A stretch of DNA of 64,000 nt from an uncultured Bifidobacterium sp. (GTDB taxonomy: Bacteria; Verrucomicrobiota; Verrucomicrobiia; Limisphaerales; JADLHS01): contig CAZQNQ010000010.1 in NCBI GenBank assembly GCA_964594985.1, positions 71,466 to 135,465 on the forward strand. The letters are read 5' to 3'. Of this stretch, positions 1-64,000 are shown piece by piece; position 1 is the first letter of the stretch; each line of letters opens with the position of its first letter. The translations under genes and the position numbers were made by a program. Under the pieces are notes generated by a model. The model made no database searches. It had not been told where the DNA came from and saw nothing but the letters and a program-made list of their open reading frames with translations.

Positions 1-1
1 G

Positions 2-151
2 AAAGTCCGTGAAGCGCTCGCGGCGACGAAAGATTTCAAGGCCGTCACGGGGACCATCACGCTCAACGAACAACGCGATGCCACCAAAGCCGCCGTCATC
101 CTGCAAGTCAAGGACGGGCAATTCAAATACTTGGAAACGGTCGCGCCTTGA
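2..151 (+). CDS. 3' end of a periplasmic branched-chain amino acid ABC transporter substrate-binding protein (partial, runs off the window start)
   Basis: Own translation of frame 2 gives KVREALAATKDFKAVTGTITLNEQRDATKAAVILQVKDGQFKYLETVAP*. This looks like a LivJ/K-type C-terminus, and it lies directly upstream of livHMGF. Confidence 0.6.
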   Translation, partial: KVREALAATKDFKAVTGTITLNEQRDATKAAVILQVKDGQFKYLETVAP

Positions 152-187
152 GGCACGCTAGCGCCGGTTTTTCTGCGCCGACGCGAA

Positions 188-1099
188 ATGACCGAATTCC
201 TCCAGCAACTAATTAACGGATTTGCGCTTGGCGCAATCTACGCCCTCATCGCCCTCGGCTACACGATGGTCTATGGCATTCTGCGCTTCATCAACTTCGC
301 CCACGGTGACGTCTTCATGCTCGGCGCGTTCGCGGGATATTTTCTCGCGCCGCTGGTGGGGCGAATCCTCCCGGCCCAATCCTACGCGAGCGGCATCCTG
401 ATATTGGCTTTGGCGATGCTGGTTTGCGCCGCCATCGGAATGTTGATTGAAATCCTCGCCTACCGTCCGCTGCGGCAACGCCCCAAACTCACCGTGCTCA
501 TCACCGCCATCGGCGTTTCCCTGTTCATCGAATACACCTGCCAGCATCGGTTCGTGTTCGGCGCCGCGCCGCGAAAATTCCCCGATCTCATCCCCATCAC
601 CACCTGGCATCTCGGCAACGTGGTCATCAGCTCCACCCAGGTCATCGTCTTCGCGACGACCATCCTGCTGCTGCTCGCACTGCGGTTCATCGTCCAAAAA
701 ACCCGCGTCGGCACCGCGATGCGCGCCGTCTCCTTCAACGAACAGGCCGCCGCGTTAATGGGCGTGAACATCAACTCCATCATCTCCTTCACCTTCGGCC
801 TCGGTTCGGCGCTCGCGGCGGCGGGCGGAATCCTGTTCGCGATGAATTACGCCAGCATTGATCCGCTCATGGGCGTGCAGACCGGCCTCAAAGCTTTCGT
901 CGCCGCCGTCTTCGGCGGCATCGGCAATCTGCCCGGCGCGGCGCTCGGCGGATTGTTGCTCGGGATCATCGAAACCTTCGCGGGTGGCATTCCGGGCCTC
1001 TCGAATTACCGCGACGGCATCGCGTTCGCCATTCTCATCGGCGTGCTGATCTTTCGCCCGGCGGGATTGTTGGGGAAGGTGCAAACGGAAAAAGTCTGA
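188..1099 (+). CDS. livH: Branched-chain amino acid ABC transporter permease LivH
   Basis: 303-aa polytopic membrane ORF. The INGFALGAIYALIALGYTMVYG N-terminus is typical of LivH. First of a permease/permease/ATPase/ATPase operon. Confidence 0.9.
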   Translation: MTEFLQQLINGFALGAIYALIALGYTMVYGILRFINFAHGDVFMLGAFAGYFLAPLVGRILPAQSYASGILILALAMLVCAAIGMLIEILAYRPLRQRPKLTVLITAIGVSLFIEYTCQHRFVFGAAPRKFPDLIPITTWHLGNVVISSTQVIVFATTILLLLALRFIVQKTRVGTAMRAVSFNEQAAALMGVNINSIISFTFGLGSALAAAGGILFAMNYASIDPLMGVQTGLKAFVAAVFGGIGNLPGAALGGLLLGIIETFAGGIPGLSNYRDGIAFAILIGVLIFRPAGLLGKVQTEKV

Positions 1100-2016
1100 T
1101 GCAAACCGGCGCCAAACGATTTTTGATTGCCGCCGTTATCGTGGCGGCGGCGATCTCGCTGTTCTCGGCGCACTTCAACCGCTACTACCTCGGCATCGCG
1201 ATTGATGTCGGCATCAACATCATCCTCGCCGTCAGCCTCAATCTCATCAACGGCCACACGGGACAATTCAGTCTCGGCCACGCCGGCTTCATGGCCGTGG
1301 GTGGTTACACTGCGGCGAAACTCAGCCTCACCCTCCAACCGCTGCTGCCACCGTGGGCGCAGCCGGTCATTTTCCTCGGAGGCTTGCTGCTTGGCGGCGG
1401 CATCGCGGCCGCGACCGGCCTGGCCGTCGGTGTTCCAACATTACGATTGCGCGGCGATTATCTCGCCATCGTGACGCTGGGTTTTGGGGAAATCATCCGC
1501 GTGATTTTCCAAACCACCGAAGCCTTTGGCGCCGCCACCGGACTGACCGGGATTCCGAATTGGACCACCTTCGGTTGGGCGTGGGCGGGCGCGGCCTGGT
1601 GCGTGTTCGTCATCACCTGCCTGGTAAACTCCACTTACGGCCGCGGCTTCATCGCCGTGCATGACGACGAAGTGGCCGCCAGCGCCAGCGGCATCAATCC
1701 CGTGCGCTACAAAGTCACCGCGTTTGTCATCGGTGCGTTCTTCGCCGGCATCGCCGGCGGACTCTACGCGCATCACAAATCATTTCTTTCTCCGACTGGT
1801 TTCGATTTCATGAAATCCATAGACATCGTCGTGATGGTGATTCTCGGCGGCATGGGACGCACTGCTGGCGTCATCATCGCTGCCGTATTGCTGACCTTGT
1901 TGCCGGAATTCCTGCGCGGCTTCGCGGACTACCGGATGATCATCTACTCGCTGCTGATCATCATACTCATGATTGCGCGACCGCAGGGGTTGTTCACGTT
2001 TGGAAAGAAAAGCTAA
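1099..2016 (+). CDS. livM: Branched-chain amino acid ABC transporter permease LivM
   Basis: 305-aa membrane ORF whose ATG overlaps the livH stop. Carries the NLINGHTGQFSLGHAGFMAVGGY motif of LivM. Confidence 0.9.
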   Translation: MQTGAKRFLIAAVIVAAAISLFSAHFNRYYLGIAIDVGINIILAVSLNLINGHTGQFSLGHAGFMAVGGYTAAKLSLTLQPLLPPWAQPVIFLGGLLLGGGIAAATGLAVGVPTLRLRGDYLAIVTLGFGEIIRVIFQTTEAFGAATGLTGIPNWTTFGWAWAGAAWCVFVITCLVNSTYGRGFIAVHDDEVAASASGINPVRYKVTAFVIGAFFAGIAGGLYAHHKSFLSPTGFDFMKSIDIVVMVILGGMGRTAGVIIAAVLLTLLPEFLRGFADYRMIIYSLLIIILMIARPQGLFTFGKKS

Positions 2017-2156
2017 CCACGAATGAACACAAATGAACACAAATGTGAATGTAGTGGTAGGGCGCGTCACTCCGTGCGCGCCGCACCGGGTCAGACAGCC
2101 AACGGCGCGCACGGAGTGACGCGCCCTACCTGTGTCATTCGTGGCCATCCGTGGTT
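2015..2156. repeat. Nested palindromic element: outer AACCACGAATG...CATTCGTGGTT-like arms around an inner 28-bp perfect-arm hairpin (family A, copy 1)
   Basis: GGTAGGGCGCGTCACTCCGTGCGCGCCG at 2056-2083 pairs perfectly with 2103-2130. Periodic ACGAATGAACAC-like outer arms. Fills the livM-livG spacer. Confidence 0.85.
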
Positions 2157-2171
2157 TGAAATTCAATAACG

Positions 2172-2951
2172 ATGTCCACCCTGCTTCAACTCGACAAAGT
2201 CACCATCCGCTTCGGCGGATTGACGGCGGTGTCGGAAGTGGATTTGCGGATCGGCGCGCAGGAACTGGTCGGCCTTATCGGCCCGAACGGCGCGGGCAAG
2301 ACCACGGTGTTCAACCTCATCACCGGCGTCTATCAACCCACCAACGGCGCGATCACCTTTAACAGCCAGCCCACGGCAGAGTTGAAGCCGTTCCAACTCA
2401 CCAAGCTCGGCATCGCGCGGACGTTCCAGAACATCCGCCTGTTTGCGAGCATGAACGTATTCGACAACGTCCGCACCGCCGTGCAGGTGCATCGCGCGCA
2501 CGGCGTCGTCAATGCCCTCTGGCGGGGCAAAGCCTTTCGTGCCGGCGAAGCCGAAGTCACCGCCACTGTGATGGAGCTGCTGGAAATTTTTCAACTCGGC
2601 AAACATCGCGATGAGCCAGCGAAATGTCTTTCCTACGGCGACCAGCGCCGGCTCGAAATCGTCCGCGCCCTCGCCACCAAACCAAAGCTGCTGTTGCTCG
2701 ATGAACCTGCCGCCGGCATGAACCCGACCGAGAAAGTCGAACTGACGAAACTTATTCGCTTCATCAAAGAGAAATTTCAGATTGCAGTTCTGTTGGTCGA
2801 ACACGACATGCAGGTCGTCATGGGCATCTGTGAGCGGATTGCGGTGCTGGATTACGGCGTCAAAATCGCCGAAGGCACGCCAACCGAAGTGCGCGCGGAC
2901 CCGAAAGTGATTGAAGCCTACTTGGGCCAGGAGGCGGTGAAGCATGCTTGA
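2172..2951 (+). CDS. livG: Branched-chain amino acid ABC transporter ATP-binding protein LivG
   Basis: Walker [10 protein letters not shown], signature YGDQRRLEI, Walker [11 protein letters not shown]. Confidence 0.92.
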
Positions 2952-3651
2952 GATTAAGAATCTTCACGTCTGCTACGGTGTCATCAGCGCGTTGCAGGGC
3001 GTCTCGTTGTCCGTGAAGGCCGGCAGCATCGTCACGCTCATCGGCGCGAATGGCGCGGGCAAAAGCACGACGCTCCGCGCCATCTCCGGTTTGGTGAAGC
3101 CACGCAGTGGCGAAATCCTCTTCAACGGCAAAAACATTTCCGGTCTGCCCGCGCACGAGATCGTAAAGCTTGGCCTCTCGCACGTGCCCGAGGGGCGGAT
3201 GGTTTTCGCGAACCTGACCGTTCACGAAAACCTGATGATGGGCGCGTATCTCCAGCGCGATAAAACCGTCATCCAGCAGGAACTGGAACTGGTTTTCAAA
3301 ACCTTCCCCCGCTTGAAAGAGCGCGAGAAGCAGGTCGCCGGCACACTCAGCGGCGGCGAACAACAGATGCTCGCCATCGGTCGCGCGCTGATGAGCAAGC
3401 CGAAGTTTTTGATGCTGGATGAGCCTTCCCTCGGCATCGCGCCGTTGCTGGTGAAAACCATCTTCGAGAAAATCGTGGCGATCAACCGCACGCACGGCAT
3501 CACCATCCTGCTCGTCGAACAGAACGCCAATCTCGCGCTGGAAATCTCGCACTACGGCTACGTGCTGGAGACGGGCAAAATCATTTTGCAGAACGAATCG
3601 GCCGCCCTGCGCGCCGATCCCAAAGTCCGCAGCGCCTATCTCGGCGGCTAG
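2944..3651 (+). CDS. livF: Branched-chain amino acid ABC transporter ATP-binding protein LivF
   Basis: Walker A GANGAGKST, signature LSGGEQQMLAIGRAL, Walker B FLMLDEPSLG. Overlaps livG by 8 nt. Confidence 0.92.
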   Translation: MLEIKNLHVCYGVISALQGVSLSVKAGSIVTLIGANGAGKSTTLRAISGLVKPRSGEILFNGKNISGLPAHEIVKLGLSHVPEGRMVFANLTVHENLMMGAYLQRDKTVIQQELELVFKTFPRLKEREKQVAGTLSGGEQQMLAIGRALMSKPKFLMLDEPSLGIAPLLVKTIFEKIVAINRTHGITILLVEQNANLALEISHYGYVLETGKIILQNESAALRADPKVRSAYLGG

Positions 3652-3695
3652 GAGCGCCGATCTCCAGATCGGCTCGAAGTAGTTCCGGGCAGCAT

Positions 3696-3777
3696 CTTCC
3701 TCACGCCAAGGTCGCCAAGTGCGCAAAGAGTTTCTTCCCGTCTTCTTTGCGGCCCTTGCGCCCTTGGCGTGAGGAAG
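3696..3777. repeat. Long hairpin repeat with CCTCACGCCAAGG/CCTTGGCGTGAGG arms (family D, copy 1); possible bidirectional terminator
   Basis: CTTCCTCACGCCAAGG at 3696-3711 is complementary to CCTTGGCGTGAGGAAG at 3762-3777. Lies between the convergent livF and the anti-sigma-like gene. Related copies at 26658-26700 (half) and 49218-49361. Confidence 0.75.
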
Positions 3778-3782
3778 GCGCT

Positions 3783-4277
3783 CTAGTTGTGGCCGGCCAG
3801 CGGTTCGACCAGGACCAATTCGGCGTCGTGCGGGCCACGACGCACCAGGACGGCGATGTTCGGCTTGGCCAGTTCCAACAGTTCCTCGTCATTGACGGAA
3901 TGATAATTCGCGCCGGTCGTGCGCACCTCCACCACGGTGCCGCCGGAATGAACCGTCTGCTCGGGGGACAAGGGTTGACTGCTTACCAGTTGTTCCGCTG
4001 TCAGGGCAAACGTGGTCACGGTTTCAAAATTCGGGGGAACGATGGGTTTGTGAGCGAGATCAGCTTTGGGCTTTCGCGCCTCGAATTGAAACAGAAAGGC
4101 GGACACCACCGCCACGACCACCGCCACCGTAACACCGACGCGCCGAGCCTGTCGCCGGTGCCGACGCCGGCGGGCGAGTTGCAGCAACTGGTCGAGGGCA
4201 GCGGCGTTCAAACCGGCCTCCGACTCATCCGCCAGCACGTCGTTCAGCAATTGTTCCTGGTCAGTCCGCCGCTTCAT
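3783..4277 (-). CDS. Single-pass membrane protein, putative anti-sigma factor
   Basis: 164 aa with an RRRRHRRQARR stretch followed by the TM segment VGVTVAVVVAVVSAFLF. Overlaps the stop of the upstream ECF sigma gene by 17 nt. No zf-HC2 motif seen. Confidence 0.6.
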   Translation of the reverse strand: MKRRTDQEQLLNDVLADESEAGLNAAALDQLLQLARRRRHRRQARRVGVTVAVVVAVVSAFLFQFEARKPKADLAHKPIVPPNFETVTTFALTAEQLVSSQPLSPEQTVHSGGTVVEVRTTGANYHSVNDEELLELAKPNIAVLVRRGPHDAELVLVEPLAGHN

Positions 4278-4884
4278 GTTTCAATTTTTCGAGCAACAGT
4301 TCCTTCAACTTCCGACGCGCGCGGGTGAGGCGCGATTCCACCGCTTTCTCGCTGGTCTGAAAGGTTGTGGCGATGGCGCGCACGCTTTCGCCGCTGAAGT
4401 ATTTTCGTTCCACCAAGGCGCGTTCCTCGCCGGGCAGTTCGGTGATGAGACTTTCCAATTCAGCCAGCAATTGTGCGTCAGCCGCGCCGTTTTCGAGATG
4501 CGGTGCGGTGGTTTCCACATGCGTCTTGAACCGGTCGAGGAAGGCGCGGTAGCGACTGCGCTTGCGGTGACGGTCGGCAAACGCGGTGCGCGCCAGCACT
4601 GTGAGCCAGTTCCAGAACTGCGCTTCGTCGGTGAAAATCTTGATGTGCCGCACGACGCGCACCAACGTCGCCTGCAAAGTTTCGCGCGCGGCATCTTCGT
4701 CGCCTCTGGCGATGACGAGCAGGTAACGCAACAAGCGCGGAAAGTAGGCTTCATGAAAGGTTCGATACGCAGTTTCATCGCCCGCCACCATCCCGCGCGT
4801 CAATGGAAACACCGCCAGTGGCGCAGAGGGTGTAACTTCCCCAGCGTCACCCGCAACGCTTGTTTGCTGTGAGTGAGCGCCCAA
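4261..4884 (-). CDS. ECF-type RNA polymerase sigma-70 family factor
   Basis: Region 2-like FHEAYFPRLLRYLLVIARGDEDAARETLQATLVRVV and region 4 ELPGEERALVERKYFSGESVRAIATTFQTSEKAVESRLTRARRKL. The true start may be the internal Met near 4791. Confidence 0.85.
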   Translation of the reverse strand: MGAHSQQTSVAGDAGEVTPSAPLAVFPLTRGMVAGDETAYRTFHEAYFPRLLRYLLVIARGDEDAARETLQATLVRVVRHIKIFTDEAQFWNWLTVLARTAFADRHRKRSRYRAFLDRFKTHVETTAPHLENGAADAQLLAELESLITELPGEERALVERKYFSGESVRAIATTFQTSEKAVESRLTRARRKLKELLLEKLKHEAAD

Positions 4885-4913
4885 GTTTTTTCAGGTTCAC
4901 AGAGTTGGAAAAC

Positions 4914-5780
4914 TCAAGGTTCGCTCACAGAAGTTGGGGCAGGCTTGGGTAATGCTGGTAATTTTGCCGCAGAGGCAGACCCGGCCGCTCTCCGTTCGAT
5001 TTCAGTCATCCGCGCGTAAGGATCAATCGGCAAGCCCGTTGCTGGATCTATGGTGGATTTCTGGGTCAATGCTTTCAGCACTGCGTCAATGGTTTCAAGT
5101 TTTCCGGGTTCGCCCACCGCGATCAGTAGTTTGGTTTCCTTGTGGAAGCTGATGCTGGGCGTTTCCTTTTCGCCGAGCATCTTCCAGCCGGTCTGGATGG
5201 CGGTGGTGATGTCTTCCACTTTCAATCCTTGGTCCAGATAGGGTGTGAGCGCGTAGAAACGCGATATCTTCAACGGCACAGGCTTTGTCTCCCAGGCTGA
5301 GAAATCAGGCGGCTGCTGACGTCCGCGAAAATACCAGATCGCATCATCGGAGAGAGAGCCGCCGGTCTGGAAGCTGATCGAAGTTTGAAGTTGTTGGTAG
5401 GAAGAACCCCCGCCGCCATAAGTGGAAGTGCGATACGGTACGAACTTCACGCTCGCCATTTCCATGGCCCGGAATAGCTCAAACACAGTGACCTGCGACA
5501 TTCGAAGCGCCGAAATGCTCTCGTTAGCATATTCGTCGGGGATGACCACGTTCAACGGGCGCCCCGTGGCTTTCTCGATGGCAGCAACCAGTTGTTTGGG
5601 GGTTCCGCCCGGGAAATCGAGATTGAATTTGGTGAGCTTGGGCGCTTCAACCCCGCCCGCCGTTGGCTCCACACCTTTTAAGGCCCGGACAGGAAGTGTT
5701 GCGGCCGGAGGTGGGGAAGCGGCGGGTTGACCTGAGGCAGAAGCAGTGACGAGCAGAAGCAGACAGAGGTGTTTTTTCAT
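4914..5780 (-). CDS. Secreted hypothetical protein
   Basis: 288 aa with signal peptide MKKHLCLLLLVTASASGQ. First gene of a co-directional trio with the ECF sigma and anti-sigma-like genes. No family recognised. Confidence 0.65.
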   Translation of the reverse strand: MKKHLCLLLLVTASASGQPAASPPPAATLPVRALKGVEPTAGGVEAPKLTKFNLDFPGGTPKQLVAAIEKATGRPLNVVIPDEYANESISALRMSQVTVFELFRAMEMASVKFVPYRTSTYGGGGSSYQQLQTSISFQTGGSLSDDAIWYFRGRQQPPDFSAWETKPVPLKISRFYALTPYLDQGLKVEDITTAIQTGWKMLGEKETPSISFHKETKLLIAVGEPGKLETIDAVLKALTQKSTIDPATGLPIDPYARMTEIERRAAGSASAAKLPALPKPAPTSVSEP

Positions 5781-5957
5781 TTGAGTGGGGTTTCAGTTTA
5801 TTCTCTATCCTGAAAGACGCCGCAACACCAGAAATCCTTCGCGGCAATTTTCAAGCCCTCCCCGCCGGACTTTTCACGATGTCACCGGCCCCACTCCAAA
5901 TGGCAAACCACCGGGCCGCCCCAGACCTGGAGCAACACGGTGGTTCACTTGAATGGT

Positions 5958-6416
5958 TCAGGCTTTCCCGCCGAACGACACATAGTCGTCCACGTCGAGC
6001 ATGTCCGCCCACGTGCGGATGTCCTCGCGCGTCTTGCTCAACTTGCCAACCGCCTCGGCGAAGTAGCCCAGCGTTTCCGCGTCGCTATCCGGGCCGCGAT
6101 TATCCTGGAACTGGCTCCAGCCCGCGATTTCCCAGGCATCATGCTTGTGCTTCGCGTTGGCATTGATCCATTCGAGGATTTCGCCGTCCCCCTTGCCGGT
6201 GGCGACTTCGGCCTTCAACGCCTCGGGATCGAGGTCGAGGAAGCTTAACAGTCGCTGGTCGAGCGGACAGTTATAGTGGTAGTCGCCGTTCTTGCCAATC
6301 AAGGTGGCGCGGCATTTATCCAGCATCCGCGGCAGCAACGCGTATCCGCCGAGGCGGACGCGCGGACTGCGCGGAGCGCGTTGCGTGAGGTCAGGGGCAT
6401 TTAATTTAGTGCTCAT
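5958..6416 (-). CDS. DUF5069 domain-containing protein
   Basis: PRSPRVRLGGYALLPRMLDKCRA...YHYNCPLDQRLLSFL matches my memory of the DUF5069 N-terminal signature. Confidence 0.7.
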   Translation of the reverse strand: MSTKLNAPDLTQRAPRSPRVRLGGYALLPRMLDKCRATLIGKNGDYHYNCPLDQRLLSFLDLDPEALKAEVATGKGDGEILEWINANAKHKHDAWEIAGWSQFQDNRGPDSDAETLGYFAEAVGKLSKTREDIRTWADMLDVDDYVSFGGKA

Positions 6417-6452
6417 GTTCGTTTGATTTACGGTTGTTGGGTTTGGTTTTGG

Positions 6453-7457
6453 TCAGGCCACAAAGGCCAGTGTGTTGTTTTGGTCAACATTGTCACGGGC
6501 TTCCATCTTGGCGCGCAATTTCTTGAGCGCCTGCTCTTGAATCTGCCGGATGCGTTCCCGCGTCAGGCCGAAATGATCGCCGATCTCTTCAAGCGTCCGC
6601 TCGCGTCCGTCGCTCAAGCCGAAGCGCAACGAGAGAATCGCATTCTCGCGTTCGGGTAACTTGGCCAGTACTTCCCGCACGAGATCGGTGTCGGTTTCCG
6701 TCACCAACCGATCGTACGGCAACGCCGCATTCGGATCAGCCACGACTTCGGAGATGGAGTTGGAATCATCATCGCCGATGGGCGCGTCGAGCGACAATGG
6801 CGCTTTCGCGGCGAGGCGATACCGCCGCACGCGGCGCTCATCGAGTTTCAAGTGGTGGGCGATTTCTTCGTCCGTCGGCTCGTGATCGAGCGTCTCGCGC
6901 AACTTCATCTCCGCGCGCCGCAGGTCCGCGACCTGATCCACGACGTGGACGGGCAGGCGAATGGTCTTGGCTTGGTTGGCCAGGGCGCGGCGAATCTGTT
7001 GCTTGATCCACAGGCCGGCGTAGGTCGAGAGTTTTGCACCCTTGCGCGGGTCGAACTTCTCGACGCCCTTCATCAAACCGATGTTGCCCTCGTTGATGAG
7101 GTCCAACAGCGGCACGCCCATGCCTTCGTAATCGCGGGCGATCTTCACGACCAGGCGCAGATTCGCTTTGATCATGTGTTCGCGCGCGTCCTTGTCGCCG
7201 CGCTTGATGCGACGGGCCAAGGTGACTTCTTCTTCCGGCGTGAGCAGTTTCACGCGACCGATCTCATTGAGATAAAGCTGCAGTGAATCGCCGCGCGGCG
7301 CGGCGGACCGAGGCGTTTCGACAGGCCGTGCTTCTTCGCCCGTCGTCGCTGTGATGGTCGGACGGCGGCTGGGCACTTGCACGGGTGTGAACCGCGCCCG
7401 GGCGCGGCCAATTTTTCTAGGCTTGGCCGCAAAACGCTGCTTGGTGATGTTTTTCAT
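6453..7457 (-). CDS. RNA polymerase sigma factor, RpoD/SigA family
   Basis: LYLNEIGRVKLLTPEEEV (region 1.2), ANLRLVVKIARDY...DLINEGNIGLMKGVEKFD (region 2), TLEEIGDHFGLTRERIRQIQEQALKKLR (region 4.2). I prefer the ATG at 7457 over the GTG at 7469. Confidence 0.88.
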   Translation of the reverse strand: MKNITKQRFAAKPRKIGRARARFTPVQVPSRRPTITATTGEEARPVETPRSAAPRGDSLQLYLNEIGRVKLLTPEEEVTLARRIKRGDKDAREHMIKANLRLVVKIARDYEGMGVPLLDLINEGNIGLMKGVEKFDPRKGAKLSTYAGLWIKQQIRRALANQAKTIRLPVHVVDQVADLRRAEMKLRETLDHEPTDEEIAHHLKLDERRVRRYRLAAKAPLSLDAPIGDDDSNSISEVVADPNAALPYDRLVTETDTDLVREVLAKLPERENAILSLRFGLSDGRERTLEEIGDHFGLTRERIRQIQEQALKKLRAKMEARDNVDQNNTLAFVA

Positions 7458-7493
7458 AACAGGCAACACTTTCTCTTTTGTGAGTTCAGGGTT

Positions 7494-7826
7494 TCAGGAC
7501 GCGAGGGCGAGCGAATCCAATTTGGAAACGATCGTCTGCTTGCCCGTCACGCCGATGGTTTGATCACGCACTTCCCCGCCGCTGAAATACAACAGCGTCG
7601 GGATGGATTGGATGCCGTAGCGGGCCGCCAACGCGGGGTTCTCGTCAATGTTCACCTTGACGACCTTGGCCCGCCCGGTTTTTTCGCGGGCGACCTCGTC
7701 CAGCACGGGCGCGAGCATCTTGCAGGGCCCGCACCATTCGGCCCAGAAGTCCACGACGACCGGCTGCGCCGCCGTCAACACTTCGGATTCAAAGTTCGAT
7801 TCGTTGATTTCAATTGTCGGTTTCAT
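7494..7826 (-). CDS. trxA: Thioredoxin
   Basis: 110 aa with the WAEWCGPCK active site. Confidence 0.93.
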   Translation of the reverse strand: MKPTIEINESNFESEVLTAAQPVVVDFWAEWCGPCKMLAPVLDEVAREKTGRAKVVKVNIDENPALAARYGIQSIPTLLYFSGGEVRDQTIGVTGKQTIVSKLDSLALAS

Positions 7827-7860
7827 AGTCAGCTTTCTGTTGGTTCGTTGCGTTTGTGAT

Positions 7861-8196
7861 TCAAGCGGCCAAGGCGAGCGCGGGGTTCACCCGTCGCACC
7901 ACCTGCTGGCGGTCATTCCAATTCGAGACTGCTTGCACGCGCTCCAGCGCGAGCGTCGGGAAAATGAGATGCGGCACATTGGTCTGCCACGCGATGGCCT
8001 CGGCTTCGTTTACGGCCAACCGGAGCATCCGCTCGGAGGCTCGGGAGCTACCCTGCGCTTCAGCCAGAATCGCCGCTTTGGCCTCCTTGATGCGGGCGAG
8101 GATTTTGTCGCACGACTTCAAACATGCCTGCGTGAAACCCGCCACCAATCCGCTCTTGTTTGCTCCCTGCCTTATCCGGTTCGTTGTCATATTCAC
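7861..8196 (-). CDS. Hypothetical protein
   Basis: 111-aa ORF co-directional with its neighbours, preceded by an AT-rich spacer carrying a TGTAAC-N7-GTTACA palindrome. No family recognised. Confidence 0.5.
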   Translation of the reverse strand: MNMTTNRIRQGANKSGLVAGFTQACLKSCDKILARIKEAKAAILAEAQGSSRASERMLRLAVNEAEAIAWQTNVPHLIFPTLALERVQAVSNWNDRQQVVRRVNPALALAA

Positions 8197-8213
8197 TGTT
8201 CCTTTCAGACGTA

Positions 8214-8232
8214 TGTAACAGTCATAGTTACA
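8214..8232 (-). promoter_or_regulatory. Candidate Rrf2 operator (TGTAAC-N7-GTTACA) upstream of the 7861..8196 gene
   Basis: Perfect 6+6 inverted repeat in an AT-rich spacer. The same GTAAC-N7-GTTAC core recurs upstream of the Rrf2 gene at 8718-8736. Confidence 0.4.
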
Positions 8233-8256
8233 ATAGTGTTCAAAAAAAAGAGAAAG

Positions 8257-8703
8257 TTAATCGCGCTTGCTCTTGTTGCAGACGCCCGAGGCTTTGACTT
8301 GTTCAATCACGCCGGCCAGGGTGGTCTTTGCCAGGTCCTGCTCCAGCGCTTTGAAGGCCGAGGAAAAAATTTGCTCCAGCGTCTCGCGGATGCAGTTGCC
8401 CACCGGACAAGCGGCGTTGGGCTTGCGCGTCGGCTTGCCAAATGGCTCACAATCTTCCACGGCGTTGTAAATCTCAGCCAATGTGATCCGCCCCGGGGCG
8501 CGATTCAGGCGCGATCCACTGCCCGCGCCTTTGCAGGTATCCACCAGCTTGGCGCGCTGCAAAGCCAGCAACAGCCGCCGGATGATCACCGGGTTCGTAT
8601 TGACGCTGCCCGCCAGAAAGCCGGATGTGACCCGGTCGCCCTCCTTGTAAGCGAGGACGGCGAGCACATGCACCGCCATGGCAAATCGGCAACTGGTTCT
8701 CAT
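8257..8703 (-). CDS. Rrf2 family transcriptional regulator
   Basis: MRTSCRFAMAVHVLAVLAY...SGFLAGSVNTNPVIIRRLLLALQRAKLV is a typical Rrf2 wHTH. I use the start at the Met at 8703 rather than the ORF maximum at 8769. Confidence 0.85.
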   Translation of the reverse strand: MRTSCRFAMAVHVLAVLAYKEGDRVTSGFLAGSVNTNPVIIRRLLLALQRAKLVDTCKGAGSGSRLNRAPGRITLAEIYNAVEDCEPFGKPTRKPNAACPVGNCIRETLEQIFSSAFKALEQDLAKTTLAGVIEQVKASGVCNKSKRD

Positions 8704-8717
8704 AACAACGAAATTAA

Positions 8718-8736
8718 AGTAACAACAGAGGTTACA
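8718..8736 (-). promoter_or_regulatory. Candidate autoregulatory Rrf2 operator (AGTAAC-N7-GTTACA)
   Basis: Inverted repeat 15-33 nt upstream of the Rrf2 start codon, with the same core and spacing as 8214-8232. Confidence 0.4.
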
Positions 8737-8781
8737 CCTGTCAACGGAGAATTTTTCCGCTCCCATCAACTGCCGGGTAAA

Positions 8782-9435
8782 TCAATCAGCGTCGCCCGCA
8801 GCGGAGGATTTGGGCTTGGGTGTCGGTAGGGAGGCTGCCGCCGGGGCGGTTTTGGTTTCGCCCAGAAAACTTTCAAGGATCGCCAGATACCCGTCGAGTT
8901 CTTCGCTGGCATCGGCCCCGAGTTCGGCCTTGAACTTTTTCAACTGGTCGGCGGCGGCTTGCGCTTCGGCGCGGATCTGGCTTTCAGAAACTTGTCCGCT
9001 CAGGAAGCCGCCGGCGAGTTCCTGATACTTTTGCTGGGCTTGCGGTGAAGCATCCAGCAGCAGTTGCTCCTGCACCTGTCGCATCACATTCGTCGGGGCA
9101 GCCGAAGTCGGTTGCGAGCGGGCCAGCGTGGCCGCCTTGGCGGAGAACCCCGCCGGCAGCGCCGCCGTCACCACGTTCGTCGCCGGGCGTGGTGCAGTTG
9201 CGACCATGTTTGTTCCGAGCGTGAGTTGGGAAACCTTTTCCCGTGGGAGCTTGATCGTGCCGAGGATTTCATTCTTCAACACCAGCGTGTCCGGGCTCAA
9301 AGAGATGACCTGGCCGACATAACGGTCGCCATTTTTCATCTCCACTTGGTCGGCGAAAGCCTTTGTCGTGATCCCCAGCATTGAAAATCCGGCGATCACA
9401 CAACCAATCCAGCACAGGCAGGTCTTTGTTCGCAT
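8782..9435 (-). CDS. Secreted hypothetical protein
   Basis: 217 aa. N-terminal hydrophobic signal (CLCWIGCVIAGFSMLGITTKAFA) and an Ala/Gln-rich helical C-terminal half. Confidence 0.6.
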   Translation of the reverse strand: MRTKTCLCWIGCVIAGFSMLGITTKAFADQVEMKNGDRYVGQVISLSPDTLVLKNEILGTIKLPREKVSQLTLGTNMVATAPRPATNVVTAALPAGFSAKAATLARSQPTSAAPTNVMRQVQEQLLLDASPQAQQKYQELAGGFLSGQVSESQIRAEAQAAADQLKKFKAELGADASEELDGYLAILESFLGETKTAPAAASLPTPKPKSSAAGDAD

Positions 9436-9576
9436 GAGTCAACCTTACCCCCGCTGGCCCCGGACGCAATTGTTGGTTTCGGTGCGTTGTCGGCCCTTCT
9501 GACCAATCGTGGTGGGATTTTTCTTAATTTTTCCTGCCGTATCTCCTAGAGTTTCAGCGCATTCAAAACTACTGAT

Positions 9577-10863
9577 ATGAAATCTGTCCCGCTGCCCACC
9601 GCCTTGTTCACGCTCAACCGCGAACGTCTGGTCAAGGCGCTCCTGCCGCGCGCCGTCGCCGTCCTGAACGCCAACGACATCATGCCCACCAACGCCGACG
9701 GCTCGATGGCGCATCTGCAGAATGCCGACCTGTTTTATCTCACCGGCATCCGGCAGGAGGAAACCATGCTCTTGCTCGCACCGGATGCGTTCGATCCGAA
9801 CCATCGCGAAATCCTGTTCATCCGCCAGCCCAACGAGCATCTTGCGATCTGGGAAGGCCACAAACTCACCAAGGAACAAGCCACAAAAATCTCCGGCATC
9901 AAGAACGTGAAGTGGCTGTCGGACTTCCCGGCGCTCTTCCGCCAGATCGCCTGCGAGATGGATGTCATTTATCTCAACAGCAACGAACATCAACGCGCCG
10001 GCAACGAAGTCGAGACGCGCGACGAACGTTTCGTGCGCGAATGCCAGCGGATGTTTCCATTGCATCGTTACGAACGCCTCGCCCGCGTGATGCACAGTTT
10101 GCGCACGGTGAAGTCGAAGCATGAGATTGCCGCCATCCAGGCCGCCTGTAATCTCACGGGCAGGGGCTTCAAGCGCGTGTGCAAATTTCTCAAACCCGGC
10201 GTGAATGAAGCCGACGTGGAAGCCGAGTTCGCGCACGAGTTCATCCGGCACAAAGGGCAGTTCGCCTACCAGCCCATCATCGCGAGTGGCGCAAACAACA
10301 ACATCCTGCACTACAATCAAAATGATCAGCCGTGCAAAAAGGGTGAGCTGCTGCTGCTTGATGTTGCCGCGGGCCTCGGCAATTACATGAGTGATCTCAC
10401 CCGCACGATTCCTGTAAGCGGAAAATTCACGCGCCGCCAGAAACAGGTTTACAATGCCGTCCTTCGCGTCTTCCGCGCGACGACCAAAGCGATGACGCCG
10501 GGCAAGACCACCAAGGACCTCCGCACGGAGTGCGAGGAATTGCTCACGAAGGAATGCGTGGACCTCGGGCTCATCAAACCGGCGCAACTCAAGAAGGCCA
10601 CGCCGGACAATCCCGCTGTGCGCCCCTACTTCATGCACGGCGTCTCGCATCCCATCGGCCTCGATGTGCATGATGTGACCTACAACCATTTCAAGCTTGC
10701 GCCCGGCTGGGTCCTCACATGCGAGCCAGCGATCTACATCAAGGAAGAAGGTTTCGGCGTGCGCCTGGAGAACACCATCCTCGTCACTGAAACCGGTCAA
10801 CGCGATCTCATGGCCGGCATCCCCATCGAGGCCGACGCGATCGAATCGTTGATGAATCGCTGA
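9577..10863 (+). CDS. Xaa-Pro aminopeptidase (M24B family)
   Basis: 428 aa. M24 metal-ligand motifs LLLLDVAA...DLTRT, HGVSHPIGLDVHD and CEPAIY...GVRLENT. Confidence 0.88.
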   Translation: MKSVPLPTALFTLNRERLVKALLPRAVAVLNANDIMPTNADGSMAHLQNADLFYLTGIRQEETMLLLAPDAFDPNHREILFIRQPNEHLAIWEGHKLTKEQATKISGIKNVKWLSDFPALFRQIACEMDVIYLNSNEHQRAGNEVETRDERFVRECQRMFPLHRYERLARVMHSLRTVKSKHEIAAIQAACNLTGRGFKRVCKFLKPGVNEADVEAEFAHEFIRHKGQFAYQPIIASGANNNILHYNQNDQPCKKGELLLLDVAAGLGNYMSDLTRTIPVSGKFTRRQKQVYNAVLRVFRATTKAMTPGKTTKDLRTECEELLTKECVDLGLIKPAQLKKATPDNPAVRPYFMHGVSHPIGLDVHDVTYNHFKLAPGWVLTCEPAIYIKEEGFGVRLENTILVTETGQRDLMAGIPIEADAIESLMNR

Positions 10864-11054
10864 GAAAAACCCCTTCGAACCCCGACCATCATAGACTTCA
10901 TCCTTGCCCCGGGGCGGGTTGGTGTCCGCTTTCTGAACATTTCTGTCCGACATCGAAGCGGATCGGAAGGTGTCGTCAAAAATAGTTCGGCTCACCTGTT
11001 TGACCGTCAGTTCGACCGTGTTAATCTGGCAGGGTTGTCAGCCCGCGAACTGAA

Positions 11055-14000
11055 ATGAGCCTGATTCGTTTTGTACTTCTGCTCTCGGCGAGTTTATTTC
11101 TCGCAACTCCGTCTCTGCATGCCACGCCGGAAAACATCTGGCTCATCGGTGTGGATGAAGACCCGTTTTCTTCGGGCTACAATGCCACGATTGCCACGGA
11201 TGAGTTCTCGTCAGAGAATTATGTCAACGACGCACCGCCTGGAACGATTTACACCGCCGCCAATCCCGTAGTGGACGATGACTTTTATTTCCCCGGCACT
11301 TTTCCCATCGGCTTCAACAACCTGACTACGAATCGCACGGTGCTGAATGCGGAAACCAACCGCGGCTGGGAACGCGCGCTCACCGACGGCGACCGGACGA
11401 ACCGGGTTCATTTCTTTCTCACCAGCCCGCAGGCGGGTGCGCAGTCGCGACTACGTCTGAGTTTTGAGCTGATTCAAGGCGGCATCTGGCTGCCGTTGCT
11501 CGGACAGAGTGGCGAGGGTTTTGGCATCCACGACATTGCCGTGCGCTTCCGCAACAGCACTGGCACAACAACGTTGATCTACTCCAACCGGCTGGATCGG
11601 GACACGCGCATCGTCGTGGATTTCCCGGCGAGCAGCGTGGCGGCATCTGCCGGGCCAAACTCGATCGAGTTCGCACGGGTTGGACCGTTCACGGCAAACA
11701 CCGGGTATTGGATTCAATTCGATTACGCCCAACTTGAAGCCGACACCAACGCGCTCGCTGATGCGGACGGCGATGGTTTGCCGCGCTGGTGGGAGGTGGA
11801 CAACGGCCTGAGCGACACGAACGCCGCCGATGCCGCGAGCGACAAGGACGGCGATGGCCGCACGGCGTTGCAGGAATACAACAACGGCAATAACTCGACG
11901 AATCCAAATCGCGCCGACACCGATGGCGACGGCCTGAGCGACGGCATGGAGTTCGCATTGGGAACGAATCCAAACAAGACCGACACCGACGGTGATTCCA
12001 TTTCTGACGCCGACGAGGCGAATGGCTCGCCCCCCTCAAATCCGTTGCTGGTGGACTCCGACGGCGATGGCGCGCCCGATTCATTGGAGCGCCGCGTCGG
12101 AACGAATCCCTCCAGCGCCGCGAGCGTGCCGACAACTTTTCGCGGCGGCATCGGGATTCATTTCGTTTCCGAAAACGACCGCAATGCGACGCTGGACATG
12201 AACGAAACGGCCGGCGTCGTGCCACAGTTGCGCTGGAACGATACAATGCCGATTCGTGCCTGGACTCGTCCCAGCGGTGGCAAAGCCGACATCTTCACGC
12301 CACTCACGAATCAGATTGTCCGCAGTGATGGGGTGATCGCGGCAAACCTCACGTTCGCTTGGACGGCGGAAGCAACTGATGCGAGCGACAACGCCGGCTC
12401 ATCCGACCGCAAACTCATGAGCGGATTCATTCGCGCTCCCAACTCCGGTCAAGCCACGCTTACATTGAGCAACATTCCGTTCGCCAGTTACGATCTCTAC
12501 GTCATCGTCGGCGGTTCGTATGACGGGCAACGGGGACGGCTGCGCCTGAATGGAAGCAGCACCACTGACCGATTCTTCCGCACTGTCACGACTGCGCCAC
12601 AAAAGGATTTCGTCGAAATCAAACCCGGCGCGACGAATTATCCCTACGCCAACGTTGTGCTCTACACGAATCTCACCAGCAGCACGGCGACGTTGAACGT
12701 GACGAACGTGGACGGCTGGGCGGTCGGCATTCACGCGGTGCAGATCATTGATCGCAGTCTGGACTCCGACGCCTCGGGCATTCCTGACTGGTGGGAGATG
12801 AAATACGCGTTGCAACCCGGTTCAACCGCGCTGGCGGCGGCCGACACTGACGGTGATGGTTTGAGTAACCTGCAGGAGTTTCAACGCGGAACGAATCCGC
12901 GCCTCGCTGACAGTGATGGCGACGGATTGTCCGACAGTCAGGAAGTGGCGCTCGATACAAACCCGCTCAATGCCGACACGGATGGTGATGGTTTGTCCGA
13001 CGGCGCTGAAGTCAATGCGCCCATCCCGACCAATCCCAACCTCGCCGACACCGACGGTGACGGCGTCAGCGATCGCGACGAAAGCATGCGCGGCACTGAT
13101 CCGACCTACAATGCCGCCGCCGCTCCCGGTTACATCGGCGTCGTGCCGTACTTCCAAGGCTCACCGTCGCGCTGGGAATGGCGCATGGACAATATCCAAC
13201 TTGTCTGGGATCACGGCGCCGGTGCGCTTGCTCCGAACATCTGGAATGAGGATTATCTCGTCGAATTTGCCGTGAAGAATCCCGCCACGACCGACTGGCG
13301 GTCGCTCGGCATGGTGCTGCGGCACTACAACGGCGTGCTGACTTACACGTTCCATTCCGAAGTCACGGGTGCGTTCAGTTATTCAAGCCAGCCGAACAGT
13401 TCGATCTGGGATTCAGGCAGCACCGACCTGAAAGCGGGGCTTGGCTTCAGTGGTTACGGTCCGGCGGATATCTCGTCGCGACTCCAGTTCCGCGTTTTCG
13501 CCCAGCGCGGGGCGAACAGCAATTCATGGTCGGTCACCTTCACCATCACCAACCAGACGAGCAACACGTTGGTCTTGTCCCGCACGTTCAACAACTGCAC
13601 CGCGCGCGGTGCGCTTGACACCGGCACGGCGAAGTGGACCGATTACAACAACGTCACGAATCAATGCAGCATGGTCGTGCATCAGGGCGCGAAACTATTC
13701 ATCACTACGAACGTCCTGGAAAATCTCCCTGCGTTTGCCAGCGCCAAGGATTCCGACAACGACGGCATGCCCGACGTCTGGGAGGATGCGAATCTGTTCA
13801 ATAAATTCTCTGCCGCCGATGCGACCCTTGATGCGGACGGCGACGGCCTGAACAATCGCGATGAATTTTTGGCGGGAACGAACCCGCGCAATCCGGACTC
13901 CGATGGCGACGGCATCAGTGATTCGCTCGAACGCGCCAACGCCTCGAATCCATTGCTGGCGTCGAGCAAGCCTGAGTTCACCGGCCAGACTTTGCCCAGT

Positions 14001-16148
14001 GGTCAGGATCTGGACGGCAACGGTCTGCCGGATGCGTGGGAAATCCGCTATCGCGCCTTCGGACTGCCGCCGAATGGCGATGCGGATGGCGACGGTGCTT
14101 CCAATGCGCTGGAAGCCAAGTGGGGCACAAATCCCTTCGATGCCAATTCCAGACCTGCCGTCGCGATGGCGAAGCAAACGAACGATGTCGTCGTGGCCTG
14201 GCCGAACATTTCGGGTAAAGACCAGCGATTGTTTTCCAGCACGACGTTGACGAACTGGACGCAATTCGGTGGCGTGCCGTGGCTGAGTGGGAACACGGCC
14301 TTTGTCATCTTCACCAATCGTACGGCCCAGACGAATCGCGAGTTTTATCGCGTCAGCACAGACGATAAGGATACCGACGGTGACGGCGTGAAGGATTGGG
14401 ATGAATTTGTGCTGGGCAGCGATCCATTGCGCGCAAACAGCACTCGCGCCGCGCTGCCGCTGATTGCCAGCAACGGCACGGTCACGGGTTCGGTGGCGGG
14501 CGATTATGCCGCGTTTGTCCAGCAGATGCGCGGCGGGCCGGGCGGCAGCACGGGTTTGGTGACGCGGGCACAAGCGGCGCGTTTGCTTCAGCAGGCGACG
14601 TTCGGTCCGACGTTGCGCGAGTTGGATCGCGTGCAGCAACTCGGTATCGCGGCTTGGATTGACGATCAGATCACGAATGCGCCTGCCACGCTCCATCGGC
14701 CCTACATGGAACAGATCTACGCGGACTTCAACGGCCCGCGCACCGACCTCACCTATCTTTACAGCGAGATGGACGATTTCATCTTCGGCAACAACTGCAC
14801 GACACCGTTCGCGCGTGCGGCCTTGAGCGGGCCGGATCAGTTGCGACAGCGCGTGGCGTTTGCGCTGAGCCAGATCTGCGTCATCTCGCGGCGCGATCCA
14901 AATCTGGAAAACAAACCGCTCGCGGTGGCGGACTACTACGACATCTTCGTGCGCAACGCGTTTGGCAATTACTACGACGTGCTGCACGAAGTGACGTTGC
15001 ATCCGGTGATGGGCCGTTATCTCAGCCATATCGGCAATCAAAAAGCGCGGCCCGAGATCAACCAGTATCCCGACGAAAACTACGCGCGCGAAGTGCAGCA
15101 ACTTTTCACCATCGGCCTGTGGGAACTGAATCCCGACGGCACGCGCCAACTTGATGGCTTCGGCCAGCCAATCCCAACTTACGGCAACGCGCAGATCACC
15201 GAGTTCGCCCGCGTGTTCACCGGCTTGTGGTTCGGCGGCCAGTCGTGGGGCAATAATGGCTGGAGCGATGACGATTCCTCCGTGCCGATGCAGATGTGGG
15301 CGGAGAAACACGACTTCGACGCAAAGATGTTGTTGAAGGGCGCGACCATCCCCGCGCGAACCGCAACCGTGGAGAATGGCATGCGCGACATTGATGACGC
15401 CTTGCGCAACCTCTTCGAGCATCCGAACACCGGCCCGTTCATCGGCAGGCAATTGATTCAATTCCTCGTCACGAGCAATCCGTCGTCGAATTATGTCGCC
15501 CGCATCGCGGCCAAGTTTGCCAACGACGGCAGCGGCCAGCGCGGCAATCTCGCCACCGTCATCAAAGCGATCCTGCTCGACGAGGAAGCCCGTGATGCGC
15601 GGTGGTTTTTGGGCGCGCCGGAATTTGGCCGGTTGAAAGAGCCGGTGCATCGGGCGATGGCGATTGCCCGCACGGGCAATATCGGTCGCTACCCCAATCT
15701 GCTGTGGTGGACATGGGGCGATTTCAATTCCGCCGCTTTCCAAGAGCCGACGTATTCGCCGAGCGTGTTCAACTTTTTCCGGCCGAGTTATCAGCCGCCC
15801 GGCTTGCTGACGCAGGCAGGACTCGTCGGTCCGGCCTTCCAGATCACCGACAGCTATTCGAGCATCTCGTTCCCGAACAAGCTCTGGGAGATGACCCAGA
15901 CCGGCCTGAACTATTACAACACGTACAGTTTTCCGCCCGACTACGCGGACTTGTTGCCGGTGTCTGGCGATGCGGGATTGTTGGTGGATCAAGTGAACCT
16001 GCTGTTCTGCGGCGGCTCGATGTCCGCAGCGACTCGCGACAATCTCGTCAACGCCGTGAATCAAGTTGCGTCGTATGACCGCCTGCTGCGCATTCGGCTG
16101 GCGGTTTATCTGGCAGCGACGTGTCCGGAAGGAGCGGTGCAACGATGA
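11055..16148 (+). CDS. Giant secreted protein: repeated thrombospondin type-3-like Ca-binding repeats fused to a C-terminal DUF1800 domain
   Basis: Signal peptide MSLIRFVLLLSASLFLATPSLHA. Many DxDxDGxxDxxE units (DTDGDGLSDGMEF, DSDGDGLSDSQE and others) in at least five clusters. The C-terminal ~500 aa carry DUF1800-like ENYAREVQQLFTIGLWELNPDG and HPVMGRYLSHIGN. Confidence 0.85.
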   Translation: MSLIRFVLLLSASLFLATPSLHATPENIWLIGVDEDPFSSGYNATIATDEFSSENYVNDAPPGTIYTAANPVVDDDFYFPGTFPIGFNNLTTNRTVLNAETNRGWERALTDGDRTNRVHFFLTSPQAGAQSRLRLSFELIQGGIWLPLLGQSGEGFGIHDIAVRFRNSTGTTTLIYSNRLDRDTRIVVDFPASSVAASAGPNSIEFARVGPFTANTGYWIQFDYAQLEADTNALADADGDGLPRWWEVDNGLSDTNAADAASDKDGDGRTALQEYNNGNNSTNPNRADTDGDGLSDGMEFALGTNPNKTDTDGDSISDADEANGSPPSNPLLVDSDGDGAPDSLERRVGTNPSSAASVPTTFRGGIGIHFVSENDRNATLDMNETAGVVPQLRWNDTMPIRAWTRPSGGKADIFTPLTNQIVRSDGVIAANLTFAWTAEATDASDNAGSSDRKLMSGFIRAPNSGQATLTLSNIPFASYDLYVIVGGSYDGQRGRLRLNGSSTTDRFFRTVTTAPQKDFVEIKPGATNYPYANVVLYTNLTSSTATLNVTNVDGWAVGIHAVQIIDRSLDSDASGIPDWWEMKYALQPGSTALAAADTDGDGLSNLQEFQRGTNPRLADSDGDGLSDSQEVALDTNPLNADTDGDGLSDGAEVNAPIPTNPNLADTDGDGVSDRDESMRGTDPTYNAAAAPGYIGVVPYFQGSPSRWEWRMDNIQLVWDHGAGALAPNIWNEDYLVEFAVKNPATTDWRSLGMVLRHYNGVLTYTFHSEVTGAFSYSSQPNSSIWDSGSTDLKAGLGFSGYGPADISSRLQFRVFAQRGANSNSWSVTFTITNQTSNTLVLSRTFNNCTARGALDTGTAKWTDYNNVTNQCSMVVHQGAKLFITTNVLENLPAFASAKDSDNDGMPDVWEDANLFNKFSAADATLDADGDGLNNRDEFLAGTNPRNPDSDGDGISDSLERANASNPLLASSKPEFTGQTLPSGQDLDGNGLPDAWEIRYRAFGLPPNGDADGDGASNALEAKWGTNPFDANSRPAVAMAKQTNDVVVAWPNISGKDQRLFSSTTLTNWTQFGGVPWLSGNTAFVIFTNRTAQTNREFYRVSTDDKDTDGDGVKDWDEFVLGSDPLRANSTRAALPLIASNGTVTGSVAGDYAAFVQQMRGGPGGSTGLVTRAQAARLLQQATFGPTLRELDRVQQLGIAAWIDDQITNAPATLHRPYMEQIYADFNGPRTDLTYLYSEMDDFIFGNNCTTPFARAALSGPDQLRQRVAFALSQICVISRRDPNLENKPLAVADYYDIFVRNAFGNYYDVLHEVTLHPVMGRYLSHIGNQKARPEINQYPDENYAREVQQLFTIGLWELNPDGTRQLDGFGQPIPTYGNAQITEFARVFTGLWFGGQSWGNNGWSDDDSSVPMQMWAEKHDFDAKMLLKGATIPARTATVENGMRDIDDALRNLFEHPNTGPFIGRQLIQFLVTSNPSSNYVARIAAKFANDGSGQRGNLATVIKAILLDEEARDARWFLGAPEFGRLKEPVHRAMAIARTGNIGRYPNLLWWTWGDFNSAAFQEPTYSPSVFNFFRPSYQPPGLLTQAGLVGPAFQITDSYSSISFPNKLWEMTQTGLNYYNTYSFPPDYADLLPVSGDAGLLVDQVNLLFCGGSMSAATRDNLVNAVNQVASYDRLLRIRLAVYLAATCPEGAVQR

Positions 16149-16157
16149 CAAGCGAAT

Positions 16158-16255
16158 TCAACATCGAACATCCAACATCCAACGCTCAAGACCCAAGACG
16201 ACGCGCGCGTCAGCATCATTGGATGTTCGATGTTGGAAGTTGGGTGTTGGATGTT
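16158..16255. repeat. Periodic-arm hairpin repeat (ACATCCAAC units; family E)
   Basis: AACATCGAACATCCAACATCCAAC... faces ...TTGGATGTTCGATGTTGGAAGTTGGGTGTTGGATGTT. A second copy at 57439-57533. Fills the DUF1800-DUF1501 spacer. Confidence 0.75.
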
Positions 16256-16269
16256 TCCCCTTTTGCCTT

Positions 16270-17733
16270 ATGAAACCCATTTCCCGCCGTGGCTTTCTCA
16301 AACAACTGAACTGCGCTGCCGTCGGCACGTCGGCGATCCTCAACACGCTGCTCAATCTCAAGCTGGCCAACAGCGTCGCCGCGCAGGGCGGACCGCTCGA
16401 CAACAAAGCGCTCGTCTGCATTTTTCTCAGCGGCGGCATGGACTCGTTCAACCTGCTCGTCCCGTGGGAACAGTCGGCTTACAACACTTACTCGGTAACC
16501 CGTGGCGCTTTCGGCAGCGACGGCGGCCTCGCGCTCAATCGTAATGCGCTGCGCCAACTCGCCGCGCCCTCGGCAAACTTCGGGCTGCATCCGTCGTGCG
16601 TAAACTTGCAGGCGATGGCCAATGGCACCGGCGCATTCTCGGGCAAGCGGCGGCTTTCGTTTGTTTCCAATGTCGGCACGCTGGTGCAGCCGATCACCAA
16701 GGCACAGTTCAACGCGTGGGAAAACGGCCAGAACGCGGCGCTGCCTGTGCCGAAGGCGTTGTTCTCGCACAGCGATCAGATCGAGCAATGGCAGACCGCC
16801 GTGCCGCAGGGGTTGGCGCAGTTGAGCGGTTGGGCGGGACGTTGCGCGGATATTTTGCACGCCTACTACAACTCGGGAAACAACTCGATGAGCATTTCGC
16901 TCGGCGGCAACAACGTGTTTCAGGTTGGCAACACGACACAACAATTCGTGATCACGCCGGGCGGCGCGTTGTCGTTCGAAGGGAACACCGGCGGCGCGAA
17001 CCCGAATCCGCTCCAGATCAAGAACGCGGCGTTGCGCAATACGCTCGACCAGACTTACACGAATCTGCTGACCGAAAGTTTTTCCCAGCTCACCCGCCAG
17101 AGCGATGACGCGCAGTTACTGTTTCAGACCCAGTTTGATTCTGACGCCGCCAAACTTGGCCCAATGGTGGACGCATTGTTCCCAACGACGAATTATGTCG
17201 CTACGACGCTCAAGGCGGTGGTGAAAACAATTAAGATCCGCAGCCAGCTTGGGCTCCGCCGGCAGACATTCTTCGTGCAATACGGCGGCTGGGATCATCA
17301 CGGCGAATTGCTCAACACGCAGGCGGGAATGCTTGCTTACCTTGATACAGCCATCGGCGCGTATCAGCAGGCGCTCGAAATGCTCGGATTGCAGGACGAC
17401 GTCATCACCTTCACGGCATCGGATTTCAGTCGCACGCTCCGCTCAAACGGTCGCGGCACGGACCACGCCTGGGGCGCAAACGCGATGGTCTTCGGCGGCA
17501 AGATTGATGGCGGCAAAGTCTTCGGCTCGTATCCCGACCTGACGTTGGATGGGCCGAACGATGTGGGTCGCGGCGGACGCTTGCTGCCCAGCACGGCGGC
17601 GGACTTGTATTTCGCGGAATTGCTGCGCTGGTTTGGCGTCGCCCCGGGGAACATGCCTTACGTGCTGCCAAACGTGGCGAACTTTTGGAATCCCAATTCG
17701 GGAACTGCACCGCTAGGCTTCGTGGCGTCATGA
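16270..17733 (+). CDS. DUF1501 domain-containing protein (Tat-signal, sulfatase-like fold)
   Basis: Start chosen at MKPISRRGFLKQLNCAAVGTS (twin-arginine signal). GGWDHHG and GRGTDHAWG motifs. Canonical partner of DUF1800. Confidence 0.88.
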   Translation: MKPISRRGFLKQLNCAAVGTSAILNTLLNLKLANSVAAQGGPLDNKALVCIFLSGGMDSFNLLVPWEQSAYNTYSVTRGAFGSDGGLALNRNALRQLAAPSANFGLHPSCVNLQAMANGTGAFSGKRRLSFVSNVGTLVQPITKAQFNAWENGQNAALPVPKALFSHSDQIEQWQTAVPQGLAQLSGWAGRCADILHAYYNSGNNSMSISLGGNNVFQVGNTTQQFVITPGGALSFEGNTGGANPNPLQIKNAALRNTLDQTYTNLLTESFSQLTRQSDDAQLLFQTQFDSDAAKLGPMVDALFPTTNYVATTLKAVVKTIKIRSQLGLRRQTFFVQYGGWDHHGELLNTQAGMLAYLDTAIGAYQQALEMLGLQDDVITFTASDFSRTLRSNGRGTDHAWGANAMVFGGKIDGGKVFGSYPDLTLDGPNDVGRGGRLLPSTAADLYFAELLRWFGVAPGNMPYVLPNVANFWNPNSGTAPLGFVAS

Positions 17734-18308
17734 AGCGCCTGCTGTTCGCCCTGCTATTCCTGCCGGTTCTGCTCGTCCTCATTTTTCTGCTGACGCAGAT
17801 GCGTTGGAAATGGTCCAAGCCTGCCGGGAAAACGGGCGTTGTCCCCAAATTGATCGCCAGCAATGCCACCGCCCAAACGCTGGCTGCTCCAGTCGTGAAA
17901 CCGGAAGGCGAATTGCTCGGAGAAACCATCCTGCGGGGCTACGCCGACACCAACCTCCCTCCCGAGAACGATCTCACGCTCATGTCGCGATTGATGGAGA
18001 ACTCGCTGCTGTTGCTGAAGTCGGCGGCGAATCGGCCGTTGAGCGCGAACGAGGACTGGGCGGATCTGTTGCGTGGCAAGAATGCGGCGCATGAAGAATT
18101 TTTGCCCGCGCAGCACGTTGCGTTGAATGATAAGGGGCAACTCATTGATCGTTGGCAGACGCCGCTGTTCTTCCATGCACTCGGCGGCGGACGATATGAA
18201 ATCCGCTCTGCCGGGCCGGACAAAGCAATGTGGACACCGGATGACATTCAGCGGAACTCCAACGGGACATTTCTGCGGGGAACGCCTCAATCTTCTGCAC
18301 CGCGTTGA
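17730..18308 (+). CDS. Membrane-anchored hypothetical protein with a GspG-like C-terminal motif
   Basis: The ATG overlaps the DUF1501 stop (ATGA). N-terminal TM MKRLLFALLFLPVLLVLIFLL. C-terminal DRWQTPLFFHALGGGRYEIRSAGPDKAMWTPDDI resembles the pseudopilin G C-terminal pattern. Confidence 0.6.
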   Translation: MKRLLFALLFLPVLLVLIFLLTQMRWKWSKPAGKTGVVPKLIASNATAQTLAAPVVKPEGELLGETILRGYADTNLPPENDLTLMSRLMENSLLLLKSAANRPLSANEDWADLLRGKNAAHEEFLPAQHVALNDKGQLIDRWQTPLFFHALGGGRYEIRSAGPDKAMWTPDDIQRNSNGTFLRGTPQSSAPR

Positions 18309-18366
18309 ATGCCCCCGTGACTTGCCGTCTTCAGGTTCTGCGATGCGGAAAGCGGTGCTAAAGCCA

Positions 18367-18429
18367 CCGCAATCCAGACGCTTCGCGGGGTCGAAAACGC
18401 TTGGCGGTCGCGAAGCGTCTGGACTGCGG
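18367..18429. repeat. Hairpin repeat CCGCAATCCAGACGCTTCGCG / CGCGAAGCGTCTGGACTGCGG
   Basis: 21-nt arms, nearly perfectly complementary, flanked by two short GC hairpins (GCGGTG..CACCGC and GCGGCG..CGCCGC). Confidence 0.7.
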
Positions 18430-18532
18430 CGTGTTCACCGCCGCTCTCGAATGGCTGATGACATGCGGGTTGCTAAATCGCAAGGATTTCTGGCTCGCGA
18501 TGCTCCCCTGCCCTCGCTAGCGTTCCGACATT

Positions 18533-19741
18533 ATGAACCTGGCAGAGCAAGCGCAGAGTGACCGTCGCGTGGAGGGTGGGGCATTTCATCCTGACCTGCC
18601 AAATGGTCGTGCCTCGGGCGAAGTGACGATCAGCTTCACCGCCGTGCATTTCAAATCGGACAAGGGCGACTTCGACCTGGCTGCCGACGGCTTGAAGATC
18701 GAACTCGGCGGCGCGAGCGATCGGTTGATTTTCTTTTCGCATCCGGCGCATCCCAAGGTCACGATCCACACACCGGACCACAGCATCCTTGATCACCCGA
18801 TGCTGGTGGCCAACCCGGCGTTCGCGGTGCAACGAAAGAAAGTGCGCGCCCGGAAACGTATGGCCTGGGCGGTGTTGCTTGGTGTCGTCGGCAGCGTCGT
18901 GGCTCTGTTGTTGGGCTTGTTCCTCGCGCGCGACAAGATGGTGCGCACGGCAGCCAAGGCCGTCCCGGTAGATTGGGAGATTGCCGCCGGCGACAAGTTG
19001 TTTGAGCAGATCATCGCCACGAAACGATTGGTGACTGACACAAACATCAACGCGCAACTGAAGCTCATCACCGAGCCGCTGCTGGCCGGCATCAAGGACA
19101 ACCGCTACCCGCTCAAGTTTCATATCGTGGAAGACCCGACGTTGAACGCCTTCGCCATGCCGGGCGGCAATGTCGTGATCCATAGCGGCCTATTGATGGC
19201 GGCGGATTCGCCCGAGGAAGTCGCCGGGGTGCTCGGGCACGAGATCGCCCACGTCACCCAGCGCCACAGCATCCGCAGCATCATTTCGTCGGCCGGACTA
19301 TTCCTTGTGCTGCAAGCGATGCTCGGCGACGTGACGGGCATCGCGGCGGTGCTGGCAAACAACAGCGCGTTCCTGCTGGATCGGAAATTCTCCCGTGACT
19401 TCGAGCGCGAATCGGACAATCACGGCTGGGATTACCTGCTGGCGGCCGACATCAAGCCCGAGGGCATGATCGCCTTCTTCACCAAAATGCAGGCGGAGGA
19501 AAAACGGATGCGCGAAAAGATGAAGGACGCGACTTCGATTGACGTGGACCCAAGTTCGCTGGAAATCCTGAGCACCCACCCGGCGACGGACGAACGGATG
19601 AAAAATCTACAGGCCAAGTGGGACAAGCTGGAAAAGAAAACCGGCTATCGCACTTTCGACTTGAACTACACCGCGTTCAAAGACAGCCTGCGCTCCAAGC
19701 TTCACGCGGCGGAAAAAGAAACTGATCAGAAGGATAAATAG
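18533..19741 (+). CDS. M48 family metallopeptidase, membrane-anchored
   Basis: HEIAHVTQRH zinc motif and one TM (WAVLLGVVGSVVALLLGLFLA) after a ~110-aa N-terminal domain. Confidence 0.85.
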   Translation: MNLAEQAQSDRRVEGGAFHPDLPNGRASGEVTISFTAVHFKSDKGDFDLAADGLKIELGGASDRLIFFSHPAHPKVTIHTPDHSILDHPMLVANPAFAVQRKKVRARKRMAWAVLLGVVGSVVALLLGLFLARDKMVRTAAKAVPVDWEIAAGDKLFEQIIATKRLVTDTNINAQLKLITEPLLAGIKDNRYPLKFHIVEDPTLNAFAMPGGNVVIHSGLLMAADSPEEVAGVLGHEIAHVTQRHSIRSIISSAGLFLVLQAMLGDVTGIAAVLANNSAFLLDRKFSRDFERESDNHGWDYLLAADIKPEGMIAFFTKMQAEEKRMREKMKDATSIDVDPSSLEILSTHPATDERMKNLQAKWDKLEKKTGYRTFDLNYTAFKDSLRSKLHAAEKETDQKDK

Positions 19742-20401
19742 ATGAACACCACCATTGAAGGCCGTCCGGCGTTCGCCCACATGCACGTGGACCTGGCACC
19801 CGGCGAAAGCATCATCGCGGAATCCGACGCCATGGCCAGCATGGCCGCCGACCTCGACCTGAAGGCGCAGTTCAACGGCGGCTTCTTCTCCGGCCTCTGC
19901 AAAAAATTTCTTGGCGGCGAATCGCTCTTCGTCAACGTCTTCACGAACAACACCGATGGTCCGCGCCGCGTCACGCTCGTGCAACCGACGCCCGGCGACA
20001 TGGGCGTGATCGAATTGAAGGGCAACTCCATGTGCTTGCAGCCGGGCGCGTATATCGCCTCGACGCCGGGTGTGAAACTTGGGTTGAAGTGGGCGGGCTT
20101 TGCTTCGTTCATCGGCAAGGAAGGTTTGTTCAAGCTCATCGTCTCCGGCACGGGTACGGTCTGGTATGGCGCGTATGGATCGTTGTTGGAAAAACCGGTG
20201 GACGGCGAATTCATCGTGGACACGAGCCATCTGGTGATCTACGAACCGCAACTCAAGCTCAAGGTGCAGATGGCAGGCGGCATCTTCAGCAGCTTCTTCG
20301 GTGGCGAAGGTCTCGTCACCCGCGTCAACGGCAAGGGCAACGTCGTCATCCAGACGCGCAGCCTCGAAGGTTTGAAGAGTTGGTTGAACCCGCGGCTTTG
20401 A
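19742..20401 (+). CDS. AIM24/TIGR00266 (DUF124) family protein, paralog 1
   Basis: Starts 1 nt after the M48 stop. Shares motifs LGGESLF and GGEGLV..V.G.G.V.IQT with the next two ORFs. Confidence 0.8.
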   Translation: MNTTIEGRPAFAHMHVDLAPGESIIAESDAMASMAADLDLKAQFNGGFFSGLCKKFLGGESLFVNVFTNNTDGPRRVTLVQPTPGDMGVIELKGNSMCLQPGAYIASTPGVKLGLKWAGFASFIGKEGLFKLIVSGTGTVWYGAYGSLLEKPVDGEFIVDTSHLVIYEPQLKLKVQMAGGIFSSFFGGEGLVTRVNGKGNVVIQTRSLEGLKSWLNPRL

Positions 20402-20429
20402 TATGATCTCGCAAGTTAGCGATAATTCC

Positions 20430-20581
20430 GCCCTCACCCCGACCCTCTCCCCCAGGAGAGGGGGAAGCATAGACGCTTTTGATTCATGGAACGCCGGCAT
20501 GGCAAATCCAGTCGCAGGAAAAATCTCAGCACGCGGGAACAATGACTCCCTCTCCCCGGGGGAGAGGGCCGGGGTGAGGGC
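20430..20581. repeat. MITE-like palindromic element (family B) with GCCCTCACCCCG(A/G)CCC...GGGCCGGGGTGAGGGC termini
   Basis: About 30-nt terminal inverted repeats, each containing its own CCCTCTCCCC..GGGGAGAGGG palindrome. The same element in the same orientation lies inside the ATPase CDS at 56579-56712. Confidence 0.85.
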
Positions 20582-20640
20582 GAGCGTGAAAACATTCTTT
20601 CACTTCGCCCACCAAGAGCACCAACAACACGCTTCCTCAC

Positions 20641-21318
20641 ATGCAAACTGAAATCATCCACAGTCCCGGCAGCGCCGCGGCGCGCATCCGGCTCGATGCC
20701 GGCGAAACCATCACGGCGGAAGGCGGCTCGATGATCGCGCTCGGCGGCGAGGTGACGCTCCAGACCAGCACGCATCAAAAGGGCAAAGGCGGTTTGATCA
20801 AAGGACTCAAGCGCCTGCTCGGCGGCGAATCCTTTTTCCTCAACCACTACACCGCGGGTATGTCCGGCGGCGAAGTCTGGCTCGCGCAGACCTTGCCCGG
20901 CGACATGATGAAACTCGCGCTCGAAAACCAGACGCTCATTGTGCAGGCCGGTTCGTTCGTCGCAAGTTCGGCGGACGTGGGCATGGAAGTCGGCTGGCAG
21001 GGTTTCAAGAATTTCCTCTCCGGCGAAAGCCTCTTCTGGCTGCGCATCGGCGGGACGGGCCGCTTGATCCTGAGTTCCTACGGCGCAATCTATCCCGTGC
21101 AGGTCAGTGGCGAATACATCGTGGACACCGGCCATATCGTCGCGTTTGAGGAGACGCTGAACTTCAAGTTGAGCAAGGCTGGCAAGAGCTGGATGTCGTC
21201 CATCCTCGGCGGCGAAGGGCTCGTCTGCAAATTCCAAGGGCAAGGCATCGTCTGGTGTCAGTCGCACAACGCGCCGAGCTTCGGCGGCATCATCGGCCCG
21301 AAACTCCGCGCCCGCTAA
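20641..21318 (+). CDS. AIM24/TIGR00266 family protein, paralog 2
   Basis: LLGGESFFLNHYTA and LGGEGLVCKFQGQGIVWCQS, collinear with paralogs 1 and 3. Confidence 0.8.
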   Translation: MQTEIIHSPGSAAARIRLDAGETITAEGGSMIALGGEVTLQTSTHQKGKGGLIKGLKRLLGGESFFLNHYTAGMSGGEVWLAQTLPGDMMKLALENQTLIVQAGSFVASSADVGMEVGWQGFKNFLSGESLFWLRIGGTGRLILSSYGAIYPVQVSGEYIVDTGHIVAFEETLNFKLSKAGKSWMSSILGGEGLVCKFQGQGIVWCQSHNAPSFGGIIGPKLRAR

Positions 21319-21326
21319 CAACCTTT

Positions 21327-21479
21327 AACCACGAATGAACACGAATAGACACGAATGGGATTTGACTGGTAGGGCGCGTCACTCCGTGCGCGCCGACCTT
21401 TGCCAGCCAGACGACGGCGCGCACGGAGTGACGCGCCCTACCCGTTCCGCTTCGTGTCCATTAGTGTCCATTCGTGGTT
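21327..21479. repeat. Nested palindromic element (family A, copy 2)
   Basis: AACCACGAATGAACACGAATAGACACGAATGG ... TTCGTGTCCATTAGTGTCCATTCGTGGTT outer arms. Inner 28-bp perfect arms at 21368-21395 and 21415-21442, identical to copy 1. Confidence 0.85.
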
Positions 21480-21489
21480 ACTCCCTCTC

Positions 21490-22173
21490 ATGAACCAACA
21501 AACTTCCGAATACGAATATCGCGTCGAAGCGCAGCCGGACTTCAGCTTCCTGACGGTGAAGTTGCAACCCGAGCAGACCCTCAAGGTCGAAGCCTCCGCC
21601 ATGGCGACGATGGACACCAACCTCCGCATGAAGACCAAGATGCGCGGCGGATTGAAACGCCTGCTCACCGGCGAATCCCTGTTCATCAACGAATTCACCG
21701 CCCAGAACGGCCCGGGCGAAATCGGCATCGCGCCCGGCGCGCCCGGCGATCTGGACCACGTCTATCTCGAGAACGACACGATCTATCTGCAGAACACCGC
21801 CTACGTCGCGTCGAGTCCGGCGGTGAACATCGAGACCAAGTGGCAGGGACTCATCAAAGGCATTTTCTCCGGCGAATCCCTCTTCCTTATCAAATGCTCC
21901 GGCCAGGGCGACGTGTGGTTCAACACGTTCGGCGGCATGATCGTGATTGATGTGGACGGCTCGTACGTCGTGGACACCGGCCACATCGTCGCCTTCACCG
22001 AAGGGCTGCAATACAACGTCGGTCGCATTGGTGGCTACAAATCGCTGTTCTTCTCCGGCGAAGGGTTGGTCTGCCACTTCACCGGGCGCGGGCGATTGTG
22101 GATTCAGACGCGGAAGATCGGCGCGTTCACGAGCTGGGTTTATCCTTACCGCCCGCAGAAGAAGGGGGATTAA
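21490..22173 (+). CDS. AIM24/TIGR00266 family protein, paralog 3
   Basis: Start chosen at MNQQTSEYEY, because the ORF-track N-terminal extension reads through the repeat. Motifs LLTGESLFINEFTA and FSGEGLVCHFTGRGRLWIQT. Confidence 0.8.
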   Translation: MNQQTSEYEYRVEAQPDFSFLTVKLQPEQTLKVEASAMATMDTNLRMKTKMRGGLKRLLTGESLFINEFTAQNGPGEIGIAPGAPGDLDHVYLENDTIYLQNTAYVASSPAVNIETKWQGLIKGIFSGESLFLIKCSGQGDVWFNTFGGMIVIDVDGSYVVDTGHIVAFTEGLQYNVGRIGGYKSLFFSGEGLVCHFTGRGRLWIQTRKIGAFTSWVYPYRPQKKGD

Positions 22174-22250
22174 AGCTGGAAGCCTGAATTACGACCGGAG
22201 CCATGCCAAACGTGATGAACGACATCGTTGTCGCTCAATCATAATGTTAG

Positions 22251-22547
22251 GTGTCATCGCGTGCATGTACATTGCATCGAAATGTGAAAGCTCCATCTCC
22301 AAAAATTCGCCGAGTAGCCGGAGCAATACGGATTGCGGCACGGGTATCAGCAGTTATCTCGCTGCCATTTGTCCTGCTCTTCCTCCTGTTTATCACTGCG
22401 ACCGACGCAACCATTGGAGGAGTTTTTCGAGCATTGTATTTTTTCTTCCGTGCATTCTATTCGGGTCACATTTTGCGACCGCTCATTCTCCGCACAGTCA
22501 GCCGTTCTCCACCATTCAAACCGGAGGGCAACGACCATGACACCTAG
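22251..22547 (+). CDS. Possible small membrane protein (orphan)
   Basis: GTG-start 98-aa ORF in an AT-richer patch with a hydrophobic stretch VISLPFVLLFLLFITATDATIGGVFRALYFFF. A competing frame is also open, so the call is weak. Confidence 0.25.
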   Translation: MSSRACTLHRNVKAPSPKIRRVAGAIRIAARVSAVISLPFVLLFLLFITATDATIGGVFRALYFFFRAFYSGHILRPLILRTVSRSPPFKPEGNDHDT

Positions 22548-22613
22548 CTGTTGTACCTCGACAGGTTGTCCGCAGTTTCGGGGAGACTGGAGTTTGAGCC
22601 AGCGGCGTTGCCG

Positions 22614-22749
22614 CTAAAACTTGATCGCCTCGTTCAGCTTGCCGCATTGGGAACAGCGGGAACGGTCCACGTCCGGGGTCGGCGGTGTAAACCAGACCGC
22701 ATTTCTCGCAGCGGAAGATTCGGTCCTCACTCTGACCTGATCGGAAACG
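22614..22749 (-). pseudogene. Degenerate duplicate of the 3' end of the zinc-ribbon gene at 22850..23074
   Basis: About 136 nt align with 22850-22985. The first 60 nt are identical, followed by substitutions and a 1-nt indel that breaks the frame. Confidence 0.75.
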
Positions 22750-22849
22750 TGGGGATTGAAAGGAGATAACTGAGGCAACAGAGGTTGACGGCCAGGCAGA
22801 CTGATAATCCTCCGTTCTCTCTGTTTGCTCCTGTTCAAATCGGGTTCGA

Positions 22850-23074
22850 CTAAAACTTGATCGCCTCGTTCAGCTTGCCGCATTGGGAACAGCGGGAACG
22901 GTCCACGTCGGGGTCGTCGGTGTAAACCAGACCGCACTTCTCGCAGCGGAAAACCCGGTCTTCGCTCTGGCCCGGACGGAAGCGGCGCCCGCGCATCTCG
23001 CTGTAAATGGTCAACGCCACCAAACCGCCCAGCAGCAGCGTCACGTAACTGAAGATGAGCGCGTGCGTGGTCAT
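22850..23074 (-). CDS. Small membrane-anchored zinc-ribbon protein
   Basis: MTTHALIFSYVTLLLGGLVALTIY (TM), then CEKC...CSQC. The ATG overlaps the stop of the upstream TonB-like gene (ATGA). Confidence 0.65.
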   Translation of the reverse strand: MTTHALIFSYVTLLLGGLVALTIYSEMRGRRFRPGQSEDRVFRCEKCGLVYTDDPDVDRSRCSQCGKLNEAIKF

Positions 23075-23868
23075 TCGGCGGGCGGGCGGTTGCTGTTGGC
23101 GGGCGCTTCCGTCTGCCACTCGAAGATCAGCGTGCCCACGGTGAGCCGGGGCGTCTTGCCAAGCGGCGCAAATTTCATCCCGGCGGCGGTCTTGATCGCG
23201 AGTTGATCCGCTTCCCGCGAACCGCTGCCCGGCGGCAGCAGGACGGGCGAGAACACGTGGCCGGTTTCATCCACCGTCACTTGGACGAGAGTATTGGTCA
23301 GATTCTCCTGAGCGCGCTGTAGCGGCAAGGCGGCGGGAATATTTTCCAGTTGGCGCTCCGCCAGATTGCCGGTGAGGCGCAAGGTGGATTGCGTGGGCGC
23401 GGGTGGGGGCGGCAGCGGCGGCAGGATGGTGGTGCCGGGCGTGGGCGCAATTTCAACGGCCTGCGGCGCGATGCCATTGGCCTGGCCTTGACTGAGCGAC
23501 AGCGTGCCGAGTTGTTCGGTGGCCAGCGCGAGCAGCCGCGGTGGATCGGTCCAGCGAAAGGTCGGAAAGGGAATATTAGGCGGCCGCAGCCAGGTGCTGG
23601 CGGCGAAACCGCGTGGATGCGGCCCGGCGAATACGGTGGGGTCTTGCAGTTCGAATGCTTCACTGCGGTCCAGGATAGGACGGAGCGTGACAGCGTTTTT
23701 CACCGGTCGCGTCGCGAGGGGTTTGTGATTCCCCAGACCGAGGAACAAGCCGATGTGCAGCACGAAAACAAGACCGATCCAAAACAGCCAGCGCCACAGC
23801 GGCCACGGCGTTTCGCACACGGGCGGATAATCCGGGACGGGCGGAGCATCGGGCGGCACGGCGTTCAT
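23071..23868 (-). CDS. TonB-like energy transducer
   Basis: N-terminal TM, a Pro-rich linker (PPLPPPPAPT), and a C-terminal TonB_C-like VDETGHVFSPVLLPPGSGSREADQLAIKTAAGMKFAP. Follows exbBD. Confidence 0.7.
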   Translation of the reverse strand: MNAVPPDAPPVPDYPPVCETPWPLWRWLFWIGLVFVLHIGLFLGLGNHKPLATRPVKNAVTLRPILDRSEAFELQDPTVFAGPHPRGFAASTWLRPPNIPFPTFRWTDPPRLLALATEQLGTLSLSQGQANGIAPQAVEIAPTPGTTILPPLPPPPAPTQSTLRLTGNLAERQLENIPAALPLQRAQENLTNTLVQVTVDETGHVFSPVLLPPGSGSREADQLAIKTAAGMKFAPLGKTPRLTVGTLIFEWQTEAPANSNRPPAE

Positions 23869-24290
23869 GGTGGGGCGAGGGGGACGCCAAGTTGCGGGGC
23901 GTTGGCCCCGATGGCGTCATTGATGCCGGCATCGCGCGCCAGCATCTGGAGCCGCTGCAGGTCCTTGTAGCGAACGGATTCGTCCGCCAGGATGACGAGC
24001 GTGAGCGGCTCCGGCGAATTGGTGCTGGCCTCGCGCAATCGCTCCTCCAACGCCGCCGCCTCGATCATCTGGTTTTGGTAGTAGTACCGGCCAAATTCAT
24101 CCAGCGCGACGGTGACGGTGGGTTTGTCCGTACCCGGCAGATCGCTGGCGGTGGGCAGACTGATCTTCACGCCCGGCGTGTAAAGGCGCGAGCTGAGCGA
24201 CACGAAGATGACGAGCAGGAAAAACACCGCGGCATACGCCGTGGCGTCAAACGGATTGCGGAGCAATCGGGTGCGCCGGGGAAATTTCAT
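23865..24290 (-). CDS. exbD: Biopolymer transporter ExbD/TolR
   Basis: 141 aa with an N-terminal TM. Size and position after ExbB are as expected. 4-nt overlaps on both sides. Confidence 0.8.
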   Translation of the reverse strand: MKFPRRTRLLRNPFDATAYAAVFFLLVIFVSLSSRLYTPGVKISLPTASDLPGTDKPTVTVALDEFGRYYYQNQMIEAAALEERLREASTNSPEPLTLVILADESVRYKDLQRLQMLARDAGINDAIGANAPQLGVPLAPP

Positions 24291-25009
24291 TCGACTTTCG
24301 CGCGGCTGTTTTCGCTGACGATGTTCACGATCTCGTTGGCGGCGCGTTCCATGTCGGTGACGATGGCGTTCACGCGGCTGACGAGATAGTTGTAGCCGGC
24401 ATGGACGGGAATGGCGACGGCCAATCCGGCGGCACAGCAGATCAACGCCTGCCCGACGCCTTGCGACATCAGCGTGCTGTTGGCGTAGAGCGCCTGACCC
24501 TGGAGTACGCCAAAGGTCTTGATGAAACCCAGCACCGTGCCGAGCAAACCGAGCAGCGGCGCGAGTTGCGCGATGGTGGCGAGGAGATCGAGGCGTTTCT
24601 CCAGGCGCGGCACTTCGGCGAGGCCAGCTTCTTCGAGGGATTCGCGGACGCGCTCACGGCCGAAGTCGCGATTGAGGATGGCCGTTTTCACCAGTCGCGC
24701 GACCGGGCCGGGAGTGGCGTCGCAGATGGAGATGGCTTCGACAAGATTGTCGCGCTTGATGACGGTGCGGACGCCGTTGAGGAATTCGGTGGAATTGATC
24801 TGGGCGCGATGGCAGTGCAGCGCGCGTTCGATGAAGATGACGATGCCCGCCGCGCCCGCAAAGATGATGACCCAGAGAATGGGCGCATCCGCGAGCTTGA
24901 AGGATTCAATCCCCGTGGCGGCGGCAAACATTGTCGTGGTAACGCCGTTGACCAGTAGATTCGGCATGCCGGATTTATAGGCTTTCGCGGGGGAAGTTCC
25001 AAGTTCCAA
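24287..25009 (-). CDS. exbB: MotA/TolQ/ExbB proton channel protein
   Basis: Conserved C-terminal LGLLGTVLGFIKTF...GVGQALICCAAGLAVAIP. Confidence 0.85.
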   Translation of the reverse strand: MELGTSPAKAYKSGMPNLLVNGVTTTMFAAATGIESFKLADAPILWVIIFAGAAGIVIFIERALHCHRAQINSTEFLNGVRTVIKRDNLVEAISICDATPGPVARLVKTAILNRDFGRERVRESLEEAGLAEVPRLEKRLDLLATIAQLAPLLGLLGTVLGFIKTFGVLQGQALYANSTLMSQGVGQALICCAAGLAVAIPVHAGYNYLVSRVNAIVTDMERAANEIVNIVSENSRAKVE

Positions 25010-25025
25010 GTTGGCGCACAGATTT

Positions 25026-25108
25026 TGTTGCAGGTTAAAAGTTGCAGGTTGCAGGTGGAAGAGGCGCCGCGTGGTTCAACTTGCAACCAGCAACCTTCAA
25101 CTTGCAAC
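25026..25108. repeat. Periodic-arm hairpin (GTTGCAGG units; family E)
   Basis: GTTGCAGGTTAAAAGTTGCAGGTTGCAGGTGG faces CAACTTGCAACCAGCAACCTTCAACTTGCAACC. Confidence 0.75.
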
Positions 25109-25165
25109 CCACCCACCCCCGCTTTCCGGCTTGATTCCACGGAGTTTCGTCCGAATCCTTTGCCT

Positions 25166-25546
25166 ATGGAAAAACCTGATCAGTTGCGCGAGCTGTGGCG
25201 GATGCAAGACGCTTTGAACAAACGCATCGGCGTCATGACCGATGGCATGAGCGACGAGGACAAGGCCAAGTGGCTGCTCAACTACTCGCGCGCCATGACG
25301 CAGGAGATCGCCGAACTGGTGGACAGCGTGCCGTGGAAATGGTGGGCCAAGTATCAGAAGTTCGACGAGCAGAACGCGCGCGTCGAGGTCGTGGACCTGT
25401 TCCATTTCCTCATCAGCATGGCGCAGGTGCTCGGCATGAGCGCGGACGACGTGTTCAATGCCTACATCAAAAAGAACGAGGTGAATTTCAAGCGACAGGA
25501 AACCGGGTATCACACCAAGGACGAACACGACTCGAAACACATTTAA
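25166..25546 (+). CDS. Dimeric (all-alpha) dUTPase family protein
   Basis: Start at MEKPDQLRELWRMQDALN. WLLNYSRAMTQEIAELVDSVPWKWW and VDLFHFLISMAQVLGM are typical of the dUTPase_2/MazG-like fold. Confidence 0.75.
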   Translation: MEKPDQLRELWRMQDALNKRIGVMTDGMSDEDKAKWLLNYSRAMTQEIAELVDSVPWKWWAKYQKFDEQNARVEVVDLFHFLISMAQVLGMSADDVFNAYIKKNEVNFKRQETGYHTKDEHDSKHI

Positions 25547-25573
25547 GCCGGTTCGCGGGACCGCTGAACTCGC

Positions 25574-25951
25574 ATGAATCCCCTGGAAGATTTAGCGCAG
25601 GTCGGCGATTGCGCGTTTTTCCGCCCACAGGGACTGGCCCCCGGGCCGGAACGGTTGAAACAACTGTTGCAGGTCGTCGCGCTGGCCCACGCACGGCAGA
25701 TCCCCAAGTTGGTGGTGAATCTGACCGGCTTGGAAAATGTGCGGATGCCCAATGTCGCGGAGCGGTATTTCATCATGCGCGAGTTGGCCGCCGTGGCGAA
25801 AGGCGCGGTGAAGATCGCGTTTGTGCTGCCGCCGCATTTGATCGGGGACAAGTTCGGCATCCTGGTCGGAAAAAACGCCGGCCTGACGAGCGAGGTGTTC
25901 ACCGATGAAGCGGAGGCGGTCGCGTGGCTGAACTCCGCGCCGGAAAAATGA
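25574..25951 (+). CDS. Hypothetical protein
   Basis: 125-aa ORF with GC-rich third codon positions. No family recognised. Confidence 0.55.
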   Translation: MNPLEDLAQVGDCAFFRPQGLAPGPERLKQLLQVVALAHARQIPKLVVNLTGLENVRMPNVAERYFIMRELAAVAKGAVKIAFVLPPHLIGDKFGILVGKNAGLTSEVFTDEAEAVAWLNSAPEK

Positions 25952-26014
25952 TTCTTAGTCGCTAGCGGTCAGAATTTTTCTCGGCAACCATGGTTTAACC
26001 CTTACCATCGCGCC

Positions 26015-26656
26015 ATGAGCAAAGCTGCCGCCAAACTCGCCGCGCCCAAAGCATCTGTCCCGCCACGCTGGCGCAAAGAGGTGGCCAGCATCCTCATCAC
26101 TGACAGGATGCTCGCCAAACGCATCGCCGAACTGGGCCGCGAAATCGAACGCGACTTTGCCGGGCGCGACATGGTCGTTGTATCGTTGCTCAATGGCACG
26201 GTGATGTTCATCGGCGATCTCATCCGGCATCTCTCGCATCCGCTGCGCTTGGATTTCATCGGCGTGTCGAGCTACGGCAAGGGCACAGAGTCTGGCGACC
26301 TGGTGTTCACCAAGGAACTGCGGCTCGATGTGAAGGGTCGTGATGTACTGCTCGTGGATGACATCCTCGACACGGGCCGGACGTTGCGTCGCGTGCTGGA
26401 AAAGCTTTGCCTGCTCGGACCGAAACGGATTCGCACCTGTGTCTTGTTAGATAAGCCGGCCCGGCGCGTGGAGCGAGTGACGGCGGACTACATCGGCTTC
26501 ACGATTCCCGACCAGTTCGTGGTCGGCTACGGATTGGATTTCGCCGAGAAGTATCGCAACCTGCCGTTCGTCGGCGTGTTGAAACCGGAAATGTATTCCA
26601 GCCCGAAACCCAAAGTGCCGGCCCAAAAGACCAAACGCACCAAAGCCGCGAAGTGA
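26015..26656 (+). CDS. hpt: Hypoxanthine phosphoribosyltransferase
   Basis: PRPP-binding VLLVDDILDTGRTL and the flexible loop SSYGKGTESGD. Confidence 0.9.
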   Translation: MSKAAAKLAAPKASVPPRWRKEVASILITDRMLAKRIAELGREIERDFAGRDMVVVSLLNGTVMFIGDLIRHLSHPLRLDFIGVSSYGKGTESGDLVFTKELRLDVKGRDVLLVDDILDTGRTLRRVLEKLCLLGPKRIRTCVLLDKPARRVERVTADYIGFTIPDQFVVGYGLDFAEKYRNLPFVGVLKPEMYSSPKPKVPAQKTKRTKAAK

Positions 26657-26700
26657 GTTGGCCTTTGCGTCCGTCGCGTCCTTGGCGTGAGAAACAGTTC

Positions 26701-26946
26701 ATGCAAATCCGTGTTCAATTCTATTCCTACTTCAAGGAACTGACCGGCTGTGCGGAAGCCACCGAAACCCTCGCCGCTGGCGCGACGCTCGGCGCATTGC
26801 ACGATCAACTCATGGCGCGCTTTTCGAAACTCGGCGCGATGAAAAAGTCCACCCTGCTCGCCGTAGGCGTGGATTATCAACCTCGTGATTACATGCTGCA
26901 AGACGGCGATGAAGTGTCGCTGTTCCCACCGGTGCAAGGCGGATGA
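26701..26946 (+). CDS. moaD: Molybdopterin synthase sulfur carrier MoaD
   Basis: 81 aa ending ...DGDEVSLFPPVQGG*, the C-terminal Gly-Gly of the ubiquitin-like fold. Directly precedes moaE. Confidence 0.85.
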   Translation: MQIRVQFYSYFKELTGCAEATETLAAGATLGALHDQLMARFSKLGAMKKSTLLAVGVDYQPRDYMLQDGDEVSLFPPVQGG

Positions 26947-26979
26947 GATGAATGCGGAGTGCGGAGTGTTGATTGCGGA

Positions 26980-27366
26980 ATGAAGAGGCAACTGACCATC
27001 ACCAGCGAACCCATTGACGAAGCGGCGTTGCTTTCCCAGCGTCAGATGTCGGCGGGCATGGGCGCGGTCGTGAACTTTCTCGGCGTGGTGCGCGGCAGTG
27101 AGGACGGCAAACCCATCTCCGCCATCGAATACGAGGCGTTCGAGAAAATGGTGGCCCACCAATTCAACCTGCTGTTCGACGACATGGCGAAGAATTGGCC
27201 GATCGAATCGGTGCGTCTGGTGCATCGCGTCGGCGTGGTGAAGGTGAACGAACCATCGCTGTGGGTGGAGATCGTTGCGCCGCATCGGGGCGAAGCGTTC
27301 GCGGCGTGCCAGTGGCTGGTTGACGAGATGAAACGCGTCGTGCCGATCTGGAAGCAGCCGATTTAG
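26980..27366 (+). CDS. moaE: Molybdopterin synthase catalytic subunit MoaE
   Basis: GAVVNFLGVVRG...IEYEAFEKM...VHRVGVVKVNEPSLWVEIVAPHRGEAF...PIWK. Confidence 0.85.
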   Translation: MKRQLTITSEPIDEAALLSQRQMSAGMGAVVNFLGVVRGSEDGKPISAIEYEAFEKMVAHQFNLLFDDMAKNWPIESVRLVHRVGVVKVNEPSLWVEIVAPHRGEAFAACQWLVDEMKRVVPIWKQPI

Positions 27367-27369
27367 TTC

Positions 27370-27458
27370 AACCACAGATGGCCACGGATAAACACGGATG
27401 AAAACAGTTCGCGTAACCGCCTTCCAAAATCCGTGTCCATCTGTGTCCATCCGTGGTT
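27370..27458. repeat. Periodic-arm hairpin with AACCACAGATGG...CCATCCGTGGTT termini (family E)
   Basis: AACCACAGATGGCCACGGATAAACACGGATG faces CATCTGTGTCCATCCGTGGTT. Fills the moaE-CNT transporter spacer. Confidence 0.75.
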
Positions 27459-27533
27459 AATTTTAGTTCGTGGCTGACGCGCAGATCACTCGCCCCTCGA
27501 CTCTCGTCCCTCAACCCTTTACCGTGCCCACCC

Positions 27534-28778
27534 ATGCAACTCAAGCTGATCAGTTTGCTGGGACTGCTGGTGTTCGTTGGAATGGCGTGGGCAATCTCTT
27601 CCAACCGGAAACAGATCCCGTGGCGCACGGTGCTCTGGGGGCTGGGGCTGCAGTTTCTCTTTGGCTTTCTCATTTTGAAGACCACGCCGGGCGAGCGCGT
27701 ATTTGATTTCTGCCAACGCGGCGTGACCAAACTGATCGGGTTTGCGGATGAAGGTTCAAAAATGGTTTTTGGGCCGCTGGCCAATGGGGATTTGCTCTCG
27801 GAAAAACTTGGGCCGGGCAACGGCTTCATTTTCGTCATCACCGTCACGGCGACCATCATTCTTGTCGCGGCGCTATCCTCGCTGCTTTACCACTACGGCA
27901 TTCTGCAACTCGTGGTGCGCGGCACGGCGTGGGTGATGCAACGGCTCATGCGCACCAGCGGCAGTGAAAGCCTCGCGGCGGCGGCCAACATCTTCATGGG
28001 CCAGACCGAAGCGCCGCTCGTCATCCGCCCATATCTGCCCACGATGACGCGGAGCGAAATCCTCGCCTTGATGACCGGCGGCATGGCGACGATTGCCGGC
28101 GGCGTGCTGGCGGCCTATGTCTCGTTCGGCATTTCCGCCGGCCACTTGCTGACCGCCTCGGTGATGAGCGCGCCAGCGGCGTTGTTGATCGCAAAAGTGA
28201 TGTTGCCCGAAACGGAGAAAAGCGAAACCGCCGCCGGGGCTGCGGCGAAAATCCCACGCGAGACGACGAACGGCCTCGATGCGCTGTGTCGCGGCGCAAG
28301 CGAGGGAATGATGCTGGCAATCAATGTCATGGCCATGCTCATCGCGTTCGTGGCGGTGGTGGCGCTGGCGAATTATCTGATCGGGTTGGGGCTGCGACAG
28401 TTCGGCTACACCGGCAACACGCCGCTGCAAACGCTGTTCGGCTGGGTGAACGCGCCGTTCGCCTGGCTGATGGGCGTGCCGTGGAAGGATTGCCAGGCGA
28501 TCGGCAGCATTTTGGGCGAACGCATCGTCATCAACGAATTCGTCGGTTACTTGAGCCTGAGCAAGATGGCGACGGACCTCGACCCGCGCAGCTACACGCT
28601 GGCGACGTATGCGCTCTGCGGCTTTGCGAATTTTTCCAGCATCGCAATCCAGATCGGCGGCATCGGTTCGCTCGCACCGACGCGGCGGGCGGATCTGGCA
28701 AAACTTGGCTTGCGCGCGATGGTGGGCGGATTGCTGGCAAGTTACTTAACAGCGACGATTGCCGGGATTTTGATATGA
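27534..28778 (+). CDS. NupC/NupG-type concentrative nucleoside transporter
   Basis: Start at MQLKLISLLGLLVF. Polytopic, with the conserved GERIVINEFVGY and FANFSSIAIQIGG motifs. Confidence 0.85.
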   Translation: MQLKLISLLGLLVFVGMAWAISSNRKQIPWRTVLWGLGLQFLFGFLILKTTPGERVFDFCQRGVTKLIGFADEGSKMVFGPLANGDLLSEKLGPGNGFIFVITVTATIILVAALSSLLYHYGILQLVVRGTAWVMQRLMRTSGSESLAAAANIFMGQTEAPLVIRPYLPTMTRSEILALMTGGMATIAGGVLAAYVSFGISAGHLLTASVMSAPAALLIAKVMLPETEKSETAAGAAAKIPRETTNGLDALCRGASEGMMLAINVMAMLIAFVAVVALANYLIGLGLRQFGYTGNTPLQTLFGWVNAPFAWLMGVPWKDCQAIGSILGERIVINEFVGYLSLSKMATDLDPRSYTLATYALCGFANFSSIAIQIGGIGSLAPTRRADLAKLGLRAMVGGLLASYLTATIAGILI

Positions 28779-29851
28779 AAACAGACTTCTGGGGCAAAAT
28801 GTCGGATGAGTATCTCAAGGATAATCCTGAGCCTCCTCCGTTGACGGATACATCGCTTGCAGCATTTGAGCAACGAGCTGGGCTTAAACTGCCGAAGATG
28901 CTGACGGATTTACTGCGAGTCAAAAATGGTGGCCTGCTCCAAAACACGGATTTTCGCTTCCATGGCAAGGGATATGAGGTGACTTACATCAAAGCTGTCG
29001 CGTCCGATGATTCGTATGATTCGATCAGGTCGTATACGAGCATTTTGAGTGACACAGACTCGGTCGAAACCAGGGAGCAATTACAAGGCATCATGGGTCC
29101 GCTCAACAAGCTTCTCTACGTTGCCGAACCCTCTGGTTATCCTTTCGGCTATGTCCTCAACTACAACAAACTAAATTCGCATGGTGAGCCAACGATCTGG
29201 TGCATCGGATTGGAATTTGGGGAGCCACCCAGCGTTAAGCAGATCGCGGACTCATTCGCAGAATTTTTAGCCGGGCAGTATTTCGGAGACGAACTGCCCA
29301 TTGTTGACCTAAAGGAAGCGGACAAATACCGACTGGTCGCCAAGGGGGGATATGAAGGGCGATATGAGGGTGAACCTGAACCGGAACGCGGCGTTTTAAG
29401 CGGCTTGCCAGTTAAAGTTCGCTGGAAGATTTGTTCCCACCGAAACCGGCTGATCGTATTCCAGGACATTGACTGGGCCGGTCAAAAGGAGATTCGCCGC
29501 GAGGAAATCCACAAGGCTGCCCTGACACTTGATTTTCCAGAGTTGGAAAGTTACGGCGTCGAATTAGAGCCGGAATTGGCAGAAATGATCCGTCCTGCGG
29601 TCGAGGTTGAGGTGATTTCCCAAAGCGAGATCCCGGTAATCCCCAAGATTTGGGTGCTGCTTCTGCACATTCAAATGGGCGATAAACGATGGGTGAAAAC
29701 GGCCAGTTCGTCACTTTTTCAAGGACGATGGAAGAATGAGAAATCAAAGATCCTTTATTCCTCGATCAAATCCGCGAGCCGATCTGAAGTGGAAAAGACC
29801 CTTCGGGCTGTCGCCGCCAGTTGCGCGGGGCTGCGACGCTGGTTTGGTTAA
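28775..29851 (+). CDS. SMI1/KNR4 (SUKH-1) family protein with a ~200-aa uncharacterised C-terminal extension
   Basis: LAAFEQRAGLKLPKMLTDLLRVKNGGLL is the SMI1/KNR4 N-terminal signature. The ATG at 28775 overlaps the transporter stop. The gene is visibly AT-richer than its neighbours. Confidence 0.7.
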   Translation: MKTDFWGKMSDEYLKDNPEPPPLTDTSLAAFEQRAGLKLPKMLTDLLRVKNGGLLQNTDFRFHGKGYEVTYIKAVASDDSYDSIRSYTSILSDTDSVETREQLQGIMGPLNKLLYVAEPSGYPFGYVLNYNKLNSHGEPTIWCIGLEFGEPPSVKQIADSFAEFLAGQYFGDELPIVDLKEADKYRLVAKGGYEGRYEGEPEPERGVLSGLPVKVRWKICSHRNRLIVFQDIDWAGQKEIRREEIHKAALTLDFPELESYGVELEPELAEMIRPAVEVEVISQSEIPVIPKIWVLLLHIQMGDKRWVKTASSSLFQGRWKNEKSKILYSSIKSASRSEVEKTLRAVAASCAGLRRWFG

Positions 29852-29900
29852 AAATCGGTTTCCGATTGAGCCCTTCCGCCGTCCGCGCTACAACTCCGCC

Positions 29901-30290
29901 ATGCTCAAGACCGGCATCCTCAATCCCCACATCCTCGACCTCCTCGCCCGCATCCGTCACACCAACACGCTCGTCATCGCGGATCGGGGTTTTCCGTTCT
30001 GGCCCGAGATCGAGACGGTGGACCTCTCGCTCGTGGACGATGTGCCGACGGTGTTTCAGGTGTTGAACGCCGTTCGCGCCCAATGCGTCATCGGCAAGGC
30101 CTGGATGGCGAAGGAATTCCTGCCGGCCAACAACAAACGCACGCAGACGCGGTATGTCACCGCTTTGAAGGGAGCGACCTTGAGTTTCGAGCCGCACGTG
30201 GACTTCAAGAAACGCGTGCCCCACGCCATCGGCCTGATCCGCACCGGCGACACGACGCAGTACGGGAACATCATCCTGGAGTCGGCGTAG
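29901..30290 (+). CDS. RbsD/FucU family sugar mutarotase/pyranase
   Basis: MLKTGILNPHILDLLARIRHTNTLVIADRGFPFW resembles the RbsD_FucU N-terminus. 129 aa. Confidence 0.7.
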   Translation: MLKTGILNPHILDLLARIRHTNTLVIADRGFPFWPEIETVDLSLVDDVPTVFQVLNAVRAQCVIGKAWMAKEFLPANNKRTQTRYVTALKGATLSFEPHVDFKKRVPHAIGLIRTGDTTQYGNIILESA

Positions 30291-31133
30291 TCAGCCCTGG
30301 TTTTCGTCCTTGGGATTCCGGCGAGGCAATGGCGCGCGCAGCTTTCGATACAACCGGGTCTCCAACGGGCGGAGCGGACTGAGCCATTTGTAGAACGGGG
30401 AGTAAATCAATCGCACCCGGAAGGTGGAAAGAAACATCACCAGCGACGTGCGGAACAGGGACGATGTGACTTTCGACCCGATCTTGTCGGTCCATTCGGT
30501 GGGCACTTCCTTGACGGTGAAGCCGGCGCGCCGGAGCGAAACGATCAGATTCACGTCAAAGGCCAGATCCGCGATGCGCAGGCTGGAGTGGATCTTTTCC
30601 ACGGCGGCGCGGCGCATGACTTTGCACGGGCATTGGGTGTCCTTGATGTTCATCCAGAACAGCGATTGCACGACGAGATGGAAACAGCGGCTGGTGAACC
30701 GGCGCACCCACGGTTGCGCCTGGTGCAACACCGCACCGGGCAGCCAGCGCGAACCGATGATGCAATCCGCTTCGTTGAGACGTTTGGCCAGGGCATGAAA
30801 CGCCGCCGGTGGCGTGGCCCCGTCGGCGTCCACGTAACCCACAATCTCCGCTTTTGACGCGAGCTTGAGTCCTTCGATAAGCGCCCCGCCCTTGCCGATG
30901 GGTTCGGGAAAATCCAGCAGGCTGATGAACTTGAAGTCTAGGGTGACTGCTTCCACAACGCCCCGCGTGTTGTCGCGGCAACCGTTGAGCACGACGACGA
31001 TCTGGAAGTCGCCCTGGTAATGGGCCTGAAAATAATGGCCGAGTTCGCGCAGCACCGGTCCGATGCGCGCTTCTTCGTTGTACGCTGGAATGAGCAACAG
31101 CAGACTAGGCTCAGGCACGCGGCTTTGTAGCAA
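30291..31133 (-). CDS. Family 2 glycosyltransferase (polyprenol-phosphate glycosyltransferase-like)
   Basis: LLLLIPAYNEEARIG and the DxD motif VGYVDADGATP. Confidence 0.85.
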   Translation of the reverse strand: MLQSRVPEPSLLLLIPAYNEEARIGPVLRELGHYFQAHYQGDFQIVVVLNGCRDNTRGVVEAVTLDFKFISLLDFPEPIGKGGALIEGLKLASKAEIVGYVDADGATPPAAFHALAKRLNEADCIIGSRWLPGAVLHQAQPWVRRFTSRCFHLVVQSLFWMNIKDTQCPCKVMRRAAVEKIHSSLRIADLAFDVNLIVSLRRAGFTVKEVPTEWTDKIGSKVTSSLFRTSLVMFLSTFRVRLIYSPFYKWLSPLRPLETRLYRKLRAPLPRRNPKDENQG

Positions 31134-31201
31134 GGGGCGGAGGAAAAGTCGAATCGCGAATCATCCGCGCGCCCGGGGCGCACCACGATTCCATCAATGA
31201 A

Positions 31202-31343
31202 AGGTGTGATTCAAACTGCCGTGCGCTCCGGCCTCTTAATCTTAATCTTTTTCGTAATCTTAATCTCCGGGCCAGAAGGATTAAGAAAAAGATTAGGATT
31301 AAGATTAAGAACCGGCCCGGCGAGCGGCAGTTCCAATCACACC
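31202..31343. repeat. 142-bp long hairpin with periodic CTTAATC arms (family E)
   Basis: GGTGTGATTCAAACTGCCG...CTCTTAATCTTAATCTTTTTCGTAATCTTAATC faces GGATTAAGAAAAAGATTAGGATTAAGATTAAGA...CGGCAGTTCCAATCACACC. Confidence 0.8.
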
Positions 31344-31345
31344 CC

Positions 31346-31849
31346 TCAATGAAAAACGCTCTTGATGAAGCGGGGTTCGTTCTCCACCTGCGTCAACCGC
31401 CAGAAATAGACGGCGATGCCGCCGAGCATCAGCACGTTCACCGCTTGAAACACCCCCTCCCAGACCTGGAACTGCCGCCGGGCGGCCTCGGCTTGCGCGG
31501 CCGGTTGATTGGGGACGAACTGAGCGCGTTGCAACCTAGCCAGCTTGGGACACAACCACAGACTGCCGATCAGACTGCCGACGAATAGAGCCGTCAACAG
31601 CCCCGCCCAGAAGCGCCGGGGGAAACGCCCCAGATACAACCATTCGGCGACCAAGTGCAGCCCGGCGAGGATCGCACAGAGGATTTGCAGATGATAAAAC
31701 CGGGTGAAGATGATCTGCGTCAAAGCCCCGGAAACCTGGCTGAAGTATTGCGTCCCGATCAAGGCGACCGCCGCGCGCGAGTTCATCGCCACCAGCAACG
31801 CCGTGGAGCAAAACACCGCGCTGCCCAACCAGACGGCGGCATTGAGCAT
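31346..31849 (-). CDS. DUF4149-like integral membrane protein
   Basis: Start at MLNAAVWLGSAVF. Four hydrophobic segments. The upstream in-frame extension in the ORF track is read-through of a repeat (PHPGPLPIRWGEGG). Confidence 0.6.
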   Translation of the reverse strand: MLNAAVWLGSAVFCSTALLVAMNSRAAVALIGTQYFSQVSGALTQIIFTRFYHLQILCAILAGLHLVAEWLYLGRFPRRFWAGLLTALFVGSLIGSLWLCPKLARLQRAQFVPNQPAAQAEAARRQFQVWEGVFQAVNVLMLGGIAVYFWRLTQVENEPRFIKSVFH

Positions 31850-31940
31850 CCCGACAAAGCGAAGGAATCCGGTCACGCGGCAACCGTAGAAACATTCCCC
31901 CGCCCTGCCAAGCCCGGATGTTGCACCCGCGCCCGGACCT

Positions 31941-32088
31941 AGAACGGTTTTCAAAAAAATGTTGGAAACAAAATCCCCCCACCCGGCCTGGCGGCCACCC
32001 TCTCCCCATCGGATGGGGAGAGGGCCGGGGTGAGGGGCGTTTCGCAAAGCGGGAGTTTTCAACATTCATTTTGGGGTACGCTCTAAAA
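31941..32088. repeat. Family C repeat (diverged copy) with core palindrome CCCTCTCCCCATCGGATGGGGAGAGGG
   Basis: Collinear with 49818-49966 and 62361-62508, and with 57575-57663 in inverse orientation. Confidence 0.75.
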
Positions 32089-32139
32089 GAAAAAGCCCCG
32101 GCGCTAACCGGGGCTTTCGCGGATCGTGGTCGTTGCGGA

Positions 32140-33081
32140 TTATTTCATCCGGTCGAAATTCTTCTGGAGAATCTGCCAGTCCTTGAGGCCCTGCACTTTT
32201 TCCTGCATGGACTTGTGGATCTCGGCTTCCTTCGTGTTCTTCGTCGGCTTGGACTTCTTGAAGAAGATGCCGAAGCGGCCCGGGAACGGTTCGTCGGCCA
32301 GCTTGTAGGCGGCCATCTCGTCGGTCACGTCGTGGTCGGCGGGGACGAGGTTGAACACGCCGCCTTTGCGCGGGTTGCTCGCGTCGAACGCGCCTTCGTA
32401 GAACTCGACGCATTCGCTCAGGCATTCGATGAAGCTGAAGCCGTCGTGATCCATCGCGGCTTCCATCATCTGGAGGACGTGATTCGGATTGGTGTGCGTG
32501 GTGCGGGCCACAAACGTCGCGCCCGCCGCGATCGCCTGCTTCATCGGGTTGATCGGATAATCCACCGCGCCCCATTGGTCGGTCTTGCTCTTGAACCCGA
32601 GCGGCGACGTGGGCGAGGTCTGTTTCTTCGTCAGGCCGTAAACCCAGTTGTCCATCACGCAATAGGTCATCTTGATGTTCTTGCGCGCGGTGTGATTGAA
32701 ATGATTGCCGCCGATGGAGAAGGCGTCGCCGTCGCCACCGAACACGAACACGTGCAGGTCCGGACGCGAGAGTGAAATGCCGCTCGCGAACGGCAGCGCG
32801 CGGCCATGGATAAAGTGCGCGCCGTGGGCTTGCACGAAATACGGGAAGCGGCTCGAGCAACCGATGCCCGCGACCGTGGTGATCTTTTCGTGATGCATCT
32901 TGCGCTTCTCGATCAGCTTGAAATAAAGCGCGAGTACGGAGAAATCGCCGCAACCGGGGCACCATGTCGGGTGATCGGCAGCGACTTCTTTCTTCGTCAG
33001 GCCCTTGCGCTCTTCGGGCGTAGGGACGCGAGGGGTCAAAACAGCGGGACTCGTGGGAGCTTCGGTAAGTATCTGGCTCAT
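32140..33081 (-). CDS. korB: 2-oxoglutarate/2-oxoacid:ferredoxin oxidoreductase beta subunit
   Basis: TPP-binding WCPGCGDFSVL and GGDGDAFSIGGNH. Confidence 0.88.
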   Translation of the reverse strand: MSQILTEAPTSPAVLTPRVPTPEERKGLTKKEVAADHPTWCPGCGDFSVLALYFKLIEKRKMHHEKITTVAGIGCSSRFPYFVQAHGAHFIHGRALPFASGISLSRPDLHVFVFGGDGDAFSIGGNHFNHTARKNIKMTYCVMDNWVYGLTKKQTSPTSPLGFKSKTDQWGAVDYPINPMKQAIAAGATFVARTTHTNPNHVLQMMEAAMDHDGFSFIECLSECVEFYEGAFDASNPRKGGVFNLVPADHDVTDEMAAYKLADEPFPGRFGIFFKKSKPTKNTKEAEIHKSMQEKVQGLKDWQILQKNFDRMK

Positions 33082-33099
33082 ATTAAAAAGTGGTTGAAA

Positions 33100-34923
33100 T
33101 TATTGTTTGCGCAGACCTTCGGAGACGTTGGTCTTCACGCGTTCGAGGATTTCTTTGACCTTGAACGTAAGGCCGTCGGTCTTGTTGATGCCGCGGATCT
33201 TTGGATCGCAATAACGGGAGCGGAGCAAGCCGCCAAGCTGGCCGAAACCATAGAGGCCTTCGTCGTTCATCTCGACCACGAGGATATGGTTGAAGCCGGA
33301 GAAAATGTTTTCCAAGTCCGGCGGCAACGGGTTCAGGTGCTTGATGTGAATTGAGGACACGCTGTCGCCGGCGGCGCGGGCGCGGTCCACGGCTTCCTTG
33401 ATCGGACCTTGGGTCGAACCCCAGCCGACGAGGAGAACATTGCCTTCGCTCGGGCCGTAAATCTTCGGCGTGGGCAACGTCGCCCCGAGCGCCTGCAGTT
33501 TCTTGCGGCGCTTCGCCATCATCTGCATGTGCAACTTCGGCGAGCCGGTCGGATGACCGAGTTCGTCGTGCTCGAGACCGGTGACAATCGGATATTTACC
33601 GCTCTGAATCCATGTGCCCGGCGGAACGTGCTGCGTGATGCCATCCTTGGCGGAGAGATCGTAAGGCTTGTGATCGGCGACGGGTTTGAAATCGGGGGAA
33701 ATGTCCTGGCAAACTTTTTCGAGATTCGGCTCGGTGAAGGCTTCGATGCGGGTGGCGATGCCTTGGTCGGTGAGAAGAATTACGGGAACGCTGTATTTCT
33801 TCGCAATGTTGACGGCTTCAATCGCGGAGTAAAAACAATCTTCCACGTCCGCCGGCGCAATCACCACGCGCGGAGAATCGCCGTGACCGCCGAAGCAGGC
33901 GATGTTCAAGTCGGACTGCTCGATGTTCGTCGGCATACCCGTCGAAGGTCCACCGCGTTGCACGTCCACAATGACGAGCGGCATTTCCGCCATCACCGCC
34001 CAACCGAGCGCTTCGGTCTTGAGCGAGATGCCCGGACCGCTGGAGCCGGTGACCGCCACGCGACCGGCGTAGCTGCCGCCGATGGCCATCGAGATGGCCG
34101 CGATTTCGTCCTCAGTCTGCATGAACGTGCCGCCATATTTGGGCAGTTCGCGCCGCAATAATTCCATGATGTCGGACCACGGGGTGATCGGGTAACCTGC
34201 GCCGAAACGCACGCCCGCCGCGATGAGGCCGTAGCCGAGCGCTTCATTGCCGTTCATCACGATTTGATGCCCGCCCTTGCTCTGGCTATCAACAAACTTG
34301 AAGGTTTCCAGCACGTTGCCAAGCGAGTGCCCATAACCCGCGTGGAAAGCCGAGAGCGCGTTTTTGACGATGCTCTGATCTTTGCCGGTGAAGCGTTCGG
34401 TGATCAATCTTTCCAGCTTCGGCAGGTCGAGCGCGAACATCTTGGCGATCAGTCCAAGGGCATAGATGTTTTTGCCTTTATCCTTGGCCGTGCCGCCGAT
34501 GGCTTCGACCGTCAGACCGGAAATCGGGATGCCCAGATGATGGTAATCCTTCTGCCACTCAGGCTTCGCTTCGACATGGTCGGAATCATAGAGCACAATG
34601 CCGCCCTTCTTGAGCGAGTTGATGTGGCCTTCGTAGGAATGCTGATAGAACGCCAGCAAGACGTCGGCTTCATCACCGGAACTGAGGACTTCGCCCGAAC
34701 CGATGCGAACCTGGAAGATGGACGGCCCGCCGGAAATCGTGGCCGGAATCGTCATGAACGTCATGACTTCCTGTTCGCTGCGGCCGGCGAGGCGGGCGAG
34801 GAAACCACCGATGGCCTGGATGCCGTCCTGGGAATTGCCGGCGATGCGGATGACGGCCTCGGAAATCTGGGCGACTTTCGGCGCTCCACCCGCGTTTGCG
34901 GCTGCTACTGTTGAATCACTCAT
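33100..34923 (-). CDS. korA: 2-oxoglutarate/2-oxoacid:ferredoxin oxidoreductase alpha subunit
   Basis: 607 aa with GNEALGYGLIAAGVRFGAGYPITP and SGPGISLKTE. Immediately upstream of korB. Confidence 0.88.
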   Translation of the reverse strand: MSDSTVAAANAGGAPKVAQISEAVIRIAGNSQDGIQAIGGFLARLAGRSEQEVMTFMTIPATISGGPSIFQVRIGSGEVLSSGDEADVLLAFYQHSYEGHINSLKKGGIVLYDSDHVEAKPEWQKDYHHLGIPISGLTVEAIGGTAKDKGKNIYALGLIAKMFALDLPKLERLITERFTGKDQSIVKNALSAFHAGYGHSLGNVLETFKFVDSQSKGGHQIVMNGNEALGYGLIAAGVRFGAGYPITPWSDIMELLRRELPKYGGTFMQTEDEIAAISMAIGGSYAGRVAVTGSSGPGISLKTEALGWAVMAEMPLVIVDVQRGGPSTGMPTNIEQSDLNIACFGGHGDSPRVVIAPADVEDCFYSAIEAVNIAKKYSVPVILLTDQGIATRIEAFTEPNLEKVCQDISPDFKPVADHKPYDLSAKDGITQHVPPGTWIQSGKYPIVTGLEHDELGHPTGSPKLHMQMMAKRRKKLQALGATLPTPKIYGPSEGNVLLVGWGSTQGPIKEAVDRARAAGDSVSSIHIKHLNPLPPDLENIFSGFNHILVVEMNDEGLYGFGQLGGLLRSRYCDPKIRGINKTDGLTFKVKEILERVKTNVSEGLRKQ

Positions 34924-35236
34924 GAAAACTTTCTATTCAAAATGCGCGTCACGTTTCGAGGGGACAACTCGACCGCTTTGCGCGACACACTGTGCTTTCT
35001 CACAGTACCAAGCGACGGGATAGAGTCAATTTCTTCTCCGTCATATCTCGGTTGTTCAGGGCCAATCCATGACTGCCACGCATGGAAATGTCAGGTTTCA
35101 GCCAGAAAAGTAAGCAGGCGTGATTCAGGCGACAGCAGGGATAAAACGACTTAATCAAAGCTCCGAGCGCGGGTGGCTGGAAATTCCGGCGGAAACTATA
35201 CTTGTCCCATCATGCTGAAACTTCAAAATCGCCTTC

Positions 35237-35989
35237 GTGCATGATCAACCTGAACCAGTCTCAAGCAGTTCTCCCGAGCCGCTTGATACGCATGACGGTG
35301 GATTGCTCACCCGGCTGAGACGACGATGGCGGGCTTTCTCTCAAGCCAGTGCGACCGAAATCTTCTCGGAAATGCTCGTGCGCTCTTTGGTTGGGTTGGT
35401 TTTGGGCGGCATTGCCTGCGTAGCCTTGATTCCAATCGTCTTCTGGCCCAGCAAGCGAAATCCCCAGCCCATGTTCAACGAAATGAGCGACGCAACTTGG
35501 GCCATGTGGCTGTTTGCCGGAATGCTGCTTTTACCCGCCATCATTGGGGCTTTAAGCACGTTTCTAGGTGATCTCAAAGCCGGCTTCAAGGCCGCGCTCG
35601 GCATGAAGAAGCGCCGGGCAAGATATGAGATCGCTGATGGGGTCATCCTGATTGATGAAGCTGAACCTCCCGCCAGTTGGCTGCGCCGCATCCTCGGCGC
35701 GATGGGCAATGCGTTGGCGTGGATAGTTGTTTGCGCGCCCGGACTAATCTTCATGCTGGCCGGATTCAGCGCCGTAATCAACGAACGCATCACCGCTGGC
35801 AGGATGCAGCGCACTTCTTATGGCATCACTGCGGTCGGTTTCGGGTGGATTGAAGTCGCTTTGGGAGTCTGGTTCTTGGCGGAGGGTTTTCATCTCAAAA
35901 CCGACCGGCCCATCTATCGCTGGATTGGATGGGTTTTGGCTGGAGCGTGTCTGGTCAAAGGGATTTCCGTCCTGATTTCCGGGAAATAA
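35237..35989 (+). CDS. Integral membrane hypothetical protein
   Basis: 250-aa GTG-start ORF with about 6 hydrophobic segments. No family recognised. Confidence 0.55.
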   Translation: MHDQPEPVSSSSPEPLDTHDGGLLTRLRRRWRAFSQASATEIFSEMLVRSLVGLVLGGIACVALIPIVFWPSKRNPQPMFNEMSDATWAMWLFAGMLLLPAIIGALSTFLGDLKAGFKAALGMKKRRARYEIADGVILIDEAEPPASWLRRILGAMGNALAWIVVCAPGLIFMLAGFSAVINERITAGRMQRTSYGITAVGFGWIEVALGVWFLAEGFHLKTDRPIYRWIGWVLAGACLVKGISVLISGK

Positions 35990-35996
35990 GTCCGCA

Positions 35997-36767
35997 TCAG
36001 GCAAAGAAGCGCTCCAGCCCCTCCGCGACGCCGTGCCCGCAATGCAACTCACTCACAAAGCCGCCCTGCTTCTTCACCGCTTCTTTCGTCAGCGAAATCG
36101 CATTGGCTGGCGCAACGAGATAGCGCGCAAATTCCGTCTTCAACATCGGCAAGTCGTTCAGATGATCGCCCGCCGCCAAAACTTCTTCGCTCGTCAGCTT
36201 GAGCATCCGTGTCAGTTCCGCCAGCGCCGTGCCTTTGTTGTAATTCACATGGCTGAAGCGCGCATAGACATCGTTGCGCACCACGGTCAGTTCCGGGAAG
36301 CGGCGGCAAAACTCGTCGAGTCGCGCGTGGATTACGTCCGCATCGCCGTTGTTTCCCGCGATCAAACAAAACGGCGACCACGAGTCCTCGTAAACCGTTG
36401 CCTTGAACCGCTCATTAACCCAATCCATCAACGCGGAAACCTCTGGGCGCACCCGCGCAAACAGCACCTCGTGATCGCGATGACACGCCGTGTTCCAATG
36501 CTCCACCGGCGCGTAACGCCCGCCGTCGTGCTGATAAATCTCGCGCTCCACCAGGACCAGATAATCCGGCTGCACCGTGATCCGCGCCCGGGCCAGGGCT
36601 TCCATCAAGCTGGACATGTCGCGCCCGGTGTTGATGACCCATTTCACGCCCCGCGCCTGCAAATCGCTGATGAGCGACACAAAGCGCGGCGGGATCGGCG
36701 GGTTCTCGAACTCCGCGAACAGCGTCCCATCGAAGTCCGTTGAAACTAATTTGATTGGCAAACTCAT
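35997..36767 (-). CDS. HAD-superfamily (Cof/IIB-like) hydrolase
   Basis: Start at MSLPIKLVSTDFDGTLF (DxDxT motif), then NTGR and a distal GDHLNDLPM. Confidence 0.8.
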   Translation of the reverse strand: MSLPIKLVSTDFDGTLFAEFENPPIPPRFVSLISDLQARGVKWVINTGRDMSSLMEALARARITVQPDYLVLVEREIYQHDGGRYAPVEHWNTACHRDHEVLFARVRPEVSALMDWVNERFKATVYEDSWSPFCLIAGNNGDADVIHARLDEFCRRFPELTVVRNDVYARFSHVNYNKGTALAELTRMLKLTSEEVLAAGDHLNDLPMLKTEFARYLVAPANAISLTKEAVKKQGGFVSELHCGHGVAEGLERFFA

Positions 36768-36804
36768 CGTCGTGCGGTGCAGTATATCGGGGCCAGACAA
36801 CGCA

Positions 36805-37272
36805 ATGCAAAGTTTGATGAGCGCACCGCAGGAACAATACGACGACGCCATGTTCGCCTTCAGCCAGGGTGATTACGACGGGTGCATCGAGAAACTGCGC
36901 CCCATCCTCGCGAGCGATCCGACGCATTTCGACGCGCAACTCTCCCTTGGCATGGCGTTCTATCGCAAAGGCGATTTCGCCACCGCCATCGCCGAAGGCC
37001 ACAAAGCTGAGCAACTGCGCCCCAAGGAACAGCTTGTTCACACGAACCTGTCGTTGTTCTACATGAAGTCCGGCGACAAACAAACCGCCGAACATCACGG
37101 CCTGCAAGCGCGCATCGCCTCGTGGCGCGAGGACAAATCCAAACCCGGCGAAACTCCCGCCACCGCGTCCGACCCCGAACTGGCGTTCGTGAAACCACCC
37201 ACACCGCCGCCCCTCAAGCCGCCGGAGAAATTCCCCGACATGCCGTGGAAGAAGAAAAAAGTTGATGGTTGA
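36805..37272 (+). CDS. TPR repeat protein
   Basis: Start at MQSLMSAPQEQYDDAMFAFSQGDYDGCIEKL. Three TPR-like units and a Pro-rich tail. Confidence 0.7.
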   Translation: MQSLMSAPQEQYDDAMFAFSQGDYDGCIEKLRPILASDPTHFDAQLSLGMAFYRKGDFATAIAEGHKAEQLRPKEQLVHTNLSLFYMKSGDKQTAEHHGLQARIASWREDKSKPGETPATASDPELAFVKPPTPPPLKPPEKFPDMPWKKKKVDG

Positions 37273-37304
37273 ACTTTGAAACACATCGAAATATGCATTG
37301 TTTG

Positions 37305-37379
37305 GGTAGGGCGCGTCACTCCGTGCGCGCCGTCGTCTGGCTGGCCCAATACGGCGCGCACGGAGTGACGCGCCCTACC
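37305..37379. repeat. Family A inner hairpin, copy 3 (inverted loop, no outer arms)
   Basis: 28-bp arms at 37305-37332 and 37352-37379, identical to copies 1 and 2. The loop TCGTCTGGCTGGC is the reverse complement of the copy-2 loop. Confidence 0.85.
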
Positions 37380-37432
37380 AGCCAAAGGCAAAGCCGTCAT
37401 TTAATTAAGGTTCTCAACAGAAGCTAACGAAT

Positions 37433-37723
37433 ATGAAATCCTCCTACGAACTCGCGATGGAACGCCTGAACAAAACCGCGCCCGTCGCCAAACTGACCGC
37501 TGAACAAAAGAAGGAAATCGCCGAACTCGAATCCAAGGCCAAAGCCAAAACTGCCGAACGCGAAATCGCCTTGAAAGAGGCGACGGCCGCCGCGTCTGAG
37601 GCGGGCGACTACGAGAAAGTGGAGCAACTTCAACAGCAGCTCATCAAAGAACGCAAAGCCATTCAGGCGGACTTGGAGGAGAAGAAAGACCGCATCCACC
37701 AGGCGTCAAAAGGGCGTCGATAA
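37433..37723 (+). CDS. Small coiled-coil hypothetical protein
   Basis: 96 aa, Lys/Glu-rich heptad-like sequence. Its last ~100 nt are repeated at 40655-40756. Confidence 0.65.
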   Translation: MKSSYELAMERLNKTAPVAKLTAEQKKEIAELESKAKAKTAEREIALKEATAAASEAGDYEKVEQLQQQLIKERKAIQADLEEKKDRIHQASKGRR

Positions 37724-37731
37724 AATGCCGT

Positions 37732-39129
37732 ATGATTTCCATTTCACAACTTCAAGAGTGGGTGCGAACGGGTGAGTCTGAGACGCTGGAATTCAAGCGC
37801 ACAACCGGCGAACGCCGCGCTGGCACACAGACACTTTGTGGGATGCTCAATCATCGTGGGGGACGGGTGCTCTTTGGCGTTGAGCCGGATGGCCGCATCA
37901 TCGGCCAAATGGTTTCGGATCATACGGTCGAAGAAGTAGCGCAAGAGTTAAAGGAAATTGACCCGCCAGTCTTTCCTTCCATCGAGCGGGTAGATGTAAC
38001 TGAGGGGCGGCAGGTGTTGGTGGTAACCGTTTCAGCAGGAACAAACCGCCCCTACAACTACAAAGGACAGGCATACCGACGCGTGGGGAACACAACTCCA
38101 GAACTCTCGGGCCACGGTTTTCAACAGATGTTGTTGGAGCGATTGCATGGCGAGAGGCGTTGGGAGAATGAGCCTGCGGAAGGGTGGGCGGTGACCGATT
38201 TGGAAGCTTCCGAAATCATTCGGACCCTGGAAGAATCCATCCGGCGCGGTCGAGCGGATGACCCCGGCGTGCGCGATCCCGCAGAGGTGTTGCGTGGTTT
38301 AGGATTGATGCGGGGCGGACAATTGTTGCGGGCTGCGGTGGTTTTGTTCGGAAAAGCCGAACAACTGGAACCGCGGATGCCGCAGTGTTTGTTGCGTGTG
38401 GCACGCTTTCGTGGTCGAGATAAGACCGAGTTCCTTGATAACCGGCAGTTTCACGGCAACGCGTTTGATCTCTTGCTGCGGGCGGAGCGATTTTTACGGG
38501 AAAATCTGCCGGTCGCAGGTCGCATCCAACCAGGCTTGTTCGAGCGTGTGGACGATCCGCTCTATCCGCCAGTGGCGTTGCGGGAGACGCTGGCCAATGC
38601 GGTTTGCCATCGAGATTACAGTATTGGCGGCGGTTCAATTGCCGTGGCACTTTTCGATGATCGGCTGGAGATCACTTCGTCGGGCACGCTTCACTTCGGA
38701 TTAACAACAGAAGCACTGTTCCAACCTCACGAGTCGCTGCCATGGAATCCGCTCATCGCACGGGTGTTTTATCGGCGCGGCGTAATCGAAGCATGGGGCC
38801 GGGGCACCATCAAGATCGCGGAGTTAGTTGCGAGAGCCGGACTGCCTCAACCTGAAATTGAAGAGGCGGGCGGCTGTGTGGTGGTGCGGTTTCGTCCCAG
38901 TCGTTATGTTGCACCATCGCGGGTCGCTCAAGATGTGACTGAGCGCCAACGACGAGTTCTTGAAGTCTTGGCGGCCGGGGCCAGCGGCGGGATAGCGCTC
39001 CGGGAAATTGCGGCTCAGTTGACCAATCATACGCCACGGGCACTTCGGGAAGACCTGAGTGTTTTGCAGACTTTGGGTTTAGCAAAAACAACAGGTTGGG
39101 GCGCTGGTGCAAAGTGGAAACTTCGGTAG
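37732..39129 (+). CDS. AlbA_2 (Schlafen-like) DNA-binding domain / HATPase_c_4 / wHTH protein (often annotated 'RecG-like' or 'ATP-binding protein')
   Basis: N-terminal GESETLEFKRT...LCGMLNHRGGRVLFGVEPDG (AlbA_2), central REtLANAVCHRDY-type motif (LRETLANAVCHRDYSIGGGSIAV) and a C-terminal wHTH-like RQRRVLEVLAAG...LREIAAQL. Confidence 0.8.
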   Translation: MISISQLQEWVRTGESETLEFKRTTGERRAGTQTLCGMLNHRGGRVLFGVEPDGRIIGQMVSDHTVEEVAQELKEIDPPVFPSIERVDVTEGRQVLVVTVSAGTNRPYNYKGQAYRRVGNTTPELSGHGFQQMLLERLHGERRWENEPAEGWAVTDLEASEIIRTLEESIRRGRADDPGVRDPAEVLRGLGLMRGGQLLRAAVVLFGKAEQLEPRMPQCLLRVARFRGRDKTEFLDNRQFHGNAFDLLLRAERFLRENLPVAGRIQPGLFERVDDPLYPPVALRETLANAVCHRDYSIGGGSIAVALFDDRLEITSSGTLHFGLTTEALFQPHESLPWNPLIARVFYRRGVIEAWGRGTIKIAELVARAGLPQPEIEEAGGCVVVRFRPSRYVAPSRVAQDVTERQRRVLEVLAAGASGGIALREIAAQLTNHTPRALREDLSVLQTLGLAKTTGWGAGAKWKLR

Positions 39130-39138
39130 AACGGGCTT

Positions 39139-39180
39139 ATTCCGGCTCATTCCGGCTCATTCCGGCTCATTCCGGCTCAT
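39139..39180. repeat. Tandem 10-bp repeat (ATTCCGGCTC x 4.2)
   Basis: Perfect tandem copies between and overlapping the 3' ends of the two convergent genes. The GH28 stop codon lies inside it. Confidence 0.9.
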
Positions 39181-40603
39181 GATGCTTAATTCGCTCGTTT
39201 GTTTCCCGCACATTCTCTACGTTCCGCAGGCTGTTCGTCCGGCTGTGCGCTTGGTTGACCGTGATATTTTCAAGAAAGACGTCGCGCACGGGTAGCTTCG
39301 CATCGCCCGCGATTTTGATGGGCGTGTCGGTTTCTTCGACTTGAATGTTTTTGAGGTGAATGCCCCGGATGGGCGTGAGCTTTTCCTCGTAGGTCGGCAC
39401 GAGGTCGCGCCATTGGTAGAGCACGTCGGTATCAATACCCAGCACGCCAAACTTCGTGCTCTTGGCGGCGATGTTCTCGACATGGATGTTCTCCACGAAA
39501 CCGCCGCGCCGCCGGTTGGTCTTGATGAAGACGATGTTTTGCGGTGGGTTCGAGTCAGCGTTGTCGAACCGGCAGTCATGCACATACACATTACGGATGC
39601 CGCCGGAAAGTTCGCTGCCGATGGCGACCAGTTGATGCCCGCGCACCATCGTGCAGTTGCGGACGACAATGTTCTCCGAAGGCGTGTTCAACCGCCGCCC
39701 GTCGAAATCCATCCCAGCCTTGATGGCGATGGCATCGTCGCCCTGATCAAACCGGCAATCTTCCACGAGCAGATTGCGCGTCATCTCCGGATCAATGCCG
39801 TCGTTGTTGCGATTGCGCGCCACGATGTCCACGCGCCGGACCACGACGTCTTCGCTCAACAACAGGTGAATCGTCCAGAACGGGCTGTTGCGGATCTTCA
39901 CGTCTTCGATGAGCACATTCCGGCAGCGATTGAACTGGATGAACTGCGGACGCAGATGATTTTCCCCGACCGCCATCTGACGCTGCGCGACCGGCGCATT
40001 CGTATAAGCAAAGTGATAAAGCCGCTTCAACGCTTCCAGATGCGCGGGGGGCCGGGTGAACCACTGTTTCCAAACGTCCAATCGCGCCTCAATCATGCCC
40101 TGGCCCGTGAGCGCGACATTCGTGCAGCCAAACGCATAAATCAGCGGTGAATAGTTGAAGCACTCCGTCCCCTCCCAACTCGATTGCACGGCGGGCAAGT
40201 AATCCTCTGGCCTGGCGCTGAAGTAGAGCGTCGCGCCCTCAGCGAGGTGAAGGTTGACGTTGCTTTGCAGATGAACTTTTCCCGTCAGCCATTTGCCGCG
40301 CGGAATCACGACTTTGCCGCCGCCCGCCGCGTGACAGGCCGTGATAGCTTTGTGGATGGCTTCAGAGATGTTTGTATTCCCGCCTTCCACCGCGCCGAAA
40401 TCCGTGACGACAAAATCACGGTCGGGAAACACCGGGATTTTGATTGCCGGCATGGTGAACGGCGCGGCCACGAAAATCTCCTGATGCCGGATGCCGTTGG
40501 TTTCGGCCCGCACAAAATTTGCCGCCAAAAACAGCGCGAACAACGCGCCAAGCAGCATGGCAAATGACTTGGTCATCAAAGATAAAGTGACTGGCTTTGC
40601 CAT
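39167..40603 (-). CDS. Glycoside hydrolase family 28 (polygalacturonase-like, parallel beta-helix)
   Basis: Start at MAKPVTLSLMTKSFAMLLGALFALFLAANFVRA (signal peptide). GH28-like NRNNDGIDP, FDQGDDAIAIK and RGHQLVAIGSE motifs. Confidence 0.85.
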   Translation of the reverse strand: MAKPVTLSLMTKSFAMLLGALFALFLAANFVRAETNGIRHQEIFVAAPFTMPAIKIPVFPDRDFVVTDFGAVEGGNTNISEAIHKAITACHAAGGGKVVIPRGKWLTGKVHLQSNVNLHLAEGATLYFSARPEDYLPAVQSSWEGTECFNYSPLIYAFGCTNVALTGQGMIEARLDVWKQWFTRPPAHLEALKRLYHFAYTNAPVAQRQMAVGENHLRPQFIQFNRCRNVLIEDVKIRNSPFWTIHLLLSEDVVVRRVDIVARNRNNDGIDPEMTRNLLVEDCRFDQGDDAIAIKAGMDFDGRRLNTPSENIVVRNCTMVRGHQLVAIGSELSGGIRNVYVHDCRFDNADSNPPQNIVFIKTNRRRGGFVENIHVENIAAKSTKFGVLGIDTDVLYQWRDLVPTYEEKLTPIRGIHLKNIQVEETDTPIKIAGDAKLPVRDVFLENITVNQAHSRTNSLRNVENVRETNERIKHHEPE

Positions 40604-40642
40604 TTGAGGCCACTTCCCAAACTGGTGATAATACGGTCGTCC

Positions 40643-40777
40643 GTAGCCGCCGAAGCGGGCGACTTCGAGAAAGTGGAACAGCTCAAGGAACAACTCATCA
40701 AGGAACGCAAAGAAATTCAGGCTGACTTGGAGGAGAAGAAGGACCGCATCCATCAGAAGTCAGCTCGTTCATCTTGA
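40643..40777 (+). pseudogene. Orphan 3' fragment homologous to the end of the 37433..37723 gene
   Basis: Translates in frame to ..AAEAGDFEKVEQLKEQLIKERKEIQADLEEKKDRIHQKSARSS*, compared with ..AASEAGDYEKVEQLQQQLIKERKAIQADLEEKKDRIHQASKGRR*. No plausible start. An in-frame stop lies at 40583. Confidence 0.7.
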
Positions 40778-40823
40778 TCAGAAATAGGAACCCCTGCTCG
40801 TGTGCGCAACAAAGGTGTGGGGA

Positions 40824-41090
40824 CTATTTGATGTCCCACACCAAATCTGCGACTTCGACGTTAAGCGCTCTGGCAATTTTGAGCAGCGAGCCAACGGAAA
40901 TTTCCATGGTGCCGCGCTCGACCGCACCGATGAAGTTATGGTGCAGGTCGGCTTTCTCCGCCAATTTTTCCTGAGTCAACCCAACTTTTTTGCGATGGGA
41001 ACGGATCGTTTCACCCAAAATTCGGCGGTGATTTGGCCTCGTTGACACAAATGTTAGCAAGCGCAGACCAACACACCACGCTCCACACAT
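40824..41090 (-). CDS. XRE-family helix-turn-helix transcriptional regulator
   Basis: LGETIRSHRKKVGLTQEKLAEKADLHHNFIGAVERGTMEISVGSLLKIARAL is a canonical HTH_3. Divergent from the 41196 gene. The true start may be the GTG near 41048. Confidence 0.8.
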   Translation of the reverse strand: MCGAWCVGLRLLTFVSTRPNHRRILGETIRSHRKKVGLTQEKLAEKADLHHNFIGAVERGTMEISVGSLLKIARALNVEVADLVWDIK

Positions 41091-41195
41091 TAAACTGTGT
41101 TTTTACTTGCAGACGCTTGGCAAAATGATAGAACAAATCTGTTCATAACAAACCAAACCCGGGTTGTTTTAACGGGGAAATCAAACTGAAATATC

Positions 41196-43919
41196 ATGAA
41201 AATCTTGCGCCAAAAGCTGATTGTCGTGCTTGCGTCACTACTGTTCATTGTCGCGTCAAGTCAGGCCATTGAAGGACTGAAATTACAAATCATTTGTCCC
41301 GATGTTGTGTTGTCGTGGCCGAGTGTGGAGGGGGCAACTTACATTGTTCAGTATCGGCCCACGCTGGATCCGATTACGCCGTGGCAAACGCTGACCAACA
41401 ATCTGCCCGCAGGGACGGGAACGAACGTGACATTTTTTGTCCACTCGAACCGGGTTGATTGCTCGGCGGGGCAGATTTTTGGCATGGGGCTTTTGCCAGA
41501 TGGCGGCAACGCAATGGTTTCATCAGCCGCATCGTTGTCTCCGGAAGAAAGAAGGCAGCTCAAACAGGCCCGGGAGACGCAACGCCTGGCTGAACTATTG
41601 GTGCAGTGCGAATTAGAGCAACGCGAGCCATACGAATGGGAGTTGAAGAATGAACCGCCACCACCGCCATCAACTGAAGAAGTTCGAGCCAAAATCCTCG
41701 CTGCGATGGAAAAGAGACAGGCTGGCTTGAACACCGCTGGCAGCGTCGGTTTGGCACCGCAATTTTCTTCTGCGGCAATCAACAGCGCCAACAGTTGCGC
41801 CTCGTATGTTGCCAGCAACAACAATTCCGGGTTTTACCGTGTATTCTGTCCTGCACCCGTTGCTCAACTTGATGTGTTTGGCGTCGAGCAAGGTTCAACC
41901 ATGAATCAGCTCGATATTTTGCTCAATGATACGGACCCGGATGACAATCCAATTATGCTGTCCCACGTTCAACCGGCAGGTCACGGGGAAATAGAATATA
42001 GCGACGATGCCAGCATCTTTCGCTACACGCCGACAAATACTTTCTCGGGCTTGGAGACTTTTTCGTACGCCATCACGAACGATGTGGGGGGATCAAACAC
42101 GGCCACAGTATTTGTGTTTGTCAACGCAGCGGGAAACAACCAGCCGTACACCCTGCCGTTAGAACTGACATTGCAGACAAATCAAACGGCAATTTCCTTC
42201 CCCATCCTGACCAACGCGGCAGACCCGGACAACGATGCGCTTCAACTTGTCGTCATTGCGCCACCCACCTACGGAACGGTCACGACCAACACCAACAGTG
42301 AACTCGTTTATTCGTGTACGTCGTACTACGTTGCTCAGGATTCGTTCTTCTATGTTTTGACCGACGGACGCGGCGGATTTGTAAAACAACCCGTCATCAT
42401 CAATCCGCAGGACGATGACGGAGATGAAATTCCCGATGAATGGGAGTTGCAGCACGACCTTGACCCGACTCTAAACGATGCGGCGGATGATCCTGATGAA
42501 GACGGGTTGCCGAACCTCGCCGAATACAAGCTGGATACCTGCCCTTGGTCTTCTGACAGCCCGCTCAACTTGAGCCACATTGCCATCAATCAACCTTTCC
42601 GCGAATTTGCGCTCATTCCAGTGCCGCTCAAAAGCCACATCAAAAAGCCCGCTCTTTCCATGTTGCTCAATGGCAGCCGCGCCAACGGGTCACTGGTGAA
42701 ACGGGCCGACGGATGTTGGTATCTCAACTGGGACACCGGCTATCTGGCTAATGGCCCATACTCCCTTGCGCTGGAATTGGAGTACCGCGCTGACCCGCAG
42801 CCGGGAGATTTGCCGGTGGTGGGAGCAACCGTGCCAGTCATCGTGACCAATGATGTGACCTTTAGCCAATTAGCCTCCACTTTCAGTGATTTCCTTGTGA
42901 TTGACGTGAAGCTCGCCTTGCAAAGCGCTGACTGGCGGATTGAGTTCTTTGACGAAGCAAACCAATACCTTGGCTATTTTTACGGCACAACATCGGATGG
43001 CACAATTCAAGGCGCATGGGATTTGACTGACGGCCAAAACCAGATTGCCTTCAGTCATGTCCGGACGGATTTTTATTTTGCTCCACATCAGGAAATTTCG
43101 CTCTTGGATGATGCCCCTCCGGGTGGTAATCAAAGGAAAGCCCGGCGTTGGTTCATCAAACAAATCCCCGGCGGAATCGGAAACACTTTCGTGGTCGCTT
43201 GGGGGTGGGATGCTTACACCACCAGCTTTAACAACAACCGCACCAGACTAATGCTCAATGGCGTCATTAACATTCTCGCCAATCCGGCTCGAGACGATGA
43301 GTATTTTCTGCGGCCTGGGGCCAACTTATTTGATGGCAATGCGTTTCGCTATGATGATGATTTGGACAAGGAAACATTACTTTCGGCTTTGAAAGCCAGC
43401 GATAGTGGCAATTTCTTTTGGTTTGGACATGGCGATGTTGATGTGCTGCAAGGAGATCACAAGCGTTCATCAATCCCTCCTGACCTTGTAGAAAACACGT
43501 TGCAAAACAAGAGACACCGCTCAACAAAAAGAGTTCCTGCCGTGGACAAGCACCCGTATCGCTTGGTCATTCTGAATGCTTGCAAAATGTATCATCCGAA
43601 TTGGGCTCATGCGTTTGGGATTGATTATTCGACAAATGGAACTACCAGCGATGTTTATGCCTATTACCAGCATGGACGGCAATCACAGGCGTTTGTTGCT
43701 TGGACAAATAACATTCAGGTGCCAAAGCTTGGCAATTTTAACTACCGTAGCGATGAATATGCAGTCGGGCTAGCGGCGCTATTTTCTCGATGGATGGATG
43801 GTTATGCTTTGGAAAACTGTCTTGGTTGGTATGAATACTACATGGACAATTACAATTTTAGCGGTCATGACTCTTGGAAAATATCCGGCACGGCTTACAT
43901 GTGGCGGACGGCTCCATGA
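41196..43919 (+). CDS. Large secreted protein: cadherin-like/VCBS-like repeats, TSP3-like Ca-binding motifs and a C-terminal caspase/CHAT-like (clan CD) candidate peptidase domain
   Basis: Signal peptide MKILRQKLIVVLASLLFIVASSQA. Repeats DTDPDDNPIML..YTPTNTFSGLETFSYAITNDVGG and ADPDNDALQLV..YSCTSYYVAQDSFFYVLTDGRGG. TSP3-like DDDGDEIPDEWE and DPDEDGLPNLAEY. FFWFGHGD (His745) and LVILNACK (Cys796) lie 51 residues apart. Confidence 0.75.
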   Translation: MKILRQKLIVVLASLLFIVASSQAIEGLKLQIICPDVVLSWPSVEGATYIVQYRPTLDPITPWQTLTNNLPAGTGTNVTFFVHSNRVDCSAGQIFGMGLLPDGGNAMVSSAASLSPEERRQLKQARETQRLAELLVQCELEQREPYEWELKNEPPPPPSTEEVRAKILAAMEKRQAGLNTAGSVGLAPQFSSAAINSANSCASYVASNNNSGFYRVFCPAPVAQLDVFGVEQGSTMNQLDILLNDTDPDDNPIMLSHVQPAGHGEIEYSDDASIFRYTPTNTFSGLETFSYAITNDVGGSNTATVFVFVNAAGNNQPYTLPLELTLQTNQTAISFPILTNAADPDNDALQLVVIAPPTYGTVTTNTNSELVYSCTSYYVAQDSFFYVLTDGRGGFVKQPVIINPQDDDGDEIPDEWELQHDLDPTLNDAADDPDEDGLPNLAEYKLDTCPWSSDSPLNLSHIAINQPFREFALIPVPLKSHIKKPALSMLLNGSRANGSLVKRADGCWYLNWDTGYLANGPYSLALELEYRADPQPGDLPVVGATVPVIVTNDVTFSQLASTFSDFLVIDVKLALQSADWRIEFFDEANQYLGYFYGTTSDGTIQGAWDLTDGQNQIAFSHVRTDFYFAPHQEISLLDDAPPGGNQRKARRWFIKQIPGGIGNTFVVAWGWDAYTTSFNNNRTRLMLNGVINILANPARDDEYFLRPGANLFDGNAFRYDDDLDKETLLSALKASDSGNFFWFGHGDVDVLQGDHKRSSIPPDLVENTLQNKRHRSTKRVPAVDKHPYRLVILNACKMYHPNWAHAFGIDYSTNGTTSDVYAYYQHGRQSQAFVAWTNNIQVPKLGNFNYRSDEYAVGLAALFSRWMDGYALENCLGWYEYYMDNYNFSGHDSWKISGTAYMWRTAP

Positions 43920-43932
43920 AGAAAGGCTGTTA

Positions 43933-44280
43933 ATGCAAACTAAAAACACGCCACCAGACGCAACTGAGGTTTTGATCAAAAAGAAACGGCACGGCCAACA
44001 ACTGACGACCTCCGCGCTTTGCCTTGCGGTTGTTTTCTTTTTGAGCTTCTCGCCCTATGCCCCAACAACGCGGAACTTGATCTGGTATGAAATACAATGC
44101 TGGGGGCTTGTTGCCGTGCCGCTGGTTCTGTCTAGTTTTGCATTCATCCACTTGTTGCCTGTGCTGGTGCGCGGGGTAGGGACGCAACGAATATCGGCGG
44201 TTATTTTGCTGATCGTGTCAGGTTACTATGCCTATCAAGGTTGGGAGGAAATCATCTTTCACTATATGATCAACCCCTAA
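43933..44280 (+). CDS. Small integral membrane protein (3 TM), unknown family
   Basis: Start at MQTKNTPPD, 14 nt after the upstream stop. Three hydrophobic segments. AT-richer codon usage like its neighbours. Confidence 0.55.
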   Translation: MQTKNTPPDATEVLIKKKRHGQQLTTSALCLAVVFFLSFSPYAPTTRNLIWYEIQCWGLVAVPLVLSSFAFIHLLPVLVRGVGTQRISAVILLIVSGYYAYQGWEEIIFHYMINP

Positions 44281-44302
44281 AATTTCAGACGCCTCTATTA
44301 CA

Positions 44303-44644
44303 TTGATGAAAACGGAGGATTCAACCCAAGAAACCCGCCAGTCGGCGAATGATGCGAATATCACCCGGGTGGTGTTCACCGTAATTTTGCTGTTGTCCCT
44401 GTTCATCATCGCCAAGTCGTTCATTGCGACTCACAATGTGACTCAGTGGAGCGATGAGATTCAGATGATGTTCATCCGTGAGCAAACCGAAGCCGGGAAG
44501 CGGGGCTATTCAATTACAGAATACCTCACCCGGCTGGATGACATCCAGAAACAGTGGAAAGTCATGCGTCATGTCAGCGTTGGCTTGGCGGCGCTATCAG
44601 CCGTTGGGGTCTTTTTGGCGGGCAAACGCAGGAACAAACAATAG
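44303..44644 (+). CDS. Small bitopic membrane protein (2 TM flanking a ~55-aa loop), unknown family
   Basis: 113 aa with TM1 VVFTVILLLSLFIIAKSFI and TM2 VSVGLAALSAVGVFLAG. Confidence 0.55.
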   Translation: MMKTEDSTQETRQSANDANITRVVFTVILLLSLFIIAKSFIATHNVTQWSDEIQMMFIREQTEAGKRGYSITEYLTRLDDIQKQWKVMRHVSVGLAALSAVGVFLAGKRRNKQ

Positions 44645-44657
44645 TCGCAAGGCATTC

Positions 44658-45476
44658 ATGGACATCCTCTACATTTCACTTGCCTACAAATACGTGATGC
44701 TGGCGTTGATGCTGGCGGAGGTGAATCACGCGGGCGGCAAACTCGAAATTCCCAACTGGCAGCCGATTACTTTCGCGCAAGTCGAGACCTACAACATTTC
44801 GCCGCCACGAATGCGCGCGGGCGGCAGTCTGGATACCACCAATGGAGTTTTTGGCTTTGGTGAAAATAAATTGCAATTCATACAGTGGCCGGAGCCGAAT
44901 TCGGACTTGCCGCTGAGGGAGCGGCAGATGCGCTGGTCAAAGTTGGAATCCCTTGTTGACACCAACGGAGCCTATCAACTGGCGACCAACTGGTTGACGA
45001 GATTGGAAGTGGATGTGTCCGCTTTGGAGAAAAAGCATCCGGTGTCCGTGTTGCAACAATTCTTTTATCCCGGCGGGGACGTCAACCAGCAACGGATTTT
45101 ACTGCCACGCTTTGAAGTGCGTTGGGGTAAAAATCCATCTCTGCCTGCGATTTGGGTTTCCATTTATGGGCCAACCAAAACGCCGCTTTTCATCCGGCAG
45201 GAGGACGGTTCGTTCATTCGGCGTCCCGAAGTGGTAAAGCCGGAAGCCATTGCGACACTGCTTTCAATCACCAACGCTACGTTTGCCGGATGGACCATGA
45301 CTCAAAAATCCAATCTCGTCGTGCAGTCCGCTGGCAATGGGTATCCGACGCTGGTGTTTCCCGAAGTGATTTCTGAGGGAAAGACGCCAAAACAATCCAC
45401 GCTGCTTATGAAGCCCAAGCCGCCTGTCGTCCCCGCCAAAAAGACTAGGATTTTGCCAGCGGCAAACCGGGAGTAA
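44658..45476 (+). CDS. Hypothetical protein, unknown family
   Basis: Start at MDILYISLAYKYVMLALMLAE (N-terminal hydrophobic anchor or signal). 272 aa. Last gene of the AT-richer cluster. Confidence 0.55.
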   Translation: MDILYISLAYKYVMLALMLAEVNHAGGKLEIPNWQPITFAQVETYNISPPRMRAGGSLDTTNGVFGFGENKLQFIQWPEPNSDLPLRERQMRWSKLESLVDTNGAYQLATNWLTRLEVDVSALEKKHPVSVLQQFFYPGGDVNQQRILLPRFEVRWGKNPSLPAIWVSIYGPTKTPLFIRQEDGSFIRRPEVVKPEAIATLLSITNATFAGWTMTQKSNLVVQSAGNGYPTLVFPEVISEGKTPKQSTLLMKPKPPVVPAKKTRILPAANRE

Positions 45477-45591
45477 GTCGCGCTAGGTACAGCCTTCTCA
45501 AACGGCCCGGGGCCAATCTATGACGGCGCGCCTCACCGTTCTGCAAGCAAATCCTTCGTGCCTTCCGCCGGTTCTCGACTATGCTGCGCTC

Positions 45592-46044
45592 ATGTTCGAC
45601 GACTTGAACGACCTTTATCAGCAGGTCATTCTCGACCACTGCAAGAAGCCGCGCAATTTCCACGAGATGCCGCAGGCCAGTTGTTCCGCGCAGGGCCACA
45701 ACCCGCTCTGCGGCGATCAACTCAAACTCTTTCTCGCCCTCGACGGCGACACGATCAAGGACATCAGCTTCGTCGGCTCGGGTTGTTGCATCTCGAAGGC
45801 GTCGGCGTCGTTGCTGACGGAATTTGCCAAGGGCAAGACCAAGGCCGACGTGGAAAAGATGTTTGGTGAGGTGCGCGAGATGGTCACCACCGGAAAGATG
45901 GCCGAGGACGTCGGCAAGCTCGCGGTCTTCGCGGGCGTTTACAAATATCCGGCCCGCGTGAAGTGCGCCATCCTCGCGTGGCACGCCGTGATGGGCGCGT
46001 TGAAAGGTGACGCCAAACCGGTGACGACCGAGTCCGAGCAGTGA
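45592..46044 (+). CDS. sufU: SufU/IscU-like Fe-S cluster assembly scaffold
   Basis: Three Cys ligand motifs: NPLCGD, GSGCCISKASAS and ARVKCAILAW. Confidence 0.85.
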   Translation: MFDDLNDLYQQVILDHCKKPRNFHEMPQASCSAQGHNPLCGDQLKLFLALDGDTIKDISFVGSGCCISKASASLLTEFAKGKTKADVEKMFGEVREMVTTGKMAEDVGKLAVFAGVYKYPARVKCAILAWHAVMGALKGDAKPVTTESEQ

Positions 46045-46060
46045 CGGGCAACGGCGCGGT

Positions 46061-46261
46061 TTACCGGCGGCCCACGTAGATCAATCCCACCCCCACCGTT
46101 ATCAGCACGGCTCCGCCGACATACAGCCAGGTGATGCGATTGTGGGTGGACGAGCTGAACATCTGGTGCCATTGGCCGTGGAAAGTCCGCGATTCACGAT
46201 AGCCCCACACCAGTGCCGTGGTGCCCGCCACCAGACAAAGGATGGCAAACGTCTTCTTCAT
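46061..46261 (-). CDS. DUF3185-like small membrane protein
   Basis: 66 aa with two TM segments (FAILCLVAGTTALVWG and WLYVGGAVLITVGVGLIYVG). Confidence 0.6.
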   Translation of the reverse strand: MKKTFAILCLVAGTTALVWGYRESRTFHGQWHQMFSSSTHNRITWLYVGGAVLITVGVGLIYVGRR

Positions 46262-46264
46262 GCT

Positions 46265-46447
46265 TCAATCTTCCGCTTCGGTTGCATCCTCCGCGCCGCC
46301 GAACTCCGGACAGCAGGAGCAGGAAGTTCCATAACAATCCGCACACAGTTTCTTTTCGCCAAAATCATAGGCGCCGTAACGCCCGCATTTGTCGCACGTA
46401 CGCTGCGGATCGGGTTTGATTTCCGTATTCAGGTCCATTCCGGCCAC
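46265..46447 (-). CDS. Small Cys-rich (zinc-ribbon-like) protein
   Basis: 60 aa with CDKCGRYGAYDFGEKKLCADCYGTSCSCCPEF. Confidence 0.5.
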   Translation of the reverse strand: MAGMDLNTEIKPDPQRTCDKCGRYGAYDFGEKKLCADCYGTSCSCCPEFGGAEDATEAED

Positions 46448-46456
46448 AGTTTGGCA

Positions 46457-47137
46457 TCAAACCTTGGGCTTGGCCAGTTGCATGGCGATGTACGCCCCGT
46501 GCAACAGCGCCAGGAAGATCAGGCCGAAGCCCGAGGCGCGCTCCATCCGCAACAGGGTCTTCTCGGTGAACTTTTTGTGCCCCAGGGAAATCGCCCAGCT
46601 CAACCCGATGAACCAGACCCCCACGCCCGCGGTCACGCCCACCAGACAGGCCAGTTTGCCTTCGCGATTCGGCTCGACCCAGCCGCGCGAGATGAAATTG
46701 GCGCCGAGAATGATCCAGCCCAGCAACACGCCGGGATTGGCCAGGGTGCGGACGAACCCCGTCATGAACGCGGAGTGCGGATGCAGTTTCGCTTCGATCT
46801 TCATCTCGATGCGTTGCTCCAGCTTTTCCACGACGGCGACGGTTTTCGCCATCGCGAAGCGCACGCCCAAAAACAGCAGGAAGGCGAAACTGAACACCTC
46901 CATGACCGACTTGATCGCGCCCTTCTGGAAAAAGGCCGCAAACCCGGTGAACGCGATGGCGCAATAGATGACTTCCATCACGGTCGCCCCGATGCCGATC
47001 AACGCGGCCCACTTGAACCCGCGCCGCGCGCCCTCGTTGATAATGGTCAGATTGACCGGCCCGACCGGGATGCACAACGCGAGACCCGCAATGAACCCGG
47101 TCAACGTCGCGATGAAGATAGGTGGCAACTCCGGCAT
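46457..47137 (-). CDS. LysE/RhtB family amino-acid exporter
   Basis: 226 aa, 6 TM. N-terminal FIATLTGFIAGLALCIPVGPVNL is typical of the LysE family. Confidence 0.75.
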   Translation of the reverse strand: MPELPPIFIATLTGFIAGLALCIPVGPVNLTIINEGARRGFKWAALIGIGATVMEVIYCAIAFTGFAAFFQKGAIKSVMEVFSFAFLLFLGVRFAMAKTVAVVEKLEQRIEMKIEAKLHPHSAFMTGFVRTLANPGVLLGWIILGANFISRGWVEPNREGKLACLVGVTAGVGVWFIGLSWAISLGHKKFTEKTLLRMERASGFGLIFLALLHGAYIAMQLAKPKV

Positions 47138-47143
47138 GATCCC

Positions 47144-48043
47144 TTAATCCGCCCGCTTCGGCGCTTCATCCTCGTCGTCATCTTCCTCGATGATGTCCCG
47201 GCGCGTCTGCCGCGAGAGCCGCGGCCGGATGAAGCCGTAAATCAGATACGCCGTGAAGAACAACGGCAGGATGAACATCAGAACCTTGCCCTTGGACACT
47301 ACAATCAAGCCCAGCAACAAGATCGCAATCAACATCCCGGGGAACGACCGCGTCGTGCGCAGGTTCAGCACCTTGAAGCTTGGATACTTCACCTGGCTCA
47401 CCATCATCCACGAGAGAAACAGCATCAGCACCGGCAACAGGTAGCGCCAACGGCTGTGGTTGAACTTTCCCTCCATCCACCCGTTTTCATTGAGCCAGAT
47501 CATCAAAAAGGTCAGTGAGGTGACCAGTGCCGCCGCCGAGGGAATGGGAAAACCGAGAAACTCCTTGCTGCCGCCCCCGGGCATGGCCGCCAGACAGTTG
47601 AACCGGGCCAGCCGAAACGCCCCGCAGACCAGATAAATGGACGCGATGAACCAGCCGATTTCCGCGTATTGTACAAAGACATCCTTGAGCACGATGCGAT
47701 GCACCAGAAACGCCGGGGCCGCGCCGAACGAAATCAAGTCCGCCAGCGAATCAAACTCCCGCCCGAACGGACTGTCCGCCCCGATCATCCGCGCCACGCG
47801 TCCGTCAAACAGATCGAACACACAGGCGGCGAGAATGAAAGCCATCGCGATCTTGATGTCGGTGAAGTTGCCCGAGCCGATATCCGCCTCGACAATCTTC
47901 GTCAGCGCCACGAAGCCGCAAAAAAGATTTCCCGCTGTCAGCAGGTTCGGCAGGAAATAAATCTTCAGCTTCGGCTCGGGGGCGTCGCCGTTGGTAGTGG
48001 TGGTATTGTCAGCCATGTGGTCACTCAACCCGGATTCGCGCAA
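47144..48043 (-). CDS. pssA: CDP-diacylglycerol--serine O-phosphatidyltransferase
   Basis: CDP-alcohol phosphatidyltransferase motif DGRVARMIGADSPFGREFDSLADLISFG. The start may be the Met at 48016. Confidence 0.85.
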   Translation of the reverse strand: MRESGLSDHMADNTTTTNGDAPEPKLKIYFLPNLLTAGNLFCGFVALTKIVEADIGSGNFTDIKIAMAFILAACVFDLFDGRVARMIGADSPFGREFDSLADLISFGAAPAFLVHRIVLKDVFVQYAEIGWFIASIYLVCGAFRLARFNCLAAMPGGGSKEFLGFPIPSAAALVTSLTFLMIWLNENGWMEGKFNHSRWRYLLPVLMLFLSWMMVSQVKYPSFKVLNLRTTRSFPGMLIAILLLGLIVVSKGKVLMFILPLFFTAYLIYGFIRPRLSRQTRRDIIEEDDDEDEAPKRAD

Positions 48044-48154
48044 ACCGCAGCTTGGGCTTTACCCGGTTGTTTCATGTGTTCAAGGTAAGGACGGTTCGCG
48101 CGGGGGCAAAGCATAAAATCCGCCCGGCGCGGAACTGATATCGAGATCGAACCG

Positions 48155-48532
48155 ATGAACCCTGATTGGGAACAGCTCAAGAAACTGGCCGCAACCGAAG
48201 TGGACATGACGTTGGCGGAACTGCCCGTGCGCTTGCGCGACTGCGCCGCCCGCCTGCCGGTCACCTTCGAGCGGGTGCCGCATGCGGATTTTGTCGCGGA
48301 AGGCATTGAAGCGGATTCGTTGGGCTTGTTCACCGGGCCGGCGTTTGGCGAGGAAGATCAGGCCGCGTCGCCCGTGCCCCCGCAGATCATTCTCTATCTC
48401 GAAAACCTCTGGAATTATGCGGAGGGCGACGAGGAGATTTACCTCGATGAAGTCCACACCACGTATCTCCACGAACTCGGCCACTACCTCGGCCTGGATG
48501 AAGACGACCTCACGGAGCGCGGCTTGGATTAG
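48155..48532 (+). CDS. Small zincin-like metallopeptidase family protein
   Basis: 125 aa ending in HELGHYLGLDEDDLTERGLD (HExxH). Confidence 0.7.
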   Translation: MNPDWEQLKKLAATEVDMTLAELPVRLRDCAARLPVTFERVPHADFVAEGIEADSLGLFTGPAFGEEDQAASPVPPQIILYLENLWNYAEGDEEIYLDEVHTTYLHELGHYLGLDEDDLTERGLD

Positions 48533-48570
48533 GAGCGCCGCGCACCGCCTCGGCCCGGCCCTGAGTTTTT

Positions 48571-48688
48571 GAACCACGAAACACACGAAAGGCACGAAAA
48601 GAACACCAAAGGAAAAACCTTCGCCGTGACAATTATCTCAACCGCTCGATTTTGTTCCCTTTTCGTGTGTTCCGTGTGTTTCGTGGTT
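48571..48688. repeat. Periodic-arm hairpin with GAACCACGAAACAC...GTTTCGTGGTT termini (family E)
   Basis: AACCACGAAACACACGAAAGGCACGAAAAG faces CTTTTCGTGTGTTCCGTGTGTTTCGTGGTT. Confidence 0.8.
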
Positions 48689-48690
48689 GC

Positions 48691-49056
48691 TTATCGGGCC
48701 GAGCCGGTACTCGGCGCTCCTTTCGCGTAAGCCTGCACTAACGCGGCCAATTCCTTTTTCACATCCGCAAGCTTCGGATCGCCGGCCAGATTCTGCAACT
48801 CGTGCGGGTCGGCTTGCTGATCAAACAACATCGCGCTGTTCTTACCATCCAGGCCGAACTCCGCGTAGCGCCAACGCTCATTTCGCACGGCCACGCCGTG
48901 ATATGTCTTCCCGTCCTCACTCCACACCGTGAACGCCGGATGATTCCACTCGGCCTTGGGATTCTTCAACAACGGCACAAGACTGCGCCCTTCGAGTTCT
49001 TTTGCCACCGGCAAACCGCACAGTTCCACCAGCGGCGGATAAAAATCCACAACCAA
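48691..49056 (-). pseudogene. C-terminal remnant of a sulfatase
   Basis: DFYPPLVELCGLPVAKELEGRSLVPLL...LFDQQADPHELQNLAGDP is the conserved sulfatase C-terminus. Only ~120 aa are present. An in-frame TAA lies immediately upstream, and the catalytic N-terminal ~350 aa are absent. Confidence 0.7.
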
Positions 49057-49106
49057 CCGGCCTTAGCGCCTGTTTGAAAAGACAGCATTGCCCCTCGTTC
49101 TCGTTC

Positions 49107-49152
49107 TCGTCGTCGTCCTCGATTTTTCAAGGGAATGCGAGGACGACGACGA
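49107..49152. repeat. Hairpin TCGTCGTCGTCCTCG / CGAGGACGACGACGA
   Basis: 15-nt perfect arms with a 16-nt loop, adjacent to the sulfatase truncation point. Confidence 0.8.
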
Positions 49153-49217
49153 TTCGCCGGCACGGGAGTTTTCAGACCGGCTCTTAGCCGGAGCCATGCA
49201 GTTAAAGATCAATTGTG

Positions 49218-49361
49218 CCGCACGCCAAGGACGCGAAGGACGCCAAGGGGGGAAGTTTCTGTCGTGTTCCGGGCACCGTTGCTGGCGCTGCTTGGGTTGC
49301 GCTATGTCGGCTTTTAATCCGGCTGGTTTGCTTTGCGGCCTTCGCGCCCTTGGCGTGCGGC
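49218..49361. repeat. Family D long inverted repeat (GCCGCACGCCAAGGACGCGAAGGACGCCAAGG ... CCTTCGCGCCCTTGGCGTGCGGC)
   Basis: Terminal arms are complementary and share the CGCCCTTGGCGTG core with 3696-3777 and 26658-26700. Confidence 0.75.
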
Positions 49362-49465
49362 GCAAGAAGTTGCTACTGCATGGTTCCGGCTTAGACCAGA
49401 GCAACCTCCCATTCTGGCGAGGCTTGGGCTTGCCGTGCCCGGAGTGAGCGCGCTAATTTCACCCC

Positions 49466-49819
49466 GTGGCCTCGCAACCAAAAGCTCGCACCCGCCTCCG
49501 CATCTATCACGGGGAACGGATTGCGCTCGGCCCGGGCAAAGTGGAGTTGCTCACACGCATCGCGGCGACCGGCTCGATCTCCGAAGCCGCCCGGCAGATG
49601 GGCATGTCGTATAACCGCGCGTGGCTGCACGTTCAGGACATCAACAAAAGTTTCAAGTCGCCGCTGGTCACGTCATTGCGCGGCGGCAATTCCGGCGGCG
49701 GCGCGGCGCTGACGGAAACCGGGAAACAAATCCTCGCTTTGTATCAACAGTTGGAAACCGAAGCCCAAGCCGCGACCGAGAAAACCTGGAAACAAGTCCA
49801 GCAACTGCTGCGCGATTAG
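49466..49819 (+). CDS. ModE-like molybdenum-responsive regulator, N-terminal wHTH only (no Mop/TOBE domains)
   Basis: GPGKVELLTRIAATGSISEAARQMGMSYNRAWLHVQDIN...GGNSGGGAALTETG matches the ModE N-terminal domain. Only 117 aa. Confidence 0.75.
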   Translation: MASQPKARTRLRIYHGERIALGPGKVELLTRIAATGSISEAARQMGMSYNRAWLHVQDINKSFKSPLVTSLRGGNSGGGAALTETGKQILALYQQLETEAQAATEKTWKQVQQLLRD

Positions 49820-49966
49820 AACAGTTCGCAAAATGTTTGGCGGAACCGAATTTCCCGCACCCGGCCGGTGGCCACCCTCTCCCCATCCGATGGGGAGAGG
49901 GTCGGGGTGAGGGGCCTTTCGCCAGCACCTCGTTCCCGACCTTCTTTTGGCAGGACGCTCTAACCC
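49818..49966. repeat. Family C repeat (about 150 bp) with core palindrome CCCTCTCCCCATCCGATGGGGAGAGGG
   Basis: AGAACAGTTCGCAAAATGTTTGGCGGAACCGAATTTCCCGCACCCGGCCGG... is nearly identical to 62361-62508. Starts within the modE-like stop codon. Confidence 0.85.
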
Positions 49967-50022
49967 ACCCCGCAAGACGGATTCATGGCCACGCCCCGAA
50001 ATAATCATGCCCCGCCCCACCG

Positions 50023-50043
50023 TTATACTTGATTAAGTATAAT
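50023..50043 (+). promoter_or_regulatory. Candidate ModE operator overlapping a TATAAT -10 box
   Basis: Perfect palindrome TTATACTT-GATT-AAGTATAA (50023-50042), preceded by CG as in the E. coli ModE half-site CGnTATAT. TATAAT at 50038-50043. AT-rich island about 150 nt upstream of the porin-modABC genes. Confidence 0.5.
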
Positions 50044-50191
50044 GACTTTGTTTTTCTCGCTGCCATGAAATTGCGGGTTCGCGGCAACCCTTTGCGCCTG
50101 CGTCTGAGCGAGGATGATGCCGACGCGTTTGAACACCCCGGCGGGAGGACAACTCATGGCTGCGGCCTGACCACGACGGAAGAATGAATTC

Positions 50192-51682
50192 ATGAACCAC
50201 CAAACATCCCAAACAACGAAACGACTGGCCCGCACCGCTCTGCTCGGTGCCTGCCTGGCAACCACTGCGGCGGCCTCCGCCCAAACCAATCAACCGGCGG
50301 CAAGTCCATCCGCCACGGCGACCACGCCGGCCAAGACGACCCCCGCCAGTCAGGGGTTGATCAATGACTGGCTGCGCGAACAGTCGGCGGAATTCAAGAA
50401 ATGGGATTTGGGCGGACAGGTCCGCGTCCGCTATGAAGCCAGGGAAAACGCCGGTTTCGTGGCCAATCGCGATTTCACCCGCAATCTGGACAACAGCAAC
50501 GATTACGTTTTGTTCCGGGAAAAAATCCACCTCGGCTACACGCCGGCAAGCTGGTTGAATCTCTACGTGGAGGGCCGCGACGCCTCATCACACTCGGATA
50601 AACGCAATCCCAGCCCCGACGAGGATGCGTTCGATTTGCATCAGGCTTCCGTTTCACTCGGCGACCCGAAAATGTTTCCCCTGTTGCTGAAGGTGGGCCG
50701 GCAGGAATTGCTCTACGGCGACGAACGTTTCGTCGGGATTGGCGACTGGAGCAATACCGGGCGGAGCTTCGATGCGGCAAAACTCCGCTTTGAAAACTCG
50801 TTCTTCTGGGTGGACGCCTTCAGCGGGCGGGTGGTCGTGCCCTACGACGAGCATTTCAACCAATCGAACGACTACGACTGGTTCTCCGGAGTCTATGCTT
50901 CGTCCCGCCAGCTTTTACCGTGGCAGGAGACCCAGCTCTATTTTCTGGCGCGCAATGTCGGCGCCCAAGCTCCGAACGCCGCGGCGCCGGGAGTGCCCGG
51001 CACGCCGACTTCGGCCCGCGATGTTTACACCGTCGGCGCGCGTTTCAAATCGTTGCCCGGCAAAATCGGCGGCTGGGATTACAGCACGGAGATCGCCGGC
51101 CAATTCGGCAGCGTGGTGCAAACCGGAATCCGGCGCGATCTGGAAGCGCTCGCCGCCGATGCGACCTTGGGTTACACGTGGGCCAAGGCCTTTGGTTCGC
51201 CACGGCTGGGAGTTGGTTATACCTACGCCTCCGGCGACGACAGCCCCAACGACGGCAAAACCCAGACCTTTGAACCGCTCTTCGGCACGAACCACAAATT
51301 CTATGGGTTGATGGACCTGTGGGGACTGCGCAACATCCAGAGCGGTCGCGTGACCGCCTCGCTCAAGCCGGTGAAACCACTGACCCTGACCGCGGAGTAT
51401 CATCTCCTCTGGCTCGCCGATACGGCGGATTTCTTTTATCCCGAATCCGGCAGTGGCCGCAGTGGCAATGGCTATGGTCGCAATGCCCAGTTCGACAGCT
51501 TCGTCGGTTCGGAATTCAACCTCCTGGCCACCTACACGCCGGTTTCTTATGTGGATCTGCAACTCGGCTATGGTCATTTTTTTGTGGGGGATTACATCCG
51601 GCAATCGGTGAATTCCGCCCCGGCCAACGGCGGCGCGCAGGATGCGGACTGGTTTTATGCTCAAATCCGGTTTAATTTCTGA
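50192..51682 (+). CDS. Alginate-export-family outer membrane beta-barrel porin
   Basis: Signal peptide ...ACLATTAAASAQ. VGRQELLYGDERFVGIGDWSNTGRSFDAAKLRF matches the Alginate_exp signature. C-terminal ...YAQIRFNF. Confidence 0.8.
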   Translation: MNHQTSQTTKRLARTALLGACLATTAAASAQTNQPAASPSATATTPAKTTPASQGLINDWLREQSAEFKKWDLGGQVRVRYEARENAGFVANRDFTRNLDNSNDYVLFREKIHLGYTPASWLNLYVEGRDASSHSDKRNPSPDEDAFDLHQASVSLGDPKMFPLLLKVGRQELLYGDERFVGIGDWSNTGRSFDAAKLRFENSFFWVDAFSGRVVVPYDEHFNQSNDYDWFSGVYASSRQLLPWQETQLYFLARNVGAQAPNAAAPGVPGTPTSARDVYTVGARFKSLPGKIGGWDYSTEIAGQFGSVVQTGIRRDLEALAADATLGYTWAKAFGSPRLGVGYTYASGDDSPNDGKTQTFEPLFGTNHKFYGLMDLWGLRNIQSGRVTASLKPVKPLTLTAEYHLLWLADTADFFYPESGSGRSGNGYGRNAQFDSFVGSEFNLLATYTPVSYVDLQLGYGHFFVGDYIRQSVNSAPANGGAQDADWFYAQIRFNF

Positions 51683-51789
51683 CCCCATCAGAACCAGCCA
51701 TGCCATTACCACGGCAACGATCCCATTGCCCCACCAAACCAACTTGGCACTGACGATCAATGAACCAACGGCGCACAATTTCCCGAAAC

Positions 51790-52563
51790 ATGAAAAATAA
51801 AAACTTCCTCATCGCAGCGTTCCTGCAAATCACCCTCGCGCTGGGGTTCCTGGCGCTGACGCCGCTTCGCGCGGCGGAAATCAACGTCTTTGCCGCCGCC
51901 AGCCTGACGGATTCGCTCAAGGAGATCGCGGTGAAATACGAAAAGCAATCCGGCGACAAACTGGTTTTCAATCTTGGTGCCTCCAGCACTCTCGCCCGGC
52001 AGATCGAATCCGGCGCCCCCGCTGACATCTTCTTTTCCGCCGACGAAGCCAAGATGGACGGCCTCGAAAAGAAAGGCCTGATTGATGCCGCCACGCGCAA
52101 GAGCCGGCTCGGCAATGCGCTCGTCGTCGTGATCGCTGCGGACAGCGCGCTGAAGATTGATTCCGCTCAAGCGCTCACCAATGCCGCCGTGCAGAAGATC
52201 GCCCTCGCCGACCCGAAGGCCGTGCCCGCCGGAGTTTACGCCAAGCAATGGCTGGACGGTTTGCAACTCTGGGCGGCAATCGAACCCAAGGTTGTGCCCA
52301 CGGAAAATGTCCGCGCCGCGCTGGCCGCCGTGGAGTCCGGCAATGTCGAGGCGGGCGTCGTCTATAAAACCGACGCGGGCATTTCCAAGAAGGTCAAAGT
52401 CGCCTACGAAGTGCCGGCGAAAGATGCACCGAAGATCAGCTATCCCGTCGCACTGGTGAAGGAGTCCAAGCAGGCCGACGTGGCGAAAAAATTCCTGAAT
52501 TACCTCGACTCCAAAGACGCGGGCGACATCTTCAAGAAATTCGGCTTCGTGCTGCTCGAATAA
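51790..52563 (+). CDS. modA: Molybdate ABC transporter substrate-binding protein
   Basis: Start at MKNKNFLIAAFLQ (signal peptide). VFAAASLTDSLKEI and GVVYKTDA motifs. Confidence 0.88.
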   Translation: MKNKNFLIAAFLQITLALGFLALTPLRAAEINVFAAASLTDSLKEIAVKYEKQSGDKLVFNLGASSTLARQIESGAPADIFFSADEAKMDGLEKKGLIDAATRKSRLGNALVVVIAADSALKIDSAQALTNAAVQKIALADPKAVPAGVYAKQWLDGLQLWAAIEPKVVPTENVRAALAAVESGNVEAGVVYKTDAGISKKVKVAYEVPAKDAPKISYPVALVKESKQADVAKKFLNYLDSKDAGDIFKKFGFVLLE

Positions 52564-52590
52564 AATGCAGACGCGTCGCTGCGAGTCGCA

Positions 52591-53259
52591 ATGAGTCCGG
52601 AAGAATGGCAGATCATCTGGTTTACCGCATGGGTATCCGCCCTGAGCACGGTGCTCATCCTGCCGTTCGGGCTCGCGCTCGCGTGGGCGCTGGCCCGCCA
52701 CGATTGGCCGGGTAAATCGCTGGTCGAAACTTTCATCTCGCTGCCACTCGTCATGCCGCCGGTGGCGACGGGTCTGATTCTCCTGCAACTCTTCGGACGA
52801 CGCGGTGCGATTGGCGGCTTTCTCCACGACAAATTGAACTTCGATGTCGTATTCACGTGGCGGGCGGTGTTGCTGGCGTTGGCGGTGATGTCGTTGCCGT
52901 TGCTCGTGCGGTCGGCGCGCGTGGCGTTTGAAGGCGTGAACCCGCGCCTCGAACAGATCGCGCGCACGCTCGGCGCCGGCAACTGGCGCGTCTTCTTCAC
53001 CATCACCGTGCCGCTGGCCGCGCGCGGCATCGTGGCGGGCCTGGTGCTGGCCTTCGCCCGCGCGCTCGGCGAGTTCGGCGCGACCATCATGATCGCCGGC
53101 AACATTCCCGGCAAAACCGCCACGCTCTCGCTCGCGATCTTCCACAATGTGCAACTTGGCCAGGACGGCGCGGCGTTCCGGCTGCTGGCGGTGTCCGTGC
53201 TGCTGGCCTTTGCCGCCGTATGGTTCAGTGAATTTTTGCTGCGCCGGAAAAAACCATGA
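52591..53259 (+). CDS. modB: Molybdate ABC transporter permease
   Basis: 222 aa with the EAA-loop region ARTLGAGNWRVFFTITVPLA and FARALGEFGATIMIAGNIPGKT. Confidence 0.9.
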   Translation: MSPEEWQIIWFTAWVSALSTVLILPFGLALAWALARHDWPGKSLVETFISLPLVMPPVATGLILLQLFGRRGAIGGFLHDKLNFDVVFTWRAVLLALAVMSLPLLVRSARVAFEGVNPRLEQIARTLGAGNWRVFFTITVPLAARGIVAGLVLAFARALGEFGATIMIAGNIPGKTATLSLAIFHNVQLGQDGAAFRLLAVSVLLAFAAVWFSEFLLRRKKP

Positions 53260-54326
53260 GCCTGCTGCTCAAGAACATTTCCCTGCCGCTCGCAACGTTC
53301 CCGCTGGAAGTGAACGTGGAACTTTCCGGGCGCGTCACGACGCTGTTCGGCCCGTCCGGCGCGGGCAAAACCTCGCTGCTCGATCTGATCGCGGGTCTTC
53401 GCACCGCGCGCTCCGCCTTCATTCAACTCGGCGACCGCGTGCTCACGGACACCGCGAAGCGTTTTGCCATGCCGACGCACCAACGCGGCATCGGCTACGT
53501 GCCGCAGGACCTCGCGCTGTTCCCGCATCTGTCGGTGCGGCAGAACCTGCTTTACGGACGCAAAGCGGATCGTCCCCCGGACGCACGCTTCCAGTTCGAA
53601 CACATCATCGAAGTGCTGGAAATCCGTCCGCTGGTGGCGCGCCGCGTCACGGAACTTTCCGGCGGCGAAAAGCAACGGGTAGCACTCGCCCGCGCTTTGC
53701 TGGCATCCCCGGAATTGCTGTTGTTCGACGAACCGCTGGCCAGTCTCGACGCGCCGCTCAAAGTGAAGATCCTCCCCTGCTTCAAACGCATCCGCGACGA
53801 GTTCAACCTCCCCATGATTTGTGTCACGCATGACCGGCTGGAGGCGCTGGCTCTCGCCGATGAAATGGTCGTGCTGGCCGGCGGGAAAGTGTTGCAGGCC
53901 GGCCCGATGCTGGACGTGTTCAACCGCCCGGCCAACCCTGAAGTCGCCAAACTGGTCGGGGTGGAAACCGTGTTGCCCGGGGTCATCACCGGCGCAAACG
54001 AAGGTCTGGTCACGGTCGCGATCAACGGCACGATGTTGACCGCGCTCGCGCCGGAAGCGCCGGGGAAAAATGTCTTCGTGTGCATCCGGGGCGAGGATGT
54101 GATTCTGCAACGAGATGCGGTCGCCGCCACCAGCGTGCGCAACCGCCTCGCGGCGCGCGTCAAATCATTGCAAGCCGAGGGCGCGTTGGTGCGCGTGGAA
54201 CTGGATGCGGGCTTTCCGCTGTTCGCCGTCGTGACGCGGCCTGCTTGTGTGGAACTGGATTTGCGCGAAGGTCAGTCGGTGGCGGCACTGATCAAAGCGC
54301 CCGCCGTGCATCTTCTGCCGCGCTGA
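53256..54326 (+). CDS. modC: Molybdate ABC transporter ATP-binding protein with C-terminal TOBE/Mop domain
   Basis: Walker A GPSGAGKTS, signature LSGGEKQRVALARAL, Walker B LLLFDEPLASLD. The C-terminal ~120 aa are TOBE-like. Confidence 0.9.
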   Translation: MSLLLKNISLPLATFPLEVNVELSGRVTTLFGPSGAGKTSLLDLIAGLRTARSAFIQLGDRVLTDTAKRFAMPTHQRGIGYVPQDLALFPHLSVRQNLLYGRKADRPPDARFQFEHIIEVLEIRPLVARRVTELSGGEKQRVALARALLASPELLLFDEPLASLDAPLKVKILPCFKRIRDEFNLPMICVTHDRLEALALADEMVVLAGGKVLQAGPMLDVFNRPANPEVAKLVGVETVLPGVITGANEGLVTVAINGTMLTALAPEAPGKNVFVCIRGEDVILQRDAVAATSVRNRLAARVKSLQAEGALVRVELDAGFPLFAVVTRPACVELDLREGQSVAALIKAPAVHLLPR

Positions 54327-54336
54327 AGCAAACGCG

Positions 54337-54741
54337 TCACGCCGCCGGCGGCTGGATGTGCCGCACGAGCAGCGGAATGCTGGCCTGCACCTTCTCGTCG
54401 AACATCACTTCCAGCGAATAGAGGCCCGGTTCTTCAAACTTGAGCTGCTGGATGTTGAGGATGTAATTGCGCGTGCCGAAGTGCATGTCGCCCGGCAGCG
54501 AGACTTCGAGCGGGATCTCGATCGGCGGCATGATGGCGCGGCCGTCCGCGTCCACGAAGTTGAGTTTCAACTGGCGCTTGCCCTCGTCCTCGCTGGCGAA
54601 GGTCACGCGCAACGCCACGGCGCACTGCGGATGGATGGCCGGCAGTTCGCGCGCGTAGATCGTGTCGAACGCGCCGAGCAGGTTCAACTTGCCGTTGTCG
54701 TCCGTCGCCGCGTCGCAGAGGACCGCCACTTGAATGTTCAT
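54337..54741 (-). CDS. Conserved hypothetical protein
   Basis: 134-aa ORF with good codon bias (MNIQVAVLCDAATDDNGKLNLLGAFDTIY...). Family uncertain. Confidence 0.6.
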   Translation of the reverse strand: MNIQVAVLCDAATDDNGKLNLLGAFDTIYARELPAIHPQCAVALRVTFASEDEGKRQLKLNFVDADGRAIMPPIEIPLEVSLPGDMHFGTRNYILNIQQLKFEEPGLYSLEVMFDEKVQASIPLLVRHIQPPAA

Positions 54742-54874
54742 GCGGCTCCAAGCTAGCCATGAAACCAGGGGAATGGCACGAAAGATTTTTCATTACAGCG
54801 GCGTTACTGTCTCCGCAGCGGACGTTTTTCTCATCGCACCACAAAGCGTGCTATGCTAACCGTGCGTTGCGGAA

Positions 54875-57358
54875 ATGAGTGCCAATCACAAATCTCCCCC
54901 AGCGGCCACCCCGGTAAGCGGTTGTCTCACGCGGGCGGTGACGTCGGTCTTGATGGAAGAACCGACGCTGGAGGCGGTGACGATTGATCCCGGACACAAA
55001 AAAATCTCGGTCGCCACGCTCGGCCGCACCGACGAATCCCGCCTGCGCGCCCGCATCAGCGCCAAACTGGCGGAAGCCGAGCGCGCGGACAGTCCGCACG
55101 CGTGCCAGTTGCTCATCACGGGCGGCAGTTGCGCGAACTGCGCCACCCCGTTGAGCGAGCCGGAGCGCAATCAATTCACCATCCGCCACGACCACGGGGC
55201 CATGACCGTCGCGCGCGTGACCTGCCCGACGGCCCCAAAATTCTGGCGGTGGCGCGATCTGCCCTTTCCCAAGATTGTCCAGCGCGACGTCGAGTTTCTC
55301 GAACACGCGGACGAAGATCACGATCATCACCACGCGGACGAATGGAAATTGCAACTCGTGCTCGCAGTCGCTTGTGGCGGGTTGGGTTTGCTCGCGGCGT
55401 ATGCCGTGCCGGCGGCGTGGCGCGTGCCGGTGTTTGTCTTGAGTTATCTCGCGGGCGCATGGTTTCCGGCGGAAGAAGTCTGGGAACGGTTACGCCAGCG
55501 GGCGATTGATGTCCACTTCCTGATGCTCGCCGTCGCGGCGGGCAGCGCGAGCATCGGCGCGTGGGGTGAAGGCGCGACGTTGCTATTTCTCTTCTCGCTG
55601 TCCGGTGCGCTGGAACATTACGCGTTGGGGCGAACGCAAAAGGAAATCCGCTCGCTGTTCCGCGAAGCGCCGAAGACCGCGACGGTACTTGAAGCGAATG
55701 GCGGCGAGCGCGAGGTCAAAGTGGAATTGCTGAAAACCGGGATGCGGTTGCTGGTGAAGCCCGGCTCGCAATTCCCCGTGGACGCGGAAGTCCTGAAAGG
55801 CGGCACGGCGGCGGATGAATCCAACCTCACCGGCGAAGCGACCCCCGTGGAAAAAGCCGTTGGTGACCCGGTGCTGGCGGGTACAATCAATCTGTGGGGC
55901 GCGGTGGAAGTCGGCGTGCTGCGACCAGCGGCGGAAAGTTCGCTCCAGAAGATCATCAAGCTCATCAAAGACGCGCAGCACCAGAAAGCCCCGTCGCAGC
56001 AGTTCACGGACAAGTTCAGCACGTATTACACGTACGGCGCGTTGGCGTTGTCGGCAGGGATGTTCTTTGTCTGGTGGTTGGGATTTGGGCTGACACCGTT
56101 CACGTCGGAGGGCGAGACCAAGAGCGCGTTTTATCGGACCATGACGCTGCTCGTGGTGGCGTCGCCGTGCGCGCTGGTGTTGTCCATTCCGTCGGCGGTG
56201 CTGGCGGCGATTGCGTGGGGCGCGCGACATGGCGTGTTGATCCGCGGCGGCGCGGCGGTGGAAAAGCTGGCGGACGTGAACATCGTGGCGCTCGACAAGA
56301 CCGGCACGTTGACCACGGGCGAATTACGCGTGGAAAAGGTGGAGAGCTTTCCGCCGGGCCGCGAAACCGAGGTCGCCCAACTGGCCTACTCGCTCGACCG
56401 GCTTTCGACGCATCCGCTCGCGCGGGCCGTCACGCGCCACGGCAAGCAGCAAGGGTTGACGCCGCTGGAATTTGAACACTTTGAATCCGTGACCGGCCAA
56501 GGCGTGAAAGGGCGTTGCGCGCAAGGCGAGTGTTTGGTTGGCAGGCGCGAGTGGGTTTTGGAGTCAGTGAAAACACTCGCCCTCACCCCGGCCCGCTCCC
56601 CCAGGGAGAGGGAGAACGTAAAGAATGCGCTCGTAAATCCGGCGGCTGCGGAATCCTTTCAACGCGGGAACAATGAACTCCCTCTCCTGGGGGAGAGGGC
56701 CGGGGTGAGGGCGGACTCTCTTTCCGAAGGCAAAACAACCGCCTCTGGCACTTCCGAAGTCTGGCTGAACAACGATGATTTGCTGGGCCGCATCGTGCTG
56801 CGCGACGATATCCGGCCCCAGGCCCAGGGCGTGGTGGACGAACTCAAGCGGAGCGGCCTGCGCACGGTGGTATTGACCGGGGATCGCCGCGCGGCGGGCG
56901 AACATCTCAAAACCGAATTGCATCTCGACGAGGTTCGCGCCGAGTTGAAGCCGGAAGAGAAAGTCGCGGCGATCGTGGCGTTGAGCGATGGCCACAATCG
57001 CGTGGCGATGATCGGCGACGGCGTGAACGACGCGCCGAGTCTGGCGGCAGCGCACGTCGGCGTGGCAATGGGCGCGCGGGGTTCGGATGCGGCCCTGGAA
57101 CAGGCGGACGTCGTGTTGATGCACGACCGGCTGGAGAATTTTCTGGCGGCGTTTCGCTTGAGTCAGCGGGCGCGACGCATCATCCGGCAGAATTTGTTCG
57201 TGTCGCTCGGCACGGTGGCGGTGCTGGTGGTCTTCGCGCTCATCGGGAAGATTCCATTGCCCGTGGGCGTGGTCGGCCACGAAGGCAGCACGGTGATTGT
57301 GGTGATGAACAGTCTGCGGCTGCTCTTCGGCGAAGCGAACCCGAAGGCCAGGAGCTAG
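54875..57358 (+). CDS. Heavy-metal P1B-type ATPase, P1B-4-like (SPC / HEGST signatures), carrying an in-frame repeat insertion
   Basis: DKTGTLT, GDGVNDAP, TM motif VVASPCALVLSIP and terminal VGHEGSTVIV. No classical GMTCxxC HMA domain. Residues ~569-613 are encoded by a family B repeat. Confidence 0.88.
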   Translation: MSANHKSPPAATPVSGCLTRAVTSVLMEEPTLEAVTIDPGHKKISVATLGRTDESRLRARISAKLAEAERADSPHACQLLITGGSCANCATPLSEPERNQFTIRHDHGAMTVARVTCPTAPKFWRWRDLPFPKIVQRDVEFLEHADEDHDHHHADEWKLQLVLAVACGGLGLLAAYAVPAAWRVPVFVLSYLAGAWFPAEEVWERLRQRAIDVHFLMLAVAAGSASIGAWGEGATLLFLFSLSGALEHYALGRTQKEIRSLFREAPKTATVLEANGGEREVKVELLKTGMRLLVKPGSQFPVDAEVLKGGTAADESNLTGEATPVEKAVGDPVLAGTINLWGAVEVGVLRPAAESSLQKIIKLIKDAQHQKAPSQQFTDKFSTYYTYGALALSAGMFFVWWLGFGLTPFTSEGETKSAFYRTMTLLVVASPCALVLSIPSAVLAAIAWGARHGVLIRGGAAVEKLADVNIVALDKTGTLTTGELRVEKVESFPPGRETEVAQLAYSLDRLSTHPLARAVTRHGKQQGLTPLEFEHFESVTGQGVKGRCAQGECLVGRREWVLESVKTLALTPARSPRERENVKNALVNPAAAESFQRGNNELPLLGERAGVRADSLSEGKTTASGTSEVWLNNDDLLGRIVLRDDIRPQAQGVVDELKRSGLRTVVLTGDRRAAGEHLKTELHLDEVRAELKPEEKVAAIVALSDGHNRVAMIGDGVNDAPSLAAAHVGVAMGARGSDAALEQADVVLMHDRLENFLAAFRLSQRARRIIRQNLFVSLGTVAVLVVFALIGKIPLPVGVVGHEGSTVIVVMNSLRLLFGEANPKARS
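56579..56712. repeat. Family B MITE-like palindromic element embedded in frame in the ATPase CDS
   Basis: GCCCTCACCCCGGCCCGCTCCCCCAGGGAGAGGG...ACGCGGGAACAATGAACTCCCTCTCCTGGGGGAGAGGGCCGGGGTGAGGGC is collinear with the intergenic copy at 20430-20581. Confidence 0.85.
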
Positions 57359-57438
57359 CGCGCTTCGCTAGAGCGTACGGCAAGAAGAATGTCGGGAATA
57401 ATGCGCTGACGAAACACCCCTCCCCATGAACCCTTGGG

Positions 57439-57533
57439 AACATCCAACATCCAACCTCGAACCCTCAACACCCAAGGCCTGACCAAGCGACGCTCCTTGG
57501 AGGTTCAAGGTTGGGGGTTGGATGTTCGATGTT
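57439..57533. repeat. Periodic-arm hairpin (ACATCCAAC units), second copy
   Basis: AACATCCAACATCCAACCTCGAACCCTCAACACCCAAGG faces CCTTGGAGGTTCAAGGTTGGGGGTTGGATGTTCGATGTT. Confidence 0.8.
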
Positions 57534-57574
57534 TTCCGGCGGTTCAGGGGGTCAAAGCGTGAAATCCCATTGGG

Positions 57575-57663
57575 GAGAATTCTCTCCCCATCCGATGGGG
57601 AGAGGGGGGCCGAAGGCCGGGTGAGGGGAATTCGGTTCCGCCAAACATTTTGCGAACTGTTCT
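57575..57663. repeat. Family C repeat, partial, inverted orientation
   Basis: ...TCTCCCCATCCGATGGGGAGAGG...GGGTGAGGGGAATTCGGTTCCGCCAAACATTTTGCGAACTGTTCT is the reverse complement of the 5' half of 49818-49966. Confidence 0.8.
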
Positions 57664-57751
57664 AAAATTCTCCCCGCAGCGACCGGACTTCGGGTGGAAG
57701 TTCCCGCCCTTTGCAAAGTTCCAGAGAGAGAGCATCCCTCCAAGCTTTGCA

Positions 57752-58015
57752 TCATTCGTTCAATCCCCAATACCGCGGGGTCAGCGGACGGTCCATGATT
57801 TCGGCCAGGACTTCGGTCATGGCCTCGGCCCGCTGGTGCATCGCGCGCTCGAGGGGCAACTCCTTCGCGGGTGGATATTCCCCGGCGGTTTTCAGGACTG
57901 AGTTTTCCGTCGCGAGGAGCGAAACCGCAATCTGGCTCGATCCGCCCGCCGGGACGCTGGTTTGATCTGGCAGGACGTTCATATAAAACCTTTGCACGTC
58001 CGGGCCGATCCGCAT
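57752..58015 (-). CDS. Hypothetical small protein
   Basis: 87-aa ORF downstream of and co-directional with the AraC gene. GC-rich third positions. No family recognised. Confidence 0.4.
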   Translation of the reverse strand: MRIGPDVQRFYMNVLPDQTSVPAGGSSQIAVSLLATENSVLKTAGEYPPAKELPLERAMHQRAEAMTEVLAEIMDRPLTPRYWGLNE

Positions 58016-58102
58016 TTTATTTTTGCGGAAAAAACGGCGCGAAAATTGGCCGGGTAATCAGTCGCAGCACTGATGGAAAGCCGGGCTGACGGAGGAGTGC
58101 CG

Positions 58103-59122
58103 CTAGGCGGAGGGTAATTTTTCGCGGTACCGGGTGGGCGATTCGCCGGCAATGCGGCGGAAGACCCGGTTGAAGTGGCTCAACGACTGGAAGCCTGCCG
58201 CAAAGGCGACCTCGCTGATGCGCAGGTTCGGATTCAGCAGGAGGTTCTTCGCCTTCTCGACCCGGACGCGGGAGAGATAATCCGTGAAGTTCAGGCCGGT
58301 GGCCTTCTTGAACATCTTGCAGAAATAAAACGTGCTCGTGCTCACGGCCTTCGCCACGTCGCTCAGGGAAATCTCCTCGGCCTGATGGGTCGCGATGAAT
58401 TCCTTGGCCTTGGTGATGGCGGGCGGCTCGGAGTTGGCGCGGCGGACGAGCAGTTGATTGCTCACCAGCGCGAGGTGTTGCGCGAAGATGGTGAGCAGGT
58501 GCAGGACCGACTCGTATTGCTTCGGATTGATGACGCGCGTCTGGAAATAGGCTTCTTCGAGTTTGCGCAGGTCGGTCTTCCAGCCCCAATCCGTCAGTTG
58601 TTGCGAGAGTCTGGAGAACTGGGCCTTGGTGGGTTTCTGCGTGAAGACCTGACCGGTCTGGAGGAAGCCGAGGAGTTCGTCGCCGATGGAGACGGGCACG
58701 CCGGTGTCGCACAGACCCGCAAAACATTTCACCGTGCGCGGACCGATGCCGATCTGGTCGGCGATCTTCTGCTGGGTTTCGAGGCAGGCGGCACAGGCGC
58801 GATTTTGTTCGGCCATGATGAGGCAGAACGGGTTTTCCGATTTCTTCCCGCCGTGCGCGCGCTGGAACGATTCGACCGGGCGCAGGCTGAGTGGCAGGCC
58901 GGTGGTCTTGGTGAAGGCGCGTTCGTAGTCCTGGTAGATCTGCGATTGCGATAGGGCCTCGATGAACTTTTTGTTGTCGCCTCGTTCCACAACGTCAACG
59001 TAGCGAGTGCATCGCCGGGGGACAAGTGGCAAAAGGTCTGGCGGCAAAAGAGGGTGATGATTCGGCAACTGAGGCGGAGCAGTGGCCGAAGTCCCGGCGT
59101 AGTCTGCGAGTGAATAGCACAA
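58103..59122 (-). CDS. PocR sensory domain / AraC-family transcriptional regulator
   Basis: PocR-like [15 protein letters not shown]...FCLIM...CAACLE...[14 protein letters not shown]-terminal Ara[36 protein letters not shown]. The true start is probably the GTG at 58990, because 59122 would leave only 5 nt to the divergent USP gene. Confidence 0.8.
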
Positions 59123-59127
59123 GCTCC

Positions 59128-59640
59128 ATGAAACAAGCGGCGGTCAAAAAAACCAGAGTCGAGGCAGGCCCGGCGGCGCAGCCAAAGTTCCAGCGCATCC
59201 TGGTGGCGGTGGATTTTTCCGAGGAAAGCCGGAGCGCCCTCGCCTGCGCGGCGGAACTGGCGGCGCAGTTCGACGCCTCGCTGACGCTGGTGCATGTGGT
59301 CGAACCGCATTTTGGTCCGCCGGATACCGATGTGCCGGCGCTGACGGGCGAGGTGTCGGATGCCGAGGAATATGCCGAGGCCAAACTGGAGTTGAACGCG
59401 CTCGGGGAACAGATGCTCGGCCCGTGCCGGGTGGTGGAAACCGTGGTGCGGGCCGGGTTGGCCTTCTTCGAGATCACCGAGGCGGCCAAGGCCCTGGGGG
59501 CGGATTTGATCGTCGTGGGCACCCACGGTTACACCGGCTTGAAACGCGCCCTGCTCGGCAGCACGGCGGAAAAGGTCGTGCGCCATTCGCCGTGTCCGGT
59601 GCTGGTGGCCCGCGCCAGCTACGGCGAAATCATGATATGA
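59128..59640 (+). CDS. Universal stress protein (UspA family)
   Basis: [11 protein letters not shown] and [30 protein letters not shown]. Confidence 0.85.
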
Positions 59641-60140
59641 ACTTCACCACGCACATCCCGGGATCGCAGGACGGCAACGGGAGGGCGAAGGGCGTGATGG
59701 AAGGCGACTGGCGTTCGCATCCGTTCGTGCGCGGCATGAGTGCCGACATCCTGGCCGCCCTGACCGCCTGCGCCATGCCGACGGTCTTCGACGCCAACCA
59801 CCTCATCTTTCGCGAAGGCGAAATCGCCAACCGTTTTTATCTCCTGCTCGAAGGTCACGTGCAACTCGAAGCCGAAGCCATTGATCGCCCGGGTGTGCCG
59901 GTGGATCAACTCAGCGCGGGTGATGTGCTCGGCTGGTCGTGGTTGTTCCCGCCCTACACCTGGAACTTCACCGCCCGCACCCTCGAGCCGGTCAAGGCGG
60001 TCTTCTTCTACGGTACCTGGCTGCGCGAACGCAGCGAAACCGATCTCGCGCTCGGGTACGAATTGATGCGGCGCACGGCGATGGTGTTGATGCGGCGGCT
60101 GCAGGCGACGCGCCAGCAGTTGGTGCAAGCCACGTCCTGA
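59637..60140 (+). CDS. Stand-alone cyclic-nucleotide-binding domain protein
   Basis: The ATG overlaps the USP stop. [21 protein letters not shown]...GDVLGWSWL. No C-terminal HTH. Confidence 0.75.
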
Positions 60141-60164
60141 GAGCCGGTTTGAAAACTCGAAACT

Positions 60165-60238
60165 GGCGGCAAGGATGCCGCCAGAACTCGCAGGCTGGGA
60201 AGCCTGCGTTACGCCGTAGCGCGGGCATCCTTGCCTGC
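60165..60238. repeat. Compound hairpin between convergent genes (GGCGGCAAGGATGCCGCC ... GCGGGCATCCTTGCCTGC, inner GCAGGCTGGGAAGCCTGC)
   Basis: Outer and inner inverted repeats seen directly. Likely a bidirectional terminator or REP-like element. Confidence 0.65.
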
Positions 60239-60284
60239 GGGTTCACGGAGCTTCCCACCGGTCTTTTCAATCAGGCTCTGAGGC

Positions 60285-60485
60285 TCAATCCTCATTTCCC
60301 GGCCAGTCGGTCGAGGACTGCTGAGACTCTTGCAGGAACAGCTCCAGACACTGCGGGCGACAAAATATCACCTGCCGGGAATCCAGCCGCAGCCGGGCGA
60401 ACCATTGTCCGTAGGCAATTTCCTTCCCGCAGAAAAAACAGGTCACAACCTCCCCGGCGGCGGCCGACGCGCTGGTCGCACTCAT
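60285..60485 (-). CDS. Small TRASH/zinc-ribbon-like protein
   Basis: 66 aa with C-x2-C-x22-C-x3-C (CFFCGKE...IFCRPQC). 4-nt overlap with the upstream cytochrome gene. Confidence 0.6.
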   Translation of the reverse strand: MSATSASAAAGEVVTCFFCGKEIAYGQWFARLRLDSRQVIFCRPQCLELFLQESQQSSTDWPGNED

Positions 60486-62233
60486 AAATCCTGACGATAA
60501 TCAGAAGGAGCGTCTGGTTTGGCGGCCGCTTCGGGGGCCGGCGCTGGTTTCTCCAACGCGCGCTCTTCCTCCTGCCAATGCTCCGAAACCTTGCCGTCCC
60601 AGCACGCGAGATTCAGCGGATACACGTCCGGATCGAACATCACGTGATAGAAATGCCAGACGATGATGGCGAGACACGCGAGGATCGCTTCGTAGTAATG
60701 GATCGTCAGCGCGACATCCACCACCCAGCGCGGCAGCCACTGCGTCACTTCCATCTTGAACCACACGGCCAAGCCGGTGACGCCCATGATGATCGTGCCC
60801 CAGATCACCGCCCAATACTCCATCTTCTCCGCGTAACCGAAGCGTCCGTTCTGCGGCTTCTCCTTCCGCAACCCAACCAGCCAGCGCACCGTGCCGACGA
60901 TGTCCGCCAGATCCTTTTTCACGGGCAGGAAATCAATCACCAGCTTGCGTCCGTCCTTCGAGACGACGAGATAGATCAGGTGATACAACCCGACCAGCAA
61001 CAGCACCACGCCCGCGACACGATGCGACCAGCGGCGGAACGGCTCGCTCGAACCCATGATTTTCGCCAGCCAGGAATCCGGCCACTTGAGCGCAAAGCCC
61101 GTGACGGCCAGCGCAATGAAGCTCAATGCCAGCACGGCGTGTTGCCAGCGTTGCGCCAGATTCATGCGCTGGACCGGACGACCCGACGAACGCAGGTGCG
61201 CCTTCACCTTCTTCACCAGCAGCAGAAAGTTGTGCATGAACATGCCGCTGATGGTGCCGATGATGAGCAGCAGATAAATCTTCCGCACCCACCAGTTCAC
61301 CTGGCTGCCGACGTCGTCGTCGCGCCGCAATTCGCCCGTCAGGTTGACGTGCATTTTGCTCAGGGCAAATTGCTCGGTCGCGCCCGGGTGACATTGGCCG
61401 CACGTCGCCACCAGGTTGTTCTTGTGAACGGTTGAAGCGGGATCAGCCGACGGCAGCACCTTGTGATAACCGTGGCAGCTTGCGCAGTTGGCCGCCAGCG
61501 TTGAACCATACGAACTCGCCAGCCCGTGATAGCTGTCGAAGAACGTCTGCACGCGGTCGGCGGGGAGATTATATTTCGTATTCAACCGTTCCGAACCGTG
61601 ACAACGGCTGCACACGTCGGCGGATAATTTGCGCGCCGCGCCGACGCTGAGCGATTTGATCTGATGCTCCAGATGACAGTCAATGCAGGTGGGCGCGGCG
61701 CGAACGCCGCGGGCCAGCGCCCGACCATGCACACTCGCCGCGTAATCGGCGGTGGCCTGTTCGTGACACGCGCCGCAGGTCTCCGCCTGCCGCGTGATGT
61801 GCAACGGCGAAGCCGGCGATGTCGGCGGCAGGATCAGATGCGAGTCATGGCAATCCTGACAGTTGGGCGCGCTGCCGTCACCGGCTTTCACCGCGCGACC
61901 ATGAACACTCGCCTCGTAAGTCCCCATCTGCCGGACGTGACATTGCCGGCAATCCACCCGCCGGGCCGCGATGTTGTCGTCAGGATGCTGGTCGGTCAGG
62001 TCCGCGTGGCAACTGGCGCAGGTGTTGGTGCTGTGCGCCGACGCCTTGAGTTTGGCGGCGTCCACAAACAGTCGGATCTCTTTCCCGGCGGCGTTGGTTT
62101 TGGTGAGCGTGTTGTCCGCGTGACATTCGAGGCAGTCGGCATCCTTGATCGCCGCAAAAGTAGAGAGTGTCAGAGCGCAGCCTGCCCACACCCCAACAAT
62201 CCATGGCAACGCTGCGTTTCCTCTGACACTCAT
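60482..62233 (-). CDS. Fusion of a nine-heme c-type cytochrome domain with a membrane b-type cytochrome (HydC/FdnI/PhsC-like) domain
   Basis: Nine CxxCH motifs (CLECH, CASCH, CRQCH, CQDCH, CGACH, CIDCH, CSRCH, CASCH, CGQCH) in the first ~290 aa. Then 4-5 TM helices with conserved His (RWQHAVLALSF..., HRVAGVVLLL..., WGTIIMG..., HYYEAILA...). Confidence 0.85.
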   Translation of the reverse strand: MSVRGNAALPWIVGVWAGCALTLSTFAAIKDADCLECHADNTLTKTNAAGKEIRLFVDAAKLKASAHSTNTCASCHADLTDQHPDDNIAARRVDCRQCHVRQMGTYEASVHGRAVKAGDGSAPNCQDCHDSHLILPPTSPASPLHITRQAETCGACHEQATADYAASVHGRALARGVRAAPTCIDCHLEHQIKSLSVGAARKLSADVCSRCHGSERLNTKYNLPADRVQTFFDSYHGLASSYGSTLAANCASCHGYHKVLPSADPASTVHKNNLVATCGQCHPGATEQFALSKMHVNLTGELRRDDDVGSQVNWWVRKIYLLLIIGTISGMFMHNFLLLVKKVKAHLRSSGRPVQRMNLAQRWQHAVLALSFIALAVTGFALKWPDSWLAKIMGSSEPFRRWSHRVAGVVLLLVGLYHLIYLVVSKDGRKLVIDFLPVKKDLADIVGTVRWLVGLRKEKPQNGRFGYAEKMEYWAVIWGTIIMGVTGLAVWFKMEVTQWLPRWVVDVALTIHYYEAILACLAIIVWHFYHVMFDPDVYPLNLACWDGKVSEHWQEEERALEKPAPAPEAAAKPDAPSDYRQDL

Positions 62234-62360
62234 ACGCCCTCACCGTCGCAGGCCGGAACAGAAACGGCTCCGCGCGCGTTGGCGATTTGCGCCCGGATTT
62301 TGGCGGTGCTGCTCCGCATCAGATCGGAAGCAGGCGACCGGCGGCCGGATGAGGTGTTTT

Positions 62361-62508
62361 AGAACAGTTCGCAAAATGTCTGGCGGAACCGAATTCCCCG
62401 CACCCGGCCGGCGGCCACCCTCTCCCCATCGGATGGGGAGAGGGCCGGGGTGAGGGGCGTTTTGCCAGCCCATCGTTTCCGACCTTCTTTTTGCAGTACG
62501 CTCCAACC
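62361..62508. repeat. Family C repeat, copy between the two cytochrome genes
   Basis: Nearly identical to 49818-49966. A further imperfect periodic-arm hairpin follows at about 62510-62677. Confidence 0.85.
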
Positions 62509-62722
62509 GCCGATGAACGCAAATGGAAAACCGCGAACCGCGCCAAAAACGCGAACGGAATTGCCCTCCATGCTTCATCCTTCTCAATTCCGATCATCCT
62601 CCGGGATTGGCGGTTCAAAACTCTTTGCGTTCTTTTGTGGCAAATGAATCCGGGTTCATCGGTGTTGATCCGTGGTCAAAGGTTTTCCCCGGCAACGGGC
62701 CGATGCGGAGATCGGCACTCCG

Positions 62723-63997
62723 TCACCACGCGCCGCCGGTGTGACAATCATTGCACGCGCCATCCACCGGATCGCCGGGATGCTGGAACTCCTGGCCGCG
62801 CGGCGAAATCTGATGCAACTCATCGCCCGCACCTTGTGACAGGATCGTGTGACACGATTGGCAGCCGCTGGCGGGAATTTTCTTTTTCGTCTCCGCCACG
62901 AGATGTCGGTCGTCGTGACAACGGAAGCAGCCCGGCCAGTCCTTGTGCCCGATGTTCTCGGGATACGCGCGCCAGTCGGCCTTCATCTCCGGGAAGAAGT
63001 TCTGGCGATAAATGGTCTGCACCTCGGTGATGAGCTTGTCCACCTCGGGTGCTTCGGGATACGTCATCCAGAGCGCGACTTCGATTTTGTCGAGCGCTTC
63101 TGTTTCCGTCTCATACTTCTGCGCGAGCAAGGCGACCACGTTGGATTTCACCCAAGGCAGTTGCAGATTAATCTTGCCGGCGCTGAGGGCGAAATTGACG
63201 GCGTCGTTCGGCGAACGAAAGCGATGCGACGGGCGGTTGTGGCAATCCATGCAATCCATCAGGCGGATTTCGTAACCACTGATGTCGTTGGTGAACTTGG
63301 GCACGCGATACTCCGTGACGACGCCCTTGGCATCCGTGACGCGCACCCACGGGATGACCTGCCGGCGATCATCGGTGGCGATGTATTCGATCTTGTTGTC
63401 CTGATTGACGTGCCAATGGATGCCGCCGACCGGGCCGTGCGTCGGGTCCGCGCCGCCCACATTGAGCGAGAGCCGCACGGCGTACGGCGTGTTGGTTTCG
63501 TCCGCGAGAAAAGATTGATACGTGCGGTCAATATTACCTGAAAACTTCTGCGGCCAGTGACACTGCTCGCAGGTTTCACGGGCGGGACGGAGATTGTGGA
63601 TCGGCGTCTTGATCGGGCGGTTGTAATCACCGGTCATCACCCCGACGAGCTGGTGGACGCCATTCATCTTGGCTTTCACAAAGGCTTCCACGCCATGGCC
63701 GACGTGACATTCCACGCAGGCGACCCGCGCGTGCGGCGAAAACTGATACGCGGTGAACTCCGGTTTCATCGGCCCGTGACAGGCCTGGCCGCAGAATTGC
63801 ACCGACTCGCTGACGTGATAGGTCTGGTAGCTGCCGATGGCGGTGCAGAGCAGAAAGATCACGCTGCCGACCACGAACCACCGGAGTTTCTTGCGGTCGG
63901 CGGGACGCGACAAGTCCACCGAGAGCAATCCCGGGCCATCCGCAACGCCGGAGCGTCGCTCGCTCCGGCGTTGCCACCATGCTCCCAACCCAACCAT
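62723..63997 (-). CDS. Membrane-anchored multiheme c-type cytochrome, NapC/NirT-like (7 heme motifs)
   Basis: N-terminal TM WFVVGSVIFLLCTAIG. Six CxxCH motifs (CVECH, CEQCH, CMDCH, CFRCH, CQSCH, CNDCH) plus one CGQACH (CX3CH). The start is 3 nt from the window edge and could lie further upstream. Confidence 0.8.
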   Translation of the reverse strand: MVGLGAWWQRRSERRSGVADGPGLLSVDLSRPADRKKLRWFVVGSVIFLLCTAIGSYQTYHVSESVQFCGQACHGPMKPEFTAYQFSPHARVACVECHVGHGVEAFVKAKMNGVHQLVGVMTGDYNRPIKTPIHNLRPARETCEQCHWPQKFSGNIDRTYQSFLADETNTPYAVRLSLNVGGADPTHGPVGGIHWHVNQDNKIEYIATDDRRQVIPWVRVTDAKGVVTEYRVPKFTNDISGYEIRLMDCMDCHNRPSHRFRSPNDAVNFALSAGKINLQLPWVKSNVVALLAQKYETETEALDKIEVALWMTYPEAPEVDKLITEVQTIYRQNFFPEMKADWRAYPENIGHKDWPGCFRCHDDRHLVAETKKKIPASGCQSCHTILSQGAGDELHQISPRGQEFQHPGDPVDGACNDCHTGGAW

Positions 63998-64000
63998 GCC

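Follow-up and report, generated by a model that had tools for sequence, protein, structure and literature searches.

Between the gene for a 96-aa coiled-coil protein (small96) and sufU, the 64,000-nucleotide stretch of DNA analyzed here (the window) carries two convergent genes, a second copy of the end of the 96-aa gene and a cassette of further genes. The features are as follows.

36790 to 37272, + strand: TPR-repeat gene (Pfam TPR families), the conserved left flank, syntenic in G017, G023, L078 and L080
37433 to 37723, + strand: complete 96-aa coiled-coil gene, small96, containing repeat copy A (37601 to 37702)
37729 to 39180, + strand: AlbA_2/HATPase_c_4 module (Pfam), with the gene at 37732 to 39129 and a 10-bp tandem repeat at 39139 to 39180
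39167 to 40603, − strand: GH28 glycoside hydrolase (Pfam and NCBIfam), apparently a long-standing resident of the hotspot described below
40604 to 40653, no strand: spacer upstream of GH28, present in the cassette-free X6 contig; its similarity to the small gene is limited to 8-11 nt
40654 to 45547, + strand: indel unit of 4,894 bp, orphan gene end plus XRE/Big_9 cassette, skipped in X6
40655 to 40777, + strand: orphan copy B, derived from another allele of the 96-aa gene and comprising its last 41 codon positions (40 sense codons and the stop)
40824 to 41090, − strand: XRE-type HTH regulator (Pfam HTH_3), the first cassette gene
41196 to 45476, + strand: recurrent cassette with a Big_9/cadherin-like protein of 907 aa, small ORFs and a 272-aa partner; the gene set recurs elsewhere
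45545 to 45591, no strand: right junction and conserved boundary upstream of sufU, with AAGC at 45545-48
45592 to 46044, + strand: sufU (TIGR01994 SufU), the conserved right flank, with 95-97% aa identity to G017

The repeated gene end and the genes between its copies

A first-pass annotation had described the segment between the small gene and the orphan as bracketed by diverged direct repeats, and we found the repeat as described: 37601-37702 and 40655-40756 align in register with the frame kept and with 15 mismatches in 102 nt (85.3% identity). Twelve codons differ, 8 of them synonymously and 4 by replacement (Y/F, Q/K, Q/E, A/E), and the peptides are identical at 30 of 34 residues. The copies do have different short tails, each with its own stop (ASKGRR* in copy A, KSARSS* in copy B), and a search of the whole 5.24-Mb assembly with the 102-bp sequence returned these two copies only, the second at E = 1e-27. 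The distal copy is an orphan, as had been claimed, without a homologous 5' part; the 50 nt that precede it resemble the small-gene alleles no more than shuffled sequence does (p about 0.35). A 57-aa ORF with a TTG start (40604-40777) is present in the mechanical ORF list only. The arrangement is not an assembly artefact, as independent Logan contigs from two runs cover 39151-46500 without differences and depth is even across the locus; at the contig level, no joint between 37601-37702 and 40655-40756 was seen in runs X1-X4.

The 96-aa gene matched no Pfam or NCBIfam family, but its homologue is present as a single copy in 40 of 41 genomes of this verrucomicrobial order, of which it is a core gene. 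Copy B differs from copy A with a dN/dS of 0.05, compared to 0.02-0.08 for real orthologues among themselves, and it displays only about 3 private changes per 102 nt and no indel or stop relative to copy A. Its 'KE' and S-R-S tail signature also marks functional alleles elsewhere, and its closest relative is the L080 allele (92%), compared to 83% for G017. Since the dN/dS is 0.05 and the 'KE' signature is that of functional alleles, we read copy B as a non-decayed allele: these comparisons show that it is evidently another strain's allele of the 96-aa gene rather than a decayed duplicate. The longest identical run between the copies is 18 nt at 85% identity overall, as could also be left after divergence from an old event.

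Among 62 close homologues of the 96-aa gene, N-terminal and C-terminal allele types are combined in all four possible ways, and therefore recombination has occurred inside the gene. Copy A is 86% identical to L078 in its 3' part and 91% in its 5' part. We considered copy A as a chimera, but the same combination of ends is known in alleles from empty sites (for example L126/P0003), so that this could not be decided. The flank is itself a mosaic in four-taxon sliding windows, L078-like at about 34.2-37.5 kb and G017-like both further left and to the right of sufU.

Pfam confirmed that two convergent genes lie between the repeats, SLFN_AlbA_2 plus HATPase_c_4 (+) and Glyco_hydro_28 (−), but the idea that they form one repeat-bracketed element did not hold, as the two differ in history. 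When we compared the divergence of this presumed cargo with that of core genes, GH28 was core-like (89% nt and 90% aa identity to the L078 GH28, with core flanks at 87-90%) and syntenic in L078, where it adjoins sufU with its orientation unchanged and neither AlbA_2 nor a second repeat is present. AlbA_2, on the other hand, was found alone in 39 unrelated metagenome contexts; its nucleotide homology to L087 and L088, again in unrelated contexts, extends from 37732 to 39180 and starts at its own start codon, not at the repeat. No AlbA_2 orthologue was found in 23 genomes of the genus, and PADLOC defence-system models gave weak partial matches only. From the sequences compared, the bracketed AlbA_2 and GH28 genes are apparently not one mobile element.

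Empty, filled and partial states of the interval

We sought empty sites in related genomes, as the first-pass annotation had suggested, and found the TPR and 96-aa genes followed directly by sufU in G017, G023 and L126, which are without the whole of 37703-45554. Other relatives carry different fillings: ADH, Fer4, adh_short and MarR-like genes plus GH28 in L078, and RND, MFP, adh_short, Pyr_redox and MarR genes in L080. In all, we compared three empty, three assembled filled and one partial state (X6). Homology to G017, G023, L078, L080 and L126 resumes at 45541-45555 every time, and just before this boundary the filled versions L078, L080 and X6 have in common a CAAATCC motif (GCAAATCC in L078 and the window). 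The resemblance of GCAAATCC to the stop region of the empty sites, GAAAATAG, was too short to use, and no third remnant of the gene end was found by BLAST before 45555. These states show that the gap from the stop of the 96-aa gene to the region upstream of sufU is evidently a hotspot for accessory genes in this subclade, which upholds the earlier proposal that the small gene's 3' end is a site of horizontal insertion.

The partial state locates the unit that varies. Contigs of run X6, from another study, are 96.7-97.6% identical to this genome; they cover AlbA_2, GH28 and sufU and leave 40654-45476 without any match. In one of them, 40653 is followed directly by 45548, although this contig has a depth of 2.6 and the joint only 23 nt on its short side. 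The same unit is absent between GH28 and sufU in L078, and its GC content is 0.46-0.54, compared to 0.587 for the window. The cassette gene set is found in unrelated contexts in G047, G054, G020 and L082-L086; homology to the G020 cassette stops at the stop codon of the XRE gene, and the cassettes of G054 and G140 are separated from the small gene by 9 and 25 kb. The unit that varies between close relatives is shown by these alignments to be, by all appearances, the orphan plus the cassette and not the bracketed segment.

Junctions and origin of the arrangement

The small-gene homology begins at the X6 joint. This left joint lies within AAGC (at least 4 nt) or, against L080-type alleles, within GCCGAAGC to GCCGCCGAAGC, giving 4 to 11 nt of microhomology; GCCGCCGAAGC itself, at 40646-40656, matches L080-type alleles at 10 of 11 positions. 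Two features of homology-facilitated illegitimate recombination (HFIR) are present, namely microhomology of the 3-10 bp class at the left joint with no flanking homology, and a right end of the unit that abuts 45541-45555, where the relatives begin to align. The reported lack of an integrase was confirmed by Pfam on all ORFs from 37.7 to 45.5 kb, which yielded AlbA_2/HATPase_c_4, GH28, HTH_3 and Big_9/cadherin, left three ORFs without a family and detected no transposase domain. We found no tRNA at the locus, no terminal inverted repeat and no long identical core between the repeats, and the L078 and L080 islands are likewise without a recombinase gene. Viral contigs held no relatives of AlbA_2 or the 272-aa partner, leaving phage carriage unsupported, and a promoter and terminator scan of 37.3-41.3 kb gave counts equal to those in shuffled sequence.

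The best reading, and in our view a probable one, is an HFIR-type join between two versions of the hotspot, in which two alternative fillings (AlbA_2 with GH28, and the XRE/Big_9 cassette) would have been spliced in series. In its previous host, the cassette would have lain directly behind that host's own 96-aa gene. An illegitimate join at the microhomology would have connected codon 57 of the other 96-aa allele with the upstream spacer of GH28 and, as when linear DNA enters by HFIR, a second crossover may have taken place in a homologous flank common to both versions. Such a splice would have brought the other allele's flank, and the 102-bp 'distal repeat' would therefore be a scar and not the end of a mobile element. 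We infer that a donor version with the order 96-aa gene, cassette, sufU existed. In 401 genomes of the order, BLAST with copy B and XRE as the query gave no contiguous match to this version, the contexts of the closest Big_9 homologues (metagenome cassette loci) included neither the small gene nor sufU, and an exact-pattern scan of genome contigs for the pre-insertion junction gave no match.

Both directions of import give an identical product. The orphan and cassette may have arrived with an anchor on the sufU side, to which we assign somewhat less than an even chance; it is less probable that the block running from HAD to GH28, with the 96-aa gene and AlbA_2 inside it, arrived with an anchor on the left, displacing the native gene end. 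The mosaic flank fits import of the left block, while the dissimilarity of copy B to G017 noted above fits import from the cassette side. We tried the four-taxon sliding windows as a test of direction, but the mosaic was compatible with either side coming in. The 'replacement end' of the first-pass annotation thus survives in part: the orphan does look like a displaced or foreign gene end, but site-specific integration is not supported, as there is neither recombinase nor tRNA. The end of copy A would be a replacement only under one direction, in which homologous recombination would have carried it in together with the entire gene and its left flank.

We weighed four other explanations. The 4.9-kb unit might be a self-contained mobile insert: by one-ended transposition, aberrant excision or a like process, the cassette would have departed imprecisely from an earlier host with 123 nt of a neighbor gene, and its insertion here would have duplicated 3-4 bp of the target (AGC/AAGC). 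AAGC does occur at both ends of the skipped segment, and the many unrelated contexts and low GC of the cassette fit as well. We nonetheless consider this unlikely, since the unit is without transposase or integrase, its ends have no inverted similarity (by eye), viral contigs are without related sequence, and its right end is the boundary where L078 and L080 become homologous, as expected of a homologous crossover and not of a random target. A second explanation, to which we give little credence, is a dedicated attachment site, with the 96-aa gene's tail and the conserved motif ahead of sufU (GCAAATCC then TTCGTG) as its two halves, at which a recombinase encoded elsewhere could load unrelated cassettes in series, much as in an integron or tycheposon, with the orphan as an internal att relic; if true, Verrucomicrobiota would possess a new system for stacking cargo site-specifically.

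Very improbable is the proposal of the first-pass annotation, in which the 3' end of the 96-aa gene was the target of site-specific integration by an element of ~3 kb that carried AlbA_2 and GH28 and supplied a replacement for that end; the native end would have become the orphan, and the integrase would have been lost or have acted in trans. The direct repeats of the gene's 3' end do flank AlbA_2 and GH28 with the frame preserved, empty sites exist, and copy A is less like L078 in its 3' part than in its 5' part; but alleles at empty sites already have copy A's combination of ends. The proposal is further opposed by the absence of both recombinase and tRNA, by the shortness of the longest identical run in repeats of such low identity, by the orthologous and syntenic GH28 of L078, by the solitary occurrence of AlbA_2 elsewhere, with homology that starts at its own start codon and not at the repeat, and by the natural indel, which is orphan plus cassette. 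Finally, we regard as extremely improbable a partial local tandem duplication whose second copy lost its 5' part and diverged (named in the first-pass annotation as its refuting case), because, although the two copies are direct repeats separated by 3 kb, a second match is absent from all 40 relatives carrying the gene, the divergence is almost purely synonymous and without the indels or stops of neutral decay, copy B has derived states (K, E, tail type) in common with alleles of other lineages, and it is missing along with the cassette in the X6 relative.

Relation to known systems and meaning

Some genomic islands use a tyrosine recombinase to enter the 3' end of a gene for a tRNA, a tmRNA or a protein. 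As in such islands, this locus has a direct repeat of a gene end with the intact gene on one side and an orphan on the other. In contrast to them, it has no integrase, its repeats are 85% identical and lack a long core, the bracketed genes do not form a unit, the boundaries of the indel do not match the repeats, and the empty site does not equal the locus minus the bracketed segment. The locus is closer in some respects to flexible genomic islands and islets, with the same core pair around different or no cargo, mosaic flanks and a flanking gene that recombines internally, but here two cargoes would have been stacked by an illegitimate join instead of one replacing the other.

Orphaned 3' ends are also known from T6SS effector-immunity arrays of Vibrio cholerae and from Rhs 'C-terminal displacement', for which HFIR has been proposed (PMC5361080). 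The resemblance lies in a conserved gene beside a variable region, modules that recombine via the conserved part and an orphan 3' end downstream. The 96-aa protein, however, is no polymorphic toxin; the two gene ends are allelic versions of one orthologous sequence (dN/dS 0.05) instead of alternative toxin domains, and there is a single orphan, not an array, with no immunity-like partner genes.

HFIR itself has been described for Streptococcus pneumoniae, Acinetobacter baylyi and Pseudomonas stutzeri, with junctions that typically have 3-10 bp of microhomology and laboratory events in which, on average, about 1 kb is gained and about 1 kb lost (PMC3240628). The present locus is similar in that one junction is in homologous DNA and the other is illegitimate, with a short microhomology rich in GC (4 to 8-11 nt in this locus), and foreign DNA is added beside the anchor without a dedicated recombinase. 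It differs from laboratory events in that the insert would be 4.9 kb (6 kb if the import ran the other way) and practically nothing would have been deleted, and from the systems seen experimentally in that HFIR is here deduced from natural genomes.

The locus is best read as a trace of horizontal gene exchange that is ordinary in kind, though unusually easy to read; events of this type are known, and the case opens no new question. Close relatives still show the state before the event, and the captured flank is so far undecayed; outside model organisms, natural cases of one-sided recombination, part homologous and part illegitimate, that are readable to the single nucleotide are uncommon. As a practical warning, the direct repeat of a gene end alone is insufficient to infer an integrative element. 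For uncultured Verrucomicrobiota of soil and groundwater, the locus indicates that accessory cassettes can stack at the junction of core genes without any integrase.

The repeated gene end

The two copies of the end of the 96-aa gene (37433-37723, plus strand), copy A at 37601-37702 and copy B at 40655-40756, mismatch at 15 of 102 positions in an in-register comparison, with 12 codons changed, 8 of them synonymously. This agrees with the first-pass annotation, which had counted about 15 mismatches and described a preserved frame, the two peptides and a private tail with its own stop on each copy. The search it proposed for the 102-bp sequence elsewhere in the genome found these two occurrences only in the 5.24-Mb assembly (second copy, E = 1e-27).

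Features at and beyond the repeat pair
37732-39129, plus strand: SLFN_AlbA_2 and HATPase_c_4 gene (AlbA_2), between the two copies
39167-40603, minus strand: Glyco_hydro_28 gene (GH28), between the two copies
40655-40777: orphan gene end (copy B), followed by a 46-nt linker
40824-45476, after the linker: cassette of XRE gene, Big_9 gene, small ORFs and 272-aa partner gene

The arrangement does not stem from misassembly, since contigs built independently from two sequencing runs cover 39151-46500 with zero differences and depth is even over the entire locus.

Despite having no match among Pfam or NCBIfam families, the 96-aa gene is conserved, with exactly one match in 40 of 41 sampled genomes across the order; a second, partial match occurs only in this genome. 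Close homologues are labelled Verrucomicrobiota by one source.

Copies A and B have a dN/dS of 0.05 over 34 shared codons (functional orthologue pairs, 0.02-0.08), and copy B is free of indels and internal stops and has only about three nucleotide changes of its own. Its nearest allele is that of L080, a close relative (92%, dS 0.38), compared with 85% for copy A and 83% for G017, the nearest species representative, and it shows derived Q-to-K/E states and an S-R-S type tail, both found in many functional alleles. Copy B is therefore the last 40 sense codons, with the stop, of a functional allele of a different lineage, and its capture was recent enough for neutral decay not to show. Within the reach of these data, a local duplication that later decayed is excluded. 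The distal copy stands as an orphan, a displaced or foreign gene end.

We also surveyed allele types in 62 close homologues (P0001-P0062) of 37433-37723. Each of the N-terminal types NKTAPVAK and EKASPTAK is found with each of the C-terminal types QLKEQL and QLQQQL, a four-gamete signal that shows recombination within the 291-bp gene; the gene is thus itself often a site of crossover.

An insertion hotspot beside sufU

In three relatives (G017; G023, another representative; and L126, a metagenome contig), korB, korA, HAD, TPR, the 96-aa gene and sufU follow one another with nothing between the last two, which is the empty site that the first-pass annotation suggested seeking. Homology of G017 to the window picks up again one base past the stop codon, at 45555, so that this genome has 7.85 kb of extra DNA (37703-45554). 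Two other close relatives are filled differently, L078 with zinc-ADH, Fer4/SCP2, adh_short, a MarR-like gene and GH28, and L080 with an RND pump, MFP, adh_short, Pyr_redox_2 and MarR; the right boundary lies at 45541-45555 in all comparisons. Since three relatives are empty, two are filled differently and the boundary is common, this gap is a hotspot for accessory genes, and the claim of a horizontal-insertion site holds. No recombinase was found in the fillings of this genome, L078 or L080. The linkage of the 96-aa gene to sufU, present in only 2 of 23 other genomes of the genus, is confined to this subclade.

L078 and L080 probably share an older core, a MarR-like gene adjoining sufU and 41 nt behind the stop of the small gene that their hotspots have in common, because a 162-aa gene of L078 (13690-14178, no Pfam match) matches the L080 MarR gene (16457-16939) at 82% DNA identity.

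The AlbA_2 and GH28 genes have separate histories. GH28 of L078 is 89% (DNA) and 90% (protein) identical to that of this genome, in the same orientation and directly adjoining sufU. Because the core flanks are just as similar (87-90%), GH28 has long resided in the hotspot. L078 has neither an AlbA_2 gene nor a second copy of the small gene's end. No AlbA_2 orthologue was found in 23 genomes of the genus (best match 32%); its homologues occur in 39 metagenome loci, at up to 87% protein identity, and the small gene, GH28 and sufU are absent from all 39. Nucleotide homology to these loci begins at the AlbA_2 start codon (37729-37732) and in two of them (L087 and L088) extends to 39180, through a 10-bp tandem repeat. 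Thus, the two genes arrived separately, because GH28 resides in L078 without AlbA_2 and AlbA_2 occurs in 39 loci without GH28.

The perfect tandem repeat (ATTCCGGCTC, about 4 copies, 39139-39180) is part of the AlbA_2 module; in another locus, L089, a longer array of this unit follows the AlbA_2 homologue. The final 6 GH28 codons (...HHEPE; 39167-39192) are the antisense strand of this repeat, and homology to L078 GH28, which has about 12 different terminal codons, ends at 39192, so the AlbA_2 insertion apparently gave GH28 a new C-terminus in place of the native one. The closest model for GH28 is a Bacteroides BT4155-type alpha-D-galacturonidase (649 bits, below the cut-off of 800), which suggests a rhamnogalacturonan-II or pectin side-chain hydrolase.

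The left flank has two further features. Between korA and the HAD hydrolase gene, about 0.9 kb (35126-36012) holds a 250-aa membrane-protein ORF (35237-35989; weak DUF7144 and DUF6338 matches) with no counterpart in G017, L078 or L080, where the gap is about 60-250 bp; this is probably a separate small insertion. The TPR-96-aa gene spacer (160 bp here, about 43 bp in G017) contains a short repeat (37301-37386) that belongs to a dispersed palindromic family, because its contig depth in two runs from the source site (X1 and X4) is about 50 times that of the surroundings, one joint (37338/37386) links opposite strands and variant copies are numerous.

The orphan and cassette as the variable unit

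We mapped public-run contigs onto 36000-46500. Contigs from X6, a run of a different study, are 96.7-97.6% identical to this genome and cover part of AlbA_2, parts of GH28 and sufU; none covers 40654-45476. One low-depth X6 contig (short side, 23 nt) passes from 40486-40653 to 45548, omitting 4,894 bp, and GH28 directly meets the sufU boundary in L078, independently of X6. The omitted unit starts exactly at the start of the distal repeat, stops at the common right boundary and consists of the orphan and cassette, with a GC content of 0.46-0.54 (window, 0.587). Thus, the 102-bp repeats do not behave as att sites, nor do AlbA_2 and GH28 form the proposed integrative element, and the first-pass interpretation is borne out in part.

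The 50 nt left of the joint resemble small-gene alleles no better than shuffled sequence does, and therefore small-gene homology begins at the joint. Such a start is what one would predict for the edge of inserted DNA; it would be a coincidence were the X6 version a deletion derivative.

Other families of the order, and metagenomes, also have the cassette as a unit, in unrelated surroundings. L129 (G013:C127), with an XRE homologue (77% nt) directly beside a 272-aa partner homologue (74% aa) and no Big_9 between, looks like a truncated form. In two distant families (G054:C11 and G140:C7), the Big_9 cassette and 96-aa gene lie on one contig, about 9 kb and 25 kb apart, which may reflect coincidence or a loose preference for the region.

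Junctions and direction of the event

The left-junction spacer is GCCGCCGAAGC (40646-56), after which comes AAATCC in the X6 version and small-gene sequence in this genome; the corresponding stretch of L080-type alleles is GCTGCCGAAGC. On this comparison, the left join lies in a microhomology of at least 4 nt (AAGC, which recurs at 45545-48), possibly 8-11 nt. The right junction is the point at which the filled versions (L078, L080 and the X6 contig) turn homologous. The first-pass annotation had seen no integrase, and we found neither recombinase nor tRNA at the locus. One homologous and one microhomology junction without either is the pattern of homology-facilitated illegitimate recombination (HFIR), which uses 3-10 bp of microhomology (PMC3240628) and has been proposed for orphaned 3' ends of Vibrio T6SS arrays and Rhs loci (PMC5361080).

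Under HFIR, the cassette of the parental version would have occupied the same hotspot, no more than 46 nt past the stop of that version's 96-aa gene. We did not find this version among cassette-bearing metagenome loci, in 401 genomes of the order or by a junction-pattern scan; this and the single low-depth X6 contig are the main caveats.

Two routes would give the identical product. The cassette side may have entered an AlbA_2/GH28-type genome with its anchor on the sufU side, a reading we favour only slightly; the dissimilarity of copy B to G017, the foreign composition of the cassette and the X6-type version with the same flanks fit it. Alternatively, the AlbA_2/GH28 side would have entered a cassette-bearing genome with its anchor in the left flank, which we consider somewhat less likely. 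A four-taxon sliding-window analysis (32090-47950) gave G017 as nearest neighbour at 32.1-34.2 kb and 45.6-47.7 kb and L078 at about 34.2-37.5 kb; this switch suggests that recombination has left a tract in or near the left flank of the hotspot, and the L078-like tract would fit import of the left block. By either route, the locus is best read as an island hotspot with an HFIR-type scar, a clear and ordinary instance of a known process.

What the first reader, a model, noticed from the sequence alone, without database searches (positions are those of the whole stretch)
40824..45476. AT-richer island: XRE regulator divergent from a four-gene cluster of unknown function led by a 907-aa secreted protein
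From about 41.1 to 45.5 kb the sequence is visibly lower in G+C than the flanking core genes. Four co-directional genes are separated by only 13-22 nt:
1. A signal-peptide protein with two cadherin-like/VCBS-like repeats, TSP3-like Ca sites and a candidate clan-CD peptidase domain.
2. A 3-TM protein of 115 aa.
3. A 2-TM protein of 113 aa.
4. A 272-aa protein with an N-terminal hydrophobic anchor.

I recognise no family for genes 2-4. An XRE HTH gene is transcribed divergently from a shared ~105-bp AT-rich control region. Composition, tight operon structure, a dedicated regulator and an exported protease with membrane partners together look like a horizontally acquired, self-contained system. 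Candidate roles include a surface or contact-dependent effector with processing and immunity-like membrane components. I cannot match it to any described system.
Basis: partly seen in the sequence, partly recalled or inferred. Interest (0 to 1): 0.7.

Follow-up and report, generated by a model that had tools for sequence, protein, structure and literature searches.

The report
Mobile exported caspase-fold protease operon
This AT-rich island is a mobile gene cassette of Verrucomicrobiota that encodes a large exported adhesin-like protein ending in an unclassified caspase/gingipain-fold cysteine protease domain, together with a dedicated partner protein of unknown fold, small membrane proteins and its own repressor; the pieces are real and recurrent, but what the protease acts on is still unknown.

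Summary
Positions 40.8-45.5 kb are the most AT-rich and compositionally most deviant stretch of the window (GC 0.507 against 0.593). They carry an XRE gene divergent from four tightly packed genes.

- **g1:** a Sec-exported protein with cadherin-like and TSP3 repeats. Its last 240 residues fold confidently into a clan-CD (caspase/CHAT/PorU-like) domain, with a near-invariant His745 and an invariant Cys796. The domain matches no Pfam, NCBIfam or PDB sequence family.
- **Wider family:** the domain defines about 650 protein clusters. It is almost always the C-terminal domain, behind variable adhesin-type N-terminal parts.
- **g4:** it follows the protease gene in 41 of 48 loci and co-diverges with it. 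It is extracytoplasmic and has no detectable structural neighbour.
- **g2 and g3:** g2 belongs to a recurrent family of small 3-TM proteins, often in tandem copies. g3 is specific to this lineage.
- **Mobility:** the module is AT-richer than its flanks in 20 of 20 genomes. In a syntenic relative it sits between two oxidoreductase genes that are 18 nt apart in this window.

Best reading (0.45): an exported protease effector neutralised by a cognate partner, g4, under XRE control. This is a new variant of protease-inhibitor or toxin-immunity modules. Function is inferred, not shown.

The parts
40824..41090 (-). XRE-family helix-turn-helix regulator. It is 88 aa as the longest ORF. Homologs are 71-72 aa, so the true start may be the internal GTG at 41048.
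   Evidence: PF01381 HTH_3 at 51 bits against a cut-off of 23. PADLOC 'control protein' models hit at E 9e-15. Homologous XRE genes lie divergently upstream of g1 homologs in at least 14 of 39 loci.
41091..41195 (.). Shared divergent control region, 105 bp, GC 0.362. Candidate operators are the palindromes ACACATTAAACTGTGT (41085-41100, overlapping the annotated XRE start) and GAACAAATCTGTTC (41131-41144).
   Evidence: The ACACA-N6-TGTGT palindrome recurs at the same place in L024, and other loci carry their own palindromes there. Binding is inferred, not tested.
41196..43919 (+). g1: a 907-aa exported modular protein. Residues 1-24 are the signal peptide (cleavage after SSQA, read from the sequence). 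A conserved N-terminal beta-domain and a charged linker follow, then the repeat and C-terminal modules listed below.
41853..42395 (+). g1 residues 220-400: two Big_9 / cadherin-like repeats.
   Evidence: Pfam Big_9 1.5e-28, Cadherin_5 9e-20, Cadherin_4 3e-13.
42396..42557 (+). g1 residues 401-454: TSP3-type acidic Ca-binding repeats. This is the start of the conserved C-terminal module.
   Evidence: Weak NCBIfam hits at 406-454. BLAST matches to the TSP3_bac repeats of the 1697-aa protein in this window. PF18884 is present in homologs.
42558..43202 (+). g1 residues 455-669: two beta-sandwich domains that precede the protease domain.
   Evidence: AlphaFold2 model, pLDDT 91 and pTM 0.91. Foldseek matches to MG/Ig-type sandwiches. 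Conserved together with the protease domain.
43203..43916 (+). g1 residues 670-907: clan-CD (caspase/gingipain/CHAT-fold) cysteine peptidase-like domain. The candidate catalytic residues are His745 (codon 43428-43430, motif FFWFGHG) and Cys796 (codon 43581-43583, motif LVILNAC).
   Evidence: Best Foldseek matches are SAVED-CHAT 8tl0 (E 1.6e-6, probability 1.0) and PorU 6za2 (3.7e-6). The His and the Cys each follow a predicted beta-strand. His is present in 189 of 191 aligned domains and Cys in 200 of 200. No Pfam or PDB sequence match.
43933..44280 (+). g2: a 115-aa, roughly 3-TM inner-membrane protein. It belongs to a recurrent family with the motif LLPVLxRG after TM2.
   Evidence: Hydropathy. 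Homologs lie between g1 and g4 in L003, L007, L011, L024, L028, L040, L049, L050, L052 and L055, with 1-3 tandem copies; one also follows g1 in L009 and one precedes g4 in L010. P0247 is 76% identical.
44303..44644 (+). g3: a 112/113-aa 2-TM protein, a lineage-specific accessory gene.
   Evidence: Hydropathy. Homologs occur only in L024 (54%) and as g3-g2 fusions in L025 and P0248.
44658..45476 (+). g4: a 272-aa partner protein. It has a conserved N-terminal helix (probable signal-anchor), a two-lobed alpha/beta domain (residues about 30-237) and a disordered Lys/Pro-rich tail.
   Evidence: 45 homologs, none named. AlphaFold2 pLDDT 86. No significant neighbour in PDB or BFVD. Encoded directly downstream of the protease gene in 41 of 48 loci. 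Signal peptides in distant homologs, with complementary hydrophobicity of the helix.

Best explanation
The island is a self-contained mobile cassette. All named sources of its homologs are Verrucomicrobiota.

**g1.** It is exported by the Sec pathway. Its variable N-terminal part (cadherin-like repeats here; Ig, LamG or VWA domains in relatives) is an adhesin-type scaffold. Its invariant C-terminal module consists of TSP3 Ca-binding repeats, two beta-sandwiches and a clan-CD cysteine peptidase domain of about 240 residues. That domain represents a previously unclassified family with a His745/Cys796 dyad.

**g4.** It is encoded immediately downstream and co-inherited with the protease domain. 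It is an extracytoplasmic protein, membrane-anchored in this locus, that most likely binds and neutralises the protease domain. In other words it would act as a cognate inhibitor or immunity factor, and possibly as a folding factor. This would protect the producer's envelope during export and from protease released by sister cells.

**g2 and g3.** The small 3-TM g2 proteins (and g3 here) are accessory inner-membrane components, either additional immunity factors or a docking platform.

**XRE.** It represses the divergent promoters through palindromic operators.

**Shown:** gene layout, atypical composition, mobility, fold, dyad conservation, synteny, and the export signals of g4 homologs.

**Inferred:** proteolytic activity, g4 binding and inhibition, the role of g2/g3, XRE operator binding, and the target of the protease.
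For: - **Fold and dyad.** The model is confident (pLDDT 91). The top Foldseek matches are CHAT and PorU, both clan CD. The Gly-His and the Cys each sit just after a beta-strand and are conserved in 189 of 191 and 200 of 200 domains.
- **Position of the domain.** It ends within 10 residues of the C-terminus in 98.8% of 161 proteins, behind variable adhesin-type N-terminal parts.
- **g4 linkage.** g4 lies downstream in 41 of 48 loci, often with gaps of -4 to +21 nt. Pairwise identities of the protease domain and g4 correlate at r = 0.76.
- **g4 location.** 11 homologs carry classical signal peptides ahead of an amphipathic helix. The 68 homologs without a signal peptide have a hydrophobic helix instead (KD 1.34 against 0.47, p = 3e-7).
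- **Immunity-like patterns.** Orphan g4 genes occur in L020, L021 and L023. L012 has tandem g4 paralogs, and L040, L050 and L055 have tandem g2 paralogs.
- **Mobility.** The module is AT-richer than its flanks in 20 of 20 loci. An empty-site comparison with L003 supports insertion.
- **Precedents.** C-terminal caspase-like toxin domains in Sec-exported polymorphic toxins (PMC3482391). Exported Bacteroides C10 proteases co-transcribed with exported inhibitors (PMC3462683).
Against: - There is no direct evidence that g4 binds or inhibits g1. A complex prediction could not be run.
- g4 is larger (about 250-300 aa) and as conserved as the protease. Typical immunity proteins are small and fast-evolving.
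- Across the family the C-terminal domain is constant and the N-terminus varies. No alternative toxin tips on the same scaffold were seen, although this was not searched for.
- No dedicated outer-membrane delivery system lies next to the module.
- Seven of the 48 loci lack a detectable g4. L009 has only a g2-like gene.
- The Foldseek output does not show whether His745 and Cys796 superpose on the template catalytic residues.
Confidence: 0.45

Rival explanations
1. The clan-CD domain acts in cis rather than as an effector. It would either autoprocess g1 (as the CPD of MARTX toxins does) or work as a PorU/GPI8-like transpeptidase that attaches the adhesin part to, or releases it from, a cell-envelope acceptor. 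In this reading g4 and the small TM proteins form the docking or acceptor platform.
For: PorU, a clan-CD sorting transpeptidase, is among the best structural matches. The N-terminal parts are adhesin-type domains. The domain is strictly C-terminal, as sorting modules are. g4 is membrane-anchored and g2 is a membrane protein. Ca-binding TSP3 repeats lie directly upstream and could gate activity outside the cell. Caspase-like autoprocessing domains in large surface proteins are documented.
Against: Known autoprocessing domains need no co-inherited partner. Orphan g4 genes and tandem g4 and g2 paralogs are hard to explain for a docking platform. Sorting enzymes are normally encoded once per genome, not inside each cargo protein.
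Confidence: 0.25
2. g1 is an ordinary secreted degradative or nutritional protease-adhesin, gingipain-like in role. g4 is a dedicated folding or secretion chaperone rather than an inhibitor. The cassette then confers a metabolic or colonisation trait, not antagonism or self-protection.
For: The same fold evidence applies. g4 is as conserved as the protease domain (mean identity 0.38 against 0.41), as expected for a chaperone. The host genome is rich in exported glycoside hydrolases, for example GH28 next door.
Against: Orphan and duplicated g4 copies. A dedicated repressor and patchy, mobile distribution are more typical of potentially harmful cargo. No chaperone-like fold was recognised.
Confidence: 0.15
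3. The C-terminal domain is a catalytically inert structural or binding module, and the cluster is simply a surface adhesin with accessory genes of unrelated function.
For: No activity data exist. No sequence-level match to any peptidase family was found. Two of the 191 domains have Arg or Lys in place of the His.
Against: The Gly-His and the Cys are near-invariant at the positions expected for clan CD, across roughly 25-100% sequence identity. g4 linkage is tight.
Confidence: 0.05

Closest known systems
Clan CD cysteine peptidases, in particular CHAT-domain proteases (SAVED-CHAT, PDB 8tl0) and the gingipain-like PorU (PDB 6za2)
   Same: Alpha/beta caspase-type fold by Foldseek (E 1.6e-6 and 3.7e-6, probability 1.0). 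His precedes Cys in the sequence. The His follows a beta-strand and a Gly, and the Cys follows a hydrophobic beta-strand. Like CHAT domains, it sits at the C-terminus of multidomain proteins.
   Different: No detectable sequence similarity to CHAT, C25, C13, C14, C11 or C80 models, or to any PDB chain. The protein is Sec-exported with cadherin/TSP3 scaffolds, not cytoplasmic signalling architectures. The hosts are named as Verrucomicrobiota MAGs, and no T9SS (Por) genes were seen in the surveyed neighbourhoods. It has a dedicated downstream partner, g4.
Polymorphic toxin systems with C-terminal 'Tox-Caspase' domains (Zhang et al. 2012, PMC3482391)
   Same: Signal-peptide (T2SS/Sec) export, repeat-rich scaffold, a caspase-like domain as the C-terminal-most domain, a conserved gene directly downstream, orphan and tandem copies of downstream genes, and patchy mobile distribution.
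   Different: Here the C-terminal module is constant and the N-terminus varies. No alternative toxin tips or cassette arrays were seen. g4 matches no described immunity family and is unusually large and conserved. Toxicity is untested.
Cysteine protease plus co-transcribed cognate inhibitor operons (staphopain-staphostatin, SpeB-Spi, Bacteroides Bfp/Btp C10 proteases with exported Bfi/Bti inhibitors; PMC3462683)
   Same: An exported cysteine protease gene is transcriptionally and translationally coupled to a small neighbouring gene whose product resides where premature activity would be harmful. In Bacteroides the inhibitors carry signal peptides or lipoprotein signals, as g4 homologs do.
   Different: Those proteases are papain-like (clan CA) and their inhibitors are beta-barrels of 110-140 aa. 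Here the protease is clan-CD-fold. g4 is a 272-aa alpha/beta protein with no structural match. Small 3-TM proteins are additional components.

Membership tests
Clan CD cysteine peptidases (caspase-hemoglobinase fold) | Alpha/beta/alpha sandwich of the caspase/gingipain type | tested here: met
   AlphaFold2 model with pLDDT 91. Top Foldseek PDB matches are SAVED-CHAT 8tl0 (five chains, E 1.6e-6 to 9e-6) and PorU 6za2. The order of secondary-structure elements, beta-alpha-(beta)-alpha-beta(His)-alpha-beta(Cys)-alpha-beta-alpha-beta, was read.
Clan CD cysteine peptidases (caspase-hemoglobinase fold) | Catalytic dyad with His before Cys. The His follows a beta-strand and adjoins a Gly. The Cys follows a hydrophobic beta-strand. 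| tested here: met
   FFWFG-H745-G follows strand 283-289 of the model, and LVILNA-C796 follows strand 336-340. His in 189 of 191 and Cys in 200 of 200 aligned domains. Both are invariant in 34 distant long members.
Clan CD cysteine peptidases (caspase-hemoglobinase fold) | Superposition of the His and Cys on the template catalytic residues, and measurable peptidase activity | not testable with these tools
No biochemistry is available.
Existing sequence families of clan CD (Pfam CHAT PF12770, Peptidase_C25, C13, C14, C11, C80) | Match to the family HMM above its threshold | tested here: not met
   No Pfam hit for residues 455-907 at E <= 0.1. None at E <= 10 for 20 domain-only members. None in 34 distant full-length members at 1e-3. 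No NCBIfam hit. No PDB sequence hit with the profile.
Polymorphic toxin systems (Zhang et al. 2012) | N-terminal export signal, repeat scaffold, and the toxin as the C-terminal-most domain | tested here: met
   Signal peptide read from the sequence. Cadherin/TSP3 repeats. The domain ends within 10 residues of the C-terminus in 98.8% of 161 proteins.
Polymorphic toxin systems (Zhang et al. 2012) | Cognate immunity gene immediately downstream that neutralises the toxin | tested here: inconclusive
   A conserved downstream partner, g4, is present in 41 of 48 loci, and orphan and tandem copies exist. Neutralisation is untested, and g4 matches no known immunity family.
Polymorphic toxin systems (Zhang et al. 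2012) | Polymorphism: different C-terminal toxin tips on a conserved N-terminal scaffold, often with spare cassettes | not tested
   All searches were seeded with the C-terminal module or with g4. Among the hits it is the N-terminus that varies (437-3540 aa). No search was made with the g1 N-terminal region.
XRE / Cro-C1 type HTH regulators | HTH_3 domain above the Pfam gathering score | tested here: met
   PF01381 at 51.3 bits against a cut-off of 23, plus HTH_31 and HTH_26 above their cut-offs.
Staphostatin-type protease inhibitors | Eight-stranded beta-barrel of about 110-140 aa encoded next to a papain-like protease | tested here: not met
   g4 is 272 aa and mixed alpha/beta. It has no significant PDB match, and the protease is clan-CD-fold. 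Only the genetic logic is shared.
T9SS PorU sortase system | Bacteroidota T9SS context (PorV/PorZ/PorQ, cargo CTDs) | tested here: not met
   All named sources are labelled Verrucomicrobiota, apart from one contig labelled Bifidobacterium that is probably mislabelled. Neighbourhoods show no Por genes. Resemblance is at fold level only.

The most novel reading that the evidence does not exclude
g1, g4 and g2 constitute a previously unrecognised mobile, Sec-dependent antagonism or self-protection system of Verrucomicrobiota. Its parts would be a new clan-CD peptidase family used as an envelope-targeting effector on interchangeable adhesin scaffolds, a new-fold extracytoplasmic immunity/inhibitor protein (g4), and small 3-TM co-immunity proteins, all switched by a cassette-borne XRE repressor.
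Probability: 0.25. Interest if true: 0.7.

Novelty: new variant of a known kind. Interest (0 to 1): 0.5.

Why it matters
Verrucomicrobiota are abundant in soil, freshwater and guts, yet their surface and secreted proteins are mostly unannotated. This work points to three things.

- **A large unclassified protease family.** About 650 clusters at 50% identity carry a clan-CD-fold domain with a conserved catalytic dyad at the C-terminus of adhesin-like proteins.
- **An obligate partner.** g4 is co-inherited with the protease domain, and its confident model has no neighbour in PDB or BFVD.
- **A mobile unit.** The whole cassette, repressor included, moves between genomic sites.

If g4 is an inhibitor or immunity protein, it would be a new class of clan-CD protease inhibitor and a handle on competition or surface remodelling in this phylum. 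If the domain instead acts in cis, it would be a new self-contained protein-sorting or release device. Either way the family deserves a Pfam/MEROPS entry and a biochemical test.

Tried and rejected
Searches that found nothing:
- Pfam, NCBIfam, PADLOC and PHROGs on g2, g3 and g4. Only XRE and the cadherin repeats hit.
- HMMER against PDB sequences, with the single sequence and with profiles A2, A3 and A4.
- Foldseek of the g4 model against PDB and BFVD. The best hits were RseB/MucB/LolA-like and PepSY-like proteins at E > 0.02, and one phage protein of unknown function at 1.6e-3 with TM 0.16. I treat these as not significant.
- Carriage on phages or plasmids. These collections hold few Verrucomicrobiota.
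- Integration hallmarks: no tRNA, no Rfam family, and no flanking direct repeats around the island or at the L003 insert junctions.
- Taxonomy or names for distant family members through a cluster look-up.
- Literature searches for a described system of this kind. They returned only the general polymorphic-toxin survey and protease-inhibitor precedents.

Ideas rejected:
- The 1697-aa protein at 11055-16148 is not a paralog of g1. It shares only TSP3 repeats and ends in DUF1800.
- The whole four-gene set is not the conserved unit. g3 is confined to the window lineage.
- The low GC is not merely an amino-acid composition effect, because GC3 is also depressed.

Weak results:
- A g2+g3 concatenated homology search returned only two proteins.
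- Promoter and terminator consensus scans were no better than shuffled sequence for promoters, and only weakly enriched for terminators.

Full report
**1.

ORF listing gives an 88-aa XRE gene on the minus strand (40824-41090). Four plus-strand genes follow:
- g1, 41196-43919, 907 aa
- g2, 43933-44280, 115 aa
- g3, 44303-44644, 113 aa
- g4, 44658-45476, 272 aa

The gaps between them are 13, 22 and 13 nt. The divergent intergenic region is 105 bp with GC 0.362.

The island has GC 0.507 against 0.593 for the rest of the window. It is the minimum of all island-sized sliding windows and the strongest tetranucleotide outlier. Third-codon-position GC is 0.55-0.68, and 0.47 in the last domain of g1. 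The flanking GH28, NifU, LysE and CDP-alcohol phosphatidyltransferase genes have 0.72-0.87. The deviation is therefore not just an amino-acid effect.

**2. What the genes are**

XRE has a clear HTH_3 domain.

g1 has the following parts:
- a signal peptide, MKILRQKLIVVLASLLFIVASSQA, read from the sequence;
- two Big_9/cadherin-like repeats;
- a TSP3-type acidic repeat stretch;
- a C-terminal half with no Pfam, NCBIfam or PDB sequence match.

An AlphaFold2 model of residues 455-907, built on 47 sequences, is confident (pLDDT 91, pTM 0.91). It shows two beta-sandwiches followed by an alpha/beta domain. Foldseek against the PDB puts the SAVED-CHAT protease (8tl0, E 1.6e-6) and PorU (6za2, 3.7e-6) on top. 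Both are clan-CD caspase/gingipain-fold enzymes.

The motifs FFWFG-H745-G and LVILNA-C796 each follow a predicted beta-strand. That is the clan-CD arrangement. Across every domain I could align, the His is present in 189 of 191 and the Cys in 200 of 200. Both are invariant in 34 distant, long family members. Sequence-level membership of CHAT, C25 and the other existing families was tested and not met.

g2, g3 and g4 hit nothing in four HMM libraries. The g4 model is confident (pLDDT 86). It has a long N-terminal helix, two beta-sheet/helix lobes and a disordered Lys/Pro-rich tail. It has no significant neighbour in PDB or BFVD.

**3. The family and the conserved unit**

The g1 C-terminal half has 63 close homologs and g4 has 45. 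All named sources are Verrucomicrobiota MAGs, including Limisphaerales, Verrucomicrobiales and Udaeobacter.

A profile of the protease domain alone finds 652 clusters at 50% identity (E <= 1e-3). The proteins range from about 230 to 3540 aa. The domain ends within 10 residues of the C-terminus in 98.8% of the 161 proteins that cover its end. The N-terminal parts carry Ig, cadherin, TSP3, LamG or VWA domains.

I analysed 92 fetched loci with my own ORF calls and HMMs. The results were:
- The sandwich-plus-protease module is always the C-terminus of the protein.
- A g4 homolog lies downstream on the same strand in 41 of 48 de-duplicated loci that have enough downstream sequence. The gap is often -4 to +21 nt.
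- A divergent XRE lies upstream in at least 14 of 39 loci.

Small 2-3-TM proteins lie between g1 and g4 in many loci. They form one family with g2, share the motif LLPVLxRG, and occur in one to three tandem copies. g3 is found only in the window lineage and L024, and fused to a g2-like domain in L025 and P0248. The conserved core is therefore the g1 C-terminal module plus g4, frequently with g2 and XRE. g3 is an add-on.

**4. Where g4 acts**

Distant g4 homologs (L017, L019, L021, L022, L023, the second copy in L012, and P0108) have classical Sec signal peptides ahead of the conserved helix 'LAYR..ML.EAN'. Homologs without a signal peptide start at that helix, and there it is markedly more hydrophobic. 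The mean KD is 1.34 (n = 68) against 0.47 (n = 11), Mann-Whitney p = 3e-7.

This complementary pattern argues that the family works outside the cytoplasm. It also argues that the window's g4 uses its helix as a signal-anchor. This is an inference from the comparison.

**5. Mobility**

The module is AT-richer than its flanks in all 20 loci with adequate flanks, by 6.6 GC points on average. The flanking genes differ from locus to locus.

The decisive evidence is locus L003 (GCA_038214755.1), which is syntenic with this window around a 2-oxoacid:ferredoxin oxidoreductase:
- The alpha/gamma gene is 85% identical to window 33106-34923.
- The beta gene is 81% identical to window 32134-33111.
- In the window these two genes are 18 nt apart.
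- In L003 they are separated by an insert of about 4.9 kb that carries a glyoxalase gene, XRE, g1, a g2-like gene and g4.

The cassette therefore moves with its regulator. I found no integrase, tRNA, flanking repeats, or phage or plasmid copies. The mechanism of movement is unknown.

**6. How it most likely works**

- **Shown.** An exported modular protein ends in a clan-CD-fold domain with a conserved dyad. It has an obligately linked, co-diverging (r = 0.76), extracytoplasmic partner. Membrane proteins recur in the module. It has a cassette-borne XRE gene, with palindromes in the control region (41085-41100 and 41131-41144). The first palindrome is conserved in L024.
- **Inferred.** The domain is an active cysteine peptidase. 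g4 binds and neutralises it, protecting the producer's envelope. XRE represses the operon.
- **Support for the neutralising role.** Orphan g4 genes (L020, L021, L023), tandem g4 paralogs (L012) and tandem g2 paralogs. Precedents are C-terminal 'Tox-Caspase' domains in Sec-exported polymorphic toxins (PMC3482391) and exported Bacteroides C10 proteases co-transcribed with exported inhibitors (PMC3462683).
- **Against it.** g4 is large and as conserved as the protease. The C-terminal domain is constant rather than polymorphic. No delivery apparatus is linked. Binding is untested.

I put this reading at about 0.45. The fold and dyad assignment on its own is at about 0.85.

The main rival (0.25) is a cis-acting role: autoprocessing, or PorU/GPI8-like transpeptidation that anchors or releases the adhesin, with g4 and g2 as the platform. 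A chaperone role for g4 with a purely degradative protease (0.15) and an inert domain (0.05) are less likely.

**7. Comparison and novelty**

The protease domain works like, and folds like, clan-CD peptidases, but it belongs to none of the existing sequence families. The genetic logic resembles protease-inhibitor operons and toxin-immunity pairs, but g4 and g2 match no described inhibitor or immunity family.

I rate it a new variant of a known kind. It is a solid, recurrent and mobile system of unknown biological target. It is worth a family definition and a simple biochemical and toxicity test, but it is not categorically new. Interest 0.5.

Noticed in passing
window 37732-39129 (+): A 465-aa protein with Schlafen AlbA_2 and HATPase_c_4 domains lies two genes upstream of the island. 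It also has low GC3 (0.567) and weak PADLOC hits to pAgo-associated proteins (E 4.5e-6). It may be a second accessory or defence-type gene next to the cassette.
   Followed up: partly
window 11055-17733 (+): A 1697-aa protein with five TSP3_bac repeats and a C-terminal DUF1800 domain is followed by a DUF1501 protein. It shares only the TSP3 repeats with g1.
   Followed up: partly
window 44609-44622 and 45432-45445: A perfect 14-nt inverted repeat (GTCTTTTTGGCGGG / CCCGCCAAAAAGAC) brackets g4, lying in the 3' ends of g3 and g4. About 0.05 such pairs are expected by chance in 5.4 kb. Its significance is unknown.
   Followed up: no
window 32140-34923 (-) versus L003 5335-13029: The two 2-oxoacid:ferredoxin oxidoreductase genes are adjacent here (18-nt gap). 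In a syntenic relative they are split by a 4.9-kb insert that carries a glyoxalase gene plus the XRE-g1-g2-g4 cassette. No repeats were seen at the junctions.
   Followed up: yes
L014 (= contig CAZLOH010000006.1, same as L005): The record title says 'uncultured Bifidobacterium sp.'. The contig, at about 61% GC, carries the Verrucomicrobiota-type module and typical flanks, so this is probably a mislabelled or mis-binned MAG.
   Followed up: no
L012 9938-11447; L040, L050, L055; L025 6873-7529 and P0248: L012 has tandem g4 paralogs, one without and one with a signal peptide. Several loci have two or three tandem g2 paralogs. Some proteins are g3-g2 fusions. These are signs of rapid turnover of the small downstream genes.
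   Followed up: partly
window 45370-45476 (g4 tail) and alignment A3: The disordered C-terminal tail of g4 keeps a short basic motif, roughly (K/R)-(T/V)-(R/K/H)-T/I-L/V-P-P, across many homologs. It could be a docking or pseudo-substrate site for the protease.
   Followed up: no
L007 7129-9860 / L008 588-3319: The g1 homolog is split into a 276-aa ORF and a 619-aa ORF. The upstream piece still matches the g1 profile, which suggests a frameshift or assembly error.
   Followed up: no
L009 7950-9598: In a 4.5-Mb contig, a short g1 homolog (437 aa, one sandwich plus the protease domain) is followed by a g2-like 103-aa membrane protein but no g4. ExbB/ExbD/TonB genes lie a few kb downstream, and ExbB/ExbD genes also occur near the module in L007.
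   Followed up: partly
window 44584-44608 (+): A terminator-like hairpin with a T-run lies inside the 3' end of g3, just upstream of g4. Terminator-like sites in the region are only weakly enriched over shuffles (12 against 6.6 +/- 2.6).
   Followed up: no

Follow-up and report, generated by a model that had tools for sequence, protein, structure and literature searches.

A translated palindromic repeat doublet of BoxC / TM_ECO type in a P1B-4-type ATPase gene of a verrucomicrobium

How can a palindromic repeat stay inside a gene and be read as a part of its protein? Rickettsia RPEs, palindromes of about 130-150 bp, lie in frame in genes at positions predicted to suit the protein fold (work of 2000 and 2002, via PMC10969869), and in-frame fusions with host ORFs have been described for several MITEs (PMC10969869). 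REP dimers also lie within genes, in the verrucomicrobium Opitutus terrae among others (Di Nocera et al., 2013, PMC3733652); REPINs are REP doublets that form hairpins, and RAYT transposases mobilise them. Translated in-frame palindromes thus already have their precedent in Rickettsia RPEs and in intragenic REPs.

Few short repeats of bacteria are as widely conserved as the BoxC / PIT / TM_ECO motifs, and we know of neither a function nor a mobilising enzyme for them. The published pattern of TM_ECO, an intrastrand triplex motif of the purine type, is 5'-CCCTCNCCC N3-6 GGGNGAGGG N3 GGGNGAGGG-3' (Holder et al., 2015, NAR, PMC4666352); the same paper credits BoxC to E. coli work of the 1990s and PIT to Maher et al. 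(2000). By that account its E. coli K-12 copies are "always located intergenically"; a stable triplex was seen neither in duplex DNA nor in vivo, and at palindromic TM loci small losses still permit a hairpin (Holder et al., 2015, PMC4666352).

Here, a 64-kb stretch of verrucomicrobial DNA, hereafter the window, is considered for a palindromic element, E1, which lies within an ATPase gene (Table 1). It is a clear case of selfish repeat DNA translated into protein, though not an unprecedented one; it enlarges the small set of translated palindromic repeats by a case from outside Rickettsia, and extends the range of the BoxC-type family to Verrucomicrobiota.

Table 1. Coordinates of the ATPase gene, of the in-gene element with its parts, and of related repeat copies in the window
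Feature	Position	Strand	Remarks
Host gene	54875..57358	+	827-aa P1B-4-type heavy-metal (Zn/Cd/Co class) P-type ATPase, ORF intact
Variable N-domain linker, GRREW to SEVWL	56555..56752	+	66 aa here; from protein alignments
E1, palindromic element, 134 nt	56579..56712	+	translated as aa 569-613 (ALTPARSP...ERAGVRA)
Left arm, BoxC / TM_ECO-like module CCCTCTCCCTGGGGGAGCGGGCCGGGGTGAGGGC	56577..56614	-	pattern match with 1 mismatch; stem pairs; BLAST
Central spacer, 63 nt	56615..56677	+	no codon-position pattern across orthologs
Right arm, BoxC / TM_ECO-like module CCCTCTCC-TGGG-GGAGAGGG-CCG-GGGTGAGGG	56678..56714	+	relaxed published pattern
Second copy of the E1 family, 152 nt	20430..20581	+	spacer between two tandem paralogous + strand genes
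Single TM-like module, 9-nt first loop	32000..32037	+	lies in another repeat family, of 150 nt (31939-32088)
Sister copies of the 32000-32037 module	49877-49914 and 62420-62457

The host gene and the in-gene element

In the Arguello classification, ATPases of the P1B-4 class have SPC in TM4, HEGxT in TM6 and a DKTGT / HP / GDGxNDxP core. All of these are present in the host protein (SPC430, HEGST802, DKTGT474, HP513, GDGVNDAP714), together with TGE319 and TGD668. The protein matches TIGR01525 (570 bits) and TIGR01512 (485 bits), both above their cut-offs, and contains the Pfam domains E1-E2_ATPase and Hydrolase; its top PDB matches are 7qbz and 4umv, 7QBZ being the nearest solved relative (E = 1e-104), and its AlphaFold model, of moderate quality (mean pLDDT 63), is matched by 4umw, 4bbj and 7qbz in Foldseek. 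An earlier note on this DNA had assigned the gene to P1B-4, and SPC430, HEGST802 and the relationship to 7QBZ bear this out. Among close element-bearing alleles dN/dS is 0.07-0.12 at dS 0.54-1.08, and it is about 0.2 against L083. Because the catalytic motifs are complete and dN/dS is 0.07-0.12, the gene is not inactivated, and on these sequence criteria its product should still be a functional pump.

E1 begins exactly at codon position 1 and has no stop in the host frame. As the earlier note had read it, a palindrome lies in frame in an unbroken ORF: GCCCTCACCCCGGCCC / GGGCCGGGGTGAGGGC are its terminal inverted repeats, ACGCGGGAACAATGAACTCCCTCTCC is its internal stretch, and ...KTLALTPARSPRERENVKNALVNPAAAESFQRGNNELPLLGERAGVRADSL... 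its translation. The ORF has 827 aa. The RNA is predicted to fold at -97.7 kcal/mol, against -59.2 +/- 4.3 kcal/mol for shuffled sequences (z = -8.9), forming an interrupted stem of 36 bp in which the 16-nt terminal repeats are perfect. The hairpin stem, at 56577-56714, runs 2 nt further on each side than the ends that the note had given. Each arm has its own palindrome of 8-9 bp (CCCTCTCC..GGAGAGGG) and the arms also pair with each other, two inverted short palindromic units thereby making one long hairpin, as in REPs and REPINs.

Where in the protein does this sequence come to lie? The note had placed it in the cytoplasmic N-domain loop, and the model agrees: residues 571-615 have pLDDT < 50 and form a predicted disordered loop flanked by confidently modelled N-domain strands, and the insert aligns to an 18-residue gap of 7QBZ (chain residues 464 to 482). 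From the predicted disorder and this gap, the insert would occupy a surface or non-catalytic position of the kind found in the RPE class. Since the frame is free of stops and the net length is a multiple of three, E1 is translated as a loop of roughly 45 aa, disordered according to the model. The tryptic peptides expected from it are ENVK and NALVNPAAAESFQR.

E1 resembles RPEs in being in frame in a conserved housekeeping gene whose ORF is kept, at a position that, by prediction, the fold can accommodate. RPEs end in CGTC (PMC3733652) and have no sequence relationship to E1; moreover, they enter many genes per genome, whereas here one loop of one gene family has received many palindrome families across lineages. 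Of the repeat copies in the window, one alone is clearly intragenic, unlike the many-gene RPEs, and a crude ORF map, made with no gene caller, gave no further clear case there. Like intragenic REP dimers, E1 encodes tens of amino acids within a gene and occurs in Verrucomicrobia (PMC3733652), but its motif is BoxC-type and not that of a described REP family. REPs have a conserved GTAG or CGTC tag at one end; here CGTC precedes the palindrome in three of seven carriers of E1 (left flank ACGTCC in L002, L086 and L083; ACGCTC, ACACTC or TCCCTC in the others). REPs make no target-site duplication; around the seven in-gene copies and the intergenic one there is no consistent direct repeat, only weak and variable similarity such as ATTGGAA in L002, and the divergence of the nearest empty alleles keeps the borders from being set. 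With the MITEs Correia, ERIC and Nezha, E1 shares a length below 200 bp, terminal inverted repeats and a long stem-loop RNA, and with 134 nt it falls under the about 200-300 bp of MITEs generally; "MITE-like", the word of the earlier note, holds as a description only. Differently from MITEs, only two full-length copies of the E1 family exist in 64 kb, and the internal motif CGCGGGAACAATGAN{0,1}CTCCCTCTCC had one match in 185,579 GTDB species genomes, in the same ATPase gene of MAG GFS_6609, in an exact-match scan that probably missed diverged copies.

The arms and their relatives

A better identity than "MITE-like" comes from the arms. In a pattern test permitting one mismatch, the right arm of the copy at 20430 (20548-20580, CCCTCTCCC-CGG-GGGAGAGGG-CCG-GGGTGAGGG) fits TM_ECO exactly, the in-gene right arm (56680-56711) needs one mismatch or a shorter first loop, and the left arm of E1 one mismatch more. 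By blastn, 4,461 of 5,426 E. coli genomes have matches, the median being 9 places in a genome; the best of them, such as a doublet in the cpsG-wcaJ spacer, cover both arms (query positions 11-142) at 88% identity. Judged by their sequence, the arms of E1 are BoxC / TM_ECO motifs in an inverted-doublet, REPIN-like arrangement.

An inverted doublet with a spacer is also the arrangement at 5 of 18 loci of E. coli K-12 and in the cpsG-wcaJ doublet, although the spacer measures 63 nt in E1 and, in the one E. coli doublet that was compared, about 34 nt. Dispersal in multiple copies is common to the E1 family and BoxC / TM_ECO, and the E1 loop undergoes local rearrangements and hairpin-preserving deletions among close relatives just as TM loci do (PMC4666352). 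Location differs: BoxC is intergenic in E. coli K-12, while E1 is translated within an ORF and the copy at 20430 is intergenic; intergenic location is a trait of the E. coli set and is outside the definition of the motif. The host differs as well, being a member of Verrucomicrobiota, whereas the reported occurrences are TM_ECO in genomes of proteobacteria and, for cyanobacteria, triplex motifs rich in G/C (PMC4666352).

The second copy, to which the earlier note had already drawn attention, folds at -91.7 kcal/mol (z = -7.4). It is 70% identical to E1 overall, with near-identical arms, a common right half of the interior and an 18-nt indel, and the sub-terminal stretch CAACGCGGGAACAATGAA of the E1 spacer is found in it. 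An antisense ORF overlaps this copy; the coding genes there appear to be on the + strand. Matches to the 16-mer terminal repeat with up to 3 mismatches number 8 in the window against 1.15 expected, a count reached by 0 of 100 shuffles, and the 20-mer GGAGAGGGYYGGGGTGAGGG matches 7 times against 0 expected. At gathering thresholds Rfam gave no match in the whole window. At permissive thresholds, whalefall-1 fell on the right arm of E1 with a sub-threshold 25.1 bits (gathering 37); the other permissive matches were miRNAs and are taken as chance.

Filled, empty and altered linkers

Synteny around the gene is kept (DUF6941 - ATPase - PocR/AraC - Usp), and the genes compared are thus true orthologs. 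Their alignment places the insertion over a linker of 19-20 aa, the length seen in most orthologs, as opposed to 66-67 aa in carriers of E1. Since repeat-free orthologs have this short linker and no segment of equal length, E1 is not native sequence that only resembles the repeat, a possibility which the earlier note itself had raised. Its suggestion that the protein tolerates an insertion of about 45-50 aa agrees with the net gain of 46-47 aa, relative to the 20-aa linker of E1-free orthologs, in an ORF with intact motifs and low dN/dS. E1 is lacking in most orthologs and present in six further ones (L002, L087, L085, L086, L084/L091 and L083), always with exactly 134 nt and in the same codon phase. 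As in the RPE class, an in-frame insertion in a conserved gene has insert-free orthologs and a retained ORF. The same structure recurs in seven independent assemblies (JGI, ENA, Logan, NCBI), and so it is not chimeric.

The carriers share diverged flanks, V[LM]xSxxT[LS] ... GQxxESIIPVEAGF, unlike those of their nearest empty relatives, and from these common flanks a single origin of their E1 can be inferred. In a neighbor-joining tree the carriers are scattered among empty alleles, and between L002 and L085 the element is 93% identical and the gene 82%. Because identity of the element does not track divergence of the gene, recombination, repeated loss or repeated gain is required. Three relatives have altered forms: L088 has a 47-nt single-hairpin form of the element, L090 a different palindrome beside the remnant GGGGTGAGGGC, and L092 a small hairpin remnant that shares the right flank. 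On comparison of these sequences, all three are best read as decay products of E1. The "SVRGDQ" of empty alleles was considered as a scar of the right arm (GVRAGQ) and rejected, as the homologous linker of distant empty alleles is likewise 20 aa long.

E1 is not alone in this loop. At 27 of 83 loci the linker has at least 26 aa, and 18 of these 27 fold with z < -3, whereas empty linkers have a mean z of -0.35. The same loop of orthologs is home to five or more further palindrome families, some nested in one another, and several of them occupy it in about a third of the orthologs. Save two small exceptions, internal indels of at least 5 aa in 120 orthologs are restricted to the N-domain loop. 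For annotation, this means that length variation in the ATPase loop is repeat DNA and not a domain. One homologous site provides a series of decay and replacement products, which intergenic copies cannot.

Constraint on the arms and competing explanations

An in-gene doublet has two further advantages over intergenic copies, which can offer neither: the synonymous sites of the host gene serve as an internal clock, and protein-level constraint is cleanly separated from nucleotide-level constraint. Between carriers, identity at codon positions 1/2/3 is 94/90/92% in the arms, 64/73/66% in the central 63 nt (mean 67.5%) and 87/91/59% in the ATPase gene. Arms that are about 92% identical at every codon position, against 59% at third positions of the gene, point to a constraint on nucleic acid, and their rate of change is roughly a tenth of dS. 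Among the carriers, spacer identity has fallen to 51-87%. By these comparisons of sequence, the constraint acts on the arms and not on the spacer or the peptide. In the stem, 96% of cells are paired, and five out of five one-sided changes in the main stem keep pairing, mostly as G-U, which is relevant for RNA only. A covariation test on the seven in-gene copies found no compensatory double change in 36 stem pairs, with observed values inside those of shuffles; 25 of the 36 pairs are invariant and carry no information on structure. In L086, stem mismatches are accumulating.

What kind of history would leave such a pattern? Probably, E1 is a non-autonomous structured repeat fixed in a permissive linker of the ATPase, old and inherited, with a drifting peptide and constrained arms. 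It would consist of two inverted BoxC / PIT / TM_ECO-type modules around a 63-nt spacer, formally REPIN-like, fixed in the poorly conserved N-domain linker of a P1B-4 metal-exporting ATPase of a Pedosphaera-like verrucomicrobium. To judge from the element and its variants in orthologs, the insertion would have been inherited by the ortholog group and probably also shuffled between orthologs by homologous recombination, and would decay by internal deletions that preserve a hairpin. The constancy of the arms would most likely come from a family-level force under which E. coli and Verrucomicrobiota still have about 88% identity in the motif, candidates being conversion from other genomic copies and sequence-specific selection on DNA or RNA structure. 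Palindromes would land in the loop repeatedly, mainly because insertions survive selection at hardly any other internal place, and resident palindromes may favour further rearrangement there.

The arms could instead be kept by nucleic-acid selection because the hairpin or the BoxC motif functions in situ, as a site of translational pausing, of mRNA stability or processing, or as a protein- or triplex-related DNA site. The reading of the earlier note in which the hairpin acts on translation or mRNA stability belongs here, and agrees with arms conserved at the nucleotide level. Their uniform identity over codon positions, the pairing kept through all one-sided changes and the constant 134 nt of seven carriers would suit such a role, which is nevertheless unlikely given the lack of compensatory changes among pairs that are mostly invariant, the mismatches gained by L086, and the many orthologs that do without E1 or, among close relatives, have replaced or shortened it. 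In addition, intergenic copies of the motif are conserved from phylum to phylum, so that conservation of the arms need not depend on the ATPase gene, and earlier work found no promoter or terminator activity of the E. coli motif (PMC4666352). Repeated independent insertion, with E1 and other palindrome families actively targeting the exact site, would explain why carriers are polyphyletic in the tree, why E1 in some pairs of them is more alike than their synonymous sites and why at least five other families, some nested, share the loop. It seems quite improbable in view of seven copies identical in length, orientation and codon phase, set in common linker residues that the nearest empty relatives lack; recent insertions from one master copy should not have spacers at 51-87% identity, and the exact-match scan of GTDB species genomes found the internal motif in the ATPase gene only. 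A broader proposal, which we hold only tentatively and consider doubtful, is that a sequence-specific function of the BoxC / TM motif, in the cell or in mobility, keeps it under selection even when it is translated, and that the N-domain linker is an actively targeted landing pad. Palindromes would then insert into, nest in and replace earlier ones, the loop being more than passively permissive; if this is true, seven dated in-gene copies would make a natural experiment, in which the slow arms show nucleic-acid constraint in situ.

Returning to the fixed and drifting repeat, has its peptide been given work to do? The earlier note had spoken of element domestication; on such a reading the 45-aa peptide would have gained a role, for instance in pump regulation or as an interaction surface. 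Over dS about 0.5-1.1, none of the seven carriers has lost the open frame, and the peptide ends ALTPALSPGERE and LPLLGERAGVRA are conserved. These ends, however, are translated arms, equally conserved at codon position 3, and an open frame is required of any survivor within an essential part of an ORF; codon positions 1 and 2 of the central third show no extra conservation. As the centre drifts at all codon positions, the peptide would have no function of its own. With the segment predicted to be disordered and most orthologs having no insert or unrelated palindromes, domestication is very improbable. Even less credible is that the gene is a pseudogene, the segment native or the assembly a chimera: the only oddity in its favour is a hairpin of -98 kcal/mol within an ORF, and the inactivation that the note had allowed for is refuted by an intact ORF, complete catalytic motifs and dN/dS of 0.07-0.12 over dS 0.5-1.1, and the 20-aa linker of empty orthologs and the seven independent assemblies leave no room for the other two.

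With the insert peptide, a word-indexed protein search gave one match, which was uninformative. An exhaustive phmmer search gave 24 matches, none of them another large protein with an in-frame full-length copy of E1; nearly all have 55-170 aa, and only P0124 is longer (397 aa). The eight of these that were inspected follow the pattern LALTPALSP[RGE]ERE...QRG/QHG...LPLLGERAGVRA and look like spurious ORFs over other copies of the doublet.

Identity of the element

The sequence of the palindromic element E1, in frame within the ATPase ORF, is as the earlier note described it, and the second copy of its family claimed there is real. E1 starts with GCCCTCACCCCGGCCC and ends with GGGCCGGGGTGAGGGC; just inside the left end it has a small palindrome of its own, CTCCCCCAGGGAGAGGG, and just inside the right end another, CCCTCTCCTGGGGGAGAGGG. 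Its RNA is predicted to fold into a single long interrupted hairpin with 36 stem pairs (MFE -97.7 kcal/mol vs -59.2 +/- 4.3 for shuffles; z = -8.9), and the 20-mer of its end motif has seven matches in the window with 0 expected, far above chance.

What kind of repeat is E1? The string GGGGTGAGGG in published text tied the arms to the TM_ECO motif, earlier named BoxC and PIT, whose pattern is CCCTCNCCC-N3-6-GGGNGAGGG-N3-GGGNGAGGG (Holder et al., 2015; PMC4666352). There are 3,610 copies of it in 262 proteobacterial genomes; in E. coli K-12 its loci are intergenic without exception, and five of them are inverted doublets. Rearrangement between strains is unusually high at TM loci, and small losses at palindromic ones tend to leave hairpin formation possible (PMC4666352). 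One arm in the second copy fits this pattern exactly (see the table), and the in-gene arms of E1 fit it with one mismatch. When E1 was compared by blastn with 5,426 complete E. coli genomes, 4,461 gave matches, the median number of matching places in a genome being 9. The best places, such as the cpsG-wcaJ spacer, match both arms at 88% identity. On the pattern fit and these matches, E1 is a BoxC-type inverted doublet, built like a REPIN, that lies in a verrucomicrobium. With the insert peptide as query, phmmer run exhaustively matched 24 proteins. Almost all of them are 55-170 aa in length, P0124 (397 aa) being the only longer one, and no second large protein has a full-length in-frame copy. 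The eight inspected have the pattern LALTPALSP[RGE]ERE...QRG/QHG...LPLLGERAGVRA, and are read here as spurious ORFs across further doublet copies.

Palindromic repeats in coding sequence are already known, as the in-frame RPEs of Rickettsia (Ogata 2000, 2002, via PMC10969869) and as intragenic REP dimers, those of the verrucomicrobium Opitutus terrae included (PMC3733652), and E1 is like both in this respect. The BoxC / TM motif itself is also known. It is a translated BoxC-type doublet within a coding region, and such a doublet in Verrucomicrobiota, that are new.

A functional pump with an insert in its N-domain loop

Profile searches place the host protein among the heavy-metal P1B ATPases (TIGR01525, 570 bits; TIGR01512, 485 bits). 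The P1B-4 label given to it earlier is reasonable because SPC430 and HEGST802 are present and because, of the solved structures, its closest relative is 7QBZ, which has been deposited as a cadmium-translocating P-type ATPase and which we take to be a P1B-4 pump. An AlphaFold2 model from 120 sequences (mean pLDDT 63) has the overall P1B fold in Foldseek, with 4UMW, 4BBJ and 7QBZ as top matches.

A search over 5.8 billion proteins gave thousands of ATPase relatives; the few named ones are all Verrucomicrobiota, Pedosphaera included, and most of the best 120 matches are 777-784 aa long. Gene order is kept around the ATPase (DUF6941, ATPase, PocR/AraC, Usp, cNMP-binding), and therefore the compared ATPases are orthologs. 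Between the invariant GRREW and SE[IV]W, the linker, a variable N-domain loop, has 19-20 aa in most orthologs (e.g. VASVRGDQAVAQVPPTEAGF) vs 66 aa in the window protein, which shows an insertion rather than native sequence. In alignment the extra residues fall in an 18-residue gap of the 7QBZ chain (between residues 464 and 482), past HP and GxG, the motifs that bind nucleotide, and ahead of the strands returning to the P-domain, in agreement with the N-domain placement first proposed. Residues 571-615 of the model have pLDDT below 50 and are flanked by better-modelled strands.

Six more orthologous genes carry E1 at the same site, with no difference in orientation, codon phase or length (exactly 134 nt in all): L002, L085 and L086 (JGI), L087 (Logan), L084 (ENA; matched by L091, NCBI MAG GFS_6609) and L083 (ENA), whose gene is at only 72% nucleotide identity. 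Since the element is found in independent assemblies, a chimera at this site is excluded. When the gene without its linker is compared among carriers, dN/dS is 0.07-0.12 (dS 0.54-1.08), or about 0.2 where L083 is one of the pair, and the catalytic motifs are all present. The pump has thus stayed under purifying selection with the insert in place, which refutes the idea that the gene has been inactivated.

Constraint and history at the linker

Orthologous copies of E1 let nucleotide-level constraint be told apart from protein-level constraint, which is new. Over all 21 ortholog pairs, mean identity is 92.3% in the arms (75 nt; 94 / 90 / 92% at codon positions 1/2/3) and 67.5% in the centre (63 nt; 64 / 73 / 66%), the host gene having 86.8 / 91.1 / 59.4%. 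The centre is without a protein-type codon pattern, which argues that the E1 peptide as such is neither selected nor domesticated; the domestication once suggested is not borne out. The arms are conserved as nucleotides whatever the codon position, and change about 10 times slower than synonymous sites. In the main stem, 25 of the 36 pairs are invariant and 5 have changes in just one of the two bases, which mostly give G-U, with 96% of stem cells paired and no compensatory double changes among the 36 pairs. This pattern is sequence conservation, not covariation, and would fit selection on structure and conversion by other copies alike.

How can one element come to lie at one site in carriers which, in an NJ tree with the linker masked, are scattered among empty alleles, the orthologs without an insert there? 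E1 identity is not in step with gene identity (L002 vs L085: 93% in the element, 82% in the gene), and no target-site duplication could be defined in the carriers and the window. Repeated site-specific insertion into the linker is less favoured, and a single old insertion is preferred, because the carriers have common diverged linker flanks (V[LM]xSxxT[LS] and GQxxESIIPVEAGF), unlike those of their nearest empty relatives. After such an old insertion, the linker allele with E1 would have spread by homologous recombination and been degraded many times. Several derived forms are seen. L088 has a single 47-nt hairpin, in which both outer arms are joined around one inner palindrome. In L092 a little of the hairpin is left, and its right flank is that of the window. 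The remnant GGGGTGAGGGC in L090 comes after another palindrome, AACATTCAACATTCAACG..., of a family also found at window 16160 and 57496; L089 has an unrelated palindrome, GAGCGCCGG...CCGGCGCTC, despite 91% gene-wide identity to the carrier L085.

The linker is at least 26 aa long in 27 of 83 orthologous loci. Fold z is below -3 in 18 of these 27, the mean for empty linkers being -0.35. Several palindrome families with no relation to one another are found among the inserts; one protein loop common to many such families is also new. Six loci (L012, L016, L024, L030, L031, L035) have nested inserts, with a second palindrome, GTTGGAGTTCAAGC...GTGAACTCCAAC or GGGAGCGCCGGCATCTTGCCGGCG...CGCCGGCAAGATGCCGGCGCTCCC, inside the GAGCGCCGG...CCGGCGCTC element, and the insert of L033 is a single BoxC-type motif. 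Among 120 aligned orthologs, internal indels of at least 5 aa are confined almost wholly to this loop. The simplest reading would be a selection filter, the loop being the only site where insertions survive; unstable resident palindromes may add to it, and it is possible that hairpins are actively targeted to the loop.

A few residues past the linker, another in-frame insert, of 8 aa, is present in the proteins P0022 and P0029 (..WLSQFPSLEGTGVG.. in P0029). It lies at ~2195-2225 in L084 and at ~1250-1285 (minus strand) in L091, where the small palindrome CCCCTCCTTGGAGGGG encodes it.

Other repeats and genes of the window

Features of the window
Feature	Positions	Remarks
ATPase ORF	54875-57358 (+)	827 aa; holds all of E1 in frame
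E1	56579-56712	134 nt
E1 right arm	56678-56712	sub-threshold match to Rfam whalefall-1 RNA (RF01762): 25.1 bits, gathering score 37; E = 4e-5 on short stretch
Second E1-family copy	20430-20581	arms nearly identical to E1; sub-terminal stretch ACGCGGGAACAATGA common to both
Arm with exact TM_ECO fit	20548-20580	
Tandem paralogous genes	19742-22173 (+)	three, with common motifs (GGCGAATCCCTGTTCATCAACGAATTC and others); spacers contain second E1 copy and D3-family repeat (21326-21480)
ATPase-PocR/AraC spacer	57359-58102	~745 nt from ATPase stop to divergent PocR/AraC gene; dense in repeats
AACATCCAAC-type palindromic unit	57496-57533	in this spacer; partner 16160-16197
Partial D1 copy	57582-57667	in this spacer; inverted
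D1 family, 150 nt	31939-32088, 49816-49965, 62359-62508	70-91% identity; separate from E1
Composite family	2014-2156, 21326-21480, 37263-37386	copies at gene ends
Adjacent copies of ~135-nt segment	22614-22749, 22850-22984	spacing 236 nt; first 64 nt 98% identical, next 76 nt 84%
Short tandem array	39134-39183	10-nt unit GGCTCATTCC, ~5 copies
Very long ORF	11055-16148	~1,697 aa; repeated GACACCGACGGTGACGGC (DTDGDG-type) units

Whalefall-1 is a motif derived from metagenomes, and a relationship between it and BoxC / TM is possible. Just 10 nt separate the ATPase and PocR/AraC genes in L001, an ortholog with an empty allele. The D1 family has a BoxC-like module inside, with a first loop of 9 nt (CCCTCTCCCCATCGGATGGGGAGAGGGCCGGGGTGAGGGG), and the composite family has a perfect 28-29-nt palindrome, GGTAGGGCGCGTCACTCCGTGCGCGCCG, between AACCACGAATG/ACACGAAT-type units. 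The pair at 22614 and 22850 resembles a small duplication in tandem, of a gene or a segment, and the product of the very long ORF may be a calcium-binding repeat protein.
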